Source: an uncultured Monoglobus sp. (GTDB taxonomy: Bacteria > Bacillota > Clostridia > Monoglobales > Monoglobaceae). From it: a DNA stretch of 64,000 bases. The notes beneath the pieces are model-generated. The model was not told the origin of the DNA. It saw only the letters and a program-made list of their open reading frames with translations, and made no database searches. Numbering within the stretch: the first letter of the stretch is position 1; each line of letters opens with the position of its first letter. Location: positions 1,287 to 65,286 of the forward strand of contig CANRGH010000009.1 of NCBI GenBank assembly GCA_947630135.1. Direction: 5' to 3'. This document shows, one piece after another, positions 1 through 64,000 of this stretch. Both the position numbers and the translations under genes were made by a program.

Positions 1-490
1 GCTGTGCGGCTTCACCGCGGGCACCGACGGCAGCGCGCTGATGTCTCAAAACCTGGATATGCTTCAGTTTTTCTATCCGAAGTCCGAATATGAGGGCGCG
101 GTGTATTCCGACCCGTTTATGAGCTCTAACATGCAGAGCGTCAGGGCGATATATCCGTGGCTTCAGACTTACAGCAGCTTCCTTCAGGGAGATTTTCCCC
201 TTGAGGTATACAAGACCAACGTTAACAACGGGCGCAGGCTCTGCATATTAAAAGAGTCATACGGCGACGCGTTCTCTGTGTGGGCGCTCAATAATTACGA
301 GGAAATTTACATAGTTGATTACAGAATGTGGAACGGCGGAACATACGGCGGCTATGACAGCAGCGGACTCGCGTTTAAGATCAAGGATTTTTACGACTTT
401 GTGAAATTTGACGATCTTATCATAATAAGCTATCCGGTTTCCGTTTCGGTCGAGGCGCAAGCAAATCTGCTCGCGGCGTTTGCAACATAG
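1..490 (+). CDS. DHHW-family protein (SGNH/AlgX-like), C-terminal part; 5' end lies outside the window
   Basis: Frame is open from the window edge; NNGRRLCILKESYGDAF...YEEIYIVDYR resembles the DHHW-family C-terminus. Confidence 0.6.
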   Translation, partial: LCGFTAGTDGSALMSQNLDMLQFFYPKSEYEGAVYSDPFMSSNMQSVRAIYPWLQTYSSFLQGDFPLEVYKTNVNNGRRLCILKESYGDAFSVWALNNYEEIYIVDYRMWNGGTYGGYDSSGLAFKIKDFYDFVKFDDLIIISYPVSVSVEAQANLLAAFAT

Positions 491-536
491 TGATCAGTGA
501 TTAGTGAATAGCGAATACGCGGAATAAATCGGCAAA
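483..536 (+). repeat. Dispersed TAGYGAW-heptamer repeat element, copy 1
   Basis: CAACATAGTGATCAGTGATTAGTGAATAGCGAATACGCGGA aligns with 62169-62209 (5 mismatches in 41 nt). Confidence 0.75.
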
Positions 537-599
537 ATTCTATACCTTATCCCCGCGATACAAATTTGATCACCGTTCACCATAATAGGAGGTATTTTA

Positions 600-1259
600 A
601 TGGTACATATCGGAAACGACTGGGATGAGATCCTGGGCGGCGAATTTAAAAAGGATTACTACCTCAGGCTGAGGGCGTTTTTGGCAAAGGAATACCGCAG
701 CGGGACCGTTTATCCCGACATGTATGACATATTCAACGCCCTCAAATACACGCCATACAAGGACGTAAAGGCGGTAATACTCGGTCAGGACCCGTACCAC
801 GGCCCGGGTCAGGCTCACGGGCTGTGCTTTTCGGTGCTGCCCGGGATCGTGCCGCCGCCGTCGCTTAAAAACATTTACAAGGAAATATATGACGAGTACG
901 GAACTCCGCCTCCTGACGGCGGAGAACTGACGCGCTGGGCGAAGCAGGGTGTGCTGCTGCTCAACACGGTGCTCACCGTCAGAGCAGGCATGGCCAACTC
1001 CCACCGCGGCATGGGCTGGGAAATTCTCACCGACAAGATCATATCGCTGCTTAACGAGCGCGAGGATCCGATCGTGTTCATGTTGTGGGGCGCGAATGCG
1101 AGACAGAAAACGGCGCTTATCACAAACCCGCGCCACCTTGTGCTGACCGCCGCGCACCCGAGCCCGCTCTCGGCCTACAACGGCTTTTTCGGCTGCGGCC
1201 ATTTCAGAAAATGCAACGAGTTTCTGGCCGCGAACGGAAAAAGCGAAATAAAATGGTAA
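600..1259 (+). CDS. ung: Uracil-DNA glycosylase (family 1)
   Basis: GQDPYH water-activating loop, HPSPLS motif, GVLLLN; RBS AGGAGG. Confidence 0.97.
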   Translation: MVHIGNDWDEILGGEFKKDYYLRLRAFLAKEYRSGTVYPDMYDIFNALKYTPYKDVKAVILGQDPYHGPGQAHGLCFSVLPGIVPPPSLKNIYKEIYDEYGTPPPDGGELTRWAKQGVLLLNTVLTVRAGMANSHRGMGWEILTDKIISLLNEREDPIVFMLWGANARQKTALITNPRHLVLTAAHPSPLSAYNGFFGCGHFRKCNEFLAANGKSEIKW

Positions 1260-1309
1260 AAAACGGTCTGAAAAGACCTTTGTTGAATATAATTACAAGA
1301 GGTAATGCT

Positions 1310-1771
1310 ATGAAAAAAATATTAAGACCCGCGGCTCTGCTTGCCGCTGTATCAATGATCATCATGTGCGTTTCCGGCTGTTCTTTGCTTTCGCGGATCA
1401 AAGGGGATAACCCCGCTCCGGCACAGACAGAGACTCCCAAGCAGGAATCGATTGCAGGCTCATGGATTCTCGATAAGATCCTTGACAAAAACGGCGGCGA
1501 AGTTGCACCGGACGATATAAATATACCCATAAAGCCGTTTAGTGAAATGTCCGGCCTCACGGGAAGCATTTTGAGCGGCACCGAGTTTAAATTCAGTGAG
1601 GACGGCAAAGTATCATTTCTTTTCGTCTCAGGCGATTATACTTACGAAAACAGCACTCTGAGCATCTCGGTCCCGCAGTTTGAGGAAACGCTGAACGCGC
1701 CGTGCGAGATAAGCGGCTCAAAAATGAGCCTGAAGCTCGGCGACTATGAATTCATATTCAAAAAGAAGTAA
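1310..1771 (+). CDS. Lipoprotein, probable lipocalin-like beta-barrel
   Basis: Start reassigned to ATG at 1310 (RBS GAGGT); signal peptide with lipobox VSGC; IAGSWILDKI...FKFSEDGKV pattern. Confidence 0.7.
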   Translation: MKKILRPAALLAAVSMIIMCVSGCSLLSRIKGDNPAPAQTETPKQESIAGSWILDKILDKNGGEVAPDDINIPIKPFSEMSGLTGSILSGTEFKFSEDGKVSFLFVSGDYTYENSTLSISVPQFEETLNAPCEISGSKMSLKLGDYEFIFKKK

Positions 1772-1775
1772 CTTA

Positions 1776-1812
1776 AAACCGCGCGGGAGATCAAAAGATC
1801 CCCGCGCGGTTT
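1776..1812. terminator. Bidirectional intrinsic terminator
   Basis: AAACCGCGCGGG...CCCGCGCGGTTT between convergent genes. Confidence 0.85.
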
Positions 1813-1823
1813 CGTTTATCAAT

Positions 1824-2465
1824 TTAAGGCTTTGACAAAACAAAGTCGCTCAAAATTTTCGCGCTGCCGTCTATTCCCAAAACAGAGCTGTCGATCGTTA
1901 TGTGATAGCTCTTTACGCCGCCCCATTCGCGGTTGGTGTAGAAATTATAGTAATTGGCGCGCTTTTTGTCGGTCTTTCGCATAAGCTCGAGCGCTTCCTT
2001 CTCTTTCTGCTTATAAATTCTCATAACGCGTTCAAGCTTAAACTCCTCTGACGCGTGAATGAAAATATTTATAACTCCCGGAAAATCGCGCAGCACATAA
2101 TCCGCGCAGCGGCCGACAATAACGCACGACCGCTCGATCGCCAGATTTTCGATGACCTGCGACTGAATTCTGAAAACCGTGTCGGAGTTTAAAATCTCGC
2201 CCGAGTGGTAAAGCCCGTGCCTGTCAGACTGAAGGCCCATAACCAGCGAGTACAGAAGGCTGTTTGTGGGCTTTTCGTCAATTCCGTCGAACAAATTTTC
2301 CGAAAGGCCGCTCTCCTTGGCGGCGATGGCTATAAGTCCCTTGTCATAAAAATCGATCCCGAGCAGGTCGGCCAGCTTTCTGCCGATCTTTCGCCCGCCC
2401 GAGCCGAACTGACGGCCGATCGTAATTACATATTTTTTACCGAGCTCGTTATTTTCGCCGCACAT
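1824..2465 (-). CDS. Cytidylate kinase-like family protein
   Basis: VITIGRQFGSGG P-loop, CVIVGRCADYVL, DKKRANYYNFYT; start at 2465 after RBS AGGAGGTG. Confidence 0.88.
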   Translation of the reverse strand: MCGENNELGKKYVITIGRQFGSGGRKIGRKLADLLGIDFYDKGLIAIAAKESGLSENLFDGIDEKPTNSLLYSLVMGLQSDRHGLYHSGEILNSDTVFRIQSQVIENLAIERSCVIVGRCADYVLRDFPGVINIFIHASEEFKLERVMRIYKQKEKEALELMRKTDKKRANYYNFYTNREWGGVKSYHITIDSSVLGIDGSAKILSDFVLSKP

Positions 2466-2634
2466 GCAAAGCACCTCCTGTTTCGATTTTTTTATTCTAT
2501 CACATATTTCGCCCCAATGCAAAGAAAATCACAAAATTTAATGTATAAAAAAGAGGTATGAAAATTGTGCAAAATAACTAAATTTAATTCAGATTTTTAA
2601 ATTTATATTTAATCCGAGCATTAAAAAATTTTTA

Positions 2635-2663
2635 TTGACAATTTTTTGAAAATAGTTTATAAT
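2635..2663 (+). promoter_or_regulatory. SigA promoter of rpsF-ssb-rpsR
   Basis: Perfect TTGACA-17-TATAAT. Confidence 0.9.
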
Positions 2664-2694
2664 ATCAAAGTTGTATAAATTCTTTTATGTACAA

Positions 2695-2740
2695 TTCCTT
2701 ACTCCCGACGATGATCGGGGGTCAAAGTCCAGAAGGAGGT
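2695..2740 (+). promoter_or_regulatory. S6:S18 ribosomal protein leader (autogenous control)
   Basis: TTCCTT can pair with the SD AAGGAG; inner hairpin CTCCCGA/TCGGGG; CC motif just 5' of the SD; canonical position upstream of rpsF. Confidence 0.7.
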
Positions 2741-2746
2741 GACAAA

Positions 2747-3046
2747 ATGGCAGAACACATTAACAAGTACGAGACAATCATGGTATTGGACGCGTCCAAA
2801 ACCGAAGAGGAAACAGCGGCTCTGCTTGGCAAGTTCACGTCATTGATCGAAAAGCACGGCGAGATTGAGAGCGTCGACGAGTGGGGCAAACGCAAGCTTG
2901 CCTATCCGATCAATTTCATGAACGAGGGCTACTATGTCTTGGTTAACTTCACGTCGGACCCCGAGTTCCCGAAGGAGCTTGAGCGTGTTTACAAGATTAC
3001 CGACGGAGTTATGAGAAGCATTGTCGTAAGACGTGAGGAGGATTAA
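2747..3046 (+). CDS. rpsF: 30S ribosomal protein S6
   Basis: KYETIMVL...WGKRKLAYPI...GYY; start at 2747 after AAGGAGGTG. Confidence 0.97.
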   Translation: MAEHINKYETIMVLDASKTEEETAALLGKFTSLIEKHGEIESVDEWGKRKLAYPINFMNEGYYVLVNFTSDPEFPKELERVYKITDGVMRSIVVRREED

Positions 3047-3048
3047 TT

Positions 3049-3546
3049 ATGATTAACAAAGCGATTATAATGGGAAGACTCACTCGCGATCCCGAGGTCA
3101 GAACAACCAACTCGGGCAAATCCGTATGCAGCTTCACCGTGGCCGTTGACAACGGTTACGGCGAGAACAGACAGACCGAATTTATCAACTGCGTCGCATG
3201 GCAGAGCCAGGCAGACTTTGTCGGCAGATACTTCGCGAAGGGCATGATGATAATTGTTATCGGCCGTATCTCGACCAGAAGCTGGGAAGGTCAGGACGGA
3301 CGCAAAAACTACACGACCGAGATTGTCGCAAGCGAGGTAAGCTTCGGCGAAAGCAAAAAGGCGAGAGAAGCAAACGGCAGCTATGCCCCCGCGCAGCAGA
3401 ATTACTCTCAGTCCTATTCCGCTCCGCAGCAGCAGTACGCGCCTCAACAGCAGTACGCTCCCGCGCAGCAGCCCGCTATGCCCGACAATCTTGACGATGA
3501 CGAGTTCCTGCCGATTTCCGAGGTCGATGACGACCTTCCGTTTTAA
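3049..3546 (+). CDS. ssb: Single-stranded DNA-binding protein
   Basis: MINKAIIMGRLTRDPE OB fold; acidic DDDLPF tail; YAPQQQ-repeat linker. Confidence 0.97.
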   Translation: MINKAIIMGRLTRDPEVRTTNSGKSVCSFTVAVDNGYGENRQTEFINCVAWQSQADFVGRYFAKGMMIIVIGRISTRSWEGQDGRKNYTTEIVASEVSFGESKKAREANGSYAPAQQNYSQSYSAPQQQYAPQQQYAPAQQPAMPDNLDDDEFLPISEVDDDLPF

Positions 3547-3572
3547 AATTTTGAATAAGGAGAATTTATAAA

Positions 3573-3821
3573 ATGGCTGAAGAAAGAAGAAACGACAGAC
3601 CCCGCGGCAGACGCCCCAAGAGGAAAGTCTGCTCGTTCTGCGTCGATAAGGTAGACCATATCGACTATAAGGATGTTGCTAAGCTCAGAAGATATGTGAC
3701 AGAGCGCGCTAAAATTCTTCCCAGAAGAATAAGCGGCTGCTGCGCCAAGCATCAGAGACAGCTTACGGTGGCTATAAAGAGAGCGAGACAGATCGCCCTC
3801 ATGCCCTACACATCCGACTAA
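3573..3821 (+). CDS. rpsR: 30S ribosomal protein S18 (Zn-binding C+ form)
   Basis: KVCSFC...[33 protein letters not shown]. Confidence 0.98.
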
Positions 3822-3823
3822 TA

Positions 3824-3858
3824 TGCATACCGCGCCCCGTTTTCGGGGCGTTTTGCAT
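3824..3858 (+). terminator. Intrinsic terminator after rpsR
   Basis: CGCCCCG-TTTT-CGGGGCG followed by TTTT. Confidence 0.75.
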
Positions 3859-3905
3859 GCCTGCAAAAATTAATCAACTAATTTTAATTTTTGTCTGAAA
3901 AAAGC

Positions 3906-3934
3906 TTGTATTTTGGAAATTTATGTGATATAAT
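3906..3934 (+). promoter_or_regulatory. SigA promoter of putP
   Basis: TTGTAT-17-TATAAT with extended TG. Confidence 0.75.
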
Positions 3935-3971
3935 ATTTTAGATATGTAAAATATTTTTCAGGAGGTTTAAA

Positions 3972-5501
3972 ATGACTCAACAGAACATCTGTATTATGAT
4001 CTCCATAATCCTGTACATGGTCATAGTTCTCGGTATCGGAGTATGGTTTTCAAGAAGAAACAAAACCGCCGACGACTTCTATCTCGGCGGCAGAAAGCTC
4101 GGTCCTTTCGTAACCGCGATGAGCGCCGAGGCATCCGACATGAGCAGCTATCTGCTTATGGGCGTGCCGGGACTCGCGTATCTGACCGGTCTCGCGGACG
4201 CGTCGTGGACGGCAATCGGACTTATAGTCGGTACATATTTAAACTGGCTAATCGTCGCCAAGAGACTGCGCCACTATTCGAGCCGCATAGGCGCTGCCAC
4301 GATCCCCGCGTTTTTCTCCGAGAGATTTAAGGACAAGTCGAGAATGCTCAGCGTTATCGCGGCGATCGTCATCATCATCTTCTTCGTTCCCTACACCGCT
4401 TCGGGCTTCGCGGCCTGCGGCAAGCTGTTCAACTCGCTGTTCGGCGTGAGCTATCTGGGCGCGATGATCGTCTGCGCGGCAATAATCATTATCTACACAA
4501 TGCTCGGCGGATTTCTTGCGGCCAGCACCAGTGACTTTTTGCAGGCTGTCATAATGTCTATCGCGCTTATCGTTGTTTTGATTTTCGGAACGGTTCAGGC
4601 CGGCGGCCTCGGACAGGTTATCGAAAACGCCAAGCAGATCCCGGGCTATCTGAGTCTGACAAATATATATGTTCCGGAGACCGGCGGTTCGGAGGTATAC
4701 GGCTGGTTCCGCAGCTGCTCAATGCTGGCATGGGGCCTCGGCTACTTCGGCATGCCCCACATCCTGCTTAGGTTTATGGCGATCGAGGACGCGAAAAAGC
4801 TCAAGCTTTCAAGACGCGTCGCCTCGATCTGGGTGGTTATCTCTCTGGGCGTCGCCGTGTTCATCGGTATCATAGGCATGGGTCTTGTCTCAAACGGCGT
4901 TATCGCTCCGCTTGCCGACTCCGAGCGCGTTATCATCGAGATCTCAAAGCTTCTGAGCGGATTTGGCGTTATCCCCGCTCTTATCGCGGGCGTTATCCTC
5001 GCCGGAATTCTGGCGGCCACAATGTCCACCGCGGACTCTCAGCTTCTGGCCGCTTCATCATCCGTCTCGCAGAACATTGTTAAGGAAAAGCTGTTCCCCA
5101 AGATGAGCGAGGAAACAACAATGATAATCGCGAGATTTACGCTTGTCGCCATAGCGATCGTCGCGGCAATTTTGGCGCGCGACCCCGAAAGCTCGGTATT
5201 CGGCATCGTGTCCTTCGCGTGGGCGGGCTTCGGCGCGTCATTCGGCCCGGTTATGCTGGCCTCGCTGTTCTGGAAGAGAACGACCAAATGGGGCGCGCTG
5301 GCGGGCATGATCGCAGGCGGCGCCATGGTATTCATCTGGAAGTACGGTATCGCCAAGCTCGGCGGTCTGTTCGCGATCTATGAACTGCTTCCCGCGTTCA
5401 TCACAGGCCTTCTCGCTATCATAATCGTAAGCCTTCTCACCAAGGCCCCCGAAAAAGAGATCATAGACGACTTTGAAGCCGTTTCCGAAATGAACGACTA
5501 A
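3972..5501 (+). CDS. putP: Sodium/proline symporter (SSS family)
   Basis: DFYLGGRKLGPFVTAMSAEASDMS, GYFGMPHILLRFMA, AATMSTADSQLL, FSFAWAGFGASFGP. Confidence 0.93.
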   Translation: MTQQNICIMISIILYMVIVLGIGVWFSRRNKTADDFYLGGRKLGPFVTAMSAEASDMSSYLLMGVPGLAYLTGLADASWTAIGLIVGTYLNWLIVAKRLRHYSSRIGAATIPAFFSERFKDKSRMLSVIAAIVIIIFFVPYTASGFAACGKLFNSLFGVSYLGAMIVCAAIIIIYTMLGGFLAASTSDFLQAVIMSIALIVVLIFGTVQAGGLGQVIENAKQIPGYLSLTNIYVPETGGSEVYGWFRSCSMLAWGLGYFGMPHILLRFMAIEDAKKLKLSRRVASIWVVISLGVAVFIGIIGMGLVSNGVIAPLADSERVIIEISKLLSGFGVIPALIAGVILAGILAATMSTADSQLLAASSSVSQNIVKEKLFPKMSEETTMIIARFTLVAIAIVAAILARDPESSVFGIVSFAWAGFGASFGPVMLASLFWKRTTKWGALAGMIAGGAMVFIWKYGIAKLGGLFAIYELLPAFITGLLAIIIVSLLTKAPEKEIIDDFEAVSEMND

Positions 5502-5563
5502 GGAAAACAGATTTCCGTAATAAGGATAATACATTACGAACTTTATCATTCACAATGAAATTT

Positions 5564-5599
5564 AAACGGATAGAGAAATCTAAACTCTATCCGTTTTTT
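5564..5599. terminator. Bidirectional terminator between putP and the LRR gene
   Basis: 12-bp stem AAACGGATAGAG/CTCTATCCGTTT plus T run. Confidence 0.8.
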
Positions 5600-5855
5600 C
5601 TATATTACTGTTCACATTTATATTACAAAATAAAACACATACAAAAGGTTTTTGCAATAAATCAGCATCATTTTCACAACTCCGAATGCTATATCCACCT
5701 CGCCTCTTTAGGAAAGTCGGCAGACGGCATCCGGCGAAAAAAGATCACTACTCACTATGTTTCCACCTCTTTCAGCGACAAAATCATTACCACATCATGG
5801 GGGAAGCAATATCGTTTAGTACATATATTTGTATTATGTGAATAATTTCAATTCT

Positions 5856-8800
5856 TTACAAGCTCACCTCTACATACTCCGCCAGAGGTTCTAATCTATC
5901 AAGATTGTCCCATACAAACACTTTTACATAAGCAGCGTTTTTCAGGTTTAATTTCAATATAATATTATTAGTTTCTCCGGGCAATGTCGTAATATCAGCT
6001 GACTTTATATCGGTAAGTACGTTATCACTCGAATAAGAACCGACAATCAGTTTAGCACCAAATCCTAAAATATTGCTTACGCTTACATTGACATTTTCAT
6101 CTAAGAAAGTTAAATCGTTTATAACATATACCATATTGTCGATGGGTTCAGTCGTAGGCTCTGCAGTCGGTTGGATTGTAGGCGTTTCAGTGGAAGAGGC
6201 ATTCGGACTTGTCGTGGGTTTCGCAGTCGGACTTGCCGCAGGCGTTGCAGTCGGACTTGTCGTGGGCGTTACAGTTGGACTCGCCGTAGGTGTCGCAATT
6301 GGACTTGCCGTGGGCGTCACAGTCGGACTTGCCGTAGGCGTCACAGTCGGACTTGTCGTGGGCATTACAGTTGGACTTGCCGTAGGTATCGCAGTTGGAC
6401 TCGCCGTAGGTGTCGCAATTGGACTTGCCGTGGGCGTCGCGGTCGGAGTTACCAAAGGCGTCACAGTCGGACTTGCTGTTGGTGTAGCCGTAGGAGCTAT
6501 TGTCGGTGTAGCAGTCGGACTTGCTGTGGGCTTTACTATGGGCGTAGCCGTTGGAGCCACTGACGGCGTAGCACTCGGACTTGATGTTGGAGCAGTACTT
6601 GGACTTACCATAGGCGCAGCGCTCGGACTTGTTGTAGGTAAAACCGATGGAAATGCCGAAGGCAAAGTAGAAGGTCCTGTTGTTGGCATTTCTGACGGCT
6701 GCATAGTCGGCTCGACATATGTTTCATCAGGAATCCACTTTGCATATAATACCACGCTTTGAGTTAATGGCTGATTTTCATATGGATAATGATATTCATC
6801 ATCAAAATACCACCCATCAAATATAAATCCATTTTTTTGTGGCATAATTTCACTATTTGCACTTTCGTTTTCTTTTATTGTTTGGCTTTGAACGCCACTG
6901 CCTCCCATAGTGTCAAAATCAACCGTGATATCGGTTCCGATAACCTTTAATTCGAAGGATTTTATCTTATGAGCATCGCCGTTTGATATTGTAGCAGTCA
7001 TAGATACATGCTGCGTTTCATCAGGTCTGCTTACAACGCCATCAGAATTTATAATATTTTCATTATTAGATTCCCATGTAATGATACTTCCATATAACCC
7101 GCCAGATTCCAATTCAATATTAGATCGCACATTATTGGCATTCTCGCCGGCTGAGTAACCAATTTTTGTATTATTGGTATCAAGATCAATTCGGCTTTGA
7201 TTATTATTATATTCCGCCAATGGCTCAAGAGTTTCACCACTATCATCTATGCCGATTATTGTATCTGATGTAATTGTATATATTATTTTTTTGTCATTTT
7301 TATTTTGGTAAGCTAAAGAATAAACATCGCCGTCATGATTTACGATGGTAACAATCGAAGGATGTGTTTGATTGACAGCAACTATTTTGATAGTTTTATC
7401 AAGAGTCGTAACACAAACGGAACTGTTTTCGTTATCGCGTGTTACTGTAAACTCATCATGATCGGACATAACTGCCATACTTGCGAGTGATATGAAATTT
7501 TGCTTATAACCATCGACTGGATTATAATAACCTAATGTACTATTATTTGAATCTTGTATTTCAAATGAGTCATCCTTATGAAATGTATACTGAATTTGAT
7601 AGTTATTTGATTTGTCATCCATTGTCAATTCTTCTGCCCAATATTCTACTACGGATTTACGCAATGAATTTATATCCATTAATTGAATCTGCGCCGTATT
7701 ATTTGAAAGCGACATCAACTCGAGTCTGTCCACGCCGTCCACTAAATTTCCATTTGTATTATACCAATTCTGCATAAGATTATTGGCAAAAGAGCTGCTT
7801 TCATATTCGCCGCTGTTTATTAACATGATCCAATCAATATAATCAACTATATCACCATTGCTATCAACTATTTTATTATAGATATTGGGAGCATTATGTT
7901 TAAAATAATAATTTATCATAAAATACTGTGCGGATTTTACGTTATTAATTGTTTCAAACACTTTTTGTCCCAATTTAAGAAGCTGAACTTCAAAGAGAGT
8001 ATTTGGAGCAAACTGTGCTATAAGACTAGTTGACTTAAAGTCCGAAATGTATGACTTTGTTGCGGAAGCGGCCTCCTGAATAACAGCGACCGATTTATAT
8101 TGATCGCCAAGGTCATTTATGAATGTTTTAAATACTTCACTTGCTACTGTTTTCGCTGACTTGCTTTTCAACTCCTCGTATACATCACTCGGTATACCAG
8201 ATAAAGAACCCAAGCCGCTATCCTTCCAAGCTGCTATTGATTCGGTCATTTGGCTATATAACTCATTTATTCCGCCTTCTTCCAAAATCATTTCAACATC
8301 TGGAATTAATTGTGACTTTGTAACTTTATACACATATTTCCCTGCTGTGTTAACAAGTTTTTGGGAGTAAATATTATAAATCACGGTTGCCATCGGATTC
8401 CGTTCAACACTGCTTATATATTCGGTATACTCCGCCGTTATCTTCTTAATCTTATCGGTTGTTTTATTAAGATCAATCACATCGACATTTTTAAGATATT
8501 CGTCTTCCCATAAGTTAACACTTTTAAGTGTGGAGTTGAGCATAATGATATCGCGCATAATATCATAAGTAGTATACTCATCGGCTGTCAATGCCATAGA
8601 ATTATCCATATATACGGTGGTAGGCATATATTTATTAATAATTTCCTGTGCTTCATAAGGTGTTATAGCAGCATCATAACCAAACTCTTTCGCCCACTCG
8701 TATAATTCCTCGGCGTATTCTGATTTTTTAGTTGATGGTGTGCCGGGGAGAGTTTTATCTTCGATTACATAAAACTTTTTGGGATATGACAATCTTACAT

Positions 8801-10766
8801 GATAAGGGTCATAAGTATCACCGGGATTATTTTCCTCGATGTCTGAATTATTATCGGGACCGTTGCTATTATAATGAATTGTTACATTATCTATAGAATC
8901 TTCATATGTCACCACAATCGAATCCCATTCTTCTTTACTGCCTTCATAATATATATCAGTAAGATTTGAGCATCCTCTGAAAGCGCTGGTATAAATTTCT
9001 CCTACGCCTCTATGTATAATCAAATATTTTAAATCATAACAAGCGCGAAATTCTAAATGTCCCAGACATTTTAGGCTTCCAGGAACTTCTATTGCTGTTA
9101 ATTCTTCACAATGATAAAACGGCCAAATAGACAAATCTGTTACAGTATTAGGAATTGTATATTTACCGGATTTACCTTCTGGGCAACAATATAATACCGT
9201 TTTAGTTTTATTGAATAATACACCATCATCTGATGAATAATATTGGTTATTTTCAGACACATTAATTGTCTCTAAAGAAGTGCAATTCTCAAACACATTA
9301 TATCCGCCATTTATATCATTTACGTTATCGGGAATCGTAATTTGTTGCAGTTTCCTACATTCATTAAACGTCCAAACGTCAATTATTTTTAAACTGTTGG
9401 GTAAAACAATATTTTCCAAAGATGAACAATGATCAAAAGCTTGTCGTTTAATTTCTTCAACTCCTTCGGGAATAATAATATTTTTTATGCTTGTGCAATT
9501 CATAAAAGCAAATTCATTGATTAATTTAATTTTACCAAAAAAGTTAACATTTTCCAACAATTCACACTTTTTGAACATATTGTCGGAAAGGACATCATTA
9601 TATAAATTAACTGTTTTTAAATTTGTACACTCCTCAAAAAGGCTGTATCCAACACTTGTAACGCTTTTTGGTATACTAGCAATTAATAAATTGCGACAAT
9701 ACGAAAAGGCACTATAATCTATATTGACAACATTTTCAGGAAGATCTATATATAATATTCCAGTACTACGAAATGCGTTATTTCCTATATTAATAAGATT
9801 TTGTGGGAAATTGACAATGGTTAATTTTTTGCACTCCTGAAATGCACAATCGCCAATATCTGTAACTCCATTAGGTATATCAATACTTTCTAATTTGTAG
9901 CAATATCTAAATAGACCCGCATTTATTTTAGTAATTTTGCTGGGCAACTTAATACTAATAATATTTTCGCATTTACGAAAGGCATAGCTGTCAATATTTA
10001 TAACACTTTCAGGAATTATTAATGATTTTAAACCTGTGCATTCATCAAATGCACCATATTCTATAGTCTCAACATTTCCGGATATATTAATATTTGTTAA
10101 TTTTGTATCATAGCTAAATGCATACTTTCCTATGACTTTTACACTTTCGGGAATATCAAATGTATCGGAAGTAGATTTTGGACATCCAATTATCTTTGTT
10201 AAATCTTTATTATATAACACATTATTTCGTACAGAAAAACACTCATTATTGGAATCAACTTTTATTTCAATCAAATTATTACAATTGTAAAAGAAATTGC
10301 CGTCTATCGTTTTCACATTTTCCGGAATATATAAATTTGTTAATTTATCACAGTCATAAAATGCACCTGTTTCTATATGCTCTAAGTTATCGGGCAAATC
10401 AACAGTTGTTAAGTTATCACAGTCGTCAAATGCATGACTGCCTATTTTTATTATTGTATCAGCAAAAACTACACTAGTAAGTCTATTACACCAGTTAAAT
10501 GCATTTTTCCCAATGCTCGTTACTCCATCTTCGATTACCACTTTAGAAATACGACTATGATACCAATTAGGCACACCATCTGTATCCGACATTTCGCCTG
10601 TACCACTGATTGTGAGAGTGCCAGTTTCATCTAATGTCCAAGTTAAATTGTCACCATCAATACCGCATGTACCACTTGATACGGCATTTGCATGTGTTGG
10701 CACAAAAATAATTGTGCCTATCAGTATCAACGACAATAACAAACTTATAATCCTTTTCATAAACAT
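5856..10766 (-). CDS. Large secreted BspA/TpLRR leucine-rich-repeat surface protein (LRR1). Order: signal peptide, N-cap, LRR array, unknown central region, atrophied Ig-like domain, InlB B-repeat, PT/S linker, C-terminal FxW domain
   Basis: Repeats of the form IPxxVxxIxxxAFxxCxxL; GSIITWESNN...VSRP; FDTMGGS...GFIFDGWY...LYAKW; RBS AGGAG. Confidence 0.88.
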   Translation of the reverse strand: MFMKRIISLLLSLILIGTIIFVPTHANAVSSGTCGIDGDNLTWTLDETGTLTISGTGEMSDTDGVPNWYHSRISKVVIEDGVTSIGKNAFNWCNRLTSVVFADTIIKIGSHAFDDCDNLTTVDLPDNLEHIETGAFYDCDKLTNLYIPENVKTIDGNFFYNCNNLIEIKVDSNNECFSVRNNVLYNKDLTKIIGCPKSTSDTFDIPESVKVIGKYAFSYDTKLTNINISGNVETIEYGAFDECTGLKSLIIPESVINIDSYAFRKCENIISIKLPSKITKINAGLFRYCYKLESIDIPNGVTDIGDCAFQECKKLTIVNFPQNLINIGNNAFRSTGILYIDLPENVVNIDYSAFSYCRNLLIASIPKSVTSVGYSLFEECTNLKTVNLYNDVLSDNMFKKCELLENVNFFGKIKLINEFAFMNCTSIKNIIIPEGVEEIKRQAFDHCSSLENIVLPNSLKIIDVWTFNECRKLQQITIPDNVNDINGGYNVFENCTSLETINVSENNQYYSSDDGVLFNKTKTVLYCCPEGKSGKYTIPNTVTDLSIWPFYHCEELTAIEVPGSLKCLGHLEFRACYDLKYLIIHRGVGEIYTSAFRGCSNLTDIYYEGSKEEWDSIVVTYEDSIDNVTIHYNSNGPDNNSDIEENNPGDTYDPYHVRLSYPKKFYVIEDKTLPGTPSTKKSEYAEELYEWAKEFGYDAAITPYEAQEIINKYMPTTVYMDNSMALTADEYTTYDIMRDIIMLNSTLKSVNLWEDEYLKNVDVIDLNKTTDKIKKITAEYTEYISSVERNPMATVIYNIYSQKLVNTAGKYVYKVTKSQLIPDVEMILEEGGINELYSQMTESIAAWKDSGLGSLSGIPSDVYEELKSKSAKTVASEVFKTFINDLGDQYKSVAVIQEAASATKSYISDFKSTSLIAQFAPNTLFEVQLLKLGQKVFETINNVKSAQYFMINYYFKHNAPNIYNKIVDSNGDIVDYIDWIMLINSGEYESSSFANNLMQNWYNTNGNLVDGVDRLELMSLSNNTAQIQLMDINSLRKSVVEYWAEELTMDDKSNNYQIQYTFHKDDSFEIQDSNNSTLGYYNPVDGYKQNFISLASMAVMSDHDEFTVTRDNENSSVCVTTLDKTIKIVAVNQTHPSIVTIVNHDGDVYSLAYQNKNDKKIIYTITSDTIIGIDDSGETLEPLAEYNNNQSRIDLDTNNTKIGYSAGENANNVRSNIELESGGLYGSIITWESNNENIINSDGVVSRPDETQHVSMTATISNGDAHKIKSFELKVIGTDITVDFDTMGGSGVQSQTIKENESANSEIMPQKNGFIFDGWYFDDEYHYPYENQPLTQSVVLYAKWIPDETYVEPTMQPSEMPTTGPSTLPSAFPSVLPTTSPSAAPMVSPSTAPTSSPSATPSVAPTATPIVKPTASPTATPTIAPTATPTASPTVTPLVTPTATPTASPIATPTASPTAIPTASPTVMPTTSPTVTPTASPTVTPTASPIATPTASPTVTPTTSPTATPAASPTAKPTTSPNASSTETPTIQPTAEPTTEPIDNMVYVINDLTFLDENVNVSVSNILGFGAKLIVGSYSSDNVLTDIKSADITTLPGETNNIILKLNLKNAAYVKVFVWDNLDRLEPLAEYVEVSL
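6202..6640 (-). repeat. About 18 degenerate 24-bp tandem repeats encoding (PTASPTAT)-like 8-aa units
   Basis: Recurring GTCGGACTTGCCGTGGGCGTCACA-like unit on the + strand. Confidence 0.9.
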
Positions 10767-10777
10767 ACAACTCCTAA

Positions 10778-10935
10778 ATTAAAAATGCGCGGTGTGAAAT
10801 CACAGCCGCGCAAATAATAAAAACGCAGCTTGATTTCTGTTGCGACACAGTTCATACCGAATCAAGTACGATAATCAACGCTTGCGCTTTTATCAAGCAC
10901 AAACTTGATTCGGTAAATCATTAACTATGCCGCAA
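10778..10935 (-). promoter_or_regulatory. Structured 5' leader ending in an intrinsic terminator (candidate attenuator or riboswitch)
   Basis: 13-bp stem at 10903-10915/10855-10867; terminator GCGCGG-C-TGTGA-TT-TCACA-CCGCGC-ATTTTT just before the RBS. Confidence 0.7.
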
Positions 10936-10939
10936 ATTA

Positions 10940-10968
10940 AATATATCATATCTCAATATAAATAGCAA
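10940..10968 (-). promoter_or_regulatory. SigA promoter of LRR1
   Basis: TTGCTA-17-TATATT with extended TG. Confidence 0.6.
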
Positions 10969-11121
10969 GTATTTTTTAAAAATAAAAAGTGTTCTTCAAG
11001 AAAAACATACGCGAAAAACACTTTAAGAAAAATTTAAAACAATATAGCCGAAACTATGCTTCTACTAACTCAACATATCACCATTTTATTAAACACGCCT
11101 CTACGCGGAGCGTTTTTTTTG

Positions 11122-12951
11122 TTACCCGGCCGCCATGTTGGCGCGGTAGTATCTGCCCTTTTGGGCCATCAGCTCGGCATGATTTCCGCTTTCGCAGATC
11201 TCGCCGTTATGTATCACGATTATGTTGTCCGCGTCGCGGATCGTTGACAGGCGGTGCGCGATCGTTATTCCCGTTCGGTTCTCCATAAGGTTGAGCAGCG
11301 CGCGCTGAATATCCTTCTCGGTTTTGGTGTCGACCGAGCCCGTGGCCTCGTCGAGTATCAGCACAGGGCTGCTGTGAAGCAGCGCGCGGGCTATCGCGAT
11401 GAGCTGCCGCTGGCCCTCGCTCAGGCTGTCGCGGCTGCCCGACACAACGGTATTATAGCCGTTCGGCAAACGGCGGATGAACCCGTCGGCCCTCGCCAGC
11501 TTTGCCGCATTTTTGACCTCTTCCTCCGTTGCCTCGGGGCGCGAATAACGTATGTTCTCAAGTATTGTGCCGGTAAACAGGCAGGTATCCTGAAGCACGA
11601 CCGAAAAGCATTTTTCAAGACTTTCGCGGCGGATGTCGCGGATGTTCACGCCGTCAAGCAAAATCTCGCCGCTGTCCGCGTCATAAAACCTCGTGAGCAG
11701 ATTTATGATCGTTGTCTTTCCGGAGCCAGTTTCGCCGACCAGCGCGACGTTCTCGCCCGGACGCACCTTGAACGAGATATTTTTCAGCACCGGCTTTCCG
11801 GGGATGTATGAAAAGCACACGTTTTTAAACTCGATCCCGCCCTTCATATCGTCCATGGAACGCGCGTCGCCGCGGTCGGGCGGCTCCTCCGCTTCGTCCA
11901 TTACCTCAAACACGCGCTCTGCTCCCGCGAGCGCCGACTGAATATTGTTGAAAAGTCCCGCAATCGAGTTAAGCGGCGTGGCGAACTGCTTTGAGTATGT
12001 CATAAAGCTGACCGCCGTGCCGATAAGCAGACCGTGTCTGGCGCAGAGAATTCCGCCGACTGTGGCGGTTATCGCAAACGTCAGGTTGTTTATAATATTC
12101 ATCAGCGGCATCATATATCCCGCCCATGTCTGCGCGCCCGTGCCGCTTGAGCGCAGATTTTCGTTTATTTCTGCGAACTCATTGAGCTTCGCGTCCTCCT
12201 TTGAGAACGTCTTGATCATTTTAAGGCCGTATATGCTCTCCTCGATAACGCCGCCCAGCTCGCCCAGAGCGCGCTGCTGCTTATAAAAATACCTTCTGCT
12301 CCGCGAAGCGATGACGTTGGTCAGCAAAAACACCATAGGCACGCACACAAGCACGGTCAGAGTCAGCGGAACGCTGAGCGAAAGCATTATCACGAACGAT
12401 CCGATAAGCGTCAGCGCCGCCGAAGCGAGCTGCGTCGCCGACTGCGCGATCGTGCCGCTTATGGTATCGGTGTCGTTGGTGAGGCGGCTCATTGTGTCGC
12501 CCCTCTGCGTGGTATCAAAAAACGACAGCGGCAGCTTTTGCAGCTTTGAGAACAGCTCAAAGCGCAGCGCCGAAACGAGCCGCTGAGATATTTTGAGTAT
12601 CGTCACCGAGCTTATCGTGTTTATTATCCAGTTGGTCACATAAAGGCCGACGATCACGGCTGTCATCGCGTAAAGCAGACCGAGATCGACCCGCATAAGC
12701 TCCGGAATAAACGCGTTGAACGCCTTTCCGACATAAAGCGGGATCAGCACCGAGATGCCCGACGAGATCAGCGTCAGCGCGACCGCGGCAAGCACCGGCT
12801 TTTTGAACCTCAGATACACCGCCATAAGGCGCAGAAGCGTTCCCTTTTGGTTCTTGGCGCGCTCGTTGTTTGAAAACCTCGCGACGCCGCCGACCTTCGG
12901 GCCGCCCATTCTGGGCATTTCCATTTTTTTGTTTCGGTTAATGTCCGCCAT
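11122..12951 (-). CDS. ABC exporter permease/ATPase, consensus-site subunit of a heterodimer
   Basis: Start reassigned to MADIN at 12951; GETGSGKTT, LSEGQRQL, LILDEAT, IAHRLST. Confidence 0.92.
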   Translation of the reverse strand: MADINRNKKMEMPRMGGPKVGGVARFSNNERAKNQKGTLLRLMAVYLRFKKPVLAAVALTLISSGISVLIPLYVGKAFNAFIPELMRVDLGLLYAMTAVIVGLYVTNWIINTISSVTILKISQRLVSALRFELFSKLQKLPLSFFDTTQRGDTMSRLTNDTDTISGTIAQSATQLASAALTLIGSFVIMLSLSVPLTLTVLVCVPMVFLLTNVIASRSRRYFYKQQRALGELGGVIEESIYGLKMIKTFSKEDAKLNEFAEINENLRSSGTGAQTWAGYMMPLMNIINNLTFAITATVGGILCARHGLLIGTAVSFMTYSKQFATPLNSIAGLFNNIQSALAGAERVFEVMDEAEEPPDRGDARSMDDMKGGIEFKNVCFSYIPGKPVLKNISFKVRPGENVALVGETGSGKTTIINLLTRFYDADSGEILLDGVNIRDIRRESLEKCFSVVLQDTCLFTGTILENIRYSRPEATEEEVKNAAKLARADGFIRRLPNGYNTVVSGSRDSLSEGQRQLIAIARALLHSSPVLILDEATGSVDTKTEKDIQRALLNLMENRTGITIAHRLSTIRDADNIIVIHNGEICESGNHAELMAQKGRYYRANMAAG

Positions 12952-12952
12952 G

Positions 12953-14659
12953 CTACACCACCTCCACCGTCTGCGACTCGTATATCTCGCGATAAATCGG
13001 GCAGGTTTCAAGCAGCTCGCTGTGGTTTCCCCAGCCCGCAAGCTCGCCCTCGTCAAGCACCAATATTTTGTCCGCGTCCATTGCCGCCGAGCAGCGCTGC
13101 GTGATGAGGATCACCGTCCGCTTTTCCTTTGATATGTTCGCCTTGACCTTCTTTTCGGTTATCGGGTCAAGAGCGCTTGTCGCGTCGTCAAGCACGAGTA
13201 TCGGCGAGTCCTTCATGAGCGCTCTCGCGATAGAAATTCTCTGCTTCTGACCGCCCGAAACGTTAACTCCTCCGCTGCCGAGCAGACTGTCCGCGCCGCG
13301 CTTCATGCGGAAAACAAAATCCGCCTCCGCGTCTTTGAGCGCGGCCTCGGTTTTCTCGTCCGGCGCGTCGGGATCGCTCCAGTTTACGTTTTCGCGAACC
13401 GTGCCCGAAAACAGCGTCGCCTTCTGCGGCACAAGCGCGATCGCGCGCCTTAATGCCCCGACAGCCATGTCTCGTATGTCGATCCCGTCGATCAGAACGG
13501 CTCCGTCCGTCACGTCATAGAGCCTGAGCAGCAGCCACGCCACGGTCGATTTGCCCGATCCTGTCGGGCCGATTATCGCGAGACGCTCCCCGGGCTTTAC
13601 ATTAAAAGAAAGATGATTGATCGACGGCAGGCCGCTTCCGCCCGGATACGAGAACGTAACGTTGCGGAACTCGATCCCGCCTTTGATCTTCGGCTCCGGG
13701 CCCGCGTTCACAAAATCATTCTCGCTCGCGATAACCTCGCTGACGCGCTCGACCGAGGCGCGGGTCCTGACGAAGGTGTTAAATATGTTGGTGATCATCA
13801 GAAGCGACGAAAGTATCTGCGTCATGTAAACGATAAAAGCCGAGATCTCGCCCGGCTGCGCGAGTCCGACGCCGAACAAGCGGCTGCCGAGCAGCAGCGC
13901 CGCTCCGGTCGCGAACCCTACCGCGAGCGTCAGTATCGGCGAGATCAGCGTGATCACTATCTGCGCGCGGACGCCTTTTCGATAAAGGTCGTCATTCTTT
14001 TCCCTGAACCTGTCAAGTTCCTCGTTATAGGTTCCAAAAGCCTTGACAAGCCGTACTCCCATCAGATATTCCTCAACGGTGGTGTTGAGCTTATCCATCG
14101 ACTTCTGGAGCCTGCGGAACGCGGGATGCGAAAGCCTCATGCTTATGAACAGCAGCACTCCCACGACCGCCACCAGCGAATAGACGATAACGCTCATTCT
14201 GAAATTGAGCATCGAGGCCAGAACAATGCTGCCGACGCAGGTCAGCGGTGCTTTGAAAAAAATCCGCATGGTGCCGTTGGCGAACTGCGTAAGCTGCGTC
14301 ACGTCGTTTGTCATGCGTATAATAAGAGAGCCGCTTTCCAAACGGTCGCAGCTCTCCTGTCTCAAATTCAATATTTTTTTAAAAAGATCATAGCGCAGAT
14401 CCGCGCCGAAACTCTGCGAGGTGCGGCTTGCCAGAATATTGCGCGAAACGGCGAACACCGCGCCGAGAGCGGTGATAAATATCATCCGCAGTCCCCAGTA
14501 ATAAACCGCGGAAACCGAGCCGCCGCCTATTCCCTCGTTTATGATATGCGACATCAGAGTCGGGCCCATAAGATCGCAAAGTGCCTCCAGCGCGACGCAG
14601 ATCACCGCCGCGAAAAAACCATACTTATATTTTCCGAAATAACGCGCGTACAGCTTCAA
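12953..14659 (-). CDS. ABC exporter permease/ATPase, degenerate-site subunit
   Basis: GPTGSGKST, VSGGQKQR, degenerate LVLDDAT and ITQR (TM287/EfrA-type); TTG start. Confidence 0.92.
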   Translation of the reverse strand: MKLYARYFGKYKYGFFAAVICVALEALCDLMGPTLMSHIINEGIGGGSVSAVYYWGLRMIFITALGAVFAVSRNILASRTSQSFGADLRYDLFKKILNLRQESCDRLESGSLIIRMTNDVTQLTQFANGTMRIFFKAPLTCVGSIVLASMLNFRMSVIVYSLVAVVGVLLFISMRLSHPAFRRLQKSMDKLNTTVEEYLMGVRLVKAFGTYNEELDRFREKNDDLYRKGVRAQIVITLISPILTLAVGFATGAALLLGSRLFGVGLAQPGEISAFIVYMTQILSSLLMITNIFNTFVRTRASVERVSEVIASENDFVNAGPEPKIKGGIEFRNVTFSYPGGSGLPSINHLSFNVKPGERLAIIGPTGSGKSTVAWLLLRLYDVTDGAVLIDGIDIRDMAVGALRRAIALVPQKATLFSGTVRENVNWSDPDAPDEKTEAALKDAEADFVFRMKRGADSLLGSGGVNVSGGQKQRISIARALMKDSPILVLDDATSALDPITEKKVKANISKEKRTVILITQRCSAAMDADKILVLDEGELAGWGNHSELLETCPIYREIYESQTVEVV

Positions 14660-14699
14660 GAATGCGCCTCCAGTTCCAACCGCCTAACCCTGTTTATTT

Positions 14700-16187
14700 T
14701 CAATCATCGACCGTGATCAATCCCCTTGACATCTTCGCGTCGAGTATCCTCATCACGCAGCCGTCGATCTGCTCGACCGGGATACGGCCGTCTGCCACGG
14801 CTGTTCCGATCGCGTAATGCGCCTCATTTATGTCGGACGGCATAAGCAGGATGTCAACGCCCGCCTGAACGGCCGAAACGCAGGCGTCGGTCGTGGTGTA
14901 TATTTTGCTTATCGCGCCCATGTTGAGCGCGTCAGTCATAATGACTCCGCTGAAGCCGACGTCGTTCCTCAAAAGCCCGATCATCATGGACGACAGCGAC
15001 GCGGGCAGATCAGAGCCCGTAACCTTCGGCGCGGAAATGTGGCCGACCATGGCGAAATCGGCGTCCGCCTCGGCGCCCGCGCGAAACGGCAGGAACTCCG
15101 TTCCCGAAAAGTCCTCAAGCGTCCTGTTTGTCATGACAAATCCGTCATGAGTGTCGCCGCTCGCCGAGCCCATGCCCGGAAAATGCTTTATGCACGCGCT
15201 TACGCCCGCGGCCTGCATGGCCGCAATCTCGCTTGAAACCATCGACGCGACAATGTTCGCGTCAGAGCCGAACGAGCGGCTGCCAAGCGCGGAAGAGCTT
15301 ATAACGTTCACGTCCGCGACCGGCGCGAAATCGAGGTTCACGCCGTATTCTTTAAGGTTTGAGCCGAGAGTTGTTCCGACCTCGGCGGCCTTTTGCGGAT
15401 CGCCCGTGCTTCCGATGTCTCTCATGGGAGGCATCTCGGGGAAGCCTATGCCGGCCTTGCCCAGCCTCGCGACGGTGCCGCCCTCCTCGTCAATTCCGAT
15501 AAGAAGCGGGGTCTTTGAGTAGCTCTGCGTGTTTGAGATCATCTGCTTGAATTGATCCGCGCTCTCGATATTCTGCGCGAAATATATAAGTCCGCCGACC
15601 GGATACGCGGCGAGCGCATTCTGTGTCGTCTCGCCGGCCGACACAACCGTGTCGACCCCGGTAATGCTCTCGGGCGTCACGATCATCATCTGATATATCT
15701 TCTCGTCAAGCGTCATGCCCGCGACTCTGTTTTTCAGGCTGTCAAGACGGGCATGAGCGCCGATGTAGGCCGATTTTGTGGGATCATCCCACTCGACATC
15801 ATATCCGAACGCCTCCGAAACCGCACGAAGAGGTATAAGCGTCCTGCTGTGCTGCGCGTCGATCATCGGCGCCGCGTCAAGCGGAACGCTTTTGCTTCCG
15901 ACGTACATGGTGCTGCTGCCGATCGTGAGGCTCACGGTCGTGCCGTCCTTGGCGCCGATAGCCGTCCTCGTGCCCGAGTCCCAGCTGACCTCCGCTCCAA
16001 GCGCCTCAAAAATCGCCCGCATGGGGACAAGAACTCTGCCCCCAAGAATAACAGGATCGGCGTCAAATGAAAGCTCGCCGTCGTTCACATAGACCGTAAC
16101 AATGTTGTTGTCCGCCGCGTATGCCGCGCCCGAAAACACGGTAAGCGCGATACACGCCGAAATAATCGCAGCAAAAAATTTTTTCAT
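14700..16187 (-). CDS. Secreted GH3 beta-N-acetylhexosaminidase (NagZ-like) with an N-terminal copper-amine-oxidase-N cell-surface domain
   Basis: Signal peptide; GRVLVPMRAIFEALGA; IGIDEEGG, KHFPGMG...DTH, MTDAL nucleophile. Confidence 0.87.
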   Translation of the reverse strand: MKKFFAAIISACIALTVFSGAAYAADNNIVTVYVNDGELSFDADPVILGGRVLVPMRAIFEALGAEVSWDSGTRTAIGAKDGTTVSLTIGSSTMYVGSKSVPLDAAPMIDAQHSRTLIPLRAVSEAFGYDVEWDDPTKSAYIGAHARLDSLKNRVAGMTLDEKIYQMMIVTPESITGVDTVVSAGETTQNALAAYPVGGLIYFAQNIESADQFKQMISNTQSYSKTPLLIGIDEEGGTVARLGKAGIGFPEMPPMRDIGSTGDPQKAAEVGTTLGSNLKEYGVNLDFAPVADVNVISSSALGSRSFGSDANIVASMVSSEIAAMQAAGVSACIKHFPGMGSASGDTHDGFVMTNRTLEDFSGTEFLPFRAGAEADADFAMVGHISAPKVTGSDLPASLSSMMIGLLRNDVGFSGVIMTDALNMGAISKIYTTTDACVSAVQAGVDILLMPSDINEAHYAIGTAVADGRIPVEQIDGCVMRILDAKMSRGLITVDD

Positions 16188-16367
16188 ATATAAAGCCCTC
16201 TTTCCACAGGTTGAATTTCTGCATTATTTTATATTTTACACCATTTGTTGAGATAAGTCAAATGATTTTCCACAATATTTAGAAAAATTTAAAAATTATT
16301 AAGATGTTTTAAATAATAATCAAAAACGAAGGATTAAATATTTTTATCCGTTTTTTGAAAATAAGTC

Positions 16368-16396
16368 TTGACAAACAAAAAATAATGTACTATAAT
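16368..16396 (+). promoter_or_regulatory. SigA promoter of tRNA-Ile2
   Basis: Perfect TTGACA-17-TATAAT. Confidence 0.88.
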
Positions 16397-16442
16397 ATTT
16401 AAAGTTCTGCGGCCGAGAAGCCAAAGAAAACCGTATAAACAC

Positions 16443-16519
16443 GGACCTTTAGCTCAGTTGGTTAGAGCAACCGGCTCATAACCGGTCGGTCCGGGGTTCG
16501 AGTCCCTGAAGGTCCACCA
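16443..16519 (+). tRNA. tRNA-Ile2 (CAT anticodon, lysidine type)
   Basis: Cloverleaf with anticodon loop CT-CAT-AA and encoded CCA; the GGACCTTTA acceptor stem matches the Bacillus Ile2 type as I recall it; elongator Met not fully excluded. Confidence 0.85.
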
Positions 16520-16522
16520 AGC

Positions 16523-16560
16523 AAGAACCATGCGAACACTTGTCCGCATGGTTTTTTTAT
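16523..16560 (+). terminator. Terminator after tRNA-Ile2
   Basis: AACCATGCG...CGCATGGTT followed by a T run. Confidence 0.8.
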
Positions 16561-16688
16561 GCCCGAGTTCTCTTTTACGCTGTATATATATCCTGCTCAA
16601 AATCAGCGGTAATAAGACGGTTCCCAATGGCAAGAAAACGGGATAAAAAATGTTCTCACAGGCATAAGTCCTGTAAGAACATTTGCGC

Positions 16689-16772
16689 TGGTGCGGGCGA
16701 CAGGACTTGAACCTGCACGGGAAGCCCACCAGATCCTAAGTCTGGCGCGTCTGCCAGTTCCGCCACGCCCGC
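16689..16772 (-). tRNA. tRNA-Leu (TAG)
   Basis: GCGGGCGTGGCGGAACTGGCAGACGCG-CCAGA-CT-TAG-GA-TCTGG, long variable arm, CCA end. Confidence 0.95.
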
Positions 16773-16783
16773 GAGACTTTGGT

Positions 16784-16812
16784 ATTATATCAGATAATAT
16801 TTTGTTTGTCAA
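16784..16812 (-). promoter_or_regulatory. SigA promoter of tRNA-Leu
   Basis: Perfect TTGACA-17-TATAAT with TG. Confidence 0.88.
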
Positions 16813-16926
16813 CTGATTTATTGCCAAAACTGCTTCAAATTTCTGTACCATATAACAAAAAATTGTGTTGAGGAAGCTCCGAAACAGTGTTAAAATAATT
16901 ATATAATAAATTTTACGGAGCGCGTT

Positions 16927-18294
16927 ATGATTTATATTAACTTTGACAAGAGCAGCAGCGAGCCACTTTATGTTCAGACATTCACTCAGCTCGCTCATAA
17001 AATCAATCACGGCGAGATCGAACCCGGATCAAAGCTGCCGTCGCAGAGGCAGATGGCGAAGGATCTCGGCATTTCGGTCAACACGATAACCAACGCGTAT
17101 AATATGCTCGCAATGTACGGATATGTTATCCCGTCCGAACGTTCGGGGTATTTCGTCAAGGAGATCGAAAAGGCCGACGATGAGCCCGACCGCCTCTGGA
17201 GGAGCAATGCGCCGTATGTTTTTAACTTCAGCCGGAACGGTGTTGACCTCAGCATCTCTTCGGCTTTTCGCCGCGCTCATAAACAGGCCGCGCGCTTTGA
17301 TGAGGATGCTTTTTCGTATCCGGATTATATCGGAAGCTATGATCTGCGAAAACAAATTTCATCCATGCTTAACAAAACTCAGGGTATTCAGGCAAGCCCG
17401 GTCCAGATAATAATCGGAACAGACATCACCCGCCTTATGGACGCGCTGCTGCGCGTGATCGGCTCGGATCTGACTATCGGCCTTGAAAATCCCGCGTACA
17501 ACAAAATCGCCCAATTTGTTAACCTCGGCGCGCAAAAGGTCAAATATTTAAACATTCCCGAAAGCGGGATTAACGCGGACGTTTTCAAAAACTTTGACGC
17601 GGATATTATGTTTCTCATGCCGTTCCACCACTACCCGCTGTATTACAAAATGTCTGCGGAACAAAAGAAAGACATTTTAAACTGGGCGGGAGCCGATCGC
17701 TATATAATCGAATACGGCTATGACATGGACTTTGTGTACTCCAATCCCTCGGAGCCGCTTTACTCGATGACCGAGAACAAAAACGTAATATTCGCGGGCG
17801 ACTTCACAAGAAACGTCTCGCCCTCGATCTCCGCGGCGTATATGGTGCTGCCGGAGCATATGCTCACCAAATGGCAAAAGGTTTTCTACACATATCATTC
17901 CGACGTCAGCGCCCAGACGCAAAATTTCATCACCGAAATAATCCGCGACGGCAGTCTTTATTCAAACATAAACAGGCTAAAAAGAATATACGGCAGGAAG
18001 CGTAAACTGCTAATAAACACGATCAAAAGCCACAGCTTCGGCGATCATATCGAGATTCTGAACGCGGAATGCGGCACAACGCTGTTGATCAGGCCGGATA
18101 TTGACGCGGACGAGGAATTTCTTATCGACATCGCTCACGAAAACGGCGTCAAACTCTCGTTCATCAAAAACGCGCTTGAAAGGCCGAACCCGATCATCTC
18201 AAAGCGGCTGTTCATTCTCGGCTTCGGCGAGCTCAGAGACGATGAGATCATAATGGGCATAAACCGCCTGCTGGACATCTGGAAATCAATTTAA
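16927..18294 (+). CDS. MocR/GabR-family regulator (GntR wHTH plus aminotransferase-like domain) with a degenerate PLP site
   Basis: KLPSQRQMAKDLGISVNT wHTH; the C-domain follows the MocR pattern but has EYGY and DFTR in place of EDDY and SFSK. Confidence 0.85.
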   Translation: MIYINFDKSSSEPLYVQTFTQLAHKINHGEIEPGSKLPSQRQMAKDLGISVNTITNAYNMLAMYGYVIPSERSGYFVKEIEKADDEPDRLWRSNAPYVFNFSRNGVDLSISSAFRRAHKQAARFDEDAFSYPDYIGSYDLRKQISSMLNKTQGIQASPVQIIIGTDITRLMDALLRVIGSDLTIGLENPAYNKIAQFVNLGAQKVKYLNIPESGINADVFKNFDADIMFLMPFHHYPLYYKMSAEQKKDILNWAGADRYIIEYGYDMDFVYSNPSEPLYSMTENKNVIFAGDFTRNVSPSISAAYMVLPEHMLTKWQKVFYTYHSDVSAQTQNFITEIIRDGSLYSNINRLKRIYGRKRKLLINTIKSHSFGDHIEILNAECGTTLLIRPDIDADEEFLIDIAHENGVKLSFIKNALERPNPIISKRLFILGFGELRDDEIIMGINRLLDIWKSI

Positions 18295-18297
18295 AGC

Positions 18298-18330
18298 AAG
18301 CCCGCGGAGAACTATCCGCGGGCGCGTTTT
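18298..18330. terminator. Bidirectional terminator between mocR and uvrC
   Basis: GCCCGCGGA-GAACTA-TCCGCGGGC. Confidence 0.75.
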
Positions 18331-20197
18331 ATTTGTGGTAATAGTCATAGACATTTCGCGCCGTGCGCTTGTCAACGGCGGTTTCAAGCTCCTCGACGGT
18401 CGCGGACTTTATCTTGTCGATCGACGAAAAATAAAGCAGAAGCTTGTTTCTCTTCGCGGGGCCGACGCCGCTGATCTCGTCAAGCTCGCTGCGCAGACCG
18501 GCCTTAACATGCTTTTTGCGGAAGGTCGTTATCGCGTAGCGGTGAACCTCCTCCTGGATCGAGGTCAGGAACCTGAACAGCTCGCCGCCGCGGTCAATAT
18601 CAAATTCCTCATGAATATCGGTTAAGGCGCGCGTGCGGTGGTTGTCGTCCTTGACCATGCCGTAGACGGGGATCTCCTCGCCCATTGTGTCAAACAGTTC
18701 GCGCACCGCCGAAACATGTCCCTTGCCTCCGTCAAGCAGTATCAGATCGGGCAGCGGCAAAAATTTGGCCTTATCGGGCTCAAGTTTGCCCGCGGCAATA
18801 TCATCCTCTTCCTTGTACGCGCGGTTAATGCGGCGAAATATTACCTCTCTGGTACTCTCGTAATCGTCGGCGCCCTCGACCGTTTTGATGTTAAACTTTC
18901 TGTAAGCGGATTTAAGCGGCACAGCCTTGTCGTAAACCACGCAGACGCCGACGCTCTGCGCGCCCGAAATGTTGGATATGTCATAGCTCTCTATTCTGAA
19001 CGGAACATCGCCTAGCTGAAGCAGCTCCATAAGCTCCTTCAGCACCGCGTTGCGGTCGGTCTGCTCCTTGTCGCGCTTGAACTTGTGGATTTTAAGCGAC
19101 TCCTCGGCGTTTTTGTTGACCATTTCAACAGTCCGCGCCTTAGAGCCGCGGACCGGCTTGTGAACGTTTATCTTGTGGCCGCATTTTTCGGTCAGCCACT
19201 TGGAAATATCGTCACAGTCCTCGATCTCGACCGGAATAAGTATCTCTCTCGGGATGCTCGTTGCGGAGAAATAGAACTGTTTCAAAAAGCTTGAAACAAG
19301 CTCGGACGGCTCATCCTCAAAATTCTCAAAAACGTATTTTTCTGAACCGAGCATCTTGCCGCCGCGCATGTAAAAGAGCTGGACGCAGCAATCCTTTCCG
19401 TCGCTGAAAAATCCGATTATGTCGCGATTGTCCTCGTTTGTGGATATGATCTTCTGTTTCTCGTCAAGCGCTTTAAGGTGCGCAATGCTGTCGCGCAGGC
19501 TTGCCGCCTTTTCAAATTCCAGGCGCTCCGAGGCCTTGTACATCTTTCTTGTCAGCTCTTCCTCCAGAATTGAGTAGTTTCCCGACAGCACCGACGAGAT
19601 CTTTCCGAACATCTCGGAATACTCCTCTGCGGATATTCTGCCGTCGCACGGGGCGCTGCACTGACCGATATGGTAATAAAGACACGGCCTGCCTTTTCCT
19701 ATGTCGCGCGGCAGGACCTTGTTGCAGGTTCTTATCTTGAAAATCTTTTTTATTATCTCAAGCGTCTCCTTGGTGTTGCTCGAGCTCATGTAGGGGCCGA
19801 AATATTTCGAGCCGTCCTTCTCGAGCCTGCGCGTCAGAAAAATCCTCGGGAACGGCTCGCTCGACGTGATTTTAATATACGGGTACTGCTTGTCGTCCTT
19901 GAGCAGGATATTATACTTGGGCATATATTTCTTTATAAGGTTGCACTCCAATATCAGGGCCTCGACCTCGCTGTCGGTCAGGATATAGTCAAAGTCGAAT
20001 ATATTCTCGACAAGCCGCAGAGTTTTTACGTTATGGCTTTTGGAATTGATAAAATACGAGCTCACGCGGTTTTTTAAGACCTTGCTTTTGCCCACGTAAA
20101 TAACGGCGCCCTGCTCGTTTTTCATAAGATAAACTCCGGGCGATACGGGAAGAGTCTTCAGTTTTTCCTTGATCCTGTTTAACGTTTCCTCTGTCAT
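18329..20197 (-). CDS. uvrC: Excinuclease ABC subunit C
   Basis: GIY-YIG (GVYLMK...IYVGKSK), RIESYDISN, LPDLILLDGGKG, HhH tail. Confidence 0.97.
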   Translation of the reverse strand: MTEETLNRIKEKLKTLPVSPGVYLMKNEQGAVIYVGKSKVLKNRVSSYFINSKSHNVKTLRLVENIFDFDYILTDSEVEALILECNLIKKYMPKYNILLKDDKQYPYIKITSSEPFPRIFLTRRLEKDGSKYFGPYMSSSNTKETLEIIKKIFKIRTCNKVLPRDIGKGRPCLYYHIGQCSAPCDGRISAEEYSEMFGKISSVLSGNYSILEEELTRKMYKASERLEFEKAASLRDSIAHLKALDEKQKIISTNEDNRDIIGFFSDGKDCCVQLFYMRGGKMLGSEKYVFENFEDEPSELVSSFLKQFYFSATSIPREILIPVEIEDCDDISKWLTEKCGHKINVHKPVRGSKARTVEMVNKNAEESLKIHKFKRDKEQTDRNAVLKELMELLQLGDVPFRIESYDISNISGAQSVGVCVVYDKAVPLKSAYRKFNIKTVEGADDYESTREVIFRRINRAYKEEDDIAAGKLEPDKAKFLPLPDLILLDGGKGHVSAVRELFDTMGEEIPVYGMVKDDNHRTRALTDIHEEFDIDRGGELFRFLTSIQEEVHRYAITTFRKKHVKAGLRSELDEISGVGPAKRNKLLLYFSSIDKIKSATVEELETAVDKRTARNVYDYYHK

Positions 20198-20282
20198 GAT
20201 TACATTATCTCCAAAATCCCGATTATTAAAAAAGGTAAACCTGTCAACGACGGTTTACCCTGTTAATGCTAAAAAATACGGA

Positions 20283-20543
20283 TTATGCAAAGTTTGATGA
20301 AATAAGATTAACCAAATCGTTGACCGCATCCTCCTCATCGGCGCCGTCGGCGATGATGGTTATCGTGAGACCCTTGGTTATTCCCAGCGACAACACGCCG
20401 AGCAGACTCTTGGCGTTAACTTTTCTGTCGTCGCTCTCGACCCAAATGCTTGATTTATACTCATTGGCCTTCTGTATAAAGAAAGTTGCCGGTCTCGCGT
20501 GCAGTCCAACCTGATTTTGAACGACTACTTCTTTCATGTACAT
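20283..20543 (-). CDS. ptsH: Phosphocarrier protein HPr
   Basis: With the start at 20543, GLH15ARP and NAKS46 fall exactly on canonical His15 and Ser46. Confidence 0.95.
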   Translation of the reverse strand: MYMKEVVVQNQVGLHARPATFFIQKANEYKSSIWVESDDRKVNAKSLLGVLSLGITKGLTITIIADGADEEDAVNDLVNLISSNFA

Positions 20544-20799
20544 AATACCCGCTCCTTTATTTCTTATAATAAATACCGCCAAAACAGACAGCGGTTCAAA
20601 AACAACAATAATATAATACTAAAATTTTAAAAATAAGTCAAGCGAAATTTTTGAAAATATACCCCCAAAAGGCCATTTTTGAGCAATCTTGTATGACTGC
20701 ATAAAATCATAAAAAATATTAAAAATTAATTTGTTAATTTTATCAACATTTAATTGAAAGTCATATTTTAAAAAAATATTGTTTTATTTGTCAAAAAAA

Positions 20800-20843
20800 C
20801 AGTGATCAGGAACTATTCGCTATTCGCTAATTCCTAATCACTA
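20800..20843 (-). terminator. tRNA-Ser terminator with a heptamer-repeat loop
   Basis: AGTGATTAGGAA/TTCCTGATCACT stem followed by GTTTTTTT. Confidence 0.75.
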
Positions 20844-20846
20844 CGT

Positions 20847-20935
20847 TGGCGGACGGGGTGGGATTCGAACCCACGTGCCGTTTCCGACAAACTGATTTCG
20901 AGTCAGCCCCGTTATGACCACTTCGATACCCGTCC
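20847..20935 (-). tRNA. tRNA-Ser (CGA)
   Basis: GCTGA-CT-CGA-AA-TCAGT anticodon arm, long variable arm, GGTTCGAATCC, CCA. Confidence 0.95.
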
Positions 20936-20998
20936 GTGCTGCAACTATACCATATTAACACAATTTAATTGTAATTGCAAGACTTTTTTTAAAATTTT

Positions 20999-21922
20999 TT
21001 AAATAAATTCGGCAAAATATTTTTTGAGCATAAAAACCGGCTTATATCTCGTCTTGGAACGTCTCAAGCCCACAAGGCCGATATCCTCTTCCATGTTGGT
21101 ATATTTGGCCCTGTCACAGAATGTCCTCGCGTGCTCGCGCAAAATGTATTTATATATCTGCTGATACGCGACATCGCCCTTTTGCGCGATTATGTCAAAC
21201 GCCCCGCCGGGCAGGATAGTTCCGTAGGCGTAGCCGCGGATCGCTCTGCCGATGCTGACCGCTATGCCCTCAAGGCCGAGCACCTCAAAATTTTTCAGTC
21301 CGCGCAGCACCGAGTCATTCTCGGCCTCAAGCGACACGCTGTTCATGTTGCGGCCAATATTCTCCGAAAGCCAGTCGCGCTGGAATTTCATAACCTTGTC
21401 AATATTCGACTTTGAAATCGGCTCAACCGAAACCTCGTCGCCGTAAAGATTTAAAAATCTGTGAATTGCCCTGCGCTGCTTCGCGAGCGCGGACGAGTCG
21501 AAGTTGCGGAAGCTGTCGCTTAGATAGATATACTCATTCCAGTCCTCAGACTCGGTAAACTTAAAGCGATATTCGGGTATATCCTCAAGCGCGGCCCTTT
21601 GATCGTCAGTCACCGCGAAAAAGTAAGGCTTCTGCTTTGCTCTGCGCGCGGTACCCGCGACCGTGTCGATCGCGGATTTCAGATCGCCCTCGCCAATCGG
21701 GAGAAAATACGCCGTCTTTTCGGAGGAAACAACACCCGGCTTGCGCCGAAGCTGCCTTATATACAAAAAATTCTTAGACTCCGCGATCTCCGTGCCGTAT
21801 TCCAATGCTTGACAATACAGATTGGCAAAATTCATCTGACATGAATTCGAGCCGGTTTTGCTTAAGTATTCTGTTATCTTATCTCTGTCCGCAAGACTGA
21901 TCGGTCTGAAAACTAAAATTAT
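20999..21922 (-). CDS. DUF2156 / phosphatidylglycerol lysyltransferase C-terminal-like (aa-tRNA-dependent GNAT) protein, probable non-canonical ATA start
   Basis: EYIYLSDS...NMEEDIGLVGLRRSKTRYKP; frame stays open upstream of the ATG at 21835 (VFRPISLADRDKITEYL) up to an AAGGAG RBS. Confidence 0.78.
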   Translation of the reverse strand: MILVFRPISLADRDKITEYLSKTGSNSCQMNFANLYCQALEYGTEIAESKNFLYIRQLRRKPGVVSSEKTAYFLPIGEGDLKSAIDTVAGTARRAKQKPYFFAVTDDQRAALEDIPEYRFKFTESEDWNEYIYLSDSFRNFDSSALAKQRRAIHRFLNLYGDEVSVEPISKSNIDKVMKFQRDWLSENIGRNMNSVSLEAENDSVLRGLKNFEVLGLEGIAVSIGRAIRGYAYGTILPGGAFDIIAQKGDVAYQQIYKYILREHARTFCDRAKYTNMEEDIGLVGLRRSKTRYKPVFMLKKYFAEFI

Positions 21923-21933
21923 AATGCACTCCT

Positions 21934-22440
21934 TTAAATAATTTGTTGATCAAGCTCCGAAAGAACGGGAAATCCTTCCCTATATTCCTTGACCATGTCC
22001 GGATTTTTCACGGCCTCTTCCTCTATGACCTTTCCAAGGCCGCTCTCCACAAGCTCCCTCACCGTTTCAAGCGGAAGCTTGTTGATCTCGGGGCATGTGG
22101 GGGTCAGCGCGATCACCGTCTTATCGCCTTTATTCATAATTCTAAGGGGCCAGATTTTGCAGTCAAGCGGCTTTTCGCCGTCGCTCAGCATACAGCCCTT
22201 GCGGCCGTCCAAAAAGAAACAGGCCGCCTCCTCTTCCGGATCGTCGGTTTTATATTCGCCGTCAATATCGATCGTCAGCATATCGCCAACCTGTCTGAAT
22301 TTCGCGTTTTTATATTTTTCGGACAGCGCCGCCGCGGTCTCTTTGGTGAAAAGCGGCGTTTCCCAGCGGCTCTGCCGCCTGAAAACACAGCAAAATTTAC
22401 ACTCGGCGCATTTGCTTTTTGAAAGGATCGAAGAAAGCAC
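21934..22440 (-). CDS. YkgJ-like cysteine-cluster (CxxCxxCC) protein
   Basis: CAECKFCC, CFFL...GCML...KPLDCKIWP; GTG start. Confidence 0.75.
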   Translation of the reverse strand: MLSSILSKSKCAECKFCCVFRRQSRWETPLFTKETAAALSEKYKNAKFRQVGDMLTIDIDGEYKTDDPEEEAACFFLDGRKGCMLSDGEKPLDCKIWPLRIMNKGDKTVIALTPTCPEINKLPLETVRELVESGLGKVIEEEAVKNPDMVKEYREGFPVLSELDQQII

Positions 22441-22556
22441 AAAATCACCTCAAAAGTTAATCATCAAATTAAGCAACCGCTGATTAAGACGGTATTTAAT
22501 CAGCGGTTGCTTAAGCAGAGCCGCCGCAAGGCGGCTCCGCTTAAAATGCAATTTAC

Positions 22557-22982
22557 TTAATCTGCCAACGCCTCGCCGATAGTGTTAACCATCTCGGCAT
22601 ACTCCGCGTCATCAAGATAAACCCTGTCGGGGTTCATGGCAAATGTGCCGCCCCACTCAAACTCATCAGTGTACTTGGGCACAAGATGAACGTGAAGGTG
22701 ATGACCGGTGTCACCGTAGGCTCCGTAATTAACCTTTTGGGGCTTAAAGATATTCTGCAAAGCTGTCGATATCTTCGCAATATCCTCAATATACGCGGCG
22801 CGCTCGGCGGCGGTGAGCTCTGTCATGTCGCCTACATGCTTTTTGTGGGCTGCGATAACTCTGCCCCTGTGGCTCTGCTCCTTGAACAAATATACCTTGC
22901 AGGTGTCAAGCTCGCAAATCTTTATTCCGAACTTGGCCACAAGCTCGCCCTCAACGCAGTAAGCGCAGTTGTTGTCAATCAT
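22557..22982 (-). CDS. HIT-family hydrolase
   Basis: CAYC N-terminus, KVNYGAYGD, HLHVHLVP triad. Confidence 0.9.
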   Translation of the reverse strand: MIDNNCAYCVEGELVAKFGIKICELDTCKVYLFKEQSHRGRVIAAHKKHVGDMTELTAAERAAYIEDIAKISTALQNIFKPQKVNYGAYGDTGHHLHVHLVPKYTDEFEWGGTFAMNPDRVYLDDAEYAEMVNTIGEALAD

Positions 22983-23019
22983 TTCGGTTCCTCCTTAAAT
23001 TTATTCCGAAACCGGAAAA

Positions 23020-24102
23020 CTATTCGTTAATTTCTATCTCCTGGGTTTTTGAAACATCCTCATTTTTGGATTTTTCAATTGCCGCGCCCGTCTCGCGCGC
23101 CTCGGCCTCTTTCGCGATGTTTTCCTTAACCACATCGTTGAACTTGGTGTCGGCCTTGACCTGCTCGGACTTAACATTCTTTTCCTTCTGTCCCGCGGGC
23201 TGGCTCTGATCCTTCTTCTGAGCCGCCTTCTTAGCCTTTAAGGCCTCAATCTGCTCGGGAGTGAGCTTAGGCTTCGCGGGCTTTGGCTCGGGACGAACCA
23301 GGCCCTCGGGCGTAACCTTGTTGATAGCCTTCTGAGGGCATTTCTGGGCGCACAGGCCGCAGTTTACGCACTTCGCGGGATCGATAACTGCGAGGTTGTC
23401 GCTGATCGAAATAGCGCCCTTCGGACATGTCTTGGCGCAAATTCCGCAGCCGATACAGCCGACCTGGCAGTCATGACGCGTAACCTTGCCCTTTTCAACG
23501 CTCTTGCAGTTGATGGTATATTTGCTGCGCAAAGGCAGGATCTTAATGACCTTTTTCGGACATTCCTCGGCGCAGGCGCCACAGGCGACGCACTTGTCGA
23601 TATTGACGTAGGCAACGCCGTTCTGAATGCTTATCGCGCCAAACTTACAAACCTTGACGCAGGAGCCGAAGCCCAGGCAGCCGTAGGCGCACATCTTCTC
23701 GCCGCCGCCCAGCTTGTGGGCGCTGTAGCAGTCGCGCGGACCGTCAAAATAATACTTCTGAACCGCTCTGTCAGGGCTGCCGTTACAGAGAACGCGCGCA
23801 ACCATTCTTTCTTTCTTCTCAGCGGTAACGCCCATGATCTCCGCGATCTGATTTGCCACGGCCTCGCCGCCGACGGGACACATATTTGTCTTGACTCCGC
23901 CCTTGCAGAGCGCAGCAGCGTAGGCCGAACAGCCCGCGAAACCGCAGCCGCCGCAGTTGGCGCCGGGGAGCACTTCCAAAATCTTGGGAATACGCTCGTC
24001 TTCCTTCACGGCGAACACTTTTGAGGCAACGCCCAGCAGAACGCCGAATACCAAACCCATACCTCCGATTATAAGGATGGGAACCAAAATACTGTTAAAC
24101 AT
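23020..24102 (-). CDS. rnfB: Rnf complex subunit B
   Basis: LPGANCGGCGFAGC, several CxxCxxCxxxCP motifs; long charged C-terminal tail. Confidence 0.93.
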   Translation of the reverse strand: MFNSILVPILIIGGMGLVFGVLLGVASKVFAVKEDERIPKILEVLPGANCGGCGFAGCSAYAAALCKGGVKTNMCPVGGEAVANQIAEIMGVTAEKKERMVARVLCNGSPDRAVQKYYFDGPRDCYSAHKLGGGEKMCAYGCLGFGSCVKVCKFGAISIQNGVAYVNIDKCVACGACAEECPKKVIKILPLRSKYTINCKSVEKGKVTRHDCQVGCIGCGICAKTCPKGAISISDNLAVIDPAKCVNCGLCAQKCPQKAINKVTPEGLVRPEPKPAKPKLTPEQIEALKAKKAAQKKDQSQPAGQKEKNVKSEQVKADTKFNDVVKENIAKEAEARETGAAIEKSKNEDVSKTQEIEINE

Positions 24103-24116
24103 CTACTTCCCCTCCT

Positions 24117-24710
24117 TTAAAAGCTGAGTCCCGAGAAGCCGAGAAACGCGATCGAAAGGAGCGCCGCCGTAACAAGAGTAATCGGCATGCCCTTCAGGAA
24201 CTCGGGAACATTGGAACTTTCAAGTCTCTCTCTCACGCCGGCGAACAGCACGATCGCGATCGTGAAGCCGATACCGGCGGAAACACCGTAAACCAATGAT
24301 TTAACGAAGCTCATTTCCACGCCCGTGAACTTTGTTATATTCTGGATGGCAACGCCCAGCACCGCGCAGTTGGTGGTGATAAGGGGCAGATAAACTCCCA
24401 GAGCGCTGTAGAGCGACGGAATTGACTTCTTCAAAAACATCTCAACGAACTGTACCAGAACCGCTATAACCAGAATAAACGCGATCGTCTGCAAATATTC
24501 AAGGTGGAACGGAACCAGCAGATAATACTGAACACACCATGTTATAATGGACGCGCAGGCCATAACGAATATTACCGCGAAGCCCATGCCGACCGATGTG
24601 TCAACCTTTTTGGATACGCCTAAGAACGGGCATATGCCGAGGAACTGAACCAGCACGAAGTTGTTGATAAGGATCGCGCCGATTGCTATAATCAATAAAT
24701 CCGCTACCAT
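24117..24710 (-). CDS. rnfA: Rnf complex subunit A
   Basis: NNFVLVQFLGICPFLG, YLPLITTNCAVLG. Confidence 0.95.
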   Translation of the reverse strand: MVADLLIIAIGAILINNFVLVQFLGICPFLGVSKKVDTSVGMGFAVIFVMACASIITWCVQYYLLVPFHLEYLQTIAFILVIAVLVQFVEMFLKKSIPSLYSALGVYLPLITTNCAVLGVAIQNITKFTGVEMSFVKSLVYGVSAGIGFTIAIVLFAGVRERLESSNVPEFLKGMPITLVTAALLSIAFLGFSGLSF

Positions 24711-25352
24711 TTATATGCCCTCCTTTTCCGTATCATCAGATTTGTTTTTCTTGATCTTGCCGCCAATAACGTTGATAACCGCAAGCAGCACGCCGAGTGT
24801 CAGGAACGCGCCCGGAGGCAGGATCATGATCGAAACGGGCTTAAAGCTCTCGCCGAAAAGCGGAATGCCCGCGAATGTACCGGCGCCCAAAATCTCTCTT
24901 ACCGCGGCTATTATGCACAGCGAGCAGGTAAATCCGAGTCCCATTCCGAGACCGTCAAGAGCCGACTTGCCGACGGTGTTCTTGTTGGCGAACGCCTCGG
25001 CTCTGCCGAGAATAATACAGTTAACAACTATAAGCGGTATGTATATGCCCAAGCTGCTTGAGAGCGCCGGAACATAGGCGTTAAGCAGCATCTGAACGAT
25101 CGTTACAAAGCCCGCTATTATTACGATATACGAGGCAATTCTGATCTTGTCGGGAATGAACTTTCTCAAAAGCGAGATAACTATGTTCGAGCAGATCAGA
25201 ACGGCCGTTGTGGAAAGGCCCATGCCCACACCGTTTATAACGCCGGTTGTTACAGCCAGCGTGGGGCACATGCCGAGGAACAGCACAAGCGTCGGGTTCT
25301 CGGTGATAAGACCGTTTAAGAACGTTGACAAATAACCTTTTTTGTTTTCCAT
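24711..25352 (-). CDS. rnfE: Rnf complex subunit E
   Basis: ENPTLVLFLGMCPTLAVT, IPLIVVNCIILGRAE. Confidence 0.95.
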   Translation of the reverse strand: MENKKGYLSTFLNGLITENPTLVLFLGMCPTLAVTTGVINGVGMGLSTTAVLICSNIVISLLRKFIPDKIRIASYIVIIAGFVTIVQMLLNAYVPALSSSLGIYIPLIVVNCIILGRAEAFANKNTVGKSALDGLGMGLGFTCSLCIIAAVREILGAGTFAGIPLFGESFKPVSIMILPPGAFLTLGVLLAVINVIGGKIKKNKSDDTEKEGI

Positions 25353-26125
25353 TACTCGGCACCTCCTTCGGTTTCAGCGGCGTCAATTTCAGCCGTCTCG
25401 TCTGCCGGCGCTTCCTCCTGCTCGGGAGCGGCGCCTTCTTCGGCGGCCTCGCCTTCAGCTGCTTCCGTGTCCGCGGTAGCTTCTCCCTCAACAGCCTCAC
25501 CCTCCGCGGGGGCCTCGCCGTCGATCTCCGCTGCGGGCGCTCCGCCGCCGTTATCCGCGATCACTGTCATCGCCGCGCTCACGGAATTATTGACAGCCTT
25601 TGTCACAGCCCTTGAAGTGATCGTCGCGCCGGAGATAGCCTCGATCTTGTTGGGATTATTTCCCGCGCTTCCGTTTTTGTCAACGGCTATGTTTTCGGTA
25701 AGGCCGATATACTGATCGATCCAGTCGGTCTGGCACTTCGCGCCGAGACCGGGAGTCTCTTCCATTTCCGTAACCTTGACCTTTGTTATCTTTCCCTCGG
25801 CGTCAACGCCGGTCATAACAACAACGTCGCCGCCGTAACCCTCGGAGCAGACAGCCTCCGTGACATATCCGACAGGGGTTCCGTCGGCCGCCATGCCGCA
25901 GTACACGCCGTTCACCTTAACGCCCGCCTCGGGCTCGGGAAGCTTTGTGCCGTCAAGCTCAAAGTTCTCGGCTCCGGGGAGCAGTTCCTTAAGGTTGGCC
26001 TGGAACGTGGCCTCGTTATTCTCGGCGATGATCGGCTCTGTAACCATGTTGATGCCGCCGAGCAAAGCCGCCACGATCGCGGTGATAAGCAATAATTTAA
26101 TAGTAAGTGTAAGTATTTCTTTCAT
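25352..26125 (-). CDS. rnfG: Rnf complex subunit G
   Basis: GYGGD, ETPGLG, covalent-FMN motif ISGATITS; acidic tail. Confidence 0.93.
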   Translation of the reverse strand: MKEILTLTIKLLLITAIVAALLGGINMVTEPIIAENNEATFQANLKELLPGAENFELDGTKLPEPEAGVKVNGVYCGMAADGTPVGYVTEAVCSEGYGGDVVVMTGVDAEGKITKVKVTEMEETPGLGAKCQTDWIDQYIGLTENIAVDKNGSAGNNPNKIEAISGATITSRAVTKAVNNSVSAAMTVIADNGGGAPAAEIDGEAPAEGEAVEGEATADTEAAEGEAAEEGAAPEQEEAPADETAEIDAAETEGGAE

Positions 26126-27120
26126 TACGCCTTTGCCTCCTTTCTCTTCTTAGAGGCGCCATAGCGCTTCGGAGCCGTAACTCTGTCGATAAGCGGAGTT
26201 ACTATGTTCATAAGCAGTATCGAGTACGAGCATCCCTCGGGATAGCCACCCCAAACTCTTATCAGCACCGTGATAACGCCGCAGCCTATGCCGAATATGA
26301 TCTGACCCACGGGGGTGTAGGGCGTCGTGGTGTAGTCCGTCGCCATGAAGAACGCGCCGAGCATAACGCCGCCCGCCAAAATCTGATAGAGCGCGTCGCC
26401 GCTGAACAATCCGTCGTGACCCGCGAACATCCATGTTCCGAGAGCCACCGTCGCCAGATACGCGAGAGGAATTCTCAGTCTTATTACCTTTCTCGCCAGC
26501 AGGTACACGCCGCCGATCAATATAGCAAGCGCCGAGGTCTCGCCAATACATCCGCCTACATTGCCCAGGAACAGATCAAGGTAGGACGGGAGCTGTGTCA
26601 CGGTTCCCTCGGTTCCGGCGTAAGCCGCAAGAGGCGTGGCCGATGTCACAACGTCCGCCGTGTTCCAGAGCGGGACCGCCGTGTGCGGCGCGACCCAAGT
26701 CGTCATCGCCAGCGCCCACGAGGCAAGCAAAAACGCTCTTGCCGCCAGCGCGGGGTTCATGAAGTTGTGGCCGATGCCGCCGAAGAACTGCTTCACGATG
26801 ATGATCGCGAAGAACGCGCCGATAACCACCATCCAGAGCGGCAGAGTCACCGGAACATTAAACGCCAGCAGCATGCCGGTAACGATAGCGCTCAGATCGC
26901 CTACCGAGGTGGGCTTCTTTAAAATCTTATTCCATAACCATTCAAACACGACGCAGCTCACGACACTAATCACCGTGATAACGGCAGCTCTGTAACCGAA
27001 CACCAGAATTCCTGCGACAAACGCGGGAATAAGGGCGATGATCACGTCAAGCATAGTGCGCCTTACCGTGTTTTTCCCCAAAACATGAGGGGAGTGCGAA
27101 ACAACCAGTAAATTATCCAC
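26125..27120 (-). CDS. rnfD: Rnf complex subunit D
   Basis: GTG start at 27120; SPH, NPALAARAFL, TSATPL FMN site, FFMATD. Confidence 0.94.
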   Translation of the reverse strand: MDNLLVVSHSPHVLGKNTVRRTMLDVIIALIPAFVAGILVFGYRAAVITVISVVSCVVFEWLWNKILKKPTSVGDLSAIVTGMLLAFNVPVTLPLWMVVIGAFFAIIIVKQFFGGIGHNFMNPALAARAFLLASWALAMTTWVAPHTAVPLWNTADVVTSATPLAAYAGTEGTVTQLPSYLDLFLGNVGGCIGETSALAILIGGVYLLARKVIRLRIPLAYLATVALGTWMFAGHDGLFSGDALYQILAGGVMLGAFFMATDYTTTPYTPVGQIIFGIGCGVITVLIRVWGGYPEGCSYSILLMNIVTPLIDRVTAPKRYGASKKRKEAKA

Positions 27121-27133
27121 TATTATACCTCCC

Positions 27134-28471
27134 TTAATTATTCTTGCTGCGCTGCTGCGCCGCGCGGAGCTTATCCTTGGCAACCTTTATCTGCTGTACC
27201 TGCCGTCTCTTTGAGGGGCAGCTGAAGGCGCAGCTTCCGCATTCGATGCAGTCAACGATATTAAGCTTCTCAAGCGCCTTGAAATCGTCCGCTCTCGCGG
27301 CCTCATCAAGCTTGTTGGGGAGCAGCCTCATCGGACATGCGAAAACGCACTTGCCGCATCTTAAGCAAGCGTTTTCCTCGTATCCGTAAGCCTCGTCCTC
27401 GCTGAACGCCAGAAGTCCGGACGTGCCCTTTATCGCGGGAACGTCAAGGTTCGGAAGAGCCATGCCCATCATCGGGCCGCCCATGATAACCTTCGCGGGG
27501 TTCTCGGTAAAGCCGCCCGTCTGCTCATAGACCGACTTGAGCGAGGTTCCTATGCGGACTCTGTAATTTCCGGGGTTCTTGGCGCATTTTCCGCCGGTGG
27601 TGACGATCCTTGTCATAACCGGAAGTCCTCGGGTGACCGCCTGATAAATGGCGCGGCAGGTGTCAACATTGCACACGATCGCGCCGACCTGCCACGGAAG
27701 CTGGCCGGGGCCGACCTTGCGGCCGGTTATGGCGTTGATGAGCTGTTTCTCGCCGCCCTGCGGGTATTTTGTCTTAAGGGTATGTACATGAATATTCACG
27801 TCCTTGGCCTTGGCCGCCATAGCCGTCATAGTCTCGATCGCGAGCTCTTTGTTGTTCTCAATTCCGATATGGCCTTCCTTCAAGCCGAAGATGTGCATAA
27901 CTATCTTAAGACCGCCGATTATCTGCTCGGGAATTTCAAGCATTGAGCGATAGTCGGACGTGAGATAGGGCTCACACTCCGCCGCATTTACGATAACATA
28001 ATCGATATTCGCCTCCGGCGGGGGCGAGAGCTTGACATGTGTCGGAAATGTCGCGCCGCCCAAGCCGACAATTCCGGCTTCCTTAATAATTTCGATAATT
28101 TCCTTGGCCGAGAGCTTGGTGTAATCACCGCAGCCCTTAAGGTCGGGGCAAACCTTATCCTGCTCGTCATCCTCGATAACAATGGATTTCACCATAAGAC
28201 CGTTGGGATGCATGCGCTTCTCAATGGCTTTTACGGTTCCCGAAACGGACGAGTGAATATTGGCCGAAACAAATCCGCCCGCCTCAGCAATCTTCTGACC
28301 CGCGTACACATAATCGCCGACGTTGACGATCGGTGAAGCGGGAGCGCCGATATGCTGAGTCATGGGGTAGACCATTTCTTTGGAAGGGTCAAGTTCTTCG
28401 ATCTTTTTCCCTGCCGTAGGCGCCTTCATATCATTCGGATGAACGCCGCCATGAAATGTTTTCAACATCAT
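27134..28471 (-). CDS. rnfC: Rnf complex subunit C
   Basis: FHGGVHP, GIVGLGGATFPTHVK, NAAECEPYLTSD, two 4Fe-4S motifs. Confidence 0.95.
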   Translation of the reverse strand: MMLKTFHGGVHPNDMKAPTAGKKIEELDPSKEMVYPMTQHIGAPASPIVNVGDYVYAGQKIAEAGGFVSANIHSSVSGTVKAIEKRMHPNGLMVKSIVIEDDEQDKVCPDLKGCGDYTKLSAKEIIEIIKEAGIVGLGGATFPTHVKLSPPPEANIDYVIVNAAECEPYLTSDYRSMLEIPEQIIGGLKIVMHIFGLKEGHIGIENNKELAIETMTAMAAKAKDVNIHVHTLKTKYPQGGEKQLINAITGRKVGPGQLPWQVGAIVCNVDTCRAIYQAVTRGLPVMTRIVTTGGKCAKNPGNYRVRIGTSLKSVYEQTGGFTENPAKVIMGGPMMGMALPNLDVPAIKGTSGLLAFSEDEAYGYEENACLRCGKCVFACPMRLLPNKLDEAARADDFKALEKLNIVDCIECGSCAFSCPSKRRQVQQIKVAKDKLRAAQQRSKNN

Positions 28472-28578
28472 AACAACCTCCTGTTTATATATTTAATTAT
28501 TTTACTTGTTTGAATTGCGGACAAATACCCCGCAAGCACAATATATTCCGTTTTTTTGCATAACACTACACAATAACT

Positions 28579-28607
28579 ATTATAACTATATTTAATAATA
28601 ATGTCAA
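28579..28607 (-). promoter_or_regulatory. SigA promoter of the rnf operon
   Basis: Perfect TTGACA-17-TATAAT. Confidence 0.88.
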
Positions 28608-28648
28608 TATAATTAATTGAATTTTTGTCGGATTTTCTGAAAACACCT

Positions 28649-31096
28649 CTACTGCCACTCGCTTCCGTTCATTGTGTTGAATGTGAAAGCCGGAAGGCCG
28701 GTGTCGTCGGTCAGGTTTGGCATCTCGGGATAGGCTCCCCAGGCGTACATGACATTTTTCGGCGCCGCGACCTCGTCGCTGTAGACTACGACCTTGTCAT
28801 TTTCGATCTCGGCCCTTGCCGGGTAAAACCTGCCGTCCTCCCCGGCTATATAAAACTCGTGAAGCTCGTTTGTGTCCGTCATGGAATTTGATATTTTCTC
28901 ATCACACTCGCTGTCGGCGTAGCTCTCCTTGTCCATGACTCTAAGCGAGCCGGTGTGCTCAAACGTGAGCTCAATACAGTCGTCATAAACAGCCATACTT
29001 TTGTATGAAGGGCCGCCCACATAACATTTTTCATCACCGTATATGTCATGGCCCGTTATGTCAAGAAATCTCTCGGCCACAAGCTTTTTCTGCCACGGGT
29101 GTATGTCGGTCCGTGCGCAGCCCGAGCCCTGATCGTATGTTCCGATTATGTCGAGCAGACTGAACATGCCAATGTTCGCGGAGCTATTGACTTTCTGAAG
29201 GGCGATCCTCTGGCCCTCGCGTATCTCGCTCTCGTCCTTCACGCCGTACCGCGCGAGCTGAACATAGTAAAACGGCAGCGTCGGGTCGTTCCACTTTTCT
29301 CTGTATGAGTTGATAAGCCCCGCCATGGCGTCGGCATAATCGCCCGCGCTCATGTTCGTCCTGTATTGATCGGCCTCGCCCTGGTACCAGAGGACGCCTT
29401 TTATTTTCTGTTTCGTGAAAGGATATATCCTGTTATTGTATAGCCGGCCGTCCGTGCCGGTGAACGAGCCGAATTTCTCACCGCGCGGGTACCATTTGTT
29501 GATCTCGGTGTCGCCGACAGCCACGCTGACTATGCCCACGTTCCTGCCGTAGCGCTCATACATTCCCCGGGCAAAGTAATACGCGATCGCCGAAAGATAG
29601 CTCGCTCTGTCGGTCGTGAGCTCCGACCAGTAGCCGTTCCAGTCGTTGAGCGGCACATCGTCGATCTCGCCCGCGGCCCCCATGAGGCCTATGTTGTAGA
29701 GATTGAGCATGCGGATATCGGAGCAGGTCGAGTCGCTCTTTCCCTGTGCGGTTTTGAGGTACTCCTCGCCCTCCTTCTCGCCGCACAGGTAAAACTCCAT
29801 GTTCGACTGACCCGCGAAAACCCAGATATCGCCGAAAGTGATATTTTTATACTCAAGCTCCTCGTCGCCGCAGAAAATTCGCAGATCATAATGTCCGCCG
29901 TTCGGGAACGCGCCGAAATTCGCCTCCCAGTCGGAAACGCCCGAGGCGATACCCGAGGCGGCGTATATCTCGCCGCTGTCAAGGTCCTCGATCTCGGCCT
30001 CGACTACCGAGCCGCAGGGCGCCTTGCCCGATATGATCAGATCGGTGTCCGCCTGGAACATCATGTTATCGCTGTAGATATTCGCCATTTTAAGGTTTGA
30101 CGAAGCCTCGGTGTATCTATATTCAAGAGGCGACGGGAGAACCGAGCGCATGCCGCGCAGATCATACACGTCGACCATAATGTAATCGCCGAGCTCTATA
30201 TCAAGATTATTAAACTTGAGCGCCGCATATTCGCCCGGAACGAAATGAAAATCGCCCACTTCGATCCTGCGCATAACTTTGTCGCGGCTATAAACCGACA
30301 TGGCGACTCTGCCGTCAAATTCCTCAGCCGCGTCAAACGCGGTCAGCTCTATATCGGTATTGTTCAGTTTTTCCTTGCCGTCCTTGTCGGTGTTTATAAT
30401 TCCGTCGTCGCACATCCACTCGACCTCGCCCAATGACGCGTCGGGCGCGAACTCAACTCTGAAATATCTGTACATGCCGTAGCCGCTGAAAAGCACCGTG
30501 TGCCAGTCGGGGGTTATGTCGCCGTTCGCGTCGGGCATGACCTCGCCCAGCTCAACAAAAATATTATTATCCTTGGACGCAAGAAATTTTGTGCCGACGC
30601 AGCTGTCCGCCGCTTCCTGCGACGAGACGTCGGGAATGTATCTTATATATGACAAAGCCTTCAGCTTTCCCGCGTCAAGCGTGACGCTGCCGCTCGCCGA
30701 GACCGCGCAGCTTGACGGATCGCCGTCGTAAATTTTGCCGGGGCCTCCCTCGGTGTTGTAGGTGCCGCCCGAATTTTTAAGGTTCGCGGGCGTCACCGCG
30801 TCGGGCGCGACGGCCGGAGACTGCGGCGAGTAGAGCTTAAGCAGCGGAACGTCGGTCACGGCTGCCGTTTCGGGCACAGGCTCGCCGTCATTGCGTAACA
30901 AAACGCCGGAAACCACGTCTTTTACACGCGTGGGCGCACCGGGATAAAAGTAAAAAACAGCGCAGACCGACGCGGCGATCAGCAGCAGGACAACCGCCGC
31001 AACCGCTATCGGGAGCCGTTTCTTTTTCTTTTTTATTTTAACGGGCAAATCCTTATTTTTCATACCTGAAACCCCAAATCTTTCATATAAATCCAA
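28649..31096 (-). CDS. Membrane-anchored sialate O-acetylesterase-like (SASA/SGNH) protein with an F5/8-type (CBM32-like) domain
   Basis: KKKKKR plus TM anchor; discoidin-like YRYFRV; WVFAGQSNM, KGVLWYQGE, DIHP; start codon uncertain. Confidence 0.8.
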   Translation of the reverse strand: MDLYERFGVSGMKNKDLPVKIKKKKKRLPIAVAAVVLLLIAASVCAVFYFYPGAPTRVKDVVSGVLLRNDGEPVPETAAVTDVPLLKLYSPQSPAVAPDAVTPANLKNSGGTYNTEGGPGKIYDGDPSSCAVSASGSVTLDAGKLKALSYIRYIPDVSSQEAADSCVGTKFLASKDNNIFVELGEVMPDANGDITPDWHTVLFSGYGMYRYFRVEFAPDASLGEVEWMCDDGIINTDKDGKEKLNNTDIELTAFDAAEEFDGRVAMSVYSRDKVMRRIEVGDFHFVPGEYAALKFNNLDIELGDYIMVDVYDLRGMRSVLPSPLEYRYTEASSNLKMANIYSDNMMFQADTDLIISGKAPCGSVVEAEIEDLDSGEIYAASGIASGVSDWEANFGAFPNGGHYDLRIFCGDEELEYKNITFGDIWVFAGQSNMEFYLCGEKEGEEYLKTAQGKSDSTCSDIRMLNLYNIGLMGAAGEIDDVPLNDWNGYWSELTTDRASYLSAIAYYFARGMYERYGRNVGIVSVAVGDTEINKWYPRGEKFGSFTGTDGRLYNNRIYPFTKQKIKGVLWYQGEADQYRTNMSAGDYADAMAGLINSYREKWNDPTLPFYYVQLARYGVKDESEIREGQRIALQKVNSSANIGMFSLLDIIGTYDQGSGCARTDIHPWQKKLVAERFLDITGHDIYGDEKCYVGGPSYKSMAVYDDCIELTFEHTGSLRVMDKESYADSECDEKISNSMTDTNELHEFYIAGEDGRFYPARAEIENDKVVVYSDEVAAPKNVMYAWGAYPEMPNLTDDTGLPAFTFNTMNGSEWQ

Positions 31097-31155
31097 TCTT
31101 ATTTAATTATAACAGATTTAACCGCCGACTTCAAGCGTGTTACAATATTTTAATA

Positions 31156-31965
31156 TTACAAATCCAAAATTCTCACTGCGTTTTTGAAATAAATGTTTTG
31201 AAGCTCTTCATCCGTCAGTCCGACGCTCTCGATAAATTCGACAGCCTCGCGCGGAGCCTGCCACGGCATATCGGTGCCGAAAACTATTTTCTCGCTGCCG
31301 TGGTCTCTGACTATCCTCTTAAACTGCTCGGGGCTTATAAAGCCCTTGACATATGACGTGTCAAACATGATCGGGGTGCCGACAAGGTATTTTTCGACCT
31401 CATCCCACGACTGCCAGCCGCCCATATGCGCGGCAATGATCTTGTCGCCCTTGACGTGATCGAGAATTTGACGCAGACACTCGGGCTTGCAGTGGACGGG
31501 CTCGGGCATTCCTATGTCGCGCCCCGCATGGAAAACGGTGTAAAGCCCGAGCTCCTCGGCCTTTTTGAGTATTCTGACGACTTCGGGAGAGGTCAGATAG
31601 ACCTGCTGGTACTCAAGGTGAAGCTTTATCCCTTTAAGCCCCGACTCCTTGATCTCCTCAAGGGTTTTCTCCCAGTCGGGCTGCATCGGGTGCAGGCTGC
31701 CGAAGGAGATGATCCCGTTTTTGCCGTTTATTTCCCGGGCAAAACGATTGATTGACGCCGACTGCTTAACGGTCGTCGCTATCGGAAGGACGACCGAGAT
31801 GTCGACACCGTCGCCGCGCATGTGCTCTATCAGGCTGTCAACCGTTCCCTTGCCCCTCGCGGGGTAGCTTTTGCCCTGTATGTCAACTATGTTCTGTTCA
31901 AGATTGATCATGGCCCTTTCCGCTATTTTGTCGGGAAAGGCATGGGTGTGAAAATCAATAATCAT
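31156..31965 (-). CDS. Amidohydrolase_2-family metal-dependent hydrolase
   Basis: IIDFHTH, GIKLH, FHAG, AAHMGG, FGTDMPW. Confidence 0.87.
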   Translation of the reverse strand: MIIDFHTHAFPDKIAERAMINLEQNIVDIQGKSYPARGKGTVDSLIEHMRGDGVDISVVLPIATTVKQSASINRFAREINGKNGIISFGSLHPMQPDWEKTLEEIKESGLKGIKLHLEYQQVYLTSPEVVRILKKAEELGLYTVFHAGRDIGMPEPVHCKPECLRQILDHVKGDKIIAAHMGGWQSWDEVEKYLVGTPIMFDTSYVKGFISPEQFKRIVRDHGSEKIVFGTDMPWQAPREAVEFIESVGLTDEELQNIYFKNAVRILDL

Positions 31966-31994
31966 TATATTTCTCCTCTGTTTTTTCTATATTC

Positions 31995-34376
31995 TCAATT
32001 TAAGTGACCGAATACCTCATTGGCTATTTTCACCGTCATTCCGGCGTCTTTGCCGTAATAATCCGCGCCGACGAAATCCGCGTATTCCTCATTGAGCACC
32101 GCGCCGCCGACCACGACCTTCGCTCGGCAGCCCGCGGCTTTCAAAGCAGTTATCGTGTCCTTCATGCTCTTGACCGTGGTCGTCATAAGCGCGCTGAGAC
32201 CGACGAGCTTTATGTCATTCTCAAGCGCCGCGCCGACAATTTCCTCGGCGGGCACGTCCTTGCCGAGATCAAGCACCTCATAGCCGTAGTTTTCAAGCAG
32301 CATCTTAACAATGTTTTTGCCTATATCGTGAATGTCGCCGCGAACCGTGGCGAGAATAATCTTTCCCTTGCCCGCGCCCTCGGATGACGAGTTCTCCTTA
32401 AGCACGTTAAACCCGCTTTTAACCGCCTCGGCGGACTGAATGAGCTGGGGCAGGAAAACCTCGCCTTTTTCGTATCTGTCGCCCACAACGTCGAGAGCGG
32501 GAATAAAATACTCGTTTATTATCGTTATCGGATCATTTTCCTTTAAAAGACCGATCGTCAGCTCCCGCGCGAGCTCGCGCCTGCCGTCGATTATGACCGA
32601 TTTCAGATCTCCGCTTCCGCTTCCGCCATGCGGCGCCGCGGCCGCGGCCGCCGCGGGATTTTCGGAGGTGTAGCCCGCGTAATTGGCGATATAATCCGCC
32701 GCGTCCCTGTCCTGATTGTTAAGCACCTTAAAGGCGCGGAAGGTGCGCATTATCTCGGGGCTCATCGGGTTGACTATCGCCGAGTCAAGCCCCGCGCCGA
32801 AGCCCGCGGCCAGAAATACACTGTTCAGCACCGGCCTCGCGGGCAGGCCGAACGAAACGTTGCTGACGCCCAGCACCGTCTTAACGCCGAGCTCCTTCAC
32901 CATTCGTATAGCCTTTATCGTCTCTATTACAAGCTCCTGCTGCGCCGACGCGGTCAGCACAAGACAGTCGATAATTATATCCTCCTTCGGGATGCCGAAC
33001 TCCGCCGCGCGGCTGATTATGCGCTTGGCGATCTTAAGCCTGCCCTCCGCTGTTTCGGGTATTCCGTTCTCGTCAAGACACAGGCCGACGACCACGGCTC
33101 CGTACTTGGCCGCTATCGGAAATATCGCGTCCATGCTCTCCGCCTTGCCGTTTACCGAATTGATTATCGGCTTGCCGTTATACGCTCTCACGGCGGACTC
33201 TATCGCGGCGCTGTCGCTGCTGTCGAGCTGCAGCGGCAGATTGACCGCCGCCTGTATCTCGCGCGCGGCGCGGGTGAGCGCCGCCGCCTCGTCTATCTCG
33301 GGCAGGCCGCAGTTAACGTCAAGCACGTCCGCGCCCGCCTCTTTTTGGCTCAGCGCCTCGCCCACAAGATAACCGAAATCTTTGGCGCGCAGCCGCTCCT
33401 TGAGCTTCTTTTTGCCGGTGGGATTGATCCTCTCACCGATTATCGTCACTCCGCAGTCGAATATCACAGTCTCGGTTCCCGAGCACACCGCCGTCACGGG
33501 TTCGCGCTTCGGCTTGATAAACGGAATATTCCTGGCCGCGGCCTTGGTTTTTTTGATAAACTCGGGCGTGGTTCCGCAGCATCCGCCGAGAACGGCCGCG
33601 CCCTTTTCCGCGATTTCAGTCATAAATCCCGCGAACTCGTCGGGGGTTATGTCATAAGTCGTCTCGCCGTTTCTGATTGACGGAAGGCCCGCGTTGGGCT
33701 GGACCATCACCGGAACGCGCGAATATTTTATAAGCTTGTCGATCACCGGCATGAGCTGCTTTGGGCCCAGCGAGCAGTTAACGCCGAGCGCGTCAACGCG
33801 CAAGCCTGACAGCGTGACCGCCGCCGAGACCGGGTCGCAGCCGACAAACGTTCTGCCGTCCTCCTGAAAAGTCATGGTGACAAATACGGGAAGCTTTGTG
33901 TTCTCCCTTGCGGCGAGCACCGCCGCCTTTACCTCGAGCAAGTCCGACATTGTCTCAAACAGCACAAGGTCGGCCCCCGCCTTCTCTCCGGCGATAAGCT
34001 GCTCTTTAAAAAGCTCATATGCCTCGTCAAAGCTCAAAGTGCCCATCGGCGCCATAAGCTGACCCAGCGGGCCTATGTCGAGCGCGGTATATTCCGCGCC
34101 GCTTTCCTTGGCCAGTCTGACGCCCGCGGAGATAAGCTCCCCGGGCGAATAGCCGCAGCCCTTGAGCTTCAGGGCGTTCGCCTGAAAGGTGTTGGTCGTG
34201 ATAACGTCCGCTCCGGCTTCAACATATTTCTTATGTATATCCAAAACTATGTCGGGGTGCTCTATGTTATACACCTCGGGCAGACCGCCCGCCTCAAGGC
34301 CCGCGCTTTGCAGCATGGTGCCCATTGCGCCGTCAAAAAAAAGTCTGCCGCGTTTTATTCTATCAATTACGTCCAC
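31995..34376 (-). CDS. metH: Cobalamin-dependent methionine synthase (Hcy-, pterin- and B12-binding domains; no reactivation domain)
   Basis: DGAMGTML, NCSLGP, GGCCGTTP, IGERINPTG, DIHDIGKN. Confidence 0.92.
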   Translation of the reverse strand: MDVIDRIKRGRLFFDGAMGTMLQSAGLEAGGLPEVYNIEHPDIVLDIHKKYVEAGADVITTNTFQANALKLKGCGYSPGELISAGVRLAKESGAEYTALDIGPLGQLMAPMGTLSFDEAYELFKEQLIAGEKAGADLVLFETMSDLLEVKAAVLAARENTKLPVFVTMTFQEDGRTFVGCDPVSAAVTLSGLRVDALGVNCSLGPKQLMPVIDKLIKYSRVPVMVQPNAGLPSIRNGETTYDITPDEFAGFMTEIAEKGAAVLGGCCGTTPEFIKKTKAAARNIPFIKPKREPVTAVCSGTETVIFDCGVTIIGERINPTGKKKLKERLRAKDFGYLVGEALSQKEAGADVLDVNCGLPEIDEAAALTRAAREIQAAVNLPLQLDSSDSAAIESAVRAYNGKPIINSVNGKAESMDAIFPIAAKYGAVVVGLCLDENGIPETAEGRLKIAKRIISRAAEFGIPKEDIIIDCLVLTASAQQELVIETIKAIRMVKELGVKTVLGVSNVSFGLPARPVLNSVFLAAGFGAGLDSAIVNPMSPEIMRTFRAFKVLNNQDRDAADYIANYAGYTSENPAAAAAAAPHGGSGSGDLKSVIIDGRRELARELTIGLLKENDPITIINEYFIPALDVVGDRYEKGEVFLPQLIQSAEAVKSGFNVLKENSSSEGAGKGKIILATVRGDIHDIGKNIVKMLLENYGYEVLDLGKDVPAEEIVGAALENDIKLVGLSALMTTTVKSMKDTITALKAAGCRAKVVVGGAVLNEEYADFVGADYYGKDAGMTVKIANEVFGHLN

Positions 34377-35067
34377 AGGTCGTCCCCGCCTTTCTTAACT
34401 TGCATCTGTCCCGCATTGAGCATATCTCGCAGCCCGATTTCGGCTTGGGCCTTTTATACTCGCGGGTGAAGCCGACAATCGCCGTGACCGATTTTCCCGG
34501 TATCATCAGCGAGGTGTCGGTTAAAGTCAAACCGATCTTTCTACCCGCGTCAAGCGCGCCGAGAACGCTTTTCTGGGCGCTCATCGGCAGATCGCCGTAG
34601 CCGGGCGAAAATCGGAAATTGATCCCGCAGTTCTCGGCCTCGGCCTTAAGTCTGATCTCGCTCTCGGCAATATCGCAGACCTTCTCGATCATATCCGCAG
34701 CGCAGGCGTCAAGAGCCAGCGCTTTCAGCATATCGGAGCTCTGGGCGACTCTTATCGCGCTGTCGACCTCAATTCCGAGAGTTGCCGCCATTAGCGCGCA
34801 CTTTTTGCAGCCGCGCAGATGCTCGTATATGTCGTTCCCGGTGAGCCTCACATTGGCTCCCTCGAGCTCGATGCAGGACTCGCCTTTATAAAAGCCGATC
34901 TTAACGTCGAATATCTTATAGACATATCGGTATCGGGAGATCTTCACGATCTCCTCCATACATTCCTCAACGACGCTCTCTATCGAGGGGCTCGCGTTTC
35001 GGCCCTTGTGGCCCATGTAGCGCAGCACCTCGCTTTTGTCAAGCTTTATCTCCGTGTTTCCGTTCAT
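34363..35067 (-). CDS. Stand-alone methionine synthase B12 activation (reactivation) domain protein
   Basis: ALMAATLG, RFSPGYGDLP, LMIPGKSVTAIVG. Confidence 0.88.
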   Translation of the reverse strand: MNGNTEIKLDKSEVLRYMGHKGRNASPSIESVVEECMEEIVKISRYRYVYKIFDVKIGFYKGESCIELEGANVRLTGNDIYEHLRGCKKCALMAATLGIEVDSAIRVAQSSDMLKALALDACAADMIEKVCDIAESEIRLKAEAENCGINFRFSPGYGDLPMSAQKSVLGALDAGRKIGLTLTDTSLMIPGKSVTAIVGFTREYKRPKPKSGCEICSMRDRCKLRKAGTTCGRN

Positions 35068-35080
35068 TTACAATTCCACC

Positions 35081-35944
35081 TTAAACATATTCCATGAGCC
35101 GCGCCGCGACTTCGGGTTTGTTCATCGAATAAATATGTATTCCCGCCGCTCCGTTTTTCGTGAGATCGCTTATCTGCGCTCCGGCGTATTCAATTCCCGC
35201 CTTGAGCAGATCGTCATGGCTGTTTTCGTATTTGTTAAGCAGTCTTATCATCGCCGCGGGCAATGACGCGCCGCAGGTGAATATCATGTTTGAGATCTGG
35301 CTCTTTGTCATCATCGGCATAATTCCCGGAGTTATCGGGACCGTTATGCCCGCCTTGACGGCCTTATCGAGGAATTTATAAAAATACTCGTTGCTGAAAA
35401 ACAACTGACTGACAAAAACCTCGGCTCCCGCGTCCTGCTTTATTTTAAGCACCTCTATGCTCTCATCAAGATCGTCGCACTCTATATGCCCCTCGGGATA
35501 TGCAGCGGCGGCCACGCACAGCCCGCTTTCGGCCTTTATTTTCTCTATAAGCTCCGAGGCGTAGCTGTACTCCGACTTTGACGGATCAAAGCCCTCCTTT
35601 GGAATGTCACCGCGGAGCGCGAGCACATTCTCTATTCCGGATTTTTCTATTTCCTTGAGCTCGCTCTCGATCGAGGCGGCCGTCGAGGCGATGCAGGTCA
35701 GGTGCGCCATAGAGTCAATGCTGAACTTATTCTTTATCATTGACGCAAGCTCGATCGTCTTGTTCCGCCTGTTGGCGCTGCCGCCCGCGCCGCAGGTCAC
35801 GCTGATATACGCGGGGCCGAGCGTCTTGAATTTTTCGAGCATGAGCCCGACGTTTTGGAAGGCTTCCTCCTTTTTTGGGGGGAATATCTCGACCGACACG
35901 ATCGGCGCGCCGCCTCTGTTTTTGAATTTATCCGATATTTTCAT
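35081..35944 (-). CDS. metF: 5,10-methylenetetrahydrofolate reductase
   Basis: VSVEIFPPK, ISVTCGAGGS, AHLTC, LALRGD, YPEGH, SQLFF; start at 35944 after GGAGG. Confidence 0.93.
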   Translation of the reverse strand: MKISDKFKNRGGAPIVSVEIFPPKKEEAFQNVGLMLEKFKTLGPAYISVTCGAGGSANRRNKTIELASMIKNKFSIDSMAHLTCIASTAASIESELKEIEKSGIENVLALRGDIPKEGFDPSKSEYSYASELIEKIKAESGLCVAAAAYPEGHIECDDLDESIEVLKIKQDAGAEVFVSQLFFSNEYFYKFLDKAVKAGITVPITPGIMPMMTKSQISNMIFTCGASLPAAMIRLLNKYENSHDDLLKAGIEYAGAQISDLTKNGAAGIHIYSMNKPEVAARLMEYV

Positions 35945-35970
35945 ATTAAATCCTCCGTAACAATAAATGC

Positions 35971-36009
35971 CTGTTTGTTGATTATACCACAAACAGCCTG
36001 TTAATGCAA
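35971..36009 (-). promoter_or_regulatory. met operon promoter with an 8-bp inverted repeat around the -10
   Basis: TTGCAT-17-TATAAT; CTGTTTGT (35971-35978) and ACAAACAG (35989-35996). Confidence 0.7.
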
Positions 36010-36102
36010 ACCAAAATATAAAGATTTTTAAATAATTTCTTGACATTGACAGAGATTAAATATATATTATTATGAGAATAAACAAAGATTGGAGATAATA
36101 TT

Positions 36103-36933
36103 ATGAGTGAAAACTGCACAAACGACTGCTCGACCTGCGGCGAGAACTGCAGCTCCCGCAGAGAGGAGCAAAACTCGTTCGCGGCAAATCTTAACCCTTA
36201 CAGCTCGGTCAAAAAAGTTATCGGAATAATGAGCGGCAAGGGCGGCGTAGGCAAATCGTCAGTGACGGCGCTGCTCGCGGCCGGCGCGCAAAAGGCGGGG
36301 CTCAAGACCGCGATTCTCGACGCCGACATAACCGGCCCGTCGATCCCTAAGGCCTTCGGCATAACCCAAAAGGCCGCGGGAAGCGATTTCGGAATTCTGC
36401 CCGAGCAGTCGGCCTCCGGCATTGACATAATGTCGATCAACCTGCTGCTCGAAAACGACAAGGAGCCCGTCGTGTGGCGCGGCCCCGTTATCGCGGGAAC
36501 GGTAAAGCAGTTCTGGAGCGAGGTGTTCTGGGAGAATGAGGACATCATGTTCGTTGACATGCCCCCGGGAACCGGAGACGTTCCGCTGACCGTTTTCCAG
36601 TCGCTTCCCGTGGACGGAATTATCGTCGTGACCTCGCCTCAGGAGCTCGTCTCAATGATCGTATCAAAGGCGCTCAAAATGGCCGAGCTTATGAACATTC
36701 CGATAATCGGGCTTGTGGAAAACATGAGCTACGCCGTATGCCCCGACTGCGGAAAGAAAATCAATATTTTCGGCGAGAGCCACATTGACGAGATCGCCGA
36801 GGAGCATGATCTGAAGGTGCTTGACAAGATCCCGCTCAGCCCCGAGATCGCGGCGGCCTGCGACAGCGGAACGATCGAGAGCATATCCGAAAACCCGATC
36901 AAAAACACCGTAGATGCGGTCATAAGCCTGTAA
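36103..36933 (+). CDS. mrp: Mrp/NBP35 (ApbC) iron-sulfur cluster carrier ATPase
   Basis: N-terminal Cys cluster, SGKGGVGKSS, DADITGPSIP, WRGP, DMPPGTGD, CPDC. Confidence 0.92.
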   Translation: MSENCTNDCSTCGENCSSRREEQNSFAANLNPYSSVKKVIGIMSGKGGVGKSSVTALLAAGAQKAGLKTAILDADITGPSIPKAFGITQKAAGSDFGILPEQSASGIDIMSINLLLENDKEPVVWRGPVIAGTVKQFWSEVFWENEDIMFVDMPPGTGDVPLTVFQSLPVDGIIVVTSPQELVSMIVSKALKMAELMNIPIIGLVENMSYAVCPDCGKKINIFGESHIDEIAEEHDLKVLDKIPLSPEIAAACDSGTIESISENPIKNTVDAVISL

Positions 36934-36936
36934 CTT

Positions 36937-36967
36937 AAAAGCGGCGGAGAAAAACTCCGCCGCTTTT
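36937..36967. terminator. Bidirectional terminator
   Basis: AAAAGCGGCGGAG-AAAAA-CTCCGCCGCTTTT. Confidence 0.9.
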
Positions 36968-36976
36968 CGATTGCTC

Positions 36977-39040
36977 TTAATCTTCCTCTTCTTCACTTTC
37001 CTCGTCATCGTTTGACTGCGACCGCGAGCCGCTGGTTGACGAGCCCGATCGTCTGTTCGAGCCGGACGAGCTTGACGACGCTCTTGACGAGACGCTGACG
37101 CCGTAGTTAACGTCAATCCTCCTGTTTTTGTTTTTTATTGTGGAGTGGACCCTGTCCATGACCGTTTTCCATACCGGTATGCAGGGGTTTGAGGACATCT
37201 CGATCGACTGCGGCGTGTCGTAGCCGTACCATACCGCCGCGACATAATACGGAGAATAGCCGACAAACCATCTGTCAAAATTCTCAGAGGTCGTTCCCGT
37301 CTTTCCGGCGGTGAACGTTCCGTCCGCGAGCGCCGCGCCGCGGCCCGTGCCGCTTGTGACAACGCTGCTTAAATATCTGTTCATGATCGCGGCCGTCTCG
37401 GGCTTGATCGCCTGCCAAGACGCCTCGTGGCCGGTCAGTATTGTCTCGCCGTCGCTGTTCTTGATCTCGGTGAAGGTGTAGGGCTTGTTATAAATTCCCT
37501 GGTTCGGGAATATGCAGTAAGCCGCGGTCAGCTCCACATTCGTCATGCCATGAGTAAGTCCGCCGAGAGCGAGCTGCGCGTAGCCCAAGTCGGTGTATAT
37601 ATCGCCGTTGATGTCCTCAGCCTCAACAAGCGTGGTAACGCCGAGCTGCTGGGTCATGAAGTCGTAAGACGTCTGAATTCCCATTTCTGACATGATCTCG
37701 ACCGGAACCGTGTTGAGCGACTGCTGGATCGCGTAATCAAGACCGACGCGGCTGTTTGAATAGGTATAGCTCGAGTTACGCGGTATCCATCCGTCGTAAG
37801 ACTTCCGCGCATCCATAACGGTCGTGCCCGGGCTTATCGTGCCGTAGTCAAGCGCCGGGGCGTAAACCGACAGGGGCTTGATCGACGAGCCCGGCTGTCT
37901 GGGGCTCTGCGCCGCGCGGTTGAGCGTGAAGCTGTTTTCCTTGGCCCCGATGCCGCCCGCCATAGCGACGATCCTGCCGTCCTGCGGATCCATAATAACT
38001 ATTGTGGACTGCGCCGACGGGTCGGGGAAGTTGTTCTCGTTATAGTAATAATCCTCGACGATCTGCTGTATCTCGGGGTCATACGCGCAGTATATCTTAA
38101 GTCCGCCAGAATAAACCATCTTTGTGGCGAGAGTCTCGGAATATCCCTTTTCCTCAAGCCTGTCGACCGCGTCGCGCACGACCTGATCGACGTAATACGA
38201 GGTTATGATCTCCTCTTTTTTATTAAGCGCGGTGTCCTTGCTGAACGTCAGCGGAAAGTTTACCGCCTCGTCATACTCCTCCTGGGTTATATATCCCAAA
38301 GACAGCATTTTTGCGAGGACAAGCTCCTGGCGCTCCTTGTTGTTGTCGGGGTTAACGAACGGGTCGTAATATGTCGGGTTCTGGGTGATCGCCGCGATCG
38401 AGGCGCACTCCGCCAGATTAAGCTGGCTCACATCTTTGTCAAAATAAAGATTCGCGGCCGTCTGAACGCCGTAGCAGTTCTCGGAAAGGCAAATGCAGTT
38501 CATGTAAAGCTCAAGGATCTGTTCCTTTGAAAGCTGCTTCTCAAGGTCGATAGCCTTGGAGATTTCCGCAATCTTTCTGGCGACGGTCTGATCCTTGTCG
38601 CCGGTCAGATTTTTTATAAGCTGCTGGGTTATAGTGCTTCCGCCCAGAGACGCCTGTCCGCCCTTTCCGCTGACCTTATCAACAAAATAAGTCAGCGTCG
38701 CGCGGACGGTGCGCATTATGTCAACGCCCTTGTGGGTCATAAATCTCTCGTCCTCAATGGCAACAAAGGCGTTCTGGAGATTTTTCGGCGTCGCGTCAAG
38801 CTCGACCCAGACTCTGTTTTCGTCCGACGTCAGGGTGAGCATCGTACGCTCCTCGCCCGTATTCGGGTCAAGATATACAATGTCGGAATTGCGGTTCATC
38901 GTGAGCGTGTCAATATCAATTCCGTCAACGTTGCCCCACATTCCCATAACCGCGGTAATAACGGCGCCTCCGGCAACAGCGCCGCCGATTATCAGCGTTA
39001 TGAGAAATACCAAAATAAATCTGAATACATACTTTTTCAT
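36977..39040 (-). CDS. Class A penicillin-binding protein (PBP1A type)
   Basis: EDERF, GSTITQQL transglycosylase motifs; SSIK, SLN and KTG transpeptidase motifs. Confidence 0.93.
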   Translation of the reverse strand: MKKYVFRFILVFLITLIIGGAVAGGAVITAVMGMWGNVDGIDIDTLTMNRNSDIVYLDPNTGEERTMLTLTSDENRVWVELDATPKNLQNAFVAIEDERFMTHKGVDIMRTVRATLTYFVDKVSGKGGQASLGGSTITQQLIKNLTGDKDQTVARKIAEISKAIDLEKQLSKEQILELYMNCICLSENCYGVQTAANLYFDKDVSQLNLAECASIAAITQNPTYYDPFVNPDNNKERQELVLAKMLSLGYITQEEYDEAVNFPLTFSKDTALNKKEEIITSYYVDQVVRDAVDRLEEKGYSETLATKMVYSGGLKIYCAYDPEIQQIVEDYYYNENNFPDPSAQSTIVIMDPQDGRIVAMAGGIGAKENSFTLNRAAQSPRQPGSSIKPLSVYAPALDYGTISPGTTVMDARKSYDGWIPRNSSYTYSNSRVGLDYAIQQSLNTVPVEIMSEMGIQTSYDFMTQQLGVTTLVEAEDINGDIYTDLGYAQLALGGLTHGMTNVELTAAYCIFPNQGIYNKPYTFTEIKNSDGETILTGHEASWQAIKPETAAIMNRYLSSVVTSGTGRGAALADGTFTAGKTGTTSENFDRWFVGYSPYYVAAVWYGYDTPQSIEMSSNPCIPVWKTVMDRVHSTIKNKNRRIDVNYGVSVSSRASSSSSGSNRRSGSSTSGSRSQSNDDEESEEEED

Positions 39041-39198
39041 TTTAAAACCCCTTAAAATAATGCGCAAAAATTCACAATATACATATTATATACCATAATT
39101 ATAACATTTCTGCAAGTATATTAAACGATTTTTGTGTTAATAATCTATTAAATTAGTGTTACACAAAAAGGCCAAATACAAGATATGGGGGTATAATT

Positions 39199-39603
39199 AT
39201 GTCTGACAAGCTTTTTAAAAACATTCTCTTATGCGTCTCGGTGATTTTTTTCGTTATCGCGGTGGGCTGCACGGCCTATATAGCCGCCGTTAATTTCATG
39301 GGCCGGAATTCCGGGCCGAATTCCGCGGAGGCTGTCATTTCCGACGCGGCTCCGGTCACGCCCGAGCCCGCAGCTCCGTCCTCGGGGCTGTCCGAATACT
39401 ATATCGCCAGATTAAACGGCGACGACATCTGCATATATCTGGTCTACCAAAAGCCCGGCGAGGCGGCAAAGGAAAAGTTCCTCTATTCCTTCGACGTGTA
39501 CCGCGGCGGGATACCCGAAAGCGACATTTCCGATCTGACGCGCGGCATAATTTTAAAGGACCGCGAAAGCCTCGCCTCGTTTGAGGAGGACTTCGGAAGC
39601 TGA
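39199..39603 (+). CDS. BofC C-terminal-domain-like membrane protein (sporulation associated)
   Basis: N-terminal TM; YIARLNGDDICIY...IPESDISDLTRGIILKDRESLASFEEDFGS. Confidence 0.65.
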   Translation: MSDKLFKNILLCVSVIFFVIAVGCTAYIAAVNFMGRNSGPNSAEAVISDAAPVTPEPAAPSSGLSEYYIARLNGDDICIYLVYQKPGEAAKEKFLYSFDVYRGGIPESDISDLTRGIILKDRESLASFEEDFGS

Positions 39604-39716
39604 AATCACGCCGATTTCATGTGAAACTCCGTAGTTTTCGTTCCCGCGGTTCTGAGTCCTAAATAATCACATTGCGCAGTTTGATGATCAATTCGCGGAC
39701 TTTTTGCAAATAGGTA

Positions 39717-39745
39717 TTTACAAATTAATCCTAATATGTTATAAT
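39717..39745 (+). promoter_or_regulatory. SigA promoter upstream of the LRR2 leader
   Basis: TTTACA-17-TATAAT with extended TG. Confidence 0.75.
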
Positions 39746-39751
39746 AATTGC

Positions 39752-39964
39752 GCTACATGTCTTAAATATTGTGTTTGTGCCATTATTGTGTATATGGTTT
39801 TATTTTCATATTTTCGGAATCCGTTTGCGAAAATGCAGACTCGAACAATTCCGAAAATGTGTAACATAGACACAATAGGTTTTAAGATGTGTAGCAGCAT
39901 AAAGTTCGAGCTGTGTTTTTATATTTTTGCGCAGCCGCGATCTCTTGGCTGCGCTTTTTATTTT
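39752..39964 (+). promoter_or_regulatory. Structured 5' leader ending in an intrinsic terminator (candidate attenuator, riboswitch or sRNA)
   Basis: Nested stems 39752-39766/39881-39895, 39767-39774/39870-39877 and 39810-39820/39848-39858; terminator GCGCAGCC...GGCTGCGC-TTTTTATTTT. Confidence 0.7.
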
Positions 39965-40040
39965 CTGTCAAAAACATGGACGCGGCAAGAACGTTCGAAA
40001 AAATATATTAATAATTATAATATACATGGAGGCAAGACAA

Positions 40041-42848
40041 ATGAATAAAAGGCTCAAAAGTATCGTATTGGCGCTTTTTATACTCTGCACGGCACTGCCC
40101 GACGGAATAAAAGCGTATGCCGCGGAGCAATACGAAACTGCGGAAACATCCCTTGTTGATGAAGCCGCGCTGTCGGACGGCTCGGCGGAGACCGCCGAAG
40201 TGGTCGACGGTATCACCTTGGAATACGACTCAACAAGCACCGAGTACACCAAGCTGGTACATGTGCGCTATAACGCTTCAAAGTTCACAAAAGGAATAAG
40301 CCGCTTTAAGATCATACTGAGGATTTTGGGCGGAAGCGTGGCAAGCGTCGACTATAAGACCGAATTTTCGTCAAGGTTCAGAATAAACGGCTCTTATTCT
40401 GGCGGCATTTACACAATAAGCGGCTCGTCAAGCTCGGCGGAGGTTCCCGGCGACGGCTGCTTGTTCACCGCCGTTCTGAACCTTTCAGACGCGCTGACCG
40501 CGCCGATCGCGATAAGCATCACAGGAGACACATATCTGGGCGATCCGACAACCGCTTATTATCTCAGCAACGGCGGTTTGAGCGACGCGTCAACCGAGAT
40601 ACCGATAATGAGCGGCCAAGCGGGCTGGACGACCGACACATCCGGCACAATAGGAAACGTGGTTTGGGCGTACAGCAAAAACACTCTGACTCTAAGCGGC
40701 GAGGGCAACATGCCCGACTTCACGGCGGGAACCGCTCCGTGGTACAAAAACGGAAAAAACCTCATCAAGCATATCGTGTTCACCGATAACAGCAATATAG
40801 TGTCCGTCGGTGCTTACGCGTTTTACGGCTTGAGCGCGCTTGAGGACGTCACATTCGTTGATAAGATCAACACGGTGGGCCGGAACTCTTTTGAAGGCTG
40901 CTCGTCTCTCAAAGAACTGAACATTCCCACCAACATGCACGCCGGAATTGGCGAGGAGGCATTCAAAGACTGCGTCTCTATAAATGAGATATTTATACCG
41001 AACGGCATGCTCGCCGTCAGCAAAGGCGCGTTTAAGGGCTGCACCGGCCTCAACAAGATAACAATGCCGTTTATCGGCTCGCAGGTCGGAACCTCTAACA
41101 ACACCAACACGTTCGTCTATCTTTTTGACGGTTATGTTCCGATGAGCCTCAAGACGGTCGTTATAACAAATGAGACGGATATTCCCGCGGAGGCCTTCAA
41201 AGGCTGCTCGGGCATAACATCGATCACGATAAATCCCGAGATAAAAACTGTGGGCGTGTCGGCCTTTGACGGCTGCTCGTCGCTCGGCACATTTAATATT
41301 CCCGACGGCGTCTCCGTTATAAACGACAACACATTCAGAAATTGCTCATCTATCCGCTCGATAACCGTGCCCGACACGGTGCGGGCTATCGGAGAAGGCG
41401 CGTTTGACGGCTGCGCTTCGCTCGGCTCGATACATATTCCCGAAAGCGTTACCGAAATAAAGAATTACACATTCCGCGGCTGCGCGTCGCTGACAGAGAT
41501 CAAAATCCCCTCGGGCGTCACCTCGATCGGCGAGGAAACGCTCAAAGGCTGCTCAAGGTTAACGAGCATTGTCATACCTTTCGTCGGCGCGTCATACAGA
41601 CCGGGTCTGAGCGAGATCACGCATGCCGGAGTGTTCGGCTATCTGTTCGGAAAGTCAACGTCGCAGACCGCGACTAGGCAGGGAAACGACAGTTATGAGA
41701 TCCCGACGTCCGTCACAAAGGTTGAGATCACAAACATCGACTCGAGAGCCTACATACCTCCCGGCGCATTCATCAACTGCTCGAATATCGCGGACATCAT
41801 AATCGACGGCGGCGCCACGGTATGCGCCGAGGCCTTCAAAAACTGCCGCAACCTGAAAAATCTGTACATTCCGAAATCTATTGACGAGATCCAGCGCGAT
41901 ATACTTTACGGATGCACGAGCCTCGTGACTCTGACCGTGCCCTTTGTCGGAAACAGCAGAACAGACTTAAATCATGAGACCTCGGTTCTCGGATATTTCT
42001 TCGGTTTTGGCGACAATCGCGAGAACGAGACCGACATAATCCAGTATTACAACGAAAACGACTTCCATTACTATTTTGTGCCGGAGTCTCTGAAGAACGT
42101 TTCGGTGCTCAATAAAACAAACATACCTTACGGAACGTTTATGAACTGCCGCTACCTTGAAAGAGTGTCAATAGTCAGCGGCGCGGTGATAAACGCCCAC
42201 GCGTTTTACAACTGCGTGTCTTTGAAGCAGGTATCGCTGCCTTCAAACCTGACCGAGATCGGATATGAGACATTCGCGGAATGCGCGGCGCTTGAGACGA
42301 TCAATCTCCCCGCGGTAAGGAACCTTAAGTTAGGCGACTACGCGTTCTACAACTGCACGGGTCTTCGGAACATAACTATCCCGCCCAACGTAAAATCGAT
42401 CTCCGAGAGCGCGTTCATCGGCTCGGCGATCGGGGCGGCCGACACCGCCGAAGCTGCTGCAAGCGACGTGCTGACCATTTATTGCGAGAGCGGCTCATAC
42501 GCCGAGGAATACGCCAAAGCAAACGGAATAAAATATGAGATCGCACAAAAGGGCGAACTGAACATTATAAAAACAATGACAAGCGTGAGCCGCCTGTCTG
42601 ACGGCGCGTATCTGTTCGATGTGACCGACTCAAATCTGATGAGCGGAACGGTGTTCGCAGCGCTCTACGACAAAAACGGCGCGCTGATAAGCGCGCAATG
42701 CGCTCCCGCAGAGGCTGCAGCGGACGCGAGATTTATTTTCAGTGCCGAAGATTATCAGAACGCGGCCGAAGCCAAAGCCTTCATCTGGAGCGGAACCGAC
42801 ACTATAACGCCGAAGACCACCGAAGCGGAGATCATCGAGCTTAGATAA
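40041..42848 (+). CDS. Secreted BspA-like LRR surface protein (LRR2) with a cohesin-like N-terminal module and a C-terminal FxW domain
   Basis: Start at 40041 after GGAGG; signal peptide; LRRs with PF(I/V)G insert repeats. Confidence 0.87.
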   Translation: MNKRLKSIVLALFILCTALPDGIKAYAAEQYETAETSLVDEAALSDGSAETAEVVDGITLEYDSTSTEYTKLVHVRYNASKFTKGISRFKIILRILGGSVASVDYKTEFSSRFRINGSYSGGIYTISGSSSSAEVPGDGCLFTAVLNLSDALTAPIAISITGDTYLGDPTTAYYLSNGGLSDASTEIPIMSGQAGWTTDTSGTIGNVVWAYSKNTLTLSGEGNMPDFTAGTAPWYKNGKNLIKHIVFTDNSNIVSVGAYAFYGLSALEDVTFVDKINTVGRNSFEGCSSLKELNIPTNMHAGIGEEAFKDCVSINEIFIPNGMLAVSKGAFKGCTGLNKITMPFIGSQVGTSNNTNTFVYLFDGYVPMSLKTVVITNETDIPAEAFKGCSGITSITINPEIKTVGVSAFDGCSSLGTFNIPDGVSVINDNTFRNCSSIRSITVPDTVRAIGEGAFDGCASLGSIHIPESVTEIKNYTFRGCASLTEIKIPSGVTSIGEETLKGCSRLTSIVIPFVGASYRPGLSEITHAGVFGYLFGKSTSQTATRQGNDSYEIPTSVTKVEITNIDSRAYIPPGAFINCSNIADIIIDGGATVCAEAFKNCRNLKNLYIPKSIDEIQRDILYGCTSLVTLTVPFVGNSRTDLNHETSVLGYFFGFGDNRENETDIIQYYNENDFHYYFVPESLKNVSVLNKTNIPYGTFMNCRYLERVSIVSGAVINAHAFYNCVSLKQVSLPSNLTEIGYETFAECAALETINLPAVRNLKLGDYAFYNCTGLRNITIPPNVKSISESAFIGSAIGAADTAEAAASDVLTIYCESGSYAEEYAKANGIKYEIAQKGELNIIKTMTSVSRLSDGAYLFDVTDSNLMSGTVFAALYDKNGALISAQCAPAEAAADARFIFSAEDYQNAAEAKAFIWSGTDTITPKTTEAEIIELR

Positions 42849-42883
42849 AAACCGAATGGCAAACGCCGGAAAGGGATGAAAAT

Positions 42884-45800
42884 ATGAAAAAAATTAAAAA
42901 CAAAGCATTATGTTTGATTATGGCAATGATTATGACGGCGCTTACGATCCCCGCCGCCGCTATCGCCGCGGAAGATAATGGCCCACAGCAGGAAAATTCC
43001 GTATATGACTCACCCGCATTAACCGACGAGCACTCTGCTGACGAATACGCCGTAGACGAGCACGCCGTAGACGAATACGCCGAGGCGGCCGCAACCAACG
43101 GCGTTTGCGGCGAAAACTTAACATGGTCATACAGCGGCTATACCTTAACCATTAGCGGAACCGGCCCGATGTATGATTTTCAAGATAGTGCTCCTCCATG
43201 GAGCAAATTCAGCGCCCTGTTCCCGGGTGATATAAAAAAAGTTATCATTAGCGACGGTGTGACTTCGATCGGCCATAATGCGTTTGATAACTGCAGTTTG
43301 CTGACAAGCATAACAATACCAAACAGCGTGACTTCGATCGGGAGTCGTGCGTTTCTTGCTTGTGATTCGCTGACAAGCATAACAATACCCGACGGCATGA
43401 CTTCGATCGGTGATGGTGCGTTTTGGGCCTGCAGTTCGCTGAAAAGCATAAACATACCCGACAGCGTAACTTTGATCGGCGAACTGGCGTTTACATATGC
43501 AGCTTTATCCAGAATAAATGTTGCGGATAATAACCCAAATTACACATCAAAAGACGGTGTTCTTTTTACCAAAGATATGTCAACGCTCGTATGTTATCCG
43601 CCGAAAAAAATGACATCCGATTCGTACAACATACCAACCGGCGTGACTTCGATCGGCGATCATGCGTTTATGAAGTGCGATTCGCTGACAAGCATAACAA
43701 TACCCGACAGCATGACTTCGATCGGTTATGAGGCGTTTTATAGGTGCAGTTCGCTGGCAAACATAAATATACCAAGCAGCGTTACTTCAATTAGTAATAG
43801 TGCGTTTTATTGCTGCTATTCGCTGACAAATATAACTATACCAAGCAGCGTGACTTCAATTGGTAATAGTGCATTTCAAAGCTGTATATCATTGAAAAGC
43901 GTTACCATATTTAATTCGGAAGTCTCTTTATTAGGTAACGCTGTATTTAATGATTGTCCTTCGGATATTGTGATCAGAGGCGTCAAAGGCTCAACAGTCG
44001 AGGAATACACATATGCAAACAATATTACATTTAATGCTTTGGGATATATTTCTCTTGAGCTCATAGACAATGACGACAGCGATAGCCTGACGGATTTCCG
44101 CATAGCGGCCGCGCTTAACGGTTTCAGCGCTCCGGACAGCGTGAATATCGCGCTCAGTCTGCCGAAGGGAGCGCAGGTAAATGCGAGTACGCCGACAGCC
44201 GGCGCGGAAGGCCTGCTCACCGTCGAGGACGACGGCAGCGTTTCATATCTTCTCACCTTGCCGGAAACTCCGGTCTCCGACGGCGTTATCGCCGAGTTTG
44301 ATATTAAGCTTGAGAGCATGCTTGTCAAACTGTTTGAAGCGGAGCTGCTTGACGGAACCTATGTTATGTCCGGCGAGGAGACATTAAGCATTTCGGACGG
44401 CTCGCTTATGCCCGCCTCACTGACTCTGCCCGTCGGTCTTGAGAGCGGCACGGGCGGCACAACCGGCGGCTTTAGCTGGGACTTTACCGGCGACACGCTG
44501 TATTTAAACGGAACCGGCGAGCTTCCGGATTATGAGGAAGGCGGCGCGCCTTGGTTCTACGGCGCGAGCCAGATAAAGCACATTGTTTTCATGAACAACG
44601 CGGTGACGGCAATAGGAAAAAACGCGTTTTTCGGCTTGCATAACGTGATCGACGCGAATATGCCCTCCGGGCTGCTGGCCGTCGGCGAAGGCGCGTTCAA
44701 CGGCTGCAAGAGCCTTCAGAGCGTTGACTTTACCGAAAACATGAGCGAGGGCATAGGCGCGAGAGCGTTTAAGAACTGCTCATCATTAACCGAGATATAC
44801 GTTCCCGAACGCGTCAGCGTTATAGGCGAGGGCGCGTTTGAGGGCTGCGCGGGACTCACCGCCATCACTCTTCCATTTGTCGGATCACAAGTGGGAAGCC
44901 TTAACAACACCGACACCTTTAATTACATATTCGGCGGCGCCGCGCCCGAAAATCTCACCACTGTCACGATAACCAACGAGGTGAGCCTGCCGCAAAGCGC
45001 TTTTGAAGGCTGCGGTCATATTAAAGAGATCAATCTGCTGACCGATATGCAGGACATAGGCGAGGCGGCTTTCAAAGACTGTGAATCACTCGAAAAATTC
45101 GATATTGACAACGGAATAACCACGATCAGAGATTACACCTTCCAAAACTGCGCCTCGATCACTTCGATAACCGTGCCCGACACAGTGCAGAATATAGGCG
45201 AGTCGGCGTTTGACGGCTGCAAGAGCCTTCAATCGGTGCATATCCCCGACGGAATAACAATAATCAGAAACAGGACGTTCAAAGACTGCGCCTCGATCAC
45301 GTCGATCGAAATACCCGAAAGCGTTACCGCCATAGGCGAGGAAACACTCAAGGGCTGCATAAGACTTCGGACGATGGTGATCCCGTTTGTCGGCTCGTCA
45401 TATAACCCCGGCATGAGCGGCATCAATTACGAAGGAGTTTTCGGATACTTTTTCGGCAAGTCAACGTCGGAGACCGCGACAAAGCAAGGCAGCGACAGCT
45501 ATGAGATACCGCCGGCCGTGACAAAGGTCGAGGTGCTGAACACGGATCCGTCGTCATACATACCGCCGGGCGCGTTCATCAACTGCTCGGGCATAGCGGA
45601 CATTCTGATAGACGGCGGAGCGAAAGTATACGCGGAAGCCTTCAAAAACTGCCGCAACCTTAAAAATCTGTATATACCCAAGTCGATAGACGAGATAAAA
45701 TCGGACATACTCTACGGATGCACAAGTCTTGAGACGCTGACCGTGCCGTTTACCGGAAGCGACAGAAACGATCTGAACACCGAGACATCGGTTCTGGGCT

Positions 45801-46732
45801 ACTTCTTCGGCTACGGGCCCGAGACAAACGTAACCGACGTTAAGCAGCAGTACAGCAGCAACAGCAATGACACGCACTTCTACTACATACCGCGCTCGCT
45901 GAAGAATGTGTCTGTGCTCAACAAGACAAATATATCCTACGGAACGTTTATGAACTGCCGCTATCTTGAAAGCATATCAATAGTAAGAGGCGCGGTGATA
46001 GACGAAAAGGCGTTTAACAACTGCTCGGCGCTTGTGAACGTGTCGCTGCCTTCGGATCTGACAGAGATCGGCTATGAGGCCTTCGCGGAGTGCGCGAACC
46101 TTAAAACGATAAACCTGCCGTTCACGAACACAAGCCTTGAAATAGGGGACTACGCGTTTTACAACTGCCTTAACCTTGAAGAGATAAGAGTTCCGTCAAA
46201 TGTCACCCGGATCGCGGACAAGGCGTTTATCGGCTCAAATATATTCCGCACGAGAGCCGCGGACGCGGCCGAGGCAGCGGCTGACGCGCCGATATTCTAT
46301 TGCCAGTCGGGCTCATACGCGGAGGAATACGCGATCCAAAACAACATCAATTACGAGACGATAAGCGCAGACGAGCTGAACGTCAAAACAACGTCGACGA
46401 CTGTGAGCGCGCTGTCGGACGGATCGTGCCTGTTTGACATAATAGACACGAGCGGACTCGGAAGAGGCGTGTTATTCGCGGCGCTTTACGACAGCGAGGA
46501 TAATTTGCTGAAGACCGAAACGCGGACTGTAAAGACCAATGACGCGGTTGAAACAAGAATAGAGATGCCGAAGTCGGAATGGTACGACAGCGGAGCCGCA
46601 TACGCAAAGATATTCCTTTGGGACAGCGTTGACGAGATGACACCGCTTTCAACCACGGTCGAGCAGATAGAGATGAGCCAAGTCAGACAAGAATACGAGT
46701 CCATGCCCGTCCCCGAAACTCCCGACATTTGA
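42884..46732 (+). CDS. Secreted BspA-like LRR surface protein (LRR3): an extra N-terminal LRR block plus a paralogue of LRR2
   Basis: Signal peptide; GVCGENLTW cap; IPDSVTSIGxxAFxxC repeats; second cap GGFSWDFTGDTLYLNGTGELPDY. Confidence 0.88.
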   Translation: MKKIKNKALCLIMAMIMTALTIPAAAIAAEDNGPQQENSVYDSPALTDEHSADEYAVDEHAVDEYAEAAATNGVCGENLTWSYSGYTLTISGTGPMYDFQDSAPPWSKFSALFPGDIKKVIISDGVTSIGHNAFDNCSLLTSITIPNSVTSIGSRAFLACDSLTSITIPDGMTSIGDGAFWACSSLKSINIPDSVTLIGELAFTYAALSRINVADNNPNYTSKDGVLFTKDMSTLVCYPPKKMTSDSYNIPTGVTSIGDHAFMKCDSLTSITIPDSMTSIGYEAFYRCSSLANINIPSSVTSISNSAFYCCYSLTNITIPSSVTSIGNSAFQSCISLKSVTIFNSEVSLLGNAVFNDCPSDIVIRGVKGSTVEEYTYANNITFNALGYISLELIDNDDSDSLTDFRIAAALNGFSAPDSVNIALSLPKGAQVNASTPTAGAEGLLTVEDDGSVSYLLTLPETPVSDGVIAEFDIKLESMLVKLFEAELLDGTYVMSGEETLSISDGSLMPASLTLPVGLESGTGGTTGGFSWDFTGDTLYLNGTGELPDYEEGGAPWFYGASQIKHIVFMNNAVTAIGKNAFFGLHNVIDANMPSGLLAVGEGAFNGCKSLQSVDFTENMSEGIGARAFKNCSSLTEIYVPERVSVIGEGAFEGCAGLTAITLPFVGSQVGSLNNTDTFNYIFGGAAPENLTTVTITNEVSLPQSAFEGCGHIKEINLLTDMQDIGEAAFKDCESLEKFDIDNGITTIRDYTFQNCASITSITVPDTVQNIGESAFDGCKSLQSVHIPDGITIIRNRTFKDCASITSIEIPESVTAIGEETLKGCIRLRTMVIPFVGSSYNPGMSGINYEGVFGYFFGKSTSETATKQGSDSYEIPPAVTKVEVLNTDPSSYIPPGAFINCSGIADILIDGGAKVYAEAFKNCRNLKNLYIPKSIDEIKSDILYGCTSLETLTVPFTGSDRNDLNTETSVLGYFFGYGPETNVTDVKQQYSSNSNDTHFYYIPRSLKNVSVLNKTNISYGTFMNCRYLESISIVRGAVIDEKAFNNCSALVNVSLPSDLTEIGYEAFAECANLKTINLPFTNTSLEIGDYAFYNCLNLEEIRVPSNVTRIADKAFIGSNIFRTRAADAAEAAADAPIFYCQSGSYAEEYAIQNNINYETISADELNVKTTSTTVSALSDGSCLFDIIDTSGLGRGVLFAALYDSEDNLLKTETRTVKTNDAVETRIEMPKSEWYDSGAAYAKIFLWDSVDEMTPLSTTVEQIEMSQVRQEYESMPVPETPDI
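43025..43084 (+). repeat. Four 15-bp tandem repeats (DE[HY][SA][AVE])
   Basis: GACGAGCACTCTGCT GACGAATACGCCGTA GACGAGCACGCCGTA GACGAATACGCCGAG. Confidence 0.9.
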
Positions 46733-46789
46733 GGAAAATCTATAATATTATCAAACGCAAAAAAATTAATTTCTTCCCAATTTAAACGC

Positions 46790-46817
46790 AAAGAGGCAGG
46801 CTCCGGCCTGTCTCTTT
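46790..46817 (+). terminator. Terminator of the LRR2-LRR3 operon
   Basis: AAAGAGGCAGG-CTCCGG-CCTGTCTCTTT. Confidence 0.8.
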
Positions 46818-46973
46818 CTCTTCTTCCTCTTTCGGGAAATTTTCTTTTTTTAAAATACGGTAAATTTTCTTTTTTAAAATAACTGTTGAATTTATCTGTA
46901 TTGTTATGTTATAATATTATTTATGCACATAAACGAAGCAAATAAAAATTTCAGACACAACGGAGATGATATT

Positions 46974-48944
46974 GTGGACTTTAAGGTTGTTTCAAATTAC
47001 GCGCCCGCGGGCGACCAGCCCAAGGCCGTGAAAGAGCTTGCCGACGGCATTCTTCGCGGCGACAAGTTCCAGACCCTTCTCGGAGTCACGGGAAGCGGCA
47101 AGACCTTCACCATGGCCAACGTTATCGAGAAGGTCCAGAAGCCCACTCTTGTCCTCGCCCACAACAAGACTCTGGCGGCCCAGCTTTGCAGCGAGTTCAA
47201 AGAGATATTCCCGAATAACGCCGTGGAATACTTCGTGTCGTACTATGACTACTATCAGCCCGAGGCGTATATCCCGTACACCGACACATATATCGAAAAA
47301 GATGCCGACACCAACGAAGAGATCGACAAGCTGCGCCACAGCGCCACGGCCGCGCTGTTCGAGCGGCGCGACGTCATAATCGTGGCCAGCGTGTCATGCA
47401 TTTACGGCCTCGGCGACCCGATCGACTACAATAATATGGTAATATCTCTGCGCCCGGGAATGACTAAGGACAGAGACGACGTCATCGCCAAGCTGATCGA
47501 GATAAAATACGAGAGGAACGACATTGATTTTTCGAGAAACAAGTTCCGCGTCCGCGGCGACGTTATCGACATATTCCCGTCCGACGCATACAGCACCGCG
47601 ATACGGGTCGAGTTTTTCGGCGACGAGGTCGACAGGATAACCGAAATAAACGTTGTGACCGGCGAGGTCATAGGTGAGCGCAAGCACATAGCGATATACC
47701 CCGCCTCGCACTATGTCACGACCCCCGAAAAGCGCGAGCGCGCGCTGGTCAGCATTGAACAGGAGCTTGAGGAACGGCTCAAGGAACTAAGGGCGAACGA
47801 CAAGCTCGTTGAGGCGCAGCGGCTTGAGCAGCGCACCAAATACGACATGGAAATGCTGCGCGAGACAGGATTTTGCAGCGGAATTGAGAACTATTCCCGC
47901 CACATCAGCGGCAGAGCGCCGGGCAGCGCGCCGTTCACGCTGATAGACTATCTGCCAAAGGATTTTCTGCTTTTTGTCGACGAGAGCCATGTCACCCTGC
48001 CGCAGGTGCGCGCGATGTACAACGGCGATCGGGCAAGAAAGGAAAACCTTGTGAAATACGGGTTCAGGCTCCCCTCGGCCTTCGACAACAGGCCGCTCAC
48101 GTTCGACGAGTTCTGGGGAAAGCTCAATCAGGCCGTGTTCGTCTCGGCGACCCCGGCGGAATTTGAAAAAGAGCGGTCAACGCGGATCGTCGAGCAGGTC
48201 ATCCGCCCCACCGGTCTTGTGGATCCCGAGGTCGAGGTGCGGCCGATCCACGGTCAGGTCGATGACCTGTACAGCGAGATAATCGAGCGCACCAAACGCG
48301 ACGAGCGCGTTCTTGTGACGACTCTGACAAAAAAGATGGCCGAGCGCCTCACCGAATATTTTGACGATCTGGGAGTCAAGGTCAGGTACCTGCACTCCGA
48401 CGTCAAGACGATAGAGCGCATGGAGATCATCCGCGACCTGCGCCTCGGCGAGTTCGACGTGCTCGTGGGAATAAACCTGCTGCGCGAGGGACTTGACATT
48501 CCGGAGGTTTCGCTGGTCGCGATCCTCGACGCCGACAAGGAAGGATTTCTGAGAAGCGAGACCTCGCTTGTCCAGACGATAGGCAGAGCCGCGAGAAACG
48601 CCGGGGGCAAGGTCATAATGTACGCCGATGAAATAACGTCCTCGATGAGATACGCGATAAACGAGACAAACCGGCGCAGGGAGATACAGAAGGAATTCAA
48701 CCGCGAGCACGGCATTGTGCCAAAGACCATAAACAAGCAGGTGCACGAGGTCATCGAGGCCACCACCGAGCTCGCCAAGTCGGAAAAGGGCAGAAAAGCC
48801 AGGGAAAACGAAAAGAGGATCGTCGACAGAGACCGCGCAATCGCGGAGCTCACGATCGACATGAAAAAAGCCGCCGAGCTGCTGCAGTTTGAGCTCGCGG
48901 CGCAGATCCGCGACGAGATAAGACGTCTCGGCGGAGATATATAG
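46974..48944 (+). CDS. uvrB: Excinuclease ABC subunit B
   Basis: GTG start at 46974 (RBS GGAG); [37 protein letters not shown] tail. Confidence 0.97.
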
Positions 48945-48955
48945 GAGAACAGATC

Positions 48956-51802
48956 ATGAACAAAAACATTATTGTAAAAGGAGCGGGCGAAAACAATCTC
49001 AAAAAAATCAACGTTGAGATACCGCGCGACAAGCTTGTTGTGCTGACGGGACTCAGCGGCTCGGGAAAATCGTCGCTCGCCTTTGACACGATTTACGCCG
49101 AGGGACAGCGCAGATATGTCGAGTCGCTCTCGGCTTACGCCCGCATGTTTCTGGGCCAGATGGACAAGCCCGAGGTCGAGTCGATCGACGGGCTTTCACC
49201 CGCTATCTCGATCGACCAGAAGACAACCTCGCGCAACCCGCGTTCCACGGTGGGCACCGTCACCGAGGTTTACGACTATATCCGTCTGCTCTACGCGAGA
49301 ATAGGAATACTCCACTGCCCGAAATGCGGCAAGGAGATAAAGCCCCAGTCGATCGACCAGATCATCGACGCGGTGAAGGCCCTACCCGAGCGCACGAGAA
49401 TTCAGATCATGGCGCCGGTAGTCCGCGGCAGAAAGGGCGAGTATGTCAAAACATTCGACGACGCCCGCAAAAAGGGCTTTGTCCGCGCGCGGATCGACGG
49501 CACTGTGGTTGAGATAACCGACATGGAGATCCGCCTTGACAAACAGAAAAAGCACAATATCGACATTATCGTCGACCGCCTTGTTATCAAAGACGGTATG
49601 GACAAGCGCCTCGCGGACTCTCTGGAGATCGCCCTTAACATGGGCCACGGCCTTGTGACAGTCGATATAATCGACGGCGACGAGCTGCATTTCTCGCAAA
49701 ACTACGCCTGCGACGACTGCGGAATAAATATAGAGGAGCTGACGCCGAGAATGTTCTCGTTCAACACTCCCTACGGCGCGTGCCCGGAATGCTCGGGCCT
49801 CGGCAGCATTGTCAAAATCGACCCCGATCTTGTTATCCCTGACAAATCGCTCTCGATAAACGAGGGCGCAATCACGGCCACCGGCTGGAGCAACGCGGAC
49901 AAAAACTCGATCGCCAGCATGTACTACGCGGGCCTCGCGGAGCATTACGGTTTCAGCCTTGACACTCCGGTCGAGGACCTGCCCGAGAACATAGTCAACA
50001 TCATCCTCTACGGCACCGGCAGCGAAAAAATCAAGCTCACCTATGACCGCAAATATTCAAAGGGCTATCAATACGCGAGGTTTGAAGGCGTGATAAACAA
50101 TCTGAGCCGCCGCCACAGCGAGACAAATTCCGAATGGATGAAGGCCGAGATCGAGAGCTACATGGTCAACATGCCGTGCCACGCCTGTCACGGCGCGAGG
50201 CTCAGACCCGAATCGCTCGCTGTCACGATAAAGGACCTCAACATAACTCAAGTCACCGACATGTCGATCTCCGACGCCTGCGAGTTTTTTGAAAACCTGA
50301 CCGACAGGCTGACCGACCGTGAAAAGCACATAGCGCGGCAGGTCATGAAAGAAATATGCGACCGGCTTAAGTTTTTGAGAAACGTCGGCCTTGAATACCT
50401 CCGCCTTTCGCGGAGCGCGGGAACCCTGAGCGGCGGCGAGGCCCAGAGAATAAGGCTCGCCACCCAGATCGGATCAAGCCTTATGGGCGTCGTGTATATA
50501 CTTGACGAGCCGAGCATAGGCCTGCACCAACGCGACAACTCAAAGTTGATCGAGACCTTGAAGGATCTTCGCGATCTGGGCAATACTCTGATCGTTGTCG
50601 AGCACGACGAGGACACGATTTTGAGCGCCGACCACGTTATCGACATAGGTCCCGGCGCGGGCATTCACGGCGGCGAGATCGTAGCGCAGGGAACCCCCGC
50701 CGACATCATGGCCTGCGAGGAGTCGCTGACCGGGCAATATCTTTCGGGAAAGAAGTTTATCCCCGTTCCGAAGAAGCGCAGAAAGGGAAACGGACACAAG
50801 CTTGAGATAAAGGGCTGCCGCGAGAACAATTTAAAAAACATTAACATAAAAATCCCTCTCGGCACGTTCACCTGCGTCACCGGCGTTTCGGGCAGCGGCA
50901 AAAGCTCATTCGTCAACGAGATACTCTATAAGCATCTGTCGAACGTACTCAACCACGCCAAAAAGCATCCGGGAAAATTCACAAGCATGAAGGGCGCCGA
51001 ATTCCTTGACAAGGTCATAGACATTGACCAGTCGCCGATCGGCAGGACGCCGAGGAGCAACCCCGCCACCTACACCGGGCTGTTTTCCGATATACGCGAG
51101 CTTTTCGCGGCCACGCAGGAGGCCAAGGCGAGGGGCTACAAATCGGGCAGGTTCAGCTTTAACGTCAAGGGCGGACGCTGCGAGGCCTGCGCGGGCGACG
51201 GAATAATCAAGATCGAGATGCACTTTCTGCCCGATGTTTATGTGCCGTGCGAGGTCTGTGGAGGCAAGAGATACAACCGCGAAACGCTCGAGGTCCGCTA
51301 CAAGGGCAAGAATATTTACGAGGTCCTCGACATGACGGTCGAGGAGGGCTGCGAGTTCTTTGAGAACGTGCCAAAGATCCGCCGCAAGCTTCAGACAATG
51401 TTCGACGTGGGCCTCGGCTATATCAAGATCGGCCAGCCGTCAACAACGCTGTCGGGAGGCGAGGCGCAGCGCGTCAAGCTCGCCACGGAACTCAGCCGCA
51501 GAAGCACCGGAAAGACGATATATATCCTCGACGAGCCCACGACCGGCCTGCACACGGCCGACGTGCACATGCTGATCGACGTGCTGCAGAAACTTGTCGA
51601 CGCGGGCAACACCGTCGTTGTGATCGAACACAATCTTGACGTTATCAAGACCGCCGACTATATTATCGACCTCGGCCCCGAGGGCGGAGACAACGGCGGC
51701 ACGGTAGTCGCCTGCGGAACACCCGAAAAGGTCGCGAAATGCGAGGACTCCTACACCGGAGTTTTCCTGAAGGAATACCTTAAGAAAAACAAAAACAAAT
51801 AA
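48956..51802 (+). CDS. uvrA: Excinuclease ABC subunit A
   Basis: Two ABC ATPase domains ([26 protein letters not shown]) and zinc fingers. Confidence 0.98.
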
Positions 51803-51809
51803 ATCACGG

Positions 51810-51862
51810 GCAAATATTTTCTTATAATATTTATTGACAAATATTTGCGTCAATGTTATACT
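51810..51862 (+). promoter_or_regulatory. SigA promoter with a 10-bp inverted repeat flanking the -35
   Basis: TTGACA (51834-51839)-17-TATACT; GCAAATATTT (51810-51819) and AAATATTTGC (51839-51848). Confidence 0.72.
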
Positions 51863-51914
51863 TTAACCTGTGTTGTTTTTAAAAATGATTACCAATAATA
51901 TAAGGAGAAATGAA

Positions 51915-54230
51915 ATGGACAACAATTTGGACGCAAGAATTAAAGACGTCGCGGAGCGAATTAAGACGCTTCGCGAGATCATCGGCATGAGCGAGGAGAC
52001 CGCGGCCGAAAAGACCTCGGTCAGCCTTGAGAAGTACCGCATGATCGAAAAGGGCGAAAGCGATTTCAGCTTTTCGTTCATCTGCCTGTGCGCGAGAGTG
52101 TTCGGCGTTGACGTTACCGACCTGCTCGAGGGCCAAAGCGCCACGCTTTCGGGCTATGAACTGACTCGCGCGGGCGAGGGCATGAAGATCGTGCGCCGCA
52201 AGGAGTTTGAGTACAACAACCTCGCTCCTTATTTCAAGAACAGAATAGCGGAGCCCTTCCTTGTTACCGCGCCTTTTTCCGAGGCCGAGCAGCACAAGGA
52301 GATCAAGCTTGCCAAGCACGAGGGTCAAGAGCTTGACATAGTTGTCAGCGGAACCCTCAAGATACAGATAGGCAAGAACATTGAGACCTTAAACGCCGGC
52401 GACAGCATTTACTATGACAGCAAAACGCCCCACGGCATGATCGCGGTGGGCGGCGAGCCCTGCGAATTTTACGCCATGGTATTCACGGGCGGCAGAGAGA
52501 CGAACTATATCGAGGACGTTGACATGCCTGCCGTCAAGCCTCTTCCGAAAAGAGAGGAAACAGGACACAGGATATATGACGATTACGTTAAAATGGGCTT
52601 TGACGAGAACGGTGTTATCAATTCGATCAAGTTCATTGACGAGGAAAAGTTCAACTTCACATTTGACATAGTTGACAAAATGGCGCAGCGCGACCCCGAC
52701 AAGCCCGCCATGCTGTGGCTTTCCAAGGACAAGGAAGAACGCCTTTTCACCTTCTCGGATATGAGCAAGCTTTCGGCGCAGGCCGCGCACTACTTTAAGT
52801 CCCTGGGCATCAAGAAGGGCGACAGGGTAATGCTCGTACTCAAGCGTCACTATCAGTTCTGGATCGCAATACTGGCCCTGCACAGAATAGGCGCGATCGT
52901 TATCCCCGCCACCAACCTTCTGGTCGAGCATGACTTTGACTACAGATTTAAGGCCGCGGGCGTATCGGCGATCGTCTGCACCGCCGACGGCGACACCGCA
53001 CATCAGGCGGAGCTCGGCGCGAACAACTGCGACTTTGATATCCTCAAGATCATCGTTAACGGGAACCGCGAAGGCTGGCTGAACTTCGACGAGGGAATAA
53101 AAGAATTCAGCGACGTGTTCGAGCGTCCGACCAATCCCGACGAGACGGCCTGCGGCAGCGAGATAATGCTGATGTATTTCACCTCCGGAACGACCGGTTA
53201 CCCCAAGATCGCGGCGCAGAGCCACAAATACCCCCTGGGCCATTTTCTGACCGCCAAGTGCTGGCACAACGTTAACCCGAACCGCAACGGTCTGCACTTC
53301 ACGATCTCCGACACCGGCTGGGGCAAAGCTCTCTGGGGCAAGCTCTACGGCCAGTGGATGAGCGAGGGCGCGACGTTTACATACGACTTTGACAAGTTCC
53401 ACGCCGAGGATATTCTTCCTCTGTTCGCGAAATATAAGATCACAACGTTCTGCGCGCCGCCCACAATGTTCAGGTTCTTCATCAAAGAGGACCTTGGCAA
53501 GTATGACCTGTCGTCGATCGAATACGCGACCACGGCAGGCGAGGCGCTTAACCCCGAGGTTTACAACCAGTTCTTCAAGCACACGGGTCTCAGAATAATG
53601 GAGGGCTTCGGCCAGACAGAGACGACGCTTGTTCTGGGCAACTTCGTCGGCATGGAGCCCAAGCCCGGCTCAATGGGCAAACCCAGCCCGCTTTATAAGG
53701 TTGAGATCCTTCTGCCCGACGGCAAGCCCGCGGGAGTTGGCGAGGTCGGCGAGATCTGCATAAACACGAAGGACGGAGCACCCTGCGGACTGTTTACCTG
53801 CTATTACAACAATGACGAGCTTACGCGCGAGGCATGGCATGACGGCTATTACCACACGGGCGACACCGCGTGGAGAGACGAGGACGGCTATTTCTGGTAT
53901 GTCGGCAGGACTGACGACGTTATCAAGTCCTCGGGCTACCGCATCGGCCCCTTTGAGATTGAGAGCGTTATCATGGAGCTCCCCTACGTTCTGGAGTGCG
54001 CGATAACTGCCGCTCCCGACCCGATCCGCGGTCAGGTAGTAAAGGCCACGATCGTTCTCGTCAAGGGCAAACAGGGCAGCGACGAGCTCAAGAAAGAGAT
54101 CCAAAACTATGTGAAAAAGCACACCGCGCCTTATAAATACCCGAGAATTGTGGAGTTTGTTGACGAGCTTCCCAAGACCATAAGCGGCAAGATAAGACGC
54201 GTTGAGATCAGAGAAAACGACAAAGCGTAA
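51915..54230 (+). CDS. XRE-HTH / cupin / acyl-CoA synthetase (AMP-forming, ACSM-like) fusion protein
   Basis: AERIKTLRE...IEKGESD HTH; HEGQE...LNAGDSIYYDSKTPHG cupin; YFTSGTTGYPK, EGFGQTET, YHTGD, PKTISGKIRR. Confidence 0.88.
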   Translation: MDNNLDARIKDVAERIKTLREIIGMSEETAAEKTSVSLEKYRMIEKGESDFSFSFICLCARVFGVDVTDLLEGQSATLSGYELTRAGEGMKIVRRKEFEYNNLAPYFKNRIAEPFLVTAPFSEAEQHKEIKLAKHEGQELDIVVSGTLKIQIGKNIETLNAGDSIYYDSKTPHGMIAVGGEPCEFYAMVFTGGRETNYIEDVDMPAVKPLPKREETGHRIYDDYVKMGFDENGVINSIKFIDEEKFNFTFDIVDKMAQRDPDKPAMLWLSKDKEERLFTFSDMSKLSAQAAHYFKSLGIKKGDRVMLVLKRHYQFWIAILALHRIGAIVIPATNLLVEHDFDYRFKAAGVSAIVCTADGDTAHQAELGANNCDFDILKIIVNGNREGWLNFDEGIKEFSDVFERPTNPDETACGSEIMLMYFTSGTTGYPKIAAQSHKYPLGHFLTAKCWHNVNPNRNGLHFTISDTGWGKALWGKLYGQWMSEGATFTYDFDKFHAEDILPLFAKYKITTFCAPPTMFRFFIKEDLGKYDLSSIEYATTAGEALNPEVYNQFFKHTGLRIMEGFGQTETTLVLGNFVGMEPKPGSMGKPSPLYKVEILLPDGKPAGVGEVGEICINTKDGAPCGLFTCYYNNDELTREAWHDGYYHTGDTAWRDEDGYFWYVGRTDDVIKSSGYRIGPFEIESVIMELPYVLECAITAAPDPIRGQVVKATIVLVKGKQGSDELKKEIQNYVKKHTAPYKYPRIVEFVDELPKTISGKIRRVEIRENDKA

Positions 54231-54337
54231 AAAGGCTAAAAACATGTAAAGATGTCAGGTTATACCAATAATTTGACATCTTTGCTTTTCCACGGAACTT
54301 TTACGCGATTTAATTCGTCTTATAATCAAAATAAGTG

Positions 54338-54366
54338 TTGCATGTTTAAAAATATTATAGTATAAT
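54338..54366 (+). promoter_or_regulatory. SigA promoter
   Basis: TTGCAT-17-TATAAT. Confidence 0.75.
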
Positions 54367-54410
54367 ATTTTATATAAATTTATTAAAGTCAGGAAGTTAG
54401 GAAGATTAAT

Positions 54411-55388
54411 ATGAAAAAACTGATCAGTACTGTTTTAAGCATAACGATAATTTTGGGGCTGTTTTGCGGGCTGACTATGACCGCCGAAGCCGCGTCGCCG
54501 ATACAGAACATATACGTTAACGGCAGCGCGCTGAAATTCAGCGAGGCCGAACGCCCGTTTATCATGGGCGAGGGAGACAACGGCAGGACCATGGTTCCGC
54601 TGCGCGCCGTTTCCGAGGCGCTCGGCGCGACGGTTTACTGGATCGATCAGGTCGACGGAAAGCCCGCCAAGAGAATACAGATCGTGAGATACGACACCAC
54701 GCTCAGGCTCGATATCGGCCTTCCCACCATGTATGTGTATAAAATAGCTTATGACGAGGAAGAGGGCCAGCAGGACCAGAAGCAGACAGAAACGGTTGAG
54801 CTTGACGCGCCCGCGTTCCAGGGCGACGAGACAAGGGATTACAGAACATTTGTTCCAATCCGCGCCGTGACCGAGGCCTTCGGAGCCGAGATCAACGCCG
54901 TGTTCGCCGACAGCGACGAGAGCCGCGTTGACAGACCGATGAACGTTTATATCGTTGACACCTATGACGGCTCGAACGAGAACAAGGTAACAATCGCCGA
55001 GCTTTACGACAGCGTTGACATCAGCCAGTCGACTCTGATCTCGACTGTCGGAACCATAACCAAGATCGACTCAAAATATTATCTTCAGGACGAGAACGAG
55101 TCCTATAAGATGATCGAGCTTAAGAGTATTCCGGACATTGAAAATTTCTGGACCCAGCAGCTCGGCGCGCCCAACAACAACCCGGTCGGCATAAAAGTAA
55201 AGATCACCGGCATGGTTGACAAGGACAATAACAATAACTATTCAATGGTGCTGCGCCGCGGCTCAACGGGAATGCTGCCGGCAGCGACCGCGCAGACAGC
55301 CTCTCCCGAGGCGTCGTCCGACGAGCCCGCACCGACGCCGAGAAGAAGCCGCCTCACCGAGAACGTTGAGGACGGCGCGGCTGAATAA
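54411..55388 (+). CDS. Secreted copper-amine-oxidase-N domain protein of unknown function
   Basis: Signal peptide; NGRTMVPLRAVSEALGA, RTFVPIRAVTEAFGA. Confidence 0.75.
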   Translation: MKKLISTVLSITIILGLFCGLTMTAEAASPIQNIYVNGSALKFSEAERPFIMGEGDNGRTMVPLRAVSEALGATVYWIDQVDGKPAKRIQIVRYDTTLRLDIGLPTMYVYKIAYDEEEGQQDQKQTETVELDAPAFQGDETRDYRTFVPIRAVTEAFGAEINAVFADSDESRVDRPMNVYIVDTYDGSNENKVTIAELYDSVDISQSTLISTVGTITKIDSKYYLQDENESYKMIELKSIPDIENFWTQQLGAPNNNPVGIKVKITGMVDKDNNNNYSMVLRRGSTGMLPAATAQTASPEASSDEPAPTPRRSRLTENVEDGAAE

Positions 55389-55402
55389 AAACGACATAGC
55401 AA

Positions 55403-55429
55403 AAGCCCCGCGGATTTTCCGCGGGGCTT
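55403..55429. terminator. Bidirectional terminator
   Basis: AAGCCCCGCGGA/TCCGCGGGGCTT. Confidence 0.85.
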
Positions 55430-55433
55430 GATT

Positions 55434-56792
55434 TTACGGTCTTATTCTGCCGATATCTCTCGGGAAGGCCGTCACCGTTCTGATGTTGTCACAGCCCAAA
55501 AGCTTCATGGCAAGGCGCTCAAGGCCGATGCCGAGTCCGCCATGCGGCGGCATGCCGTATTTGTGCATCATCAGAAAATCACTGAATTCCTCCGCGTCCA
55601 TTCCGCGGGCGTTGATCTTGTCAAGCTGCGTCTGATAATCGTGTATCCTCTGGCCGCCGGTCGTAACCTCGGCTCCGTTCAGCAGCAGGTCAAAGCTCAG
55701 CGTGTACTTTGGGTTCTCGGGATCATCCATAGCATAGAACGGGCGCTTCTTTGAAGGATAGTGCGTCACAAACACCAAAGGCGAGCCGTATTCCTTCATG
55801 CAGTACTCACCGATAAGCCGCTCCTCCTCGGGGTCAAGATCATTGGGGTTCCTGAACTCGCGGTTATATTCCTTCGCGATTATCTCTTTGATCTCCATGA
55901 ACTTAAACACGGGGATCTGCACCTCGCTTATGTCGGGCAGCTCAACGCCCAGAATATTGAGTTCGGATGCGTATTCCTCTCTCAAATACTTATACATATA
56001 TTTCATGAACCGCGCCTCAACGGCCATAATATCCTCAAACGAGTCAATGAAGCCCATCTCAAGGTCAAGGCCCTCAAACTCGTTGATATGGCGCGTGGTG
56101 CTGTGCTTTTCGGCTCTGAACACCGGAGCCACCGTGAACACCTTTTTGAACACGCCGACCATGATCTGCTTATACATCTGGGGGCTCTGGTTGAGCAGCG
56201 CCTTGTCGCCGAAATAATCGACCTCGAACATATCCGCGCCGCCCTCGGCTCCCGCCGAAACGATTTTAGGCGGAACAAACTCGGTGAAGCCCTCGCCGTG
56301 CAGGAAGGTCCTGAATGAGTTGATAATTCCGTCCACGATCTTGATCGCGGCCCGCTCGCGGGGGTTCCTGAGAGACGCGGGTCTGTAATCGAGCTTTATG
56401 TCAACATTGCAGTTGAGCTTTCCCTTGTTGATAACAACGGGCAGAGGCGCTGCCGCGCCCGAAAGCCTCGTGATCTCCTCGATATGAATTTCAAAACCGA
56501 GAGCGCTGCGCTGATCCTCAACCAGTTTTCCGCGCAGTCTCACGCTGTCCTCCTCGTGGAACTTGTTCACGGGCTCGCCGCCTTCGCCGGGCTCATATAC
56601 GCACTGAACAAGGCACCTGGCTGTTCTGATCACAAAAAACGCGAATGACTTCATTGAGCGTATTCTGTGTATCATACCCTCGATCTCAACGGTGTCGCTG
56701 CTTTTTATCTCGCCTTTTTCAAAGCCCTCTATAACTCTCTCTACATCATATTTGCCCGTGTAACGGGTTAAATCCAGAATTTCCATAATCAA
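55434..56792 (-). CDS. aspS: Aspartyl-tRNA synthetase, archaeal/short type (probably non-discriminating)
   Basis: OB fold, LNQSPQMYKQ, FRAEKHSTTRH, PPHGGLGIGLER; lacks the bacterial GAD insertion. Confidence 0.9.
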   Translation of the reverse strand: MIMEILDLTRYTGKYDVERVIEGFEKGEIKSSDTVEIEGMIHRIRSMKSFAFFVIRTARCLVQCVYEPGEGGEPVNKFHEEDSVRLRGKLVEDQRSALGFEIHIEEITRLSGAAAPLPVVINKGKLNCNVDIKLDYRPASLRNPRERAAIKIVDGIINSFRTFLHGEGFTEFVPPKIVSAGAEGGADMFEVDYFGDKALLNQSPQMYKQIMVGVFKKVFTVAPVFRAEKHSTTRHINEFEGLDLEMGFIDSFEDIMAVEARFMKYMYKYLREEYASELNILGVELPDISEVQIPVFKFMEIKEIIAKEYNREFRNPNDLDPEEERLIGEYCMKEYGSPLVFVTHYPSKKRPFYAMDDPENPKYTLSFDLLLNGAEVTTGGQRIHDYQTQLDKINARGMDAEEFSDFLMMHKYGMPPHGGLGIGLERLAMKLLGCDNIRTVTAFPRDIGRIRP

Positions 56793-56852
56793 ATAACTAC
56801 CTTTCCGCTTTTTATTTCTGTAACCGTCGGTTTAAGCCCGCGCAGGCGAAAG

Positions 56853-57197
56853 CTAAAACAGACCCGGTATATTCATGCCGCCGGTGAGGCTGCCCATCTG
56901 CGCCTCGCTGTCCTTTTCGGCCTTTCTCATAGCCTCGTTTACCGCGGCCAGGATCAGGTCCTGAAGCATTTCGATATCGTCGGGGTCAACGACCTCTTCC
57001 TTGAGAACTATGTCAAGAAGCTCCTTCTTTCCGTTGACCGTGGCGGAAACAGCGCCGCCGCCCGCGTCGGCCGTGAAAGTCTTTGTCTCCATTTCCTCCT
57101 GCATTTTGAGCATCTGCTCCTGCATCTTCTGGGCCTGCTTTATCATCTGGTTCATGTTGCCCATGCCACCCATTCTTCCGGGGTATCCTTTAGCCAT
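56853..57197 (-). CDS. ybaB: YbaB/EbfC nucleoid-associated protein
   Basis: [12 protein letters not shown]...AGGGAV...[17 protein letters not shown]. Confidence 0.95.
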
Positions 57198-57200
57198 TTT

Positions 57201-58811
57201 TTACTCTCCTTTTACTTTTATTATATCTCCGTAAATTTCCTTTTTATTAACTATATCCATGATCGAAGCGCCCGAACCGCTCTCGGTCTGCTCTCCGAAA
57301 ACGACCTTCGCGGTCAGCGTCTCGCCCGCAATGCTTGAAAACAGATCCGACAAATATTTAAGGCCGTTGACCGTGGCGATCGTCTTGTACGCGAACTCGG
57401 TCGCGACTCTGACGGTGACGACGTTTCCGTCCCTGACCGCCTCCGACTTGTGCAGACACATAAACAGTTTTTTGCTGCTCTTTTTAACAGCGTCCATGAC
57501 CTCGGGCCAGAGGTTCCAGCCGCTTCCCGCGGCCTGCGGTTTTTGCGCGGTCTCGGGTTTGTCATAAGACTTCGGCTTATTGTCAGACTTCGGTTTTTCG
57601 GCCGCGGCGGGCGCGCCTTGATCGTCTGTGTTTGATAACGGACGCGCGGCGGCCCCGCCGGTCCTGATTATGTTTTCAAGCTTGTCGATCCTCGCCGAAA
57701 GCGCCTCAAACTCGCTGCTGTATTCGGGCTTGATAAGCTTGATCAACGCTATCTCCGCGGCGACCCGCGGCGCGGACATTGACCTCGCCCGTCCGTGGTA
57801 CTCGCTCATTACCGTTATTCCGTAAATCAACCGCTCGGGTGTGAAAAGCTCCGCCTGCTTCTGATAACGCCCGATCATCTCGGGCGATTTTTCGATAACC
57901 CTCCCCGGGTCGGCGCACTCCCTGCAAAGCAGCAGCGCGCGCAGGTGGTCGATAAAATCCTCAAAAAATGTGAGCGGGTCCTTTCCGGCGTTTAAAAAGC
58001 CGTCAAGCTCCGATATTGCCTCGGCCGTTCTGCCCTCCGCCGCGAAGCCCGCGATCGAAAACAGAACTGACTCGTCAACGATGCCGACGATCTCTGAAAC
58101 GTTAGCGCGCCTCAGCTCGCCGCCAAAGGACGAGCAGCGGTCAAGAATGCTCAGCGCGTCGCGCATTGAGCCGTCTCCGAGCTCCGCGATAAGCTCCAGG
58201 GCGTCCTCAGTGGCGTTTATATTCTCCGCGGCGGCTATCTTTTTAAGCCTCGCCGCGATCGCGTCATTGCTTATCCGTCTGAAATCATACCTGCGGCAGC
58301 GCGACAGGATGGTCTGCGGTATCTTCTGGGGCTCCGTGGTCGCGAGAATGAAAAGCGCGTGCGCGGGCGGCTCCTCAAGAGTCTTGAGAAGCGCGTTGAA
58401 CGCCTGAATGGTGAGCATATGCACCTCGTCGATGATATACACCTTGTATTTGCAGCCCGCGGGGGTATATATTACCTCCTCGCGCAGATTGCGTATCGCC
58501 TCAACGCCGTTGTTGCTGGCCGCGTCCATCTCGTACACGTCCATGATCCTTCCGTCCAGAATAGAGCGGCATGTCTCGCACTCGTTGCACGGCTCGCCGT
58601 TCACGGGATTTTCACAGTTGACGGCCCGCGAGAATATCTTGGCGGTCGAGGTCTTTCCGGTGCCGCGCGTTCCGCAGAAAAGATATGCGTGGCCGATCTT
58701 GCCGGTGATAAGCTCGTTTTTTAGCGTGGTCGTTATATGCTCCTGACCAACGACATCGTCAAAGGTCATGGGGCGCCACTTTCTGTAAAGCGCCTGATAT
58801 TTTGCCGACAT
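57201..58811 (-). CDS. dnaX: DNA polymerase III subunit gamma/tau
   Basis: YQALYRKWRP, GTRGTGKTS, CxxCxxC, IIDEVHML, SRC, MRDALS. Confidence 0.97.
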   Translation of the reverse strand: MSAKYQALYRKWRPMTFDDVVGQEHITTTLKNELITGKIGHAYLFCGTRGTGKTSTAKIFSRAVNCENPVNGEPCNECETCRSILDGRIMDVYEMDAASNNGVEAIRNLREEVIYTPAGCKYKVYIIDEVHMLTIQAFNALLKTLEEPPAHALFILATTEPQKIPQTILSRCRRYDFRRISNDAIAARLKKIAAAENINATEDALELIAELGDGSMRDALSILDRCSSFGGELRRANVSEIVGIVDESVLFSIAGFAAEGRTAEAISELDGFLNAGKDPLTFFEDFIDHLRALLLCRECADPGRVIEKSPEMIGRYQKQAELFTPERLIYGITVMSEYHGRARSMSAPRVAAEIALIKLIKPEYSSEFEALSARIDKLENIIRTGGAAARPLSNTDDQGAPAAAEKPKSDNKPKSYDKPETAQKPQAAGSGWNLWPEVMDAVKKSSKKLFMCLHKSEAVRDGNVVTVRVATEFAYKTIATVNGLKYLSDLFSSIAGETLTAKVVFGEQTESGSGASIMDIVNKKEIYGDIIKVKGE

Positions 58812-58852
58812 AAGCCCTCACCTCTTTAATCGCGAATAATTTTAAATAAAAA

Positions 58853-59124
58853 AGTCATGTGCTTGCGTTCGAAACAGCTCTACAAGCGTTACTCACACAG
58901 TTAGCTCGGATTTAGCGCCCTCACGGCACATCGGAGTAACTGCTTATCGCTGCTGCGTTCCCGCCCTGACGAGGTTCACAGGTTCCGATTGCGTAAGACC
59001 AAACCGTCAACACCACTTATGCGAGGCAGACCAAACAAAGATGTTCCTCAGACGCAAGTTTTCATCCCCTCTGTAGCGGATTGAGGGTTACAAGGCACCG
59101 CTAACGCCCCGATTTAACATGACT
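58853..59124 (-). ncRNA. ffs: Signal recognition particle RNA, large (Alu-containing, Bacillus-type)
   Basis: About 270 nt with paired ends (AAGTCATGT/ACATGACTT); helix 8 GTCAGG-GCG-GGAA-CGC-AGCAGC; 5' Alu-like region; directly upstream of dnaX; own TTGACC-17-TAAAAT promoter at 59130-59158. Confidence 0.93.
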
Positions 59125-59228
59125 TGAATATTTTAACACAAATTTCGGAACGGGTCAATAGTTTTTTATATTTTTTTGAGCAAATCATTTTTACGCGGTT
59201 CCGCCGCGATAGCTTGCGATTTGGAGCG

Positions 59229-60581
59229 TTAAATCTGTATTTTTACCCATTTTCCTGCCTTGAACCTTATCGTCGCGAATATGTATCTTGCCACCTGATC
59301 GCCGACGACTCCCATCCATATGCCCGCGATACCCAAACCGAACGTATAGCCGAACAGATACGAGACAGCGGTTCTGATTATCGTAACGCTCACGGTCGAG
59401 GCGAGCGCGGTGTAAAGCGTGTCGCCCGCGCCGCGCAGGCAGCCCATATAGATCACCTGTCTGATCTGGAACAGCACCACGACGATTATTATATGCATTA
59501 TCGAGATGCCTATATCCACGATCTCGGGCTCCTTAAAGAACATGCGCATAAGCAGTCCCGCGCCGAAGAAGTAAATAACAGCCAATACGATCGAGATCAG
59601 CCCGCCTATCATCTGGCAGGCGGAGCCGTATTCCTTGGCCTTGTCGGGCTTGTTTTCGCCAAGACTCCTTCCGATAAGCGCGACCGCGGCCGACTGAAGA
59701 CCGTCGCCGAATGAGAATGAGAGACTCATTATATTCATGCCGACCTGGTGCGCCGCCATTGCCGCGGTTCCCTGACCTGCCGCCATAATCGCGGTGGCCA
59801 TAAAGCCCACGCGCATGAGCATTTGCTCAAAGAACACACTGTAGCCCACTCTTACCAGACTTTTCAGCGCGCTAAGCGTCGGACGGATCTTTTTCTTGAT
59901 TATAAAAAGGATATTCAAAAAGCTTCCGGGCTTGCTGATCGAGATTATGCTCATAACCGCCGCGACGACCGTTCCGAGCACCGTGGCATAAGCCGCTCCG
60001 GCGATCCCGAGAGCGGGAAAGCCGAAATGGCCGTTGATCAGAAGATAGTTAAAAATAATGTTGATCGTGTTTGACGTTATGTTGGTGCGCATGGTTATCT
60101 TGGTGTTTCCGGCGCCGCGCTGCGCGGAGTTTATGCCCATCTGAATACAGTTAAACACCATGCCGCCCATGATTATCCTGTAATATGTAACGGCACTGTC
60201 ATGCGTTTCGGGCAGCGAGCCGCAAAGCGTCATGATCTGCGGCGCGAAAATAACAAGCGCCGTGCTCAGCACTGCGGCCAACGCCAAGATCATGATAAAC
60301 GTGGTGAATAAAATCGAGTTGGCGTCCTCTCTCCGCTTTTCGCCGAACCTTCTGGCAACCAAGGCGGACACCGAAACATTGATCGCGATAAACACCGAAA
60401 GCCCCAAAAACTTCGGCTGGGTGGTAAGGCCGACCGCGGCCACAGCGTTTGCGCCCAGAGAACTCACCATGAGCGAGTCAACAAGACCCGCGAACGCGAC
60501 AAAAAACGACTCAATAATAGCCGGCACCGCGATCGCGAGCGCCGTTGTCACGGTTTTCTTTTCGTAATTAAACAATCTCAA
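59229..60581 (-). CDS. MATE-family efflux transporter
   Basis: DSLMVSSLGANAVAAVG, GAGNTKITMR, GAAYAT, LRGAGDT; TTG start at 60581 is inferred. Confidence 0.9.
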   Translation of the reverse strand: MRLFNYEKKTVTTALAIAVPAIIESFFVAFAGLVDSLMVSSLGANAVAAVGLTTQPKFLGLSVFIAINVSVSALVARRFGEKRREDANSILFTTFIMILALAAVLSTALVIFAPQIMTLCGSLPETHDSAVTYYRIIMGGMVFNCIQMGINSAQRGAGNTKITMRTNITSNTINIIFNYLLINGHFGFPALGIAGAAYATVLGTVVAAVMSIISISKPGSFLNILFIIKKKIRPTLSALKSLVRVGYSVFFEQMLMRVGFMATAIMAAGQGTAAMAAHQVGMNIMSLSFSFGDGLQSAAVALIGRSLGENKPDKAKEYGSACQMIGGLISIVLAVIYFFGAGLLMRMFFKEPEIVDIGISIMHIIIVVVLFQIRQVIYMGCLRGAGDTLYTALASTVSVTIIRTAVSYLFGYTFGLGIAGIWMGVVGDQVARYIFATIRFKAGKWVKIQI

Positions 60582-60617
60582 ATTAAATTTACATCTCTTT
60601 TCAATCAATCTGTAATA

Positions 60618-60664
60618 ATTATAATACAAAAGCGCGGAATTGTCAAATAATTCCGCGCTTTATA
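60618..60664 (-). promoter_or_regulatory. trkH terminator hairpin containing the -35 of a perfect SigA promoter for the MATE gene
   Basis: AAAGCGCGGAAT/ATTCCGCGCTTT stem; TTGACA (60641-60646)-17-TATAAT (60618-60623) on the minus strand. Confidence 0.75.
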
Positions 60665-60679
60665 AGCTCCGCTTTTATA

Positions 60680-62155
60680 TTACTTAAATTTGCGTCCCGG
60701 CACAATGCTTTTCCAGAACTCGGGAGCCAGAAGAATAAGCATCGGATAGAGCTCAAGTCTGCCCGCGAGCATATCGAAGATCATGATGTACTTCGGGAAC
60801 GCCGAGAACAGTGAAAAGCTTTCCGACGGGCCCGCTCCTCCCAGTCCGGGGCCGATATTGTTTATCGTCGCGGCGATCGCGGAAAAGTTTGTCGTGAAGT
60901 CATATCCGTCTACCGAGATCAGCAGCACCGACGCGGCGAACAAAAACGCGTAGGCGCAGATAAACACGTTTATCGAGCGTATCGTCTCGGGCGCGACCGT
61001 CTTGCCCTCGCTCTTTATGTTGACCACGCGCTTAGGGTGGAAAAACAGCGTTATCTCCTTGCGCACCGTGCGGAACAAGGTCATGAAGCGCGAAACCTTT
61101 ATTCCGCCGCCCGTGCTGCCCGCGCAGGCGCCCATGAACATCAGACCGAGCAGTATCATAACCGCGAACTGCGGCCACAGAGCCTCGTAATTTAACGTTG
61201 AAAAACCCGTGGTCGTTATTATTGAAGCCACCTGGAAGAAGACGTGCCGCACCTTGTCGGCAAGGCCCATATCGGGCATTGAGCCGGTAATATAGAGCGA
61301 CGCGGTGATGACCGCGGTCGCGATCGCGATGATTATCAGATAATAACGCGCTTCCTCATGCGACGCGGCGGCGCGGAACTTTCTTCTGTAAAGCAGAAAG
61401 TACACCGCAAAATTGACGCCGAAGAGCATCATAAACACTCCGACCACCCATTGGATATACGGCGAGTAGCCCGCCATGCTGTCGGATTTTATTCCGAAGC
61501 CTCCGGTACCCGCCGTGCCGACCGCAGTTGTAACCGCGTCAAATATCGGCATGCGGCCGATGATAAGGAACAAAAACTCCGCAACGGTCAGCGCGATATA
61601 TATCGCGTACAGCACAAACGCCGTCTCCCTTACCTTTGGCAGCAGCTTGCTTACCGTGGGGCCCGGGCTTTCGGCCTTCATTATATTCATATGCGAGCCG
61701 CCGGTCATCGGCAGAAGCGCGAGCAGGAACACCAAAACGCCCATTCCGCCGATCCAGTGCGTAAAGCTGCGCCAGAACAGCGACGCGTGAGACAGCGCCT
61801 CAACATCGTCAAGAATGCTGGCGCCGGTGGTGGTGAAGCCCGAAACCGTCTCAAACAGCGCGTTTGTAAAATTCGGTATATCGCCGTTTATAACAAACGG
61901 CATGCAGCCGAAAAGACTCATAACTATCCATGTCAAAGCGGTGACAGCGAAGCCCTCGCGGGTATAAAACGTCAGATTTTTAGGCTTTTTGAATATCGAG
62001 ATACCGCCGATCGCCACGCAGACCAAGGCCATGATCAAAAACGAATAGGCCTGGGGCTCGCCGTATATCATTCCCACCAGAAACGGCAAAAGCAACAGCG
62101 CGCCCTCGATATTTAAAATCCAGCCCAAAATATATGTAACAGCCTTAAAATTCAA
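60680..62155 (-). CDS. trkH: Trk potassium uptake permease
   Basis: FETVSGFTTTGA, HWIGGMG, GTGGF, TTTGF, CAGSTGGGIK, NNIGPGLG, GRLE; TTG start. Confidence 0.95.
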   Translation of the reverse strand: MNFKAVTYILGWILNIEGALLLLPFLVGMIYGEPQAYSFLIMALVCVAIGGISIFKKPKNLTFYTREGFAVTALTWIVMSLFGCMPFVINGDIPNFTNALFETVSGFTTTGASILDDVEALSHASLFWRSFTHWIGGMGVLVFLLALLPMTGGSHMNIMKAESPGPTVSKLLPKVRETAFVLYAIYIALTVAEFLFLIIGRMPIFDAVTTAVGTAGTGGFGIKSDSMAGYSPYIQWVVGVFMMLFGVNFAVYFLLYRRKFRAAASHEEARYYLIIIAIATAVITASLYITGSMPDMGLADKVRHVFFQVASIITTTGFSTLNYEALWPQFAVMILLGLMFMGACAGSTGGGIKVSRFMTLFRTVRKEITLFFHPKRVVNIKSEGKTVAPETIRSINVFICAYAFLFAASVLLISVDGYDFTTNFSAIAATINNIGPGLGGAGPSESFSLFSAFPKYIMIFDMLAGRLELYPMLILLAPEFWKSIVPGRKFK

Positions 62156-62167
62156 TTTTCAGTCCTC

Positions 62168-62222
62168 CCAACGTAGTGATTAGCGATTAGTGAATAGATA
62201 ATACGCGGATAAAGACGGCAAT
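62168..62222 (+). repeat. Dispersed TAGYGAW-heptamer repeat element, copy 3 (trkA-trkH spacer)
   Basis: CCAACGTAGTGATTAG is identical to the reverse complement of 20834-20849; the rest aligns with copy 1. Confidence 0.75.
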
Positions 62223-62266
62223 AAGCATCAGGCCTTCCGCCCGCGCTCACTGTTAAGCCTTGTTCA

Positions 62267-63670
62267 TCACTCGAAAATTTCCTCTATGCTGCTCAAGCCC
62301 TTGCGAGTGGTAACGACTGTCACCGCGTCGCCCGGCTGCAGCGCGTCGTTTCCTCCGGGAATAAACGCTTTTCCGTCTCTGTATATGCAAGCCACAAGAA
62401 GATCGCTTTTTAATTTAAGCTCCTTAAGCGGCTTTGAGGTGTGCTTGAGCTCATCATGCACGTTAAACTCTATAGCCTCAACTCTGTCGTTTGACAAATT
62501 ATAAAGCGTGATAATATCACTGCCCAGCGATTTCTTTTTAGCACGAACATACTTGATTATCGTCTCGGCTGTCATGCGCCTCGGATACACAACGCTGCCC
62601 AGCTCAAGCTCATTGATAACGCTTGAGAAGTTAATGTGATTGACCTTTGTTATCGCCTTGATCCCGGGCGAGACCTTCATGCCGTAGAGCGAAAGCAGCA
62701 CGTTTTCTTCGTCAATTCCGGTCAGCGGTATAAGCGCGCCGGCGCTTGCCAGATCCTCCTGGCTAAGCAGTGTCTCGTCGGTTCCGTTTCCGTTGACGAT
62801 AACAACATCGTCCGGCAGCAGTGTGCTGAGTTCCTCGCAGCGCGCAGGATTTAACTCGATTATCTTGACCTGCATTCCCGCGCTTGACAGGATACGCGCC
62901 AAATAAAACGAGGTTTTTCCGCCGCCGATGATCATCGCCGAATTAACGTCTCTCGTTTCAACGTTTATCTTTTTGAAAAATGCGAACGCGTCACGCGGGG
63001 TCGCGATAAACGATATAATGTCGCCCGACCGCAGCTCAAAATTGCCGTTGGGGATCGCGATCATGTCGCCGCGCTCGACAACGCAGATGAGAATATTAAA
63101 ATCCTTGTTGTTCTGGAAACTCGAAAGCCTCATGCCGTCAAGGTAATTGTCGGCGGGTATCTTGAACCTGATAAGCTCCGCCGAGCCCTTGGCGAACGAG
63201 TTGACCGAGATTGCCAGCGGGAAATGCAAAATTCTTGAGATTTCCCGCGCCGCCTCAAGCTCGGGATTGATAATTATCGAAATCCCCAGCTTGTCGCGCA
63301 GATACGCAAGCTCGTCGCTGTAATCCGGGTCGCGCACTCTGGCGACCGCGGTGCAGTCTCCCACCTTTTTGGCGAGCGTGCAGCAAAGCAGATTAAGCTC
63401 GTCGCTGTCTGTCACGGCGATTATCAGGTCGGCGCTCTCAACGCCCGCCTCGATAAGCGTTCCGTAACTCGAGCCGTTTCCCACAACGCCCATAATGTCG
63501 TAGGTTTCCGCCAGCTTCTCAACGACTTCGCGGTTCTTGTCAACGACCGTAACGTCGCAGCCTTCCTCGGTCAGCTTTCCCGCGATGGTGGAGCCGACCT
63601 TTCCGGTGCCGACAATAATGATCTTAAGGGTCTTAGACTTGTTTCCTCTGAATTTGTTTAGAATAGACAT
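62267..63670 (-). CDS. trkA: Trk potassium uptake regulatory subunit (tandem RCK)
   Basis: IIIVGTGKVG, DLIIAVTDSDELN, second IIGGGK RCK; start at 63670 after GGGAGG. Confidence 0.94.
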   Translation of the reverse strand: MSILNKFRGNKSKTLKIIIVGTGKVGSTIAGKLTEEGCDVTVVDKNREVVEKLAETYDIMGVVGNGSSYGTLIEAGVESADLIIAVTDSDELNLLCCTLAKKVGDCTAVARVRDPDYSDELAYLRDKLGISIIINPELEAAREISRILHFPLAISVNSFAKGSAELIRFKIPADNYLDGMRLSSFQNNKDFNILICVVERGDMIAIPNGNFELRSGDIISFIATPRDAFAFFKKINVETRDVNSAMIIGGGKTSFYLARILSSAGMQVKIIELNPARCEELSTLLPDDVVIVNGNGTDETLLSQEDLASAGALIPLTGIDEENVLLSLYGMKVSPGIKAITKVNHINFSSVINELELGSVVYPRRMTAETIIKYVRAKKKSLGSDIITLYNLSNDRVEAIEFNVHDELKHTSKPLKELKLKSDLLVACIYRDGKAFIPGGNDALQPGDAVTVVTTRKGLSSIEEIFE

Positions 63671-63766
63671 AAACATTCCTCCCAAAACGCCGCAATTCTA
63701 ATATCAATAATATTATTCTACCATATATTGTTTTAAATATCAACATTTTCTTTTAAAAATTATAAG

Positions 63767-63795
63767 TTGACAAACCGAAACCTGTTTTATATAAT
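63767..63795 (+). promoter_or_regulatory. Perfect SigA promoter with no evident downstream CDS in the window
   Basis: TTGACA-17-TATAAT. Confidence 0.8.
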
Positions 63796-64000
63796 TTTTG
63801 TAGTATCAAAAAAACGAGGGACTCGTATTATCCGCGCCTGTCCGTCTTGCATTTAACGCCCACAATGCCAAGCAGCAATATATTTAATTAATTTTTTTGC
63901 ATAATAAAAGCACTTAATATTTCATAGGTGCTTATTCTATTGGTTTCATAGAAAAACCGCTCTGATTTCTCAAAGCGGTTTATAATTTACATTTTGGCGG

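Follow-up and report, generated by a model that had tools for sequence, protein, structure and literature searches.

A C-terminal domain common to secreted LRR proteins and other exported proteins of gut Clostridia, and its possible role in surface retention

Results

Three secreted LRR proteins end in the same domain

The window, by which we mean the whole stretch of 64,000 nucleotides analyzed here, comes from an uncultured rabbit-gut Clostridia bacterium and encodes three secreted BspA-type LRR proteins, called LRR1, LRR2, and LRR3 below. The LRR1 gene (5856..10766, minus strand; 1636 aa) was delimited from its ORF and Pfam matches, which give the order signal peptide, LRR_5 blocks, an unannotated middle, aBig_2, Flg_new, a PT linker, and the C-terminal domain (CTD) studied here. 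The linker (6141..6734, minus strand), recognized from its sequence and from a Pfam PT repeat, is a Pro/Thr/Ser/Ala-rich segment of ~200 aa leading from Flg_new to the CTD. The CTD itself (5859..6140, minus strand; 94 aa) runs up to the stop codon and is modeled as an Ig-like sandwich of seven strands; its motifs are ..LIVGSYS.. and ..YVKVFVWDNLDRLEPL...

The LRR2 gene (40041..42848, plus strand) encodes 935 aa from MNKRLKS, for which Pfam gives a signal peptide, an unannotated N-terminal region, LRR_5 blocks, and the CTD; its product is also found in the public protein collection (P0002/P0153). The LRR2 CTD (42561..42845, plus strand; envelope 887–981 of the ORF) again extends to the stop codon and contains ..VFAALYDKNGAL.. 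and ..AKAFIWSGTDTITPK... The LRR3 gene (42884..46732, plus strand; 1282 aa) is paralogous to LRR2, lies in tandem with it, and has an additional LRR block at its N-terminus; an exact look-up showed its 1282-aa product to be absent from the public collection. Its CTD (46376..46678, plus strand; envelope 1178–1278 of the ORF) contains ..LFAALYDSEDNL.. and ..YAKIFLWDSVDEMTPL.. and is followed by an acidic/proline tail of 17 aa (46679..46729, plus strand; the SQVRQEYESMPVPETPDI region). Such a tail is rare in the CTD family, most members of which stop 0–5 aa past the domain.

By sequence reading, all three N-termini are type I signal peptides, with a K/R-rich start, a hydrophobic core, and the sites ANA|V, AYA|A, and AIA|A, and none has a lipobox; Pfam found neither SLH nor Gram_pos_anchor on any of them. 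The first-pass annotation of this DNA had described the three proteins as lacking SLH, LPXTG, and lipobox anchors, which our analysis bears out. A cohesin was looked for, but not detected, in the N-terminal parts of LRR2 and LRR3 that lack annotation, and when LRR1 and LRR2 were searched for further copies of the CTD inside the protein, only noise-level scores resulted.

That the three proteins share one homologous C-terminal domain had been claimed from the sequence and was upheld by profile searches; the domain measures ~95 aa. LRR2 is a collinear paralog of LRR3 (49% identity over ~930 aligned columns), so the likeness of their CTDs (40% identity, E 1e-19) is not independent evidence; conservation between the two is lowest in the CTD (30–50%, versus 60–88% in the LRR core). 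Between LRR1 and LRR3, the BLASTP match is limited to the last 24 aa (E 3e-8). We therefore relied on a leave-out profile of 102 family domains, each <35% identical to every window CTD, which scored LRR1 at 80.5 bits, LRR3 at 69.0 bits, and LRR2 at 63.0 bits (E 1e-19 to 1e-24) and matched none of the other window ORFs (405 ORFs in all). These scores indicate true homology and not chance resemblance. A degenerate internal look-alike proposed in the SASA esterase (~30067–30382, minus strand) was rejected: although hhalign reproduces the suggested register, it does so with a probability of 0.2%, and the family HMM scores the segment at 0.9 bits.

The domain is unannotated in the main databases and is predicted to form an Ig-like sandwich

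The proposal that the module was unrecognized agrees with our Pfam, NCBIfam, and PDB sequence searches of the window CTDs, none of which gave a match. At the PDB, a three-sequence profile found nothing, and the sole match of a 41-sequence profile was a summed, spurious one to a designed Kelch-like repeat protein. Keyword searches of the literature retrieved no description of the domain.

CARDB (PF07705) is the nearest sequence relative. One family member, P0037, scores 30.4 bits over residues 213–281 (gathering score 22.7), and the other 40 of the 41 members tested, including all window CTDs, show no match even at E<=10. As one relative exceeds the threshold, the sequence comparison suggests that the CTD family, which carries no annotation, is probably a remote branch of the CARDB-like sandwiches, and as only one of 41 does so, the relationship would be at the superfamily level at most.

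An AlphaFold2 model of the LRR1 CTD built with 41 sequences (pLDDT 95.9, pTM 0.85) is a seven-strand Ig-like sandwich; an earlier model of this type from three sequences reached a pLDDT of 69, and Foldseek gave it generic FN3 matches only. Searched against the PDB and BFVD, the 41-sequence model matched nothing at E<=1e-3, its nearest fold neighbors (all E>1e-3) being Ig-like domains of GH2 and GH3 enzymes, a porphyran CBM, and FlaF. The family has two hallmark motifs. Strand C carries h-h-h-A-h-Y-[DNS]-x-x-[GDN]-x-L, and the second motif, K-h-F-h-W-[DNES]-x-h-x-x-[ML]-x-P-[LM], spans strand F plus the next loop, after which a short last strand closes the protein. The conserved residues are mainly hydrophobic or aromatic and include a Y, F, W signature. 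The domains are acidic, with a median pI of 4.4 in the family and values of 4.1–4.4 for the window copies.

The domain is a mobile C-terminal module

With the family defined by a 176-domain HMM, an exhaustive search of 1.84 billion proteins returned 280 cluster representatives at E<=1e-3. Among the best 149 of these, the CTD lies <=5 aa from the C-terminus in 112; when weak second copies are counted, it is C-terminal, single or in tandem, in ~132 (~89%). Two tandem copies were found in ~30 proteins and three in one. The domain stands at the N-terminus of the mature protein in eight proteins and internally in nine, and in most exceptions to C-terminal placement it directly follows the signal peptide. 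The first-pass annotation had suggested such an HMM search as a check, and the matches proved overwhelmingly C-terminal, on signal-peptide proteins with varied extracellular domains. A contig scan with a 7-sequence alignment gave eight genome loci, at seven of which the ORF stops just past the CTD with kilobases of contig downstream, so that the C-terminal position is no truncation artifact.

Placement behind a Pro/Thr-rich stalk had also been put forward as typical of an anchor. For LRR1 this stands, as a PT repeat, aBig_2, and Flg_new precede its CTD, but the argument does not generalize: a P/T/S-rich segment ahead of the domain was found in only 1 of 99 family proteins. The CTD is a mobile module, appended once or in tandem to the C-termini of Sec-exported proteins of gut Clostridia.

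Passenger domains, hosts, and gene neighborhood

LRR_5 occurs in 35 of the 93 CTD proteins scanned, and Flg_new, RicinB, Lectin_C, CBM_4_9, and RGL11 were also found. Further carriers include GH3 enzymes with CBM6, CBM35, and F5/8C, as well as GH43, M15, GH115, and pectin lyase-type domains. On several peptidoglycan hydrolases the CTD is the sole candidate targeting module; P0038, for example, consists of signal peptide, CHAP, and CTD, and P0065 of signal peptide, M23, PKD, and CTD. In small scaffoldin-like proteins, the domain directly follows a cohesin (P0028: signal peptide, cohesin, and two CTDs), the position that SLH occupies in anchoring scaffoldins. This diversity of passengers implies a generic role.

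Other anchors are nearly absent from these proteins. SLH was found in 1 of 150, where it is terminal and the CTD internal, an arrangement repeated in L008; LPXT[GAN] was found in the last 60 aa of none of the 150; and a lipobox occurs in 1 of 77, most family proteins having type I signal peptides. Dockerin (PF00404) gave no Pfam match on the CTDs, the dockerins of P0040, P0047, P0079, and P0130 being separate domains outside the CTD copies.

Every named host record is a gut Clostridia MAG, in line with the lineage restriction suggested from the sequence. The idea of a co-located partner gene, by contrast, found no backing: no family was seen more than twice among the 61 neighboring proteins at the eight loci, no recurrent neighbor gene was found in the window either, and no T9SS genes were seen among the genes neighboring CTD loci. 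Two scans of IMG/VR for the CTD on phage endolysins, each using a single peptide or DNA pattern of low sensitivity, gave only one chance motif match.

Discussion

A tentative case for surface retention

From the architecture of its carriers, we tentatively suggest that the CTD acts as a non-covalent surface-retention module. Sec export and signal-peptide cleavage would come first; the CTD would then attach non-covalently to the producer's own envelope, where its target could be peptidoglycan, a glycopolymer of the wall, or a protein of the surface. The cell would in this way keep on display its LRR adhesin-like arrays, lectins, glycoside and peptidoglycan hydrolases, and cohesins. In LRR1, the 200-aa PT linker could serve as a stalk between the bound CTD and the LRR head. 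Several observations are consistent with such a role. The CTD is nearly exclusive with SLH, lipobox, and LPXTG anchors; it occurs in tandem and at either end of mature proteins, much as binding modules do; it is the only targeting candidate on peptidoglycan hydrolases and lies behind cohesins in scaffoldin-like proteins; and three CTD paralogs are encoded within 64 kb. Somewhat less assured is the narrower proposal that this surface-display module is specific to uncultured gut Clostridia (Oscillospiraceae and Monoglobus-like bacteria) and would recognize a surface protein or wall polymer that only they possess.

Other observations argue against retention. The CTD is acidic, unlike the classical modules, whose binding to anionic wall polymers is electrostatic; CARDB, closest to it in sequence, and its fold neighbors are generic; its association with cohesins and glycoside hydrolases would suit a carbohydrate-binding module equally well; it is the least conserved region between LRR2 and LRR3; and it was not found on IMG/VR phage endolysins, in searches of very limited sensitivity. 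The nine internal copies, together with the two SLH-anchored proteins in which the CTD is internal, show that it can also be an ordinary Ig-like spacer.

The CTD might instead be a CBM or lectin directed at the substrate and not the producer, binding a dietary, host, or foreign-wall glycan. Its frequent fusion to glycoside hydrolases, pectin lyase-type domains, lectins, and cohesins would fit this, as would the conserved Y, F, and W residues, an acidic pI of the kind common among CBMs, and the presence of the porphyran-binding CBM 8wae among the best fold neighbors (TM 0.56/0.51, E 3e-3). This fold match is weak and generic, however, and no CBM family of Pfam matched the CTDs. Many carriers already own RicinB, CBM6, CBM35, CBM_4_9, or F5/8C; it is hard to see how a single specificity could serve LRR proteins, peptidoglycan hydrolases, and enzymes acting on pectin or xylan alike; and confinement to the C-terminus in 89% is stricter than is normal for CBMs. 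On balance, we consider this explanation doubtful.

A ligand-free, CARDB-like end-cap or spacer, which would stabilize, space, or fold large secreted proteins and whose motif would simply be hydrophobic core, seems to us about equally doubtful. The P0037 score above the CARDB gathering value speaks for it, as do the non-catalytic Ig-like domains of GH2/GH3 enzymes as best structural neighbors, the existence of internal copies, the mostly hydrophobic or aromatic conserved residues, and the faster divergence of the CTD than of the LRR core between LRR2 and LRR3. For a spacer, however, one would not predict a position at the extreme terminus in ~89% of cases and behind the signal peptide in most exceptions. 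Nor would one predict that it excludes SLH, LPXTG, and lipobox, or that small CHAP or M23 hydrolases and proteins with a single cohesin have it as their only non-catalytic module.

The first-pass annotation had also likened the domain to an export signal, with T9SS CTDs as a possible analog, and this part of its proposal lost ground. In this model, the domain would be a monoderm analog of the T9SS CTD, an export or sorting signal read and perhaps cleaved by dedicated machinery. The strict C-terminal position, the T9SS-CTD-sized beta-sandwich, the many unrelated cargoes, the several paralogs in one genome region, and the analogy with the Bacteroidota BspA-type LRR proteins, in which a T9SS CTD occupies this position, would agree with it. 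Against it, every carrier has an ordinary Sec signal peptide, the hosts with names belong to the Clostridia (Bacillota), in which an outer membrane is not expected, duplicated or triplicated copies and the eight N-terminal and nine internal placements do not suit such a signal, no neighbor gene recurs at the eight loci or in the window, Por_Secre_tail is matched by only 1 of 41 members at E 0.088, and no T9SS CTD is among the best 50 of 1361 PDB Foldseek matches, so that a T9SS-like role is unlikely and a dedicated signal of any such kind very improbable.

Implications

In gut Clostridia, no means of cell attachment can be recognized for large BspA-type LRR proteins or for many carbohydrate-active enzymes, and the ~95 terminal residues of hundreds of large secreted proteins currently carry no annotation. 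Should surface retention be the role of the CTD, it would represent a new class of non-covalent anchor beside SLH, CWB2, GW, LysM, and choline-binding repeats, and as a lineage-specific display module it would define a "surfaceome" of LRR adhesin-like proteins, polysaccharide-degrading enzymes, autolysins, and cohesin scaffolds. A simple HMM could then predict which proteins the poorly cultured Oscillospiraceae and Monoglobus-like bacteria display on their surface, a new wall ligand in these lineages would be indicated, and the domain, being small and well folded, could serve as a tag for surface display. The family merits a database entry even as a mere CARDB-like end-cap.

Comparison with known systems

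T9SS CTDs (PF18962/TIGR04183, CHU_C) are likewise Ig-like sandwiches of ~80–100 aa that end many unrelated secreted proteins. The present domain differs from them in having no NCBIfam match (TIGR04183), in its Clostridia hosts, in its tandem, N-terminal, and internal copies, and in the absence of machinery genes beside the loci examined.

In structure, the best Foldseek neighbors are accessory domains of GH2/GH3 enzymes and small CBMs (GH3 7pjj, E 2.7e-3; 8wae, TM 0.56), and the GH2 structures 6ed1 and 3bga align to the CTD model with TM 0.68–0.71. All of these matches have E above 1e-3, with 9–21% identity and rmsd 2.7–6.3 Å among the top 14, and the likeness, as judged from a predicted model, is a generic sandwich similarity and not a family assignment.

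CARDB, for which we know of no established function, is also a beta-sandwich of ~100 aa on prokaryotic extracellular proteins, with a similar strand pattern (..v.V.N.g....a.l.v.lYd.nG.l...). Specific to the CTD family are its K-x-F-x-W-D...M-x-P-L ending and its strictly C-terminal position.

Compared with SLH, CWB2, GW, and choline-binding modules, the CTD has no sequence relationship, is acidic where those wall-anchor modules are basic, and has an Ig-like sandwich in place of the helical SLH trimer, the CWB2 trefoil arrangement, or the SH3-like GW fold. Like them, it is a promiscuous, terminal module on unrelated Sec-exported hydrolases, adhesins, and cohesin scaffolds, present in single or tandem copies and in many paralogs per genome, and within its family it is nearly mutually exclusive with SLH. 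By analogy with these modules of other Firmicutes, binding to the cell envelope is a putative function of the CTD.

The C-terminal domain of the three LRR proteins

All three BspA-type LRR proteins of the window, LRR1 (5856-10766, minus strand, 1636 aa), LRR2 (40041-42848, plus strand, 935 aa counted from MNKRLKS) and LRR3 (42884-46732, plus strand, 1282 aa), carry Pfam LRR_5 repeats and a type I signal peptide, with a basic start, a hydrophobic core and ANA-V, AYA-A or AIA-A. None has a lipobox cysteine, and a Pfam scan found no SLH, Gram-positive anchor or other wall-binding module on them. Their final ~95 residues, hereafter the CTD, matched no Pfam or NCBIfam entry with cut-offs as loose as E<=10 or E<=1.

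LRR2 and LRR3 (39927-46732, plus strand) lie side by side as tandem paralogs; they are collinear for about 900 aa and 49% identical across about 930 aligned columns (60-88% in the LRR core, only 30-50% in the tail). Because the genes are collinear paralogs, the resemblance of their C-termini (40% identity, E 1e-19) was inherited with the whole gene and is no independent evidence. LRR1 has a different layout, in which the LRR blocks are followed by aBig_2, Flg_new (Listeria-Bacteroides repeat), a ~200-aa PT-rich linker and the CTD; its BLASTP overlap with LRR3 covers the last 24 residues only (E 3e-8), and this isolated match (LRR1 residues 1610-1633) recurred in a separate paralog comparison. 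What decided the matter was a leave-out HMM, built from the 102 public family domains that remained after removing any >=35% identical over >=50 aa to a window copy. Its bit scores were 80.5 for LRR1, 69.0 for LRR3 and 63.0 for LRR2, with E values between 1e-19 and 1e-24, and it matched no further ORF among the window's 405, upholding the first-pass annotation of a CTD common to all three, at the coordinates given there. A degenerate internal look-alike, suspected at about residues 240-345 of the SASA-family esterase (28649-31096, minus strand, 815 aa), was not borne out: the family HMM gave 0.9 bits, and hhalign kept the proposed register with a probability of 0.2%. The esterase starts with a signal-anchor-like hydrophobic segment and has about 400 residues ahead of its SASA domain without a Pfam match, the stretch in which the suspected look-alike lies.

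Compared with LRR2, LRR3 contains an additional LRR block at the N-terminus and, after the signal peptide, a short acidic repeat, DEHSADEYAVDEHAVDEYAE. Upstream of their common LRR core, LRR2 and LRR3 both have unannotated stretches of about 150-200 aa; by eye they resemble cohesins, yet scanning with a cohesin profile gave no match. Two long ORFs opposing the LRR1 PT linker (6073-6762 and 6171-6563, plus strand) translate into repeats (GVAVGL... and RRCSRTCRG...) and seem to be artefacts of repetitive PT-coding DNA rather than genes.

Family size, position and hosts

An exhaustive HMMER search with a three-sequence profile against 1.84 billion cluster representatives yielded 280 proteins at E<=1e-3, of which 22 reached E<=1e-10, the top two being the window's own LRR3 and LRR2. 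The protein clusters are tiny (1-5 members) and bear generic names only ('leucine-rich repeat protein [Oscillospiraceae bacterium]'; 'chitobiase/beta-hexosaminidase C-terminal domain-containing protein'). All named hosts are gut Clostridia MAGs, namely Candidatus Ornithomonoglobus (two loci), Monoglobus, Oscillospiraceae, Ructibacterium and Ruminococcus, and the window DNA is present in rabbit gut metagenome runs.

Position and copy number were taken from a local re-scan of the best 150 of the 280 matches. The CTD ended <=5 residues from the C-terminus in 112 of 149 proteins and was C-terminal in about 132 (89%) once tandem proteins with a weak second copy, accepted where it had the K-F-M-L-W-D...M-K-P-L ending, were counted. 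Two copies occur in about 30 proteins and three in one. Among the exceptions, eight have the CTD in their N-terminal 60 residues; in five of these it immediately follows what looks like a signal peptide, and the other three may be fragments. In a further nine the CTD is internal. At 7 of 8 reference-genome loci the ORF stops right after the CTD with several kb of contig downstream, so the terminal position is no contig-end artefact.

In LRR2/LRR3-type relatives from outside the window (P0003, P0016, P0025, P0034 and similar), the first CTD is similar to those of the window (ELN.KKTSTTV..LSD..YLFDVTD..) but has lost the F-x-W-D...M-x-P-L ending (e.g. ..YALIYILDENGEMV..), and the second ends K-F-M-L-W-D-x-x-x-x-M-K-P; the window LRR proteins, unlike these, have one copy with the W motif kept. 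In a Candidatus Ornithomonoglobus MAG, two neighbouring genes (L002:2291-5324, plus strand) both end in a CTD (70.7 and 17.1 bits), which, like the LRR2/LRR3 tandem, points to local duplication.

About two thirds of the complete-looking N-termini in the family passed a simple signal-peptide heuristic. The HMM check that the first-pass annotation had proposed, on C-terminal position and signal peptides, thereby gave largely the predicted outcome. Other anchors are scarce: a lipobox-like motif was found in only 1 of 77 proteins, LPXT[GAN] near the C-terminus in none of 150 matches, and SLH in a single match (P0101), which ends in SLH and has its CTD-like copy further inside; the protein of a Ruminococcus locus (L008) is built likewise. 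The P/T/S-rich linker of LRR1 is exceptional (1 of 99 members). In gut Clostridia, the CTD is a genuine module, Ig-like, mobile and terminal, on proteins exported by the Sec route.

Passenger domains

A Pfam scan of 93 matched proteins and 9 locus proteins revealed a highly mixed set of extracellular passengers: LRR_5 in 35 of the 93, together with Flg_new, CHB_HEX_C_1/Fn3_assoc, Big_2, ricin-type and C-type lectins, CBM_4_9, carbohydrate enzymes (GH3 with CBM6, CBM35 and F5/8C; GH43; GH115; RGL11), peptidoglycan hydrolases (M23, CHAP, NlpC/P60, M15) and cohesins. Small proteins are telling here: P0038 is SP-CHAP-CTD, P0065 SP-M23-PKD-CTD and P0028 SP-cohesin-CTD-CTD, SP being the signal peptide. 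A cohesin lies immediately upstream of the CTD in P0027, P0040 and P0079 and about 100 residues upstream in P0047. Cohesin-dockerin-cohesin cassettes directly precede the terminal CTD in P0040, P0047 and P0079, which suggests that scaffoldin-like proteins bearing it exist in these lineages.

As the passengers' sole common trait is being extracellular, the CTD most plausibly provides a generic service. The same breadth makes it doubtful that the CTD is a substrate-directed CBM, as its association with glycoside hydrolases and cohesins could indicate.

Fold and relatives

AlphaFold2 with three sequences gave a model of only pLDDT 69; an alignment of 41 sequences, with the LRR1 copy first, raised this to 95.9 (pTM 0.85), with seven strands. 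In PDB and BFVD, Foldseek returned nothing at E<=1e-3. Its best matches, GH3 and GH2 Ig-like accessory domains, a porphyran-binding CBM (8wae, TM 0.56) and archaeal FlaF, are all generic sandwich resemblances, and of 1361 PDB matches the 50 best listed include no T9SS CTD. Invariant or near-invariant are the Tyr of ..A-L-Y-D.. and the Lys, Trp and Pro of ..K-V-F-L-W-D-S-L-x-x-M-K-P-L..; the domain is acidic (median pI 4.4).

The domain libraries tested have no entry for the CTD. When 41 domains of the family were compared with Pfam at E<=10, no Pfam family recurred; in a single member, P0037, the second copy exceeded the CARDB gathering score (30.4 vs 22.7 bits). In our reading, the family is a diverged branch of the CARDB-like Ig sandwiches that lacks annotation. 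These fold data would suit a CARDB-like end-cap without ligand, an explanation made improbable by the positional rule and the exclusivity with other anchors.

Two CTD-bearing proteins also match T9SS-type sorting domains at non-terminal positions, CHU_C at residues 60-126 (L002:3876-5324, plus strand, a Clostridia MAG) and Por_Secre_tail at 217-281 (P0122, from a metagenome), which suggests that such sandwiches can act as ordinary internal Ig-like modules.

Genomic surroundings

The LRR genes are surrounded by housekeeping genes (PBP1A, UvrA, UvrB, UvrC, MetH, ABC exporters, a solute symporter). At eight other CTD loci no neighbour family occurred in more than 2 of 61 neighbouring proteins, and nothing points to a dedicated partner encoded alongside. 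IMG/VR scans, of low sensitivity, found no phage copies. A secreted GH3 enzyme of the window (14700-16187, minus strand) begins with a copper amine oxidase N-terminal-like domain (Cu_amine_oxidN1), also seen twice among CTD-gene neighbours elsewhere; it may be another surface-association module of these bacteria.

Possible function

Our tentative reading is that the CTD is a retention module, which would hold its passenger non-covalently on the producer's own envelope. This is favoured by its near-exclusivity with SLH, LPXTG and lipobox, its presence in small hydrolases of the CHAP and M23 types as the sole non-catalytic module, its anchoring position behind single cohesins, and its tandem copies and placement at the N- or C-terminus of the mature protein. 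Its acidic charge, the internal copies (SLH proteins included) and the generic fold neighbours argue against retention. A T9SS-like export signal, as the first-pass annotation had also envisaged, is very unlikely given the tandem, N-terminal and internal copies, the ordinary Sec signal peptides and Clostridia (Bacillota) hosts, the absence of partner genes at eight loci and in the window, and the lack of any profile relationship to T9SS sorting domains. The functional analogy drawn there with SLH domains and T9SS CTDs is hypothetical, plausible in its anchoring half and unlikely in its export-signal half.

Follow-up and report, generated by a model that had tools for sequence, protein, structure and literature searches.

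In Clostridia, c-di-GMP-I and c-di-GMP-II riboswitches precede surface-protein, pilus and phage genes. In Clostridioides difficile the promoter of cwpV is separated from its gene by an invertible DNA segment (the cwpV switch), which in its OFF orientation makes a terminator in the leader of this cell-wall protein gene. The PR'-6S RNA-tR' region of phage lambda, the target of Q, comprises a strong promoter and a short terminated RNA upstream of genes, and expression of these genes requires passage of the terminator. Finally, some leaders, such as those of aprE and of the S-layer genes of lactobacilli, carry 5' stem-loops that stabilise the mRNA, and a base-paired transcript 5' end is the defining property of such 5' stabilisers in Firmicutes.

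The DNA analysed here is a stretch of 64,000 nucleotides from an uncultured Monoglobus sp. (the window), in which the gene LRR1, encoding a secreted BspA-type LRR protein, is preceded by a leader of about 155 nt. This leader belongs to a family of structured leader RNAs that is widespread in gut Clostridia and has no entry in Rfam 15. The best reading is that these RNAs form a new conditional-termination leader family, which probably switches surface and accessory genes on or off by a signal; for the LRR1 leader itself, we put at roughly 0.6 the probability that it is a copy of a modular promoter-plus-leader cassette that controls the next gene by conditional intrinsic termination. Its elements in the window, in the order in which they would be transcribed, are as follows.

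10940 to 10968, minus strand: promoter of sigma-70 type, with -35 TTGCTA (10968-10963), a 17-nt spacer and a TG-extended -10 TATATT (10945-10940)
10923 to 10935, minus strand: 5' strand of P1, UUGCGGCAUAGUU (MFE and covariation)
10903 to 10915, minus strand: 5' strand of P2, TACCGAATCAAGT / UACCGAAUCAAGU (MFE and covariation)
10882 to 10902, minus strand: P3 hairpin UUGUGCUU (stem TTGTGCTT/AAGCGCAA), loop GAUAA, then AAGCGCAA (MFE and covariation)
10868 to 10881, minus strand: J3/2, a 14-nt bulge on the 3' side, GCGUUGAUUAUCGU, semi-conserved in the family (..UCAU..)
10855 to 10867, minus strand: 3' strand of P2, ACTTGATTCGGTA / ACUUGAUUCGGUA (MFE and covariation)
10840 to 10852, minus strand: 3' strand of P1, AACUGUGUCGCAA (MFE and covariation)
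10837 to 10850, minus strand: alternative mini-hairpin CUGU-GUCGCA-ACAG
10819 to 10837, minus strand: 5' strand of the antiterminator, GAAAUCAAGCUGCG (10837-10824, which includes seg2 GCUGCG at 10829-10824), then U5 (10823-10819)
10781 to 10811, minus strand: intrinsic terminator, with GCGCGG (10811-10806), loop CUGUGAUUUCACA, CCGCGC (10792-10787) and a U-tract (10785-10781)
5856 to 10774, minus strand: RBS GGAG (10774-10771) and LRR1, secreted BspA-type LRR protein

The predicted start of this leader (about 10935-10933) coincides with the first base pairs of P1, and its fold, at -65.1 kcal/mol, is far more stable than those of shuffled sequences (-38.0 +/- 3.2 kcal/mol; z -8.6, with none of 200 shuffles equal to it). 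The U-tract of the intrinsic terminator at its end lies only 6 nt from GGAG, so another promoter cannot fit between them. A possible internal promoter within the leader, TTGATA-17-TATCGT (10896-10868), was rejected as weak and not conserved, and a leader peptide was rejected by inspection, since the sole ATG-initiated ORF of the hairpin lacks both an RBS and conservation. LRR1 itself starts at ATG 10766 or, likelier, at ATG 10760.

The original prediction for this locus was of a new, attenuator-like structured leader, homologous to the leader of a second gene, LRR2, and dedicated to LRR surface proteins. The segments from which it was built all lie on the minus strand where it had placed them (GCGGC at 10933-10929, AGCTGCGT at 10830-10823, GCGCGGCT at 10811-10804 and CCGCGC at 10792-10787), and the stems that it listed are present (the 13-bp TACCGAATCAAGT/ACTTGATTCGGTA, TTGTGCTT/AAGCGCAA and CTGT/ACAG). 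As an overall reading it is borne out in part: the attenuator, the homology and the novelty stand, and its 1:2 pairing, closing helix and LRR specificity do not. The proposed pairing of seg1 with seg2 (GCGGC:GCUGC) is not conserved; the consensus is GCGAC, and the segment belongs to the 5' strand of P1, where GCGGC pairs with GUCGC. The TGATTT/AAATCA helix that was thought to close the domain is not part of the consensus, and AAATCA (10836-10831) belongs instead to the antiterminator, in which it pairs with TGATTT in the terminator loop. The helix that does close the domain, the 13-bp P1 (10935-10923 with 10852-10840), had been missed.

More than 50 distinct copies of the leader were collected with pattern scans and two covariance models from gut and rumen metagenomes, from MAGs of Monoglobus and other Clostridia, and from one phage. 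The 3' strand of P1 and GCUGNG-U5 were within the search patterns, so the way in which copies were collected accounts for part of their invariance. Of the covariance models, R1 and R2, the latter scores the LRR1 leader at 93.1 bits (E 2e-20) and matches the full-length order of promoter, P1-P2-P3, GCUGYG-U5 and terminator in both LRR1 and LRR2. The homologues that the original prediction had proposed to look for are thus many, and their covariation is strong, which speaks for that prediction: in an alignment of 51 members, both sides change in 30 of the 41 pairs of P1, P2, P3 and the terminator. Over these 41 pairs, 92.2% of positions are paired as compared to 78.9% in shuffles, and the covariation score of 0.432 (shuffles, 0.187) is reached by none of 500 shuffles and exceeds all slid controls (at most 0.077). 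The presence of G-U pairs indicates that the RNA strand is the sense strand of the gene. Within the group to which LRR1 belongs the platform is near-invariant, at 91-97% identity across species.

As had been predicted, the LRR1 leader has no match in Rfam 15; a scan of the window with its 4227 models at gathering thresholds returned only SRP RNA and three tRNAs, and in E-value mode the best match in 10600-11150 was a miRNA model, with E 0.013 and 23 bits where the gathering score is 90. The same scan of 18 homologous loci gave one tRNA and nothing else, and E-value mode gave no match on the canonical members L014 and L021. The c-di-GMP-I (GEMM-I), c-di-GMP-II and c-di-AMP (ydaO) models found no match at E values up to 10 (10600-11150) or 1 (L014 and L021), and the T-box model had no match in the LRR1 leader. 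Nor does the P3 loop GGUA keep to UGGN; its variants are GUUA, GAUA, AGUA and GGCA. Literature searches by sequence string and keyword, which covered Narunsky 2024, yielded no description of the leader family, nor was it found in the first 200 of the 408 supplementary files of Fremin and Bhatt 2021.

The family resembles T-box, PyrR, LicT/SacY RAT and ANTAR-target leaders in that a structured leader would choose between terminator and antiterminator, and in that a trans-acting factor could tip the balance. Unlike T-box and PyrR leaders, the LRR1 leader matches neither those models nor any other leader model; the family also lacks the hexaloop hairpin pair of ANTAR targets and a RAT overlapping the terminator, and in contrast to all four systems its regulated genes do not belong to one pathway.

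The hairpin domain combines conserved and freely variable parts. P1 is conserved in sequence across the family, and in the 51 members both sides change in 8 of its 14 pairs, with 94.5% of cells paired. The sequence of P2, a 13-bp stem in LRR1 (10915-10903 with 10867-10855), is by contrast free, with complementarity to its partner strand always kept, and the stem has been swapped wholesale among copies with near-identical flanks; a search of the window for a target of the variable P2 returned only a chance-level site with 2 mismatches. Unpaired segments are conserved as well (AAUA in J1/2, the A-run in P3 and UCAU in J3/2). The ACAG tail of the mini-hairpin is a copy of part of the 5' strand of P1, so mini-hairpin and P1 are mutually exclusive; the mini-hairpin is 98% paired, with a closing pair that is CG in 28 members, UA in 21 and AU in 1, and it becomes the alifold consensus once the 5' half is omitted.

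The promoter is locked to this domain. In 43 of 49 members its -10 is TG-extended, and in about 45 of 49 the distance from the end of this hexamer to P1 is exactly 6 nt; because this distance is fixed, the 5' end of the transcript is paired. A predicted start exactly at a paired 5' end in these copies might be expected of an unregulated leader, whose 5' hairpin would shield the mRNA from 5'-end-dependent decay and whose terminator and antiterminator would merely set a fixed, leaky read-through. Like the aprE and S-layer stabilisers, the family has its start inside a paired helix, upstream of genes for highly expressed secreted or surface proteins, and many of the downstream products are indeed abundant surface or secreted proteins; in addition, the hairpin (about -45 kcal/mol) seems too stable to look ligand-dependent, and in some copies (L037, L094 and L096) a decayed sensor domain persists in front of an intact platform. 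We nevertheless consider this explanation improbable. The known stabilisers have neither a terminator/antiterminator pair nor downstream strand copies, and for a mere stabiliser the terminator, the conserved antiterminator and the downstream copies of the P3 and P1 strands would all be needless; the conserved unpaired segments and the near-invariant platform of the LRR1 group likewise suggest more than stability.

Both sides change in all 10 pairs of the terminator across the 51 members. The antiterminator, in which GCUGYG and the linker that extends it pair with the 5' arm and the loop of the terminator (10810-10796 in LRR1), can form in every copy, with energies of -7 to -18 kcal/mol in 49 sequences. 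Its core is 97% paired (51 sequences) and it is present in 8 of 8 folds of transcripts cut before the 3' arm of the terminator; these values agree with the original prediction, in that the terminator is conserved and the antiterminator excludes it. Changes in the core are one-sided only (G-C to G-U), so covariation cannot prove this helix. The extensions of the antiterminator vary by subgroup and stay complementary (CCGA/UCGG, GAAAUCA/UGAUUUC, UUAAAGCAAG/CUUGUUUUAA and AUCGGGG/CCUCGAU), and a linker-shuffle test of the extension was weakly significant overall (mean z -1.1, with p at or below 0.05 in 18% of sequences). In LRR1 the antiterminator is the MFE structure even of the full-length leader, and in most of the family members tested the full-length MFE fold contains the terminator. 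A further, upstream terminator, T1, formed by the P1 tail CGCARC and GCUGYG and followed by U5, was rejected as a family feature and is confined to a subgroup; it is 82% paired, shows no covariation, and one of its pairs fails in 39 of the 51 members.

The second leader of the window lies on the plus strand, upstream of two BspA-type LRR genes.

39717 to 39745, plus strand: promoter of the LRR2 leader, TTTACA, 17-nt spacer, TG-extended TATAAT
39749 to 39959, plus strand: LRR2 leader, a divergent family member
39752 to 39765 with 39882 to 39895, plus strand: P1, GCUACAUGUCUUAA with UUAAGAUGUGUAGC
39828 to 39839, plus strand: P3-like decoy CGAAAAUGCAGA (duplex -8.8 kcal/mol)
39910 to 39954, plus strand: seg2 GCUGUG (39910-39915), U5 (39916-39920) and terminator (39929-39954) plus U5
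40041 to 46732, plus strand: LRR2 (40041-42848) and LRR3 (42884-46732), BspA-type LRR genes 3' of the second leader

The homology of the two leaders, which had been predicted, is confirmed by model R2, which was built with LRR2 left out of training and scores the LRR2 leader at 38.6 bits (E 2.6e-7). Its inner stalk is much longer than that of LRR1, and its fold is again well below shuffles (z -7.2). The signature AGCTGYGTTTTTA occurs in the window only at 10818-10830 (minus) and 39909-39921 (plus), and nhmmer found the same two copies only; window matches at 60626-60743 and 22300-22520 were rejected as further copies and are ordinary terminators. Our prediction for the window is that LRR1, and probably LRR2 and LRR3, would be expressed only via read-through of the leader terminator.

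A co-oriented ORF lies directly downstream of every copy in the family, with an RBS that is usually 5-30 nt after the U-tract, and this arrangement implies that those genes can be expressed only by read-through. It bears on a second explanation, in which the copies are stand-alone sRNA genes (about 150 nt) that have their own promoters and terminators and act in trans, and whose upstream position is incidental or allows secondary read-through. Each unit does have a strong terminator, which is formed in most full-length MFE folds, and a good promoter tied to its 5' end. Tandem units do not share a promoter; in L002 and L008 what follows a complete unit is the promoter of another unit and not a gene, L063 carries two units, and the LRR2 terminator is separated from the ATG by an 81-nt spacer. 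The placement of the copies is, however, not independent of the neighbouring gene, the antiterminator kept in every copy would be purposeless in a free sRNA, and a conserved single-stranded seed region is not evident. We therefore regard the sRNA explanation as unlikely, and note that an sRNA role would be compatible with a cis-leader role.

No pathway or function that might hint at a ligand is common to the downstream genes. The 34 downstream proteins include 5 BspA LRR proteins (LRR_5) and 5 ABC_tran proteins (4 with a DrrA1-3_C domain), and the remainder are lipoproteins, zinc-ribbon, AbrB/MazE-like, AMP-binding and other proteins; control specific to LRR proteins, as originally proposed, thus does not hold, with only 5 of 34 being of this type. 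Resolvase, integrase, HicB and WYL genes are found near some copies, and a Pfam search of 101 neighbouring ORFs revealed no recurrent family of linked regulator gene.

A third explanation draws on lambda PR'-6S RNA-tR' with Q, N/nut and LoaP: the leader could be a load site for processive antitermination, where RNA polymerase, at or close to the promoter-proximal hairpin, would take up a protein that renders it terminator-resistant, the RNA alternatives being secondary. As in the lambda Q system, a constitutive-looking promoter and a short terminated transcript precede the genes, and one copy, in a phage, directly follows an endolysin (lysis) gene; the fixed promoter-hairpin distance, the sequence conservation of P1, which suggests recognition by a protein, and the resolvase, integrase, HicB and WYL genes mentioned above would also fit. 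Unlike the lambda region, however, the family has a conserved, covarying structure with a built-in antiterminator and no linked Q-like gene, and is mostly chromosomal. The motif occurs in only about 3 phage-labelled records (a P3-based pattern gave 46 chance matches and no new member on viral contigs), no candidate antiterminator gene recurs beside it among the 101 neighbouring ORFs, and the conserved antiterminator hairpin with its subgroup-specific extensions favours a structural switch. We judge a load site to be very unlikely.

An invertible DNA switch was rejected. As in cwpV, a promoter and some 150-200 nt of leader, containing inverted repeats and a terminator, precede a surface-protein gene, but P3 and the 3' bulge have the same orientation in all 51 aligned copies from many samples, and this inner segment was left unconstrained by the search pattern. 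In contrast to cwpV, then, the inner domain is in one orientation in all of at least 51 copies, the repeats form nested stems whose covariation, G-U pairs included, is of RNA type, and no recombinase is consistently nearby.

How might a conditional-termination leader of this kind be set? In vivo the antiterminator would form first and lead to read-through, unless GCUGYG-U5 were captured earlier. A built-in captor may exist in the 3' strand of P3, AAAAAYRYA.GC, which complements the whole of GCUGYGUUUUU, itself a copy of the 5' strand of P3. In such a three-strand exchange, a closed P3 would allow the antiterminator to form and turn the gene ON, and an open P3 with its 3' strand holding GCUGYG-U5 would allow the terminator to form and turn the gene OFF, with the hairpin domain as a putative sensor that sets the balance by binding a factor or small ligand. 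Since the regulated genes are diverse, envelope-related and accessory, we would rather expect the input to be a global signal, such as a nucleotide second messenger or an RNA-binding protein, than a metabolite.

In its boldest form this would be a new riboswitch class, with a rod-like, promoter-locked aptamer and a long-range A5:U5 decoy helix, that senses a global intracellular signal such as a nucleotide second messenger; we hold this to be a tentative and somewhat unlikely idea. The likeness to the c-di-GMP-I and c-di-GMP-II platforms consists in a covarying 5' leader domain followed by an exclusive antiterminator and terminator directly before the RBS, and in several copies per genome, tandems, envelope, surface and accessory genes and occasional phages. 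In contrast to these riboswitches, the sensor is one long rod-like hairpin without a multi-helix junction, P1 does not overlap the antiterminator, no Rfam 15 model matches, and the promoter is at a fixed distance, with one for each tandem unit. If true, gut Clostridia would use such a riboswitch to coordinate the expression of surface proteins, lipoproteins and ABC exporters and of phage or accessory genes. More generally, should the family prove to be a real switch, many uncultured, poorly studied gut Clostridia (relatives of Monoglobus, and taxa from human, rumen, rabbit and deer gut) would share it as a regulatory module; it precedes genes that shape the cell surface (for adhesin-like LRR proteins of BspA type, for lipoproteins and for ABC exporters) and would offer a handle on how these bacteria remodel their surface in the host. 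As an orphan leader it joins the riboswitch and riboregulator candidates with unusual design rules, namely a paired 5' end to which the promoter is locked, two hairpin strands that recur as copies downstream, a freely replaceable inner stem and tandems with their own promoters, and its covariance model is ready for annotating such leaders in metagenomes.

The geometry argues against the decoy exchange, as the linker is only 6-10 nt as compared to about 25 bp of P1 plus P2 (about 45 bp in LRR2), and so does the need to open P3 or P1 of a hairpin of about -45 kcal/mol. The A-rich 3' strand of P3 is a candidate decoy, since GCUGYG-U5 is complementary to it as well; in LRR1 this strand, UAAAAGCGCAAGCG (10892-10879), is complementary to GCUGCGUUUUU, and its duplex with seg2 plus U5 is worth -12.7 kcal/mol (z -3.8). 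The decoy helix is 98.9% paired, with GC in 37 members and AU in 6 at one pair, and independent double changes are few in these interrelated sequences. In 47 of 53 members it is the 3' strand of P3 that provides the best duplex of the inner domain with GCUGYGUUUUU; L008 (7403-7571) is among the 6 exceptions, its best duplex being UGUGCUUUAUAGGCA on the 5' side of P3, and in L002 (4859-5029) the duplex is also on the 3' strand of P3, in a broken and partial form. The best duplex is likewise on the 3' strand of P3 in members that were found without the search pattern, namely L063 (983-1149), L096 and LRR2.

The BspA-type LRR gene LRR1, on the minus strand of the window, is preceded by a leader of about 155 nt that lies downstream of a sigma-70 promoter, and each of the leader segments named in the original prediction was found where it had been placed on that strand. 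The minimum free energy (MFE) of this leader is -65.1 kcal/mol, compared with -38.0 +/- 3.2 in dinucleotide shuffles (z -8.6), and the MFE structure is a single long hairpin of nested helices P1, P2 and P3, with an asymmetric internal loop separating P1 and P2, followed by a 14-bp antiterminator. The parts are as follows.

10968-10963 and 10945-10940, minus strand: sigma-70 promoter of the LRR1 leader, -35 TTGCTA, 17-nt spacer, TG-extended -10 TATATT
10935-10923 and 10852-10840, minus strand: P1, UUGCGGCAUAGUU with AACUGUGUCGCAA (MFE)
Minus strand: P2, perfect 13-bp stem (MFE)
Minus strand: P3, UUGUGCUU, loop GAUAA, AAGCGCAA (MFE)
Minus strand: J3/2, the 14-nt 3' bulge of the hairpin (MFE)
Minus strand: antiterminator, GAAAUCAAGCUGCG with CGCGGCUGUGAUUUC, 14 bp, taking up the terminator 5' arm and loop (MFE)
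10811-10806 and 10792-10787, minus strand: terminator, GC-rich hairpin GCGCGG with CCGCGC, then U5 at 10785-10781

The perfect 13-bp stem had thus been recognised correctly from the sequence, but the P1 helix had been overlooked. A GGAG (10774-10771) lies 6 nt past the U-tract and is followed by the ORF start; the space between terminator and RBS is too short for a second promoter. LRR1 has two in-frame ATGs (MFMKR..., window 10760-10766), of which that at 10760 has the better GGAG spacing and agrees with homologue starts (MKRIL... at L002, a locus outside the window). The 1636-aa ORF gives LRR_5 at E 3e-118 in a domain search, plus Flg_new, aBig_2 and PT repeats, and its product is a secreted BspA-type LRR protein. 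Gene and leader sit in a low-GC island (7000-11000, GC 0.30-0.36 versus about 0.50-0.59 in most of the remaining window), which suggests that LRR1 and its promoter-leader cassette were acquired together horizontally.

The signature AGCTGYGTTTTTA occurs twice in the whole window, in the leaders of LRR1 and of LRR2, a plus-strand gene of the same type, and nhmmer within the window finds these two copies and no others. The LRR2 leader has a 14-bp P1, a far longer inner stalk and then GCUGUG-U5, where U5 is the U-tract directly after this segment; its folding z is -7.2.

39717-39745, plus strand: near-consensus promoter of the LRR2 leader
39929-39954, plus strand: terminator of the LRR2 leader

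Scored over its full length with a covariance model trained on 51 other sequences, the LRR2 leader reaches 38.6 bits (E 2.6e-7), and therefore the homology that had been claimed between the two leaders is real. The true ATG of LRR2 is at 40041, and LRR3 is next downstream. Terminator and ATG are 81 nt apart, and within this spacer (39960-40040) a TATAAT, accompanied by a poor -35, stands at about 40014-40019. That element was not flagged in a promoter scan of the LRR2 leader region; a second promoter there, 3' of the terminator, is possible.

GTDB species genomes scanned with the pattern AGCTGNGTTTTTAN{2,7}TTGCGCNGC hold four true copies, all from rabbit gut: two in one uncultured Clostridia MAG and one each in two uncultured Monoglobus MAGs. 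Five further matches to the pattern were chance. The P1 3' strand plus GCUGNG-U5, used on IMG/VR viral contigs and metagenome contigs, gave one true copy in the former and at least 80 loci in the latter, with about 58 of complete architecture among the matches listed; all pattern scans combined yield at least 46 distinct leader sequences. Since the P1 3' strand and GCUGNG-U5 stood in the search patterns, their invariance is partly imposed. Two covariance models of the family, R1 and R2, retrieved every pattern-found copy and added others that had escaped the patterns (L063 983-1149, plus the tandem upstream units of L002 and L008). We also sampled loci independently of any RNA pattern, through homologues of one downstream ABC ATPase gene. 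One of these (L096) has a clear copy at 78 bits, whose P1 3' strand CUGUGCCGC is not covered by the search pattern, another (L094) a degenerate copy at 30 bits, and at three loci the motif was not found; the cassette has therefore undergone both gain and loss. The samples behind these copies come from, among others, human gut, rumen, mouse, rabbit and deer, and the family, with two copies in the window, is widespread in gut Clostridia.

In an alignment of 51 interrelated sequences fitted to the model, 92.2% of cells are paired (78.9% in shuffles). Double-sided changes are seen in 30 of the 41 pairs, and the covariation score is 0.432 versus 0.187 in shuffles (0 of 500 as high; slid controls <=0.077). 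Double changes fall in 8/14 pairs of P1, 7/7 of P2, 5/10 of P3 and 10/10 of the terminator, so that all four helices are supported by covariation. G-U pairs are frequent, which shows the RNA to have the same sense as the downstream gene. Among 49 distinct upstream regions, about 45 have a -10 hexamer that ends exactly 6 nt 5' of the first P1 pair (TG-extended in 43 of the 49), and because of this fixed gap the transcript should start inside P1.

The segment GCUGYG (GCUGCG in LRR1, GCUGUG in LRR2) pairs in 97% of cells with the 5' arm of the terminator, and predicted folds contain the antiterminator hairpin in 8/8 transcripts ending before the terminator 3' arm; across 49 members the energy of this hairpin ranges from -7 to -18 kcal/mol. 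Its extension, formed by linker and terminator loop, varies by subgroup with complementarity kept; since the changes are one-sided, this is conserved pairing potential and not strict covariation. GCUGYGUUUUU is also a copy of the P3 5' strand, and within the inner domain the P3 3' strand AAAAAYRYA.GC is its most favourable partner in 47 of 53 members. This decoy pairing has -8 to -12.8 kcal/mol (LRR1 -12.7, LRR2 -8.8) and is 98.9% paired, with one pair changing from G-C to A-U (37 vs 6); the P3 A-run is kept even opposite a P3 partner that is not a U-run. Likewise, the ACAG tail 3' of P1 repeats a portion of that helix's 5' strand, and the CUGU/ACAG mini-hairpin covaries (C-G 28, U-A 21, A-U 1) and is the consensus fold once the 5' half is left out. 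Covariation is three-way, linking both strands of P1 to the post-P1 tail (window 10837-10850; A5 columns 12, 207, 222), which points to the mini-hairpin, possible only with the very stable P1 open.

The computations establish the order of parts, the helix covariation and the antiterminator and decoy pairing potential. On our model, the antiterminator would fold co-transcriptionally and permit read-through, capture of GCUGYG-U5 by the P3 3' strand would block it, and the hairpin domain would tune this balance on binding a factor or ligand. For the capture step the short linker would have to stretch as far as P3, and a hairpin of great stability would have to open. In LRR1 the antiterminator belongs to the MFE even of the full-length leader, a modelled fold that suggests an ON state by default; in most other members full-length folds favour the terminator at equilibrium, so kinetics would decide. 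Three other readings partly overlap this model: a stand-alone sRNA, which we think unlikely; a leader that acts purely as a 5' stabiliser and whose terminator leaks, just as improbable in our view; and a site where a processive antiterminator loads, which we rate lower still. Conditional termination, the probable mechanism class, is already known; the architecture is new.

Every copy is followed by a co-oriented ORF, with the RBS mostly 5-30 nt past the U-tract. Of the 34 downstream proteins only five are BspA LRR proteins, at odds with the proposed LRR-specific control. Another five are ABC_tran ATPases (DrrA1-3_C domain in 4; ABC-2 permease usually next), and lipoproteins and secreted proteins are numerous; zinc-ribbon and SHOCT membrane proteins, an AMP-binding enzyme and an AbrB/MazE-like protein also occur. 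No regulator gene recurs in the 101 neighbouring ORFs, and the genes for resolvase, integrase, HicB and WYL proteins among them, though few, suggest accessory regions. A phage copy (L010 9070-11104, IMGVR_UViG_3300029305_003539) lies between endolysin and small lipoprotein genes, a moron-like position, and the motif is also on two further phage-labelled faecal contigs. The L010 endolysin region resembles Faecalimonas and Blautia phage counterparts. Given these diverse downstream, neighbour and phage settings the family is not LRR-specific, and the finding is broader than first supposed.

The leader had been offered as a candidate new RNA, to be compared with Rfam, and Rfam 15, in gathering or E-value mode, gave no match for the copy in the window, for 18 homologous loci or for either of two canonical members. 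No description of the family came up in full-text literature searches, by sequence string or by keyword. Nor is it in the first 200 of the 408 supplementary files of PMC8040213, a source that lists many unnamed candidates from the human microbiome and that could, as a whole, include it. The finding is real: a family of covarying leader RNAs, coupled to a promoter and equipped with a terminator/antiterminator platform, that neither Rfam 15 nor the literature searchable here contains.

Two copies from one MAG, L002 and L008, are 96% identical over the upstream 70 nt, 95% in the P1 5' part, 62% in the inner P2-P3-J3/2 segment and 92% from P1 3' through the terminator; comparisons between species within the LRR1-type group give 91-97% identity for the 3' part and 69-81% for the upstream region. 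The inner stem is swapped wholesale, with flanks retained or homogenised, possibly via inter-copy recombination or diversifying selection on the stem. L002 and L008 each have a complete second unit immediately upstream, with its own promoter and terminator.

L002 4859-5029 and 5077-5232: tandem units, own promoter and terminator each
L008 7403-7571 and 7203-7355: tandem units, own promoter and terminator each
L063 983-1149 and 348-490: tandem units, own promoter and terminator each

The upstream units of L002 and L008 are of a different subtype (GCAGCAAUCGG...) and abut the next unit's promoter. Window ~10985-11070 (minus strand) has weak similarity to their platform and terminator and looks like a decayed tandem-unit remnant, which may now terminate the ABC transporter gene ending at 11122. 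At L037, L071, L074, L073, L019, L026, L094 and L096 the promoter, P1 and platform are intact and P3 or the inner domain is deleted or decayed; the sensing part may have been lost in some lineages. Elsewhere, the window holds a large bacterial SRP RNA (58855-59122) three tRNAs (16443-16516, 16692-16772, 20850-20935) and uvrB-uvrA at 46923-51802, all of them ordinary housekeeping context.

Follow-up and report, generated by a model that had tools for sequence, protein, structure and literature searches.

A candidate family of transcription-attenuator leaders, absent from Rfam, upstream of LRR and other secreted-protein genes in gut Clostridia

The window analysed here, a 64,000-nt stretch of a contig from an uncultured Monoglobus sp., contains two loci encoding LRR_5 proteins. 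On the forward strand, LRR2 (40041-42848, 935 aa; Pfam LRR_5, E = 2.5e-95; N-terminal signal peptide) and LRR3 (42884-46732, 1282 aa; Pfam LRR_5, E = 4e-158) encode BspA-type LRR_5 proteins and are followed by uvrB and uvrA. The N-terminus of LRR2 has only distant, generic LRR_5 relatives. On the reverse strand, LRR1 (5856-10766) encodes a protein of 1636 aa.

LRR2 is preceded on its own strand by a sigma-A-type promoter, TTTACA-17-TATAAT with a TG-extended -10 element (39717-39745, 11 of 12 consensus matches), and the geometry of this promoter places the predicted transcription start at about 39749-39752. The transcript would open with a 5' hairpin domain (39749-39899), a putative sensor identified by its fold, its inverted repeats and its homology to relatives. 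The basal helix of this domain, P1, is a 15-bp inverted repeat (39752-39766 / 39881-39895) that covaries in the family described below. Further inverted repeats are nested within it (39784-39796/39865-39877 and 39804-39820/39848-39864), and the top is formed by the element GUUUGC-GAAAAU-GCAGAC (39823-39840), a degenerate version of the A/U-rich apical hairpin, G-N-UAAAAA-YRC-A, of the family. A bulge on the 3' side contains region 1, the putative anti-antiterminator strand CAG-a-CUCGAAC (39836-39846), whose partner is 39904-39913. Directly 3' of P1 lies a single-stranded element of RRCA type, AGCAGCA (39893-39899), followed by region 2, which consists of a linker and the conserved segment seg2 (GUUCGAGCUGUGU, 39904-39916) and can pair with either region 1 or region 3. 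A U-rich tract (39917-39928), equivalent to the U-run of the relatives, would form the antiterminator loop. The leader ends in a predicted intrinsic terminator with a 9-bp stem containing 7 G-C pairs (39929-39954), composed of region 3 (5' strand and loop, 39929-39943) and region 4 (3' strand, 39946-39954), and in the U-tract TTTTTATTTT (39955-39964). The terminator ends about 80 nt 5' of the LRR2 start codon; the ribosome-binding site GGAGG is at 40028-40032 and the ATG at 40041.

These features agree with a preliminary description of the locus made from the sequence alone, which had reported the promoter, the nested stems, the inner GTTTGC/GCAGAC hairpin, the terminator with its T-run and four segments, seg1 (39894-39898, within the RRCA-type element), seg2 (39909-39916), seg3 (39929-39936) and seg4 (39947-39954). 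The predicted transcript 39748-39966 folds with -76.3 kcal/mol compared with -47.5 +/- 4.1 kcal/mol in dinucleotide shuffles (z = -7.0, reached by 0 of 200). The terminator of this copy is clearly stronger than the competing antiterminator (-16.4 versus -11.8 kcal/mol). Its hairpin is 144-151 nt long, as against 90-126 nt in most relatives, with extra helices inserted. By sequence comparison, the LRR2 copy is an elongated and somewhat degenerate member of its family.

A sister leader lies 5' of LRR1 on the reverse strand (10776-10968) and was recognised by a match to the consensus and by its fold (z = -6.9). Its promoter has the -35 element at 10963-10968 and the -10 element at 10940-10945; P1 is formed by 10923-10933 and 10842-10852, the apical hairpin by 10883-10901, region 1 by 10873-10882, the RRCA element by 10837-10841, region 2 by 10823-10836, the terminator by 10786-10812 and the U-tract by 10776-10785. 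The LRR1 ribosome-binding site (10771-10775) abuts this U-tract, just beyond the leader. The consensus given in the preliminary description, AGCTGYGTTTTTAN(5-8)GCGCRGC, has two matches in the window, at 39909 (+) and 10805-10830 (-), where none is expected, and a search of the window with a family profile using nhmmer returned no copies besides these two leaders. Both leaders consist of a hairpin starting at +1, the RRCA element, a linker, seg2 and the terminator, in this order; the stems differ in sequence between the two copies, with compensation. The earlier placement of the LRR1 sensor between seg1 and seg2 was therefore mistaken, as the order is the same as in the LRR2 leader, whereas the proposal that both leaders have a terminator/antiterminator expression platform in common is supported.

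Scanning with sequence patterns brought the family to at least about 37 homologues, of which 30 are non-redundant; their sources are MAGs of Monoglobus-like and other Clostridia, metagenomes of gut and rumen, and IMG/VR contigs. With a pattern comprising seg2, seg3 and seg4, species-representative genomes gave eight loci. Seven are true members, found in Monoglobus, Candidatus Ornithomonoglobus, 'Clostridia', Ruminococcaceae and Bacillota MAGs from rabbit gut, goat rumen and other sources; a locus from Parvularculaceae is a chance match. A looser pattern, in which seg3 and the terminator stem were left free, gave at least 120 metagenomic loci, of which about 100 are chance matches and at least 17 are clear members, including human-gut and cow-rumen contigs. 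Three scans of IMG/VR used patterns defined by the apical motif alone and yielded 13 further members, each of which possesses every other feature of the family. Leaders of the LRR1 type are nearly identical in Monoglobus and Clostridia MAGs (L001, L003, L008). The sample was thus gathered by sequence patterns and is phylogenetically narrow.

At the gathering threshold, none of the Rfam 15 covariance models matched the window leaders or 20 member loci, and 6S RNA, T-box, c-di-GMP-I/II, ydaO, PyrR and L10/L20 leaders were rejected as identities on this basis. Relaxed scans gave only sub-threshold matches to generic hairpins and terminators, the best at 23.6 bits against a cutoff of 58.7. The same run detected a genuine T-box in L116 at 118.5 bits. 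A full-text literature search found no description of the leader motif. Judged by these comparisons, the leaders represent an RNA family of gut Clostridia that is absent from Rfam.

All members follow one plan: promoter, P1, a second helix P2, A/U-rich apical hairpin, 3'-side bulge, RRCA, linker, seg2, U-run and terminator. The promoter is of sigma-A type with a 17-nt spacer, has a -10 element that is usually TG-extended, and lies 5-7 nt 5' of the hairpin base. The hairpin begins at about +1 to +3 (0-3 nt from the predicted start) in every member, the start being inferred from the promoter. P1 is 11-16 bp long and has the form GC-NN-ACA... / ...UGU-NN-GC. Above it lies an asymmetric internal loop, J1/2, with a conserved 5' side of AAUA type, and then P2, the sequence of which differs in almost every member while its pairing is kept. 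The apical hairpin has a conserved 3' strand, G-N-UAAAAA-YRC, whose A-run and following C are invariant or nearly so. The bulge comprises 12-20 nt, typically AGGCUCU, a U-rich stretch and CAUAC, and a small extra hairpin is possible in some members. P1 is followed by RRCA, a 3-9-nt linker and seg2, which reads (R)AGCUGYG in most members. At least five U residues directly follow seg2 in all members (in L001b, CA precedes the U-run), and this run may act as a pause site. As in the LRR2 copy, the leader of every member runs from a promoter to a G+C-rich hairpin with a U-tract. The conserved features are thus the covarying P1, the paired but variable P2, the A-run with its C, AGGCUCU, CAUAC, AAUA and RRCA; the invariant positions are few, and they are drawn from a narrow sample.

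Because they share the P1 base (GC..ACA/UGU..GC), the AAUA of J1/2, the apical G-N-UAAAAA-YRC, the AGGCUCU-type bulge and RRCA, the large 5' domains of the two window leaders and of every relative are considered homologous. This contradicts the earlier suggestion that unrelated, exchangeable sensors had been joined to a common platform.

Alignment of the full leaders with MAFFT and RNAalifold recovered P1 only, because stem lengths vary. Therefore, covariation was measured using anchored mini-alignments and RNAduplex permutation tests. In the anchored alignment of 24 members, 96.7% of P1 cells are paired and both-sided changes occur in 8 of 12 pairs, which was equalled by none of 500 shuffles. 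When the register of P1 is slid by 1-3 columns, the proportion of paired cells falls from 96.7% to 33-50%.

The helix between regions 2 and 3 (2:3) joins the linker and seg2 to the 5' strand of the terminator and the loop-side part next to it over 10-15 bp. Variation within region 2 resides in the linker, which covaries with the loop of the terminator, as illustrated by the matched pairs AUUGAAGCUGCG with UGCGCGGCUUCAAC (L005) and CAAAUGAGCUGUGU with GCGUGGCUCAUUU (L071, L116). Across the 30 non-redundant members the mean duplex energy of cognate pairs is -15.94 kcal/mol, compared with -12.94 kcal/mol for permuted pairs (z = -6.2, 0 of 50,000 permutations). Members found by their apical motif include altered forms of seg2 (GGGCUAUGUG, AAGCUAUGUA, AGAGUCAUGCG), which are accompanied by matching changes in seg3 (UGCGUAGCU, GCGUAGCUU, CGUGUGGCU). 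The preliminary description had stated that this helix was kept between the LRR1 and LRR2 leaders by compensatory changes. The helix is indeed kept, and it covaries among the relatives, but the two substitutions in question (C-G to U-G and U-G to U-A) are one-sided wobble changes, and true double changes occur only in the wider set of relatives. Across members the antiterminator hairpins are similar in stability to the terminators (-11 to -19 versus -12 to -20 kcal/mol), and the minimum free energy structure of the whole leader adopts the antiterminator in 16 of 24 members. The covariation supports an antiterminator helix that would form to the exclusion of the terminator.

Region 2 has a second complement in the bulge near the apex, which matches the linker and the 5' half of seg2 (1:2). 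In the LRR2 leader, CAG-a-CUCGAAC can form 10 bp with GUUCGAG-CUG (39904-39913), at -13.8 kcal/mol by RNAduplex compared with -6.5 kcal/mol for non-cognate linkers, and no other part of the hairpin matches region 2 as well. The corresponding pair in the LRR1 leader is AGC-g-UUGAUU with AAUCAAGCU, and independent matches are GGCUUUGCUU with AAGCGAAGCU (L037), CCAUC with GAUGG (L063), CUCUCG with CGAGAG (L111) and GCUC-u-UAAUUG with CAGUUA-GAGC (L094). The mean energy of cognate 1:2 pairs is -11.25 kcal/mol, as against -9.39 kcal/mol after permutation (z = -5.7, 0 of 50,000), and the same permutation test applied to the bulge and region 3, as a negative control, gave no signal (p = 0.66). When region 2 was slid along the whole hairpin, the bulge zone supplied the best complement for 19 of 24 members, with about 26% expected from its length. 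In several members the 1:2 pairing consists of only 4-6 bp around the palindromic AGCU core. These statistics point to an anti-antiterminator that would sequester the 5' strand of the antiterminator, with a putative fold-back geometry.

Genome searching with tabulation of downstream genes, a check proposed in the preliminary description, found enrichment of LRR and secreted proteins. LRR_5 genes follow the leader at 9 of about 22 distinct loci, namely both window loci, L001, L006, L031, L048, L060, L071 and L120, and signal peptides are present in about 16 of 22 downstream products. Other loci encode DUF6273 proteins (L003, L005), a CHAP/ChW/lectin protein (L007), a dockerin protein (L070) and, at several loci, unannotated lipoproteins or secreted proteins. 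A DrrA-like ABC ATPase is found at one locus type (L039, L093), and a few loci have membrane or cytoplasmic proteins without assigned function. Two details may be added: the LRR_5 protein of L120 also carries an SLH domain, and the product at L002, for which no Pfam scan was made, reads as a secreted amidase-like protein similar to that of L007. Going by their sequences, the downstream genes are biased towards LRR and secreted proteins, and the leader is not specific to LRR genes. The gene set points to no ligand.

The start codon lies 13-40 nt past the curated leader end in 17 of 22 leaders with a called ORF, and the ribosome-binding site a few nucleotides sooner. These 17 leaders have no room for a separate promoter, and therefore the genes behind them must be transcribed by read-through. 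We regard this short gap as the main sequence-based argument for a role of the leader in cis.

On this evidence, the leader family is probably a cis-acting transcription attenuator with a four-region switch, not represented in Rfam, a reading that we prefer and hold with some reserve. A strong, constitutive sigma-A promoter would produce a transcript whose first 150 nt or so fold into a long hairpin comprising P1, the internal loop, P2 and the apex with its bulge. Single-stranded region 2 (39904-39916 in the LRR2 leader) would emerge next and would be faced with two mutually exclusive partners. If it paired with region 1 in the bulge, in the manner of a pseudoknot, the 3:4 hairpin would form and transcription would end at the U-tract, releasing an RNA predicted to be about 210 nt long for the LRR2 leader. 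If region 1 were unavailable, the 2:3 antiterminator would form instead, and read-through into LRR2-LRR3 would yield an mRNA capped by the 5' hairpin, which would also shield it from 5'-end-dependent decay. A small ligand or an RNA-binding protein could act as the effector, recognising the conserved apex and bulge and setting the balance. We infer that such an effector would control region 1, because region 1 lies in the only part of the hairpin with conserved unpaired nucleotides. It may favour or block the 1:2 pairing, and both directions of regulation are compatible with the model; the weak 4-6-bp 1:2 helices would suit an OFF state stabilised by a ligand or protein.

The geometry of the hairpin speaks against the 1:2 pairing. 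Only 4-12 nt separate region 2 from the P1 base, but 25-45 bp of stem lie below the bulge. With a linker so short and a bulge so distant, the rod would therefore have to fold back sharply at the conserved internal loop, bending towards region 2. The stem of the LRR2 copy is even longer than those of the relatives. Other points that weigh against the attenuator are the short 1:2 helices of several members, the clear advantage of the terminator over the antiterminator in the LRR2 copy, the lack of any hint of a ligand among the downstream genes and the narrow, pattern-gathered sample.

The proposed arrangement resembles several known systems. The PyrR-controlled pyr leaders of Bacillus and the trp leader have the same four segments, with exclusive 1:2, 2:3 and 3:4 pairings 5' of an intrinsic terminator, and as in these attenuators the anti-antiterminator would be the likely control point. 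In contrast to them, region 1 is a bulge within a long 5' hairpin, which makes the 1:2 pairing pseudoknot-like rather than a simple hairpin, and the leaders have neither a leader peptide nor an evident PyrR-type motif nor a match in Rfam. Transcriptional riboswitches with a pseudoknot, such as the ZTP/pfl type, likewise present a structured domain first, with a downstream strand that joins either this domain or the platform, and likewise have their conserved nucleotides unpaired in loops and junctions; they differ in controlling the enzymes and transporters of one pathway and not surface-protein genes, whereas the domain described here is mostly variable helix with few invariant positions. The c-di-GMP riboswitches (GEMM-I/II) of Clostridioides difficile are also terminator-ended elements of Clostridia that precede adhesin and secreted-protein genes in several copies per genome, but their architecture is different and their Rfam models matched the leaders neither at gathering nor at relaxed thresholds. 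T-box leaders also place a long 5' stem, in which a 3'-side internal loop is functionally important, ahead of an antiterminator and a terminator that compete, but no T-box sequence or model match is present at the leaders, and the genes behind them have no connection with amino-acid metabolism.

Gut Clostridia meet their hosts, dietary fibre or other microbes mainly through BspA-type LRR proteins and other large secreted proteins. To our knowledge, almost nothing is known about the regulation of surface proteins in uncultured lineages such as Monoglobales. If many such genes were preceded by a common RNA switch, they would make up a surface-protein regulon, and the switch would provide a handle on the signal to which it responds, be it a ligand or an RNA-binding protein. 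In addition, a linker that covaries with two and sometimes three partners would be a clean system for the study of co-transcriptional folding decisions. The regulatory principle is a familiar one; what is new is the uncatalogued RNA family, the placement of a putative anti-antiterminator strand in the bulge of a long 5' hairpin, and the association with a candidate surface-protein regulon.

A more specific form of the attenuator model, which we advance tentatively and consider possible yet doubtful, is that the leaders are a new orphan riboswitch class. The apical three-way region and the bulge would form the binding site for an ion or a small signalling molecule, and the pseudoknot anti-antiterminator would govern adhesin-like surface proteins as a regulon in Monoglobales and their relatives among the Clostridia of gut and rumen; phage-like contigs would carry copies as well. 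The terminated leader might also act in trans, through region 2, on mRNAs transcribed from ECF promoters.

Action in trans would be central if the element were a stand-alone gene for a trans-acting sRNA of about 150-210 nt, composed of a protective 5' hairpin, region 2 as a seed and a terminator, that adjoins its targets and is read through either incidentally or as part of a dual role. The unit does begin with a strong promoter of its own and end in a terminator that looks efficient; L001 carries a tandem of complete units, the second of which, with its promoter, lies directly behind the first, and L116 is without an adjacent ORF. Four IMG/VR contigs (L133, L139, L146, L147) have a putative promoter of ECF type, TGAACC-N17-GTCTAAT, about 90 nt past the terminator. 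The predicted 5' UTR behind it is complementary to the 3' end of P1 and region 2 (-25 to -27 kcal/mol, z of about -6.5). Sister loci of this viral-contig subgroup have an ECF sigma factor (Pfam) as their downstream gene. The 80-nt spacer of LRR2 contains a perfect TATAAT (40016-40021) with a poor -35 element; the preliminary description had cautioned that a weak promoter here, TTCGAA-16-TATAAT (39994-40021), might make the leader a stand-alone sRNA, and this candidate fell below the scan threshold because its -35 element matches at 3 of 6 positions. LRR2 could nevertheless be driven by its own promoter within this spacer. The spacer also contains a possible 'region 5' complementary to region 2 (GGACGCGGCAAGAAC, 39978-39992; -17.4 kcal/mol, z = -2.7 versus shuffles), a weak analogue of the strong complement in the viral-contig subgroup, although it was not recovered with a broader region 2 and downstream window (best duplex elsewhere, z = -1.1). 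The caution thus finds some support in the viral-contig subgroup, and a dual function in cis and in trans is possible; between the window's two leaders, the one before LRR2 is less secure as a cis switch. On the whole, however, the stand-alone sRNA appears unlikely: the 17 genes with start codons so close to the leader could be expressed by read-through only, most members lack a complement in the 5' UTR that follows, and the covariation of region 2 with the terminator 5' strand and loop is predicted by a cis switch, while a seed needs none.

The position of the hairpin, within about 0-3 nt of the predicted start in all members, would also be accounted for if the leader were a constitutive 5' stabiliser with a leaky terminator and without any sensing, in which the hairpin guards long surface-protein mRNAs and the terminator sets their level. 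Stem-loops at the 5' terminus stabilise mRNAs in Firmicutes, and the leaders of aprE, ermC and S-layer genes are examples of stable hairpins at the extreme 5' end of abundant mRNAs for secreted or surface proteins; the lack of any hint of a ligand among the downstream genes is in keeping with this explanation as well. What sets the family hairpin apart from those stabilisers is the conservation of its loops and its coupling to a terminator switch. A plain stabiliser would leave unexplained both the conserved unpaired AAUA, G-N-UAAAAA-YRC, AGGCUCU...CAUAC and RRCA and the cognate-specific covariation of the 1:2, 2:3 and 3:4 complementarity, and we consider it improbable compared with the attenuator that we favour.

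Less probable still is the mechanism of the preliminary description, in which seg1, part of the basal stem on its 3' side, is a competitor for seg2, so that opening of the stem flips a switch that unrelated sensors have in common. In the LRR2 leader seg1 (GCAGC, 39894-39898) can pair with GCUGU (-7.5 kcal/mol, z = -1.9), and a 5-6-bp equivalent is found in L009, L031, L063 and L111, which like LRR2 have a GCAGCA-type element; pairing of this length is confined to such members. Over the family the seg1:seg2 complementarity is no better than that of shuffles (mean z = -0.6) and is limited to 3 bp in 11 of 24 members; no helix is better supported than P1, and the sensor domains are homologous. 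The preliminary description was thus partly borne out: the switch that it recognised appears real, whereas the conserved partner of seg2 is the bulge (39836-39846) and not seg1. Finally, an inverton or MITE and a small ORF or leader peptide were rejected, the former since the repeats are nested through the whole element, as in a hairpin, and are not confined to its ends, and since the window has just two copies, whose stems differ in sequence but are compensated, the latter since a conserved small ORF would not tolerate the compensatory stem changes and the indels seen in P2.

Comparison of positions 10752-10968 of the window (minus strand) with the family loci L001, L003 and L008 shows a conserved block of LRR1-type elements, made up of the promoter, the leader and the signal peptide (MKRI(I/L)SL...IISTIIFVP). 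The passenger domains behind this block differ, being LRR_5 in the window and at L001 and DUF6273 at L003. The conservation of the block in front of differing passenger domains suggests cassette exchange through recombination. The leaders at two further loci, L160 and L178, have a chimeric appearance, in that the 5' strand of their basal stem P1 is of the GCCAAAC type and the 3' strand of the GUGUCGC type, and these unlike strand types leave mismatches within P1. These two leaders are probably recombinants between subtypes. The LRR1 gene itself has a G+C content of 0.33-0.40 (window positions 6000-10000), far below that of the remaining window (approximately 0.50-0.57), which may mean that the gene was acquired recently or may stem from the base composition of its repeats.

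At L001, two complete leader units of different subtypes lie in tandem upstream of a single LRR gene (L001:4830-5260), each with a promoter, hairpin and terminator of its own. The terminator strands seg3 and seg4 of the upstream unit are GUGUGUGGUU and ACCACACAC, respectively, and G-U pairs make up the bulk of its antiterminator, the pairing of region 2 with the 5' strand and loop of the terminator.

Thirteen family members were found on IMG/VR contigs, which are classified there as viral, and one of these contigs (IMGVR_UViG_3300045988_164796) carries two leader copies, L140 and L147. At four IMG/VR loci (L133, L139, L146 and L147), the stretch approximately 90-150 nt 3' of the leader terminator contains a predicted ECF-like promoter, TGAACC-N17-GTCTAAT, and, downstream of it, a 5' UTR with the segment CAUAAGCCCUUUGUCGCC, a nearly complete reverse complement of the 3' end of P1 together with region 2 of the leader (-25 to -27 kcal/mol, z approximately -6.5). 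At the sister loci L134, L143 and L149, the downstream gene instead encodes an ECF sigma factor that is extended considerably at its C-terminus.

The positive control of the Rfam search was a genuine T-box leader (118.5 bits) at L116:65-292, located on the minus strand, opposite to the family member at that locus. Within the window, a bacterial large SRP RNA (185.9 bits) is encoded at 58855-59122 on the minus strand, its large form agreeing with a Bacillota origin, and tRNA genes are located at 16443-16516 (plus strand), 16692-16772 (minus strand) and 20850-20935 (minus strand). The plus strand also encodes, at 51870-54230, a 786-aa protein combining HTH_3 and cupin domains with an AMP-binding (adenylate-forming) enzyme, which is an unusual regulator-enzyme fusion.

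Follow-up and report, generated by a model that had tools for sequence, protein, structure and literature searches.

A nearly fixed repeat framework with hypervariable dipeptide codons in a BspA-type LRR_5 gene from a strain-variable island of a rabbit-gut Monoglobus species

Proteins of the BspA/TpLRR class (solved structures 4H09, 4GT6, 4FS7, 4CP6 and 6MLX) are the described proteins to which the N-terminal module (N-module) of the protein analysed here, LRR3, is most alike, sharing with it the 23-residue unit LxxIxIPxxVxxIGxxAFxxC, the caps, the long 'DGVL..YP' unit, the secreted gut-bacterial context and the fold. There is no essential difference between them, the N-module being set apart only by repeats that are relatively young, by its atypical codon usage and by its position before a second, older LRR_5 module. 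The BspA/LRR_5 family is among the largest families of surface proteins in gut bacteria (the N-module alone is matched by 412,274 cluster representatives), and to our knowledge almost no ligands are known for it. Duplication together with diversifying selection on exposed residues is the classical mode of LRR evolution.

The plant NLR literature states the general rule that exposed LRR positions change fast on a conserved framework, and both in plant NLR/Cf-type LRRs and in FGxxFN (FNIP) LRRs the variation lies at fixed x positions and has been interpreted as the outcome of diversifying selection following duplication and exchange. LRR3 differs from both in being a bacterial, predicted secreted protein and in having its variation among the repeats of one gene and not among alleles. 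TAL-effector repeats likewise have a variable dipeptide at a set point in an otherwise fixed DNA framework, a likeness that is strongest in the locus L036 treated below, but their fold is a helical repeat whereas the N-module of LRR3 is a beta solenoid with units only 52–87% identical, two dipeptides per unit and no DNA-binding code implied. With lamprey VLR, pilE/pilS, vlsE, tprK and the DGRs the likeness is one of appearance only (fixed framework, hypervariable slots), as no donors, RT, adenine bias or within-sample heterogeneity were found for the LRR3 cassette in the window and the source contigs.

The window, meaning the whole stretch of 64,000 nucleotides that was analysed (contig CANRGH010000009.1, positions 1,287 to 65,286, of assembly GCA_947630135.1 from an uncultured Monoglobus sp.), contains LRR3 in the gene order class A PBP, 134-aa ORF, LRR2, LRR3, uvrB, uvrA. 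The sequencing runs containing the LRR3 sequence are rabbit gut metagenomes, and the host is an Oscillospiraceae-like bacterium. Between the UvrB of the window and its counterpart in Ructibacterium gallinarum (Oscillospiraceae) there is 84% identity. The genes and modules concerned are the following.

5856–10766, third LRR_5 gene of the window, from the Pfam scan
36977–39067, minus strand, class A PBP gene, a neighbour
39927–42848, plus strand, LRR2, the second LRR_5 gene, between the 134-aa ORF and LRR3
42884–46732, plus strand, LRR3 gene, an ORF for a predicted secreted protein of 1282 aa with two BspA-type LRR_5 domains
43100–44040, plus strand, N-terminal LRR_5 module, residues ~73–385 of LRR3
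44498–46228, plus strand, C-terminal LRR_5 module, paralogous to the LRR2 gene

In the Pfam scan the LRR3 protein matches the PF13306 (LRR_5) profile in seven stretches with 518.5 bits against a cutoff of 27.7. Its translation begins with a hydrophobic, signal-like N-terminus, MKKIKNKALCLIMAMIMTALTIPAAAIAAE, followed by an acidic linker built from a 15-nt repeat (seen in the translation and by TRF), and no anchor motif was seen in it. The C-terminal module (C-module) is about 70% identical to LRR2 in DNA over 1315 nt and also aligns with it at the protein level. The N-module opens with an N-cap (CGENLTW..TLTISGTGPM), runs through eight 23-aa units together with one long unit and closes with a C-cap that ends in ..EEYTYANNITFNAL; it is a complete, self-contained, capped BspA-type solenoid domain (Pfam LRR_5, TpLRR class). 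LRR3 is probably an adhesin or another binding protein.

A confident single-sequence AlphaFold (AF2) model of the N-module, obtained with a pLDDT of 80.5 and a pTM of 0.80, has three short strands per unit, and its top structural neighbour in Foldseek is 4H09 (TM 0.72, E=1e-15). Among solved gut-bacterial LRR_5 structures phmmer matches the N-module to 4GT6 and 4FS7 with E values of about 1e-53 and, more weakly, to 4H09, PcpA 4CP6 and TpLRR 6MLX. None of the solved LRR_5 structures matching the N-module is a ligand complex, so that the preliminary description of this DNA, in which the variable x positions were said to be known to line the ligand-binding face of such solenoids, overstated what is established.

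The eight units of the N-module, designated U1 to U8, lie in register on either side of the long unit.

43232–43507, plus strand, units U1–U4 of 69 nt each, starting at 43232, 43301, 43370 and 43439 in the codon-aligned table
43508–43615, plus strand, long unit (NNPNYTSKDGVLFTKDMSTLVCYPPKK...; 'DGVLF..YPP'), which breaks the 69-nt register
43616–43891, plus strand, units U5–U8 of 69 nt each, starting at 43616, 43685, 43754 and 43823

Their consensus is LxxIxIPxxVTSIGxxAFxxCxS, and a counterpart of the long unit aligns in 4GT6 and in the relative P0009. The anchors that had been reported to recur in a 69-nt register are indeed there: TRF finds arrays of period 69 at 43252–43479 and 43631–43884, and GTGACTTCGATCGG has seven matches with at most two mismatches in the cassette, in that same register, and one more in LRR2, where 0.53 matches would be expected by chance over the whole window. 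All eight pairs of dipeptides listed earlier for the two xx slots of IGxxAFxxC were likewise reproduced in the codon table, reading, from U1 to U8, HN-DN, SR-LA, DG-WA, EL-TY, DH-MK, YE-YR, NS-YC and NS-QS. These slots are unit codons 15, 16, 19 and 20, and their mean pairwise difference of 0.66 per base is reached by only 5 of 8855 four-codon sets, the most variable codons of the N-module units being 20, 19, 22 and 16.

The framework between these codons is conserved at the DNA level and not only in the protein. Its ACT codon is present in all eight units, while ACT accounts for 7.6% of the Thr codons in neighbouring genes, and CCA is used in four of the seven units having Pro at that slot, against 2.3% in neighbouring genes. 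Because such rare synonymous codons are common to the units, codon bias cannot explain the framework, and shared ancestry or homogenisation does. The conserved framework with hypervariable xx codons is real and statistically solid, and all the numbers of the preliminary description were reproduced. The pattern has exceptions: U7 and U8 have the same first dipeptide (NS), yet differ at five synonymous framework sites, and overall DNA identity among the N-module units ranges from 52 to 87%.

The history of the repeats is clearest in a duplicated block of about 2.3 units (roughly 43313–43470 against 43628–43785, at an offset of 315 nt), the best case of repeat-level duplication among units, in which form the repeat-level recombination proposed in the preliminary description is borne out here. 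Its core of 114 nt is present in two copies.

43328–43441, plus strand, core of the duplicated block, copy 1, U2 positions 10–23 plus U3
43643–43756, plus strand, core of the duplicated block, copy 2, U5 positions 10–23 plus U6, at an offset of 315 nt

The two copies of the core differ at 19 bases, of which 16 fall in the eight xx codons, two are synonymous third positions and one is a Gly/Ser difference; the differences thus affect 16 of the 24 xx bases but no more than 3 of the 90 in the framework (Fisher p=4e-11), with all eight xx codons changed and three of them changed at all three bases. For the 78-nt units within it, 43364–43441 and 43679–43756, we obtain the nine differences counted before, eight of which are in codons 15, 16, 19 and 20 (Fisher p=1.8e-7) and exchange the dipeptides DG/WA for YE/YR, the ninth being the Gly/Ser difference at unit position 9. 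Between U3 and U6 identity is 100% in the framework and 33% in the xx codons, a TALE-like pattern that holds for this pair but not for the whole array.

Our favoured account, which we hold to be somewhat more probable than all others together, is that this is germline LRR evolution, i.e., repeat duplication followed by diversifying selection on exposed dipeptides, in a module of atypical codons within an accessory island. The unit framework supplies the core residues of the solenoid, and because equivalent positions stack along the solenoid, the two dipeptides would line up as two neighbouring stripes of variable side chains, which in turn would set binding specificity. The units arose from one another by internal duplication, most clearly in the block of about 2.3 units copied at the 315-nt offset, and after that event change has piled up almost only in the xx codons, in a process that would be germline and neither programmed nor somatic. 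The N-module is a clear and quantified case, in the BspA/LRR_5 family, of the usual LRR rule of a fixed framework with fast exposed positions, and it provides a map of probable specificity residues: unit positions 15, 16, 19 and 20, with 22, 8 and 5 as lesser ones. Two observations sit uneasily with this account: eight of eight xx codons changed against two synonymous changes is extreme for stepwise point mutation, and U7 and U8 have kept NS while their framework drifted.

Substitution rates were obtained from the six units that align throughout (U2–U4 and U6–U8). In the N-module the framework has a pS of 0.43 and a dN/dS of 0.16, and the xx codons a pN of 0.68 per site, which is near saturation; the corrected ratio of dN(xx) to dS(framework) is about 2.8, on few sites with some ten synonymous ones per pair, in line with the earlier claim that diversification is concentrated in the xx codons. 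This excess of xx divergence fits diversifying selection or homogenisation of the framework, and a ratio above 1 would also arise from gene conversion holding the synonymous sites of the framework down. An account without adaptive meaning, in which unconstrained xx codons drifted to saturation while the framework was under purifying selection, would agree with the low framework dN/dS of 0.16 and with the xx positions being the most variable ones family-wide. We consider it quite improbable, since neutral sites cannot outpace the synonymous sites of the same units, and here about 2 of 22 synonymous sites differ in the duplicated block against 16 of 24 xx bases, with the module-wide ratio at 2.8.

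The same calculation on the C-module of LRR3 and on LRR2, used as controls, gives a framework pS of 0.70–0.72, which is saturated, and ratios of 0.4–0.6. The repeats of the C-module are thus old (framework pS 0.72, saturated), and as the controls are saturated and the N-module is not, what distinguishes the N-module is that its repeats are comparatively young or homogenised. Homogenised repeats are what concerted evolution would leave: the xx differences would be old, gene conversion or unequal crossing-over would homogenise the framework and selection would reject overwrites of the dipeptides, a situation like that of TAL-effector repeats with their variable diresidues. This is the main rival to diversifying selection after duplication, and perhaps it extends to exchange among paralogous modules. 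It draws on the contrast, within the same genes, between N-type modules with unsaturated framework synonymous sites and C-type modules in which these sites are saturated, and on the combinations of TGT/TGC with TCG/TCA among the units of the window, which show all four gametes. Against this, the 114-nt core interleaves identical framework pieces of 7–17 nt with eight changed codons, so that contiguous conversion tracts would need very many events, and unit identity in the window (52–87%) is far below TALE-like homogeneity. On balance we find concerted evolution a possible but doubtful explanation of the N-module.

Support for it also comes from another locus, L036 (JGI 3300010163), where dozens of units in two genes have frameworks 95–100% identical and xx codons that are half different. 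L036, which was retrieved via homology to the C-terminal part of LRR3 and not via the framework, contains 199 unit pairs whose frameworks are at least 85% identical, many of them 95–100% identical; these pairs differ by 0.53 per base in xx codons against 0.085 in the framework, and the pattern is much stronger there than in LRR3. Amino-acid entropy, computed over 24 LRR_5 reading frames taken from metagenome loci unrelated to the window, peaks at unit positions 19, 16, 22 and 15. Three of these frames (L006, L013 and L004) provide 31 young unit pairs, defined as pairs with a framework identity of at least 85%, that differ by 0.49 per base in xx codons against 0.11 in the framework, with a profile of 0.42–0.59 at positions 15, 16, 19 and 20 and of 0.03–0.18 in the framework. 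At the xx slots of such units the prevailing residues are D, Y, N, S and G, a composition typical of binding surfaces.

This recurrence in L006, L013, L004 and L036 points to a family-wide mode of germline evolution, and our literature search turned up no description of xx hypervariability for LRR_5 genes of bacteria. Identity of 95–100% between frameworks whose xx codons are half different, in several unrelated genes, is also what lies behind a more far-reaching idea, namely that the N-type LRR_5 modules of gut Clostridia have an undescribed, family-wide mechanism rewriting the xx dipeptides faster than point mutation does. Candidates for it would be very short templated micro-conversions among units or paralogues, or an unknown targeted mutator, and if true, the modules would give bacteria a repertoire of binding proteins whose specificity is quickly reset. 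We rate this mechanism as very unlikely.

Programmed diversification of a kind already described, in which silent donors rewrite an expression site (as in VLR, pilE/pilS, vlsE or tprK) or a DGR-like mutator is at work, would produce the anatomy seen here, a few saturated codons set in a fixed framework, and a like anatomy is found in other LRR_5 genes. The search for the parts of such a system was negative in the material covered. The earlier statement that this is not a DGR is borne out, as the changes are not adenine-specific (none of the eight changed bases is A from U3 to U6 and three of eight are A from U6 to U3, so that the adenine-only criterion for a DGR template fails) and no RVT family or recombinase was found by Pfam scans of 23 large ORFs of the window, a few ORFs of 150–470 aa lying outside the scan. 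With no RT among the scanned ORFs and no adenine bias, the DGR reading was rejected.

Donor cassettes were not found either: blastn with word sizes down to 7 gave no match to the cassette in the remaining 63 kb, and the source-metagenome contigs (Logan, in which the best run recovers 93–98% of the words of the LRR3 gene) contain no donor sharing the framework, only pieces of 33–96 nt with about 81–90% identity and unlike flanks, which are other LRR genes. When the DNA pattern of the framework, with N at the xx codons, was searched against metagenome contigs it returned 20 loci, none above about 73% identity over 120 nt or about 80% over 49–55 nt, and these loci constitute the unrelated LRR_5 control set. 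When the module was used as a protein pattern against 185,579 species genomes, there was a single match, of 37% identity, the genome of the window evidently being outside that collection.

Nor do the available contigs show any sign of variation within the sampled population. In L001, an independently assembled contig, the DNA of LRR3 is identical with zero differences, and no variant contigs of LRR3 were found in four runs of one source sample at a depth of about 5x, at which contigs hide rare variants. A second rabbit sample, X5, contains pieces of LRR2 and of the C-terminal part of LRR3 at 98–99.7% identity, its coverage being too sparse over the cassette. RNA runs were looked for and there were none. 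The preliminary suggestion of a VLR-like modular repertoire is thus unsupported, with donors absent from the window and the source contigs and the cassette identical in L001 and the four runs; conspecific strains, moreover, lack the gene. We regard programmed diversification as extremely unlikely, and the LRR3 cassette reveals no new diversification machine.

The AT-richness of the cassette had been noted from spot counts, which we reproduced (23/60 at 43741 and 19/60 at 43861, against 41/60 at 44161), and it is a codon-usage effect. The N-module has a GC of 0.43 and a GC3 of 0.44, compared with a GC3 of 0.67 in the linker, C-module and C-terminus of LRR3, 0.65 in LRR2 and 0.70 in 19 neighbouring genes, and at about 44045, the end of the C-cap, GC3 climbs over some 50 nt from about 0.33 up to 0.70. 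It is also uneven inside the N-module, at 0.50–0.61 in U2–U3 and U5–U6 and 0.31–0.39 in the long unit and in U7–U8 with the C-cap (p=0.001). Judged from this composition, the N-module appears to have a history different from that of the rest of LRR3, and most plausibly it would have been exchanged as a module with a lower-GC relative of the same gene architecture. A source was not found among the 412,274 matching cluster representatives, in which the best identity is at most 57%.

The closest relative of the whole architecture is again L036, a locus of 40% GC in which an LRR2-like gene is followed by a gene for a 2028-aa protein and then by a third LRR gene. The 2028-aa protein has four N-type modules before a C-terminal part 49% identical to that of LRR3, and since N-type modules precede a related C-terminal part there, the combination of the two is an old arrangement. 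A recent fusion of the N-module onto an LRR2-like gene, which was also considered, is weakened by the relative P0009, which already has N-type modules before the same C-terminal part.

Comparison of alleles across strains had been proposed as a check, and it yields no allelic series: conspecific and related loci are without LRR genes and L001 is identical. The syntenic loci were fetched via relatives of UvrB, and they define the following element.

39641–46865 (7225 nt), plus strand, LRR2-LRR3 island, comprising promoter and leader, LRR2, LRR3 and terminator

Five conspecific assemblies, L024 (GCA_947624305.1), L025, L026, L027 and L029, have no LRR genes and keep the order PBP, 134-aa ORF, uvrB, uvrA. 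In L024–L027 the flanks are 95–96.7% identical to the window and 39641–46865 is replaced by 72 nt with a terminator hairpin. In relatives further removed, whose UvrB is 93%, 90% and 89% identical, other genes occupy the island site. The LRR2-LRR3 pair is therefore a strain-specific accessory island, its absence from conspecifics being new here, and as these lack the gene pair, the documented population variation is one of presence and absence and not that of a switching cassette. No mobility gene was found in the island. A strain-variable island of this kind in a rabbit-gut species fits a niche- or host-specific adhesion role. By its right junction there is a near-repeat, AAATTTTCTTTTTT, at 46837 and 46862.

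The LRR2-LRR3 pair, together with its promoter and leader (window 39641-46865), is absent from five conspecific assemblies, and in the four of these that were aligned, whose flanks are 95-96.7% identical, the island is replaced by 72 nt. No mobility gene lies within 39641-46865. A near-repeat, AAATTTTCTTTTTT, occurs at 46837 and 46862, adjoining the right junction of the island.

In X5, a run from a second rabbit-gut sample that belongs to another study, pieces of LRR2 and of the LRR3 C-part were recovered at a depth of about 3x and with 98-99.7% identity, and an island-bearing strain, diverged by about 1%, therefore exists elsewhere. Given deeper data, this sample could provide the first true allele of the LRR3 cassette. 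Within the strain of the window itself, an assembly obtained at 2x coverage (L002, ENA ERZ27249603) has an in-frame deletion of 33 nt (window 44167-44199) in the LRR3 linker downstream of the N-module and a TCG>TAG change at 45552 that places a stop at LRR3 codon 890; the variant is pseudogenised, or else the assembly is in error here. Nearer the start of LRR3 lies a short repeat:

43025-43082: in-frame repeat of 15 nt, present in about 3-4 copies and rich in DEY/DEH, after the LRR3 signal peptide

This repeat is identical in L001, an independently assembled contig, and so its copy number has not yet been seen to vary.

LRR2 and the LRR3 C-part are tandem paralogues with about 70% DNA identity (41329-42619 versus 45135-46437), in which near-identical protein stretches, e.g., YIPPGAFINCS..KNCRNLKNLYIPKSIDEI, stand amid much more diverged ones, a patchiness that may be due to gene conversion between both genes.

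The closest relative locus, L036 (4013-10099 and 10163-15028), comes from an organism of 40% GC. One protein encoded there combines an LRR3-like C-part with four LRR_5 modules of the N-type and a long PEPPT linker. Two adjacent genes of this locus have unit frameworks in common, with DNA identity reaching 100%, yet their xx codons (the variable dipeptides of IGxxAFxxC) differ by about half; the pattern of fixed framework and variable xx codons is much stronger here than in LRR3 of the window.

The window also contains a further gene of this type:

5856-10766, minus strand: third LRR_5 gene; its product of 1636 aa also carries aBig_2, Flg_new and an extended PT-rich linker

Its GC is 0.36 and its GC3 0.28, compared with a GC3 of 0.70 in neighbouring genes, and it was probably acquired horizontally.
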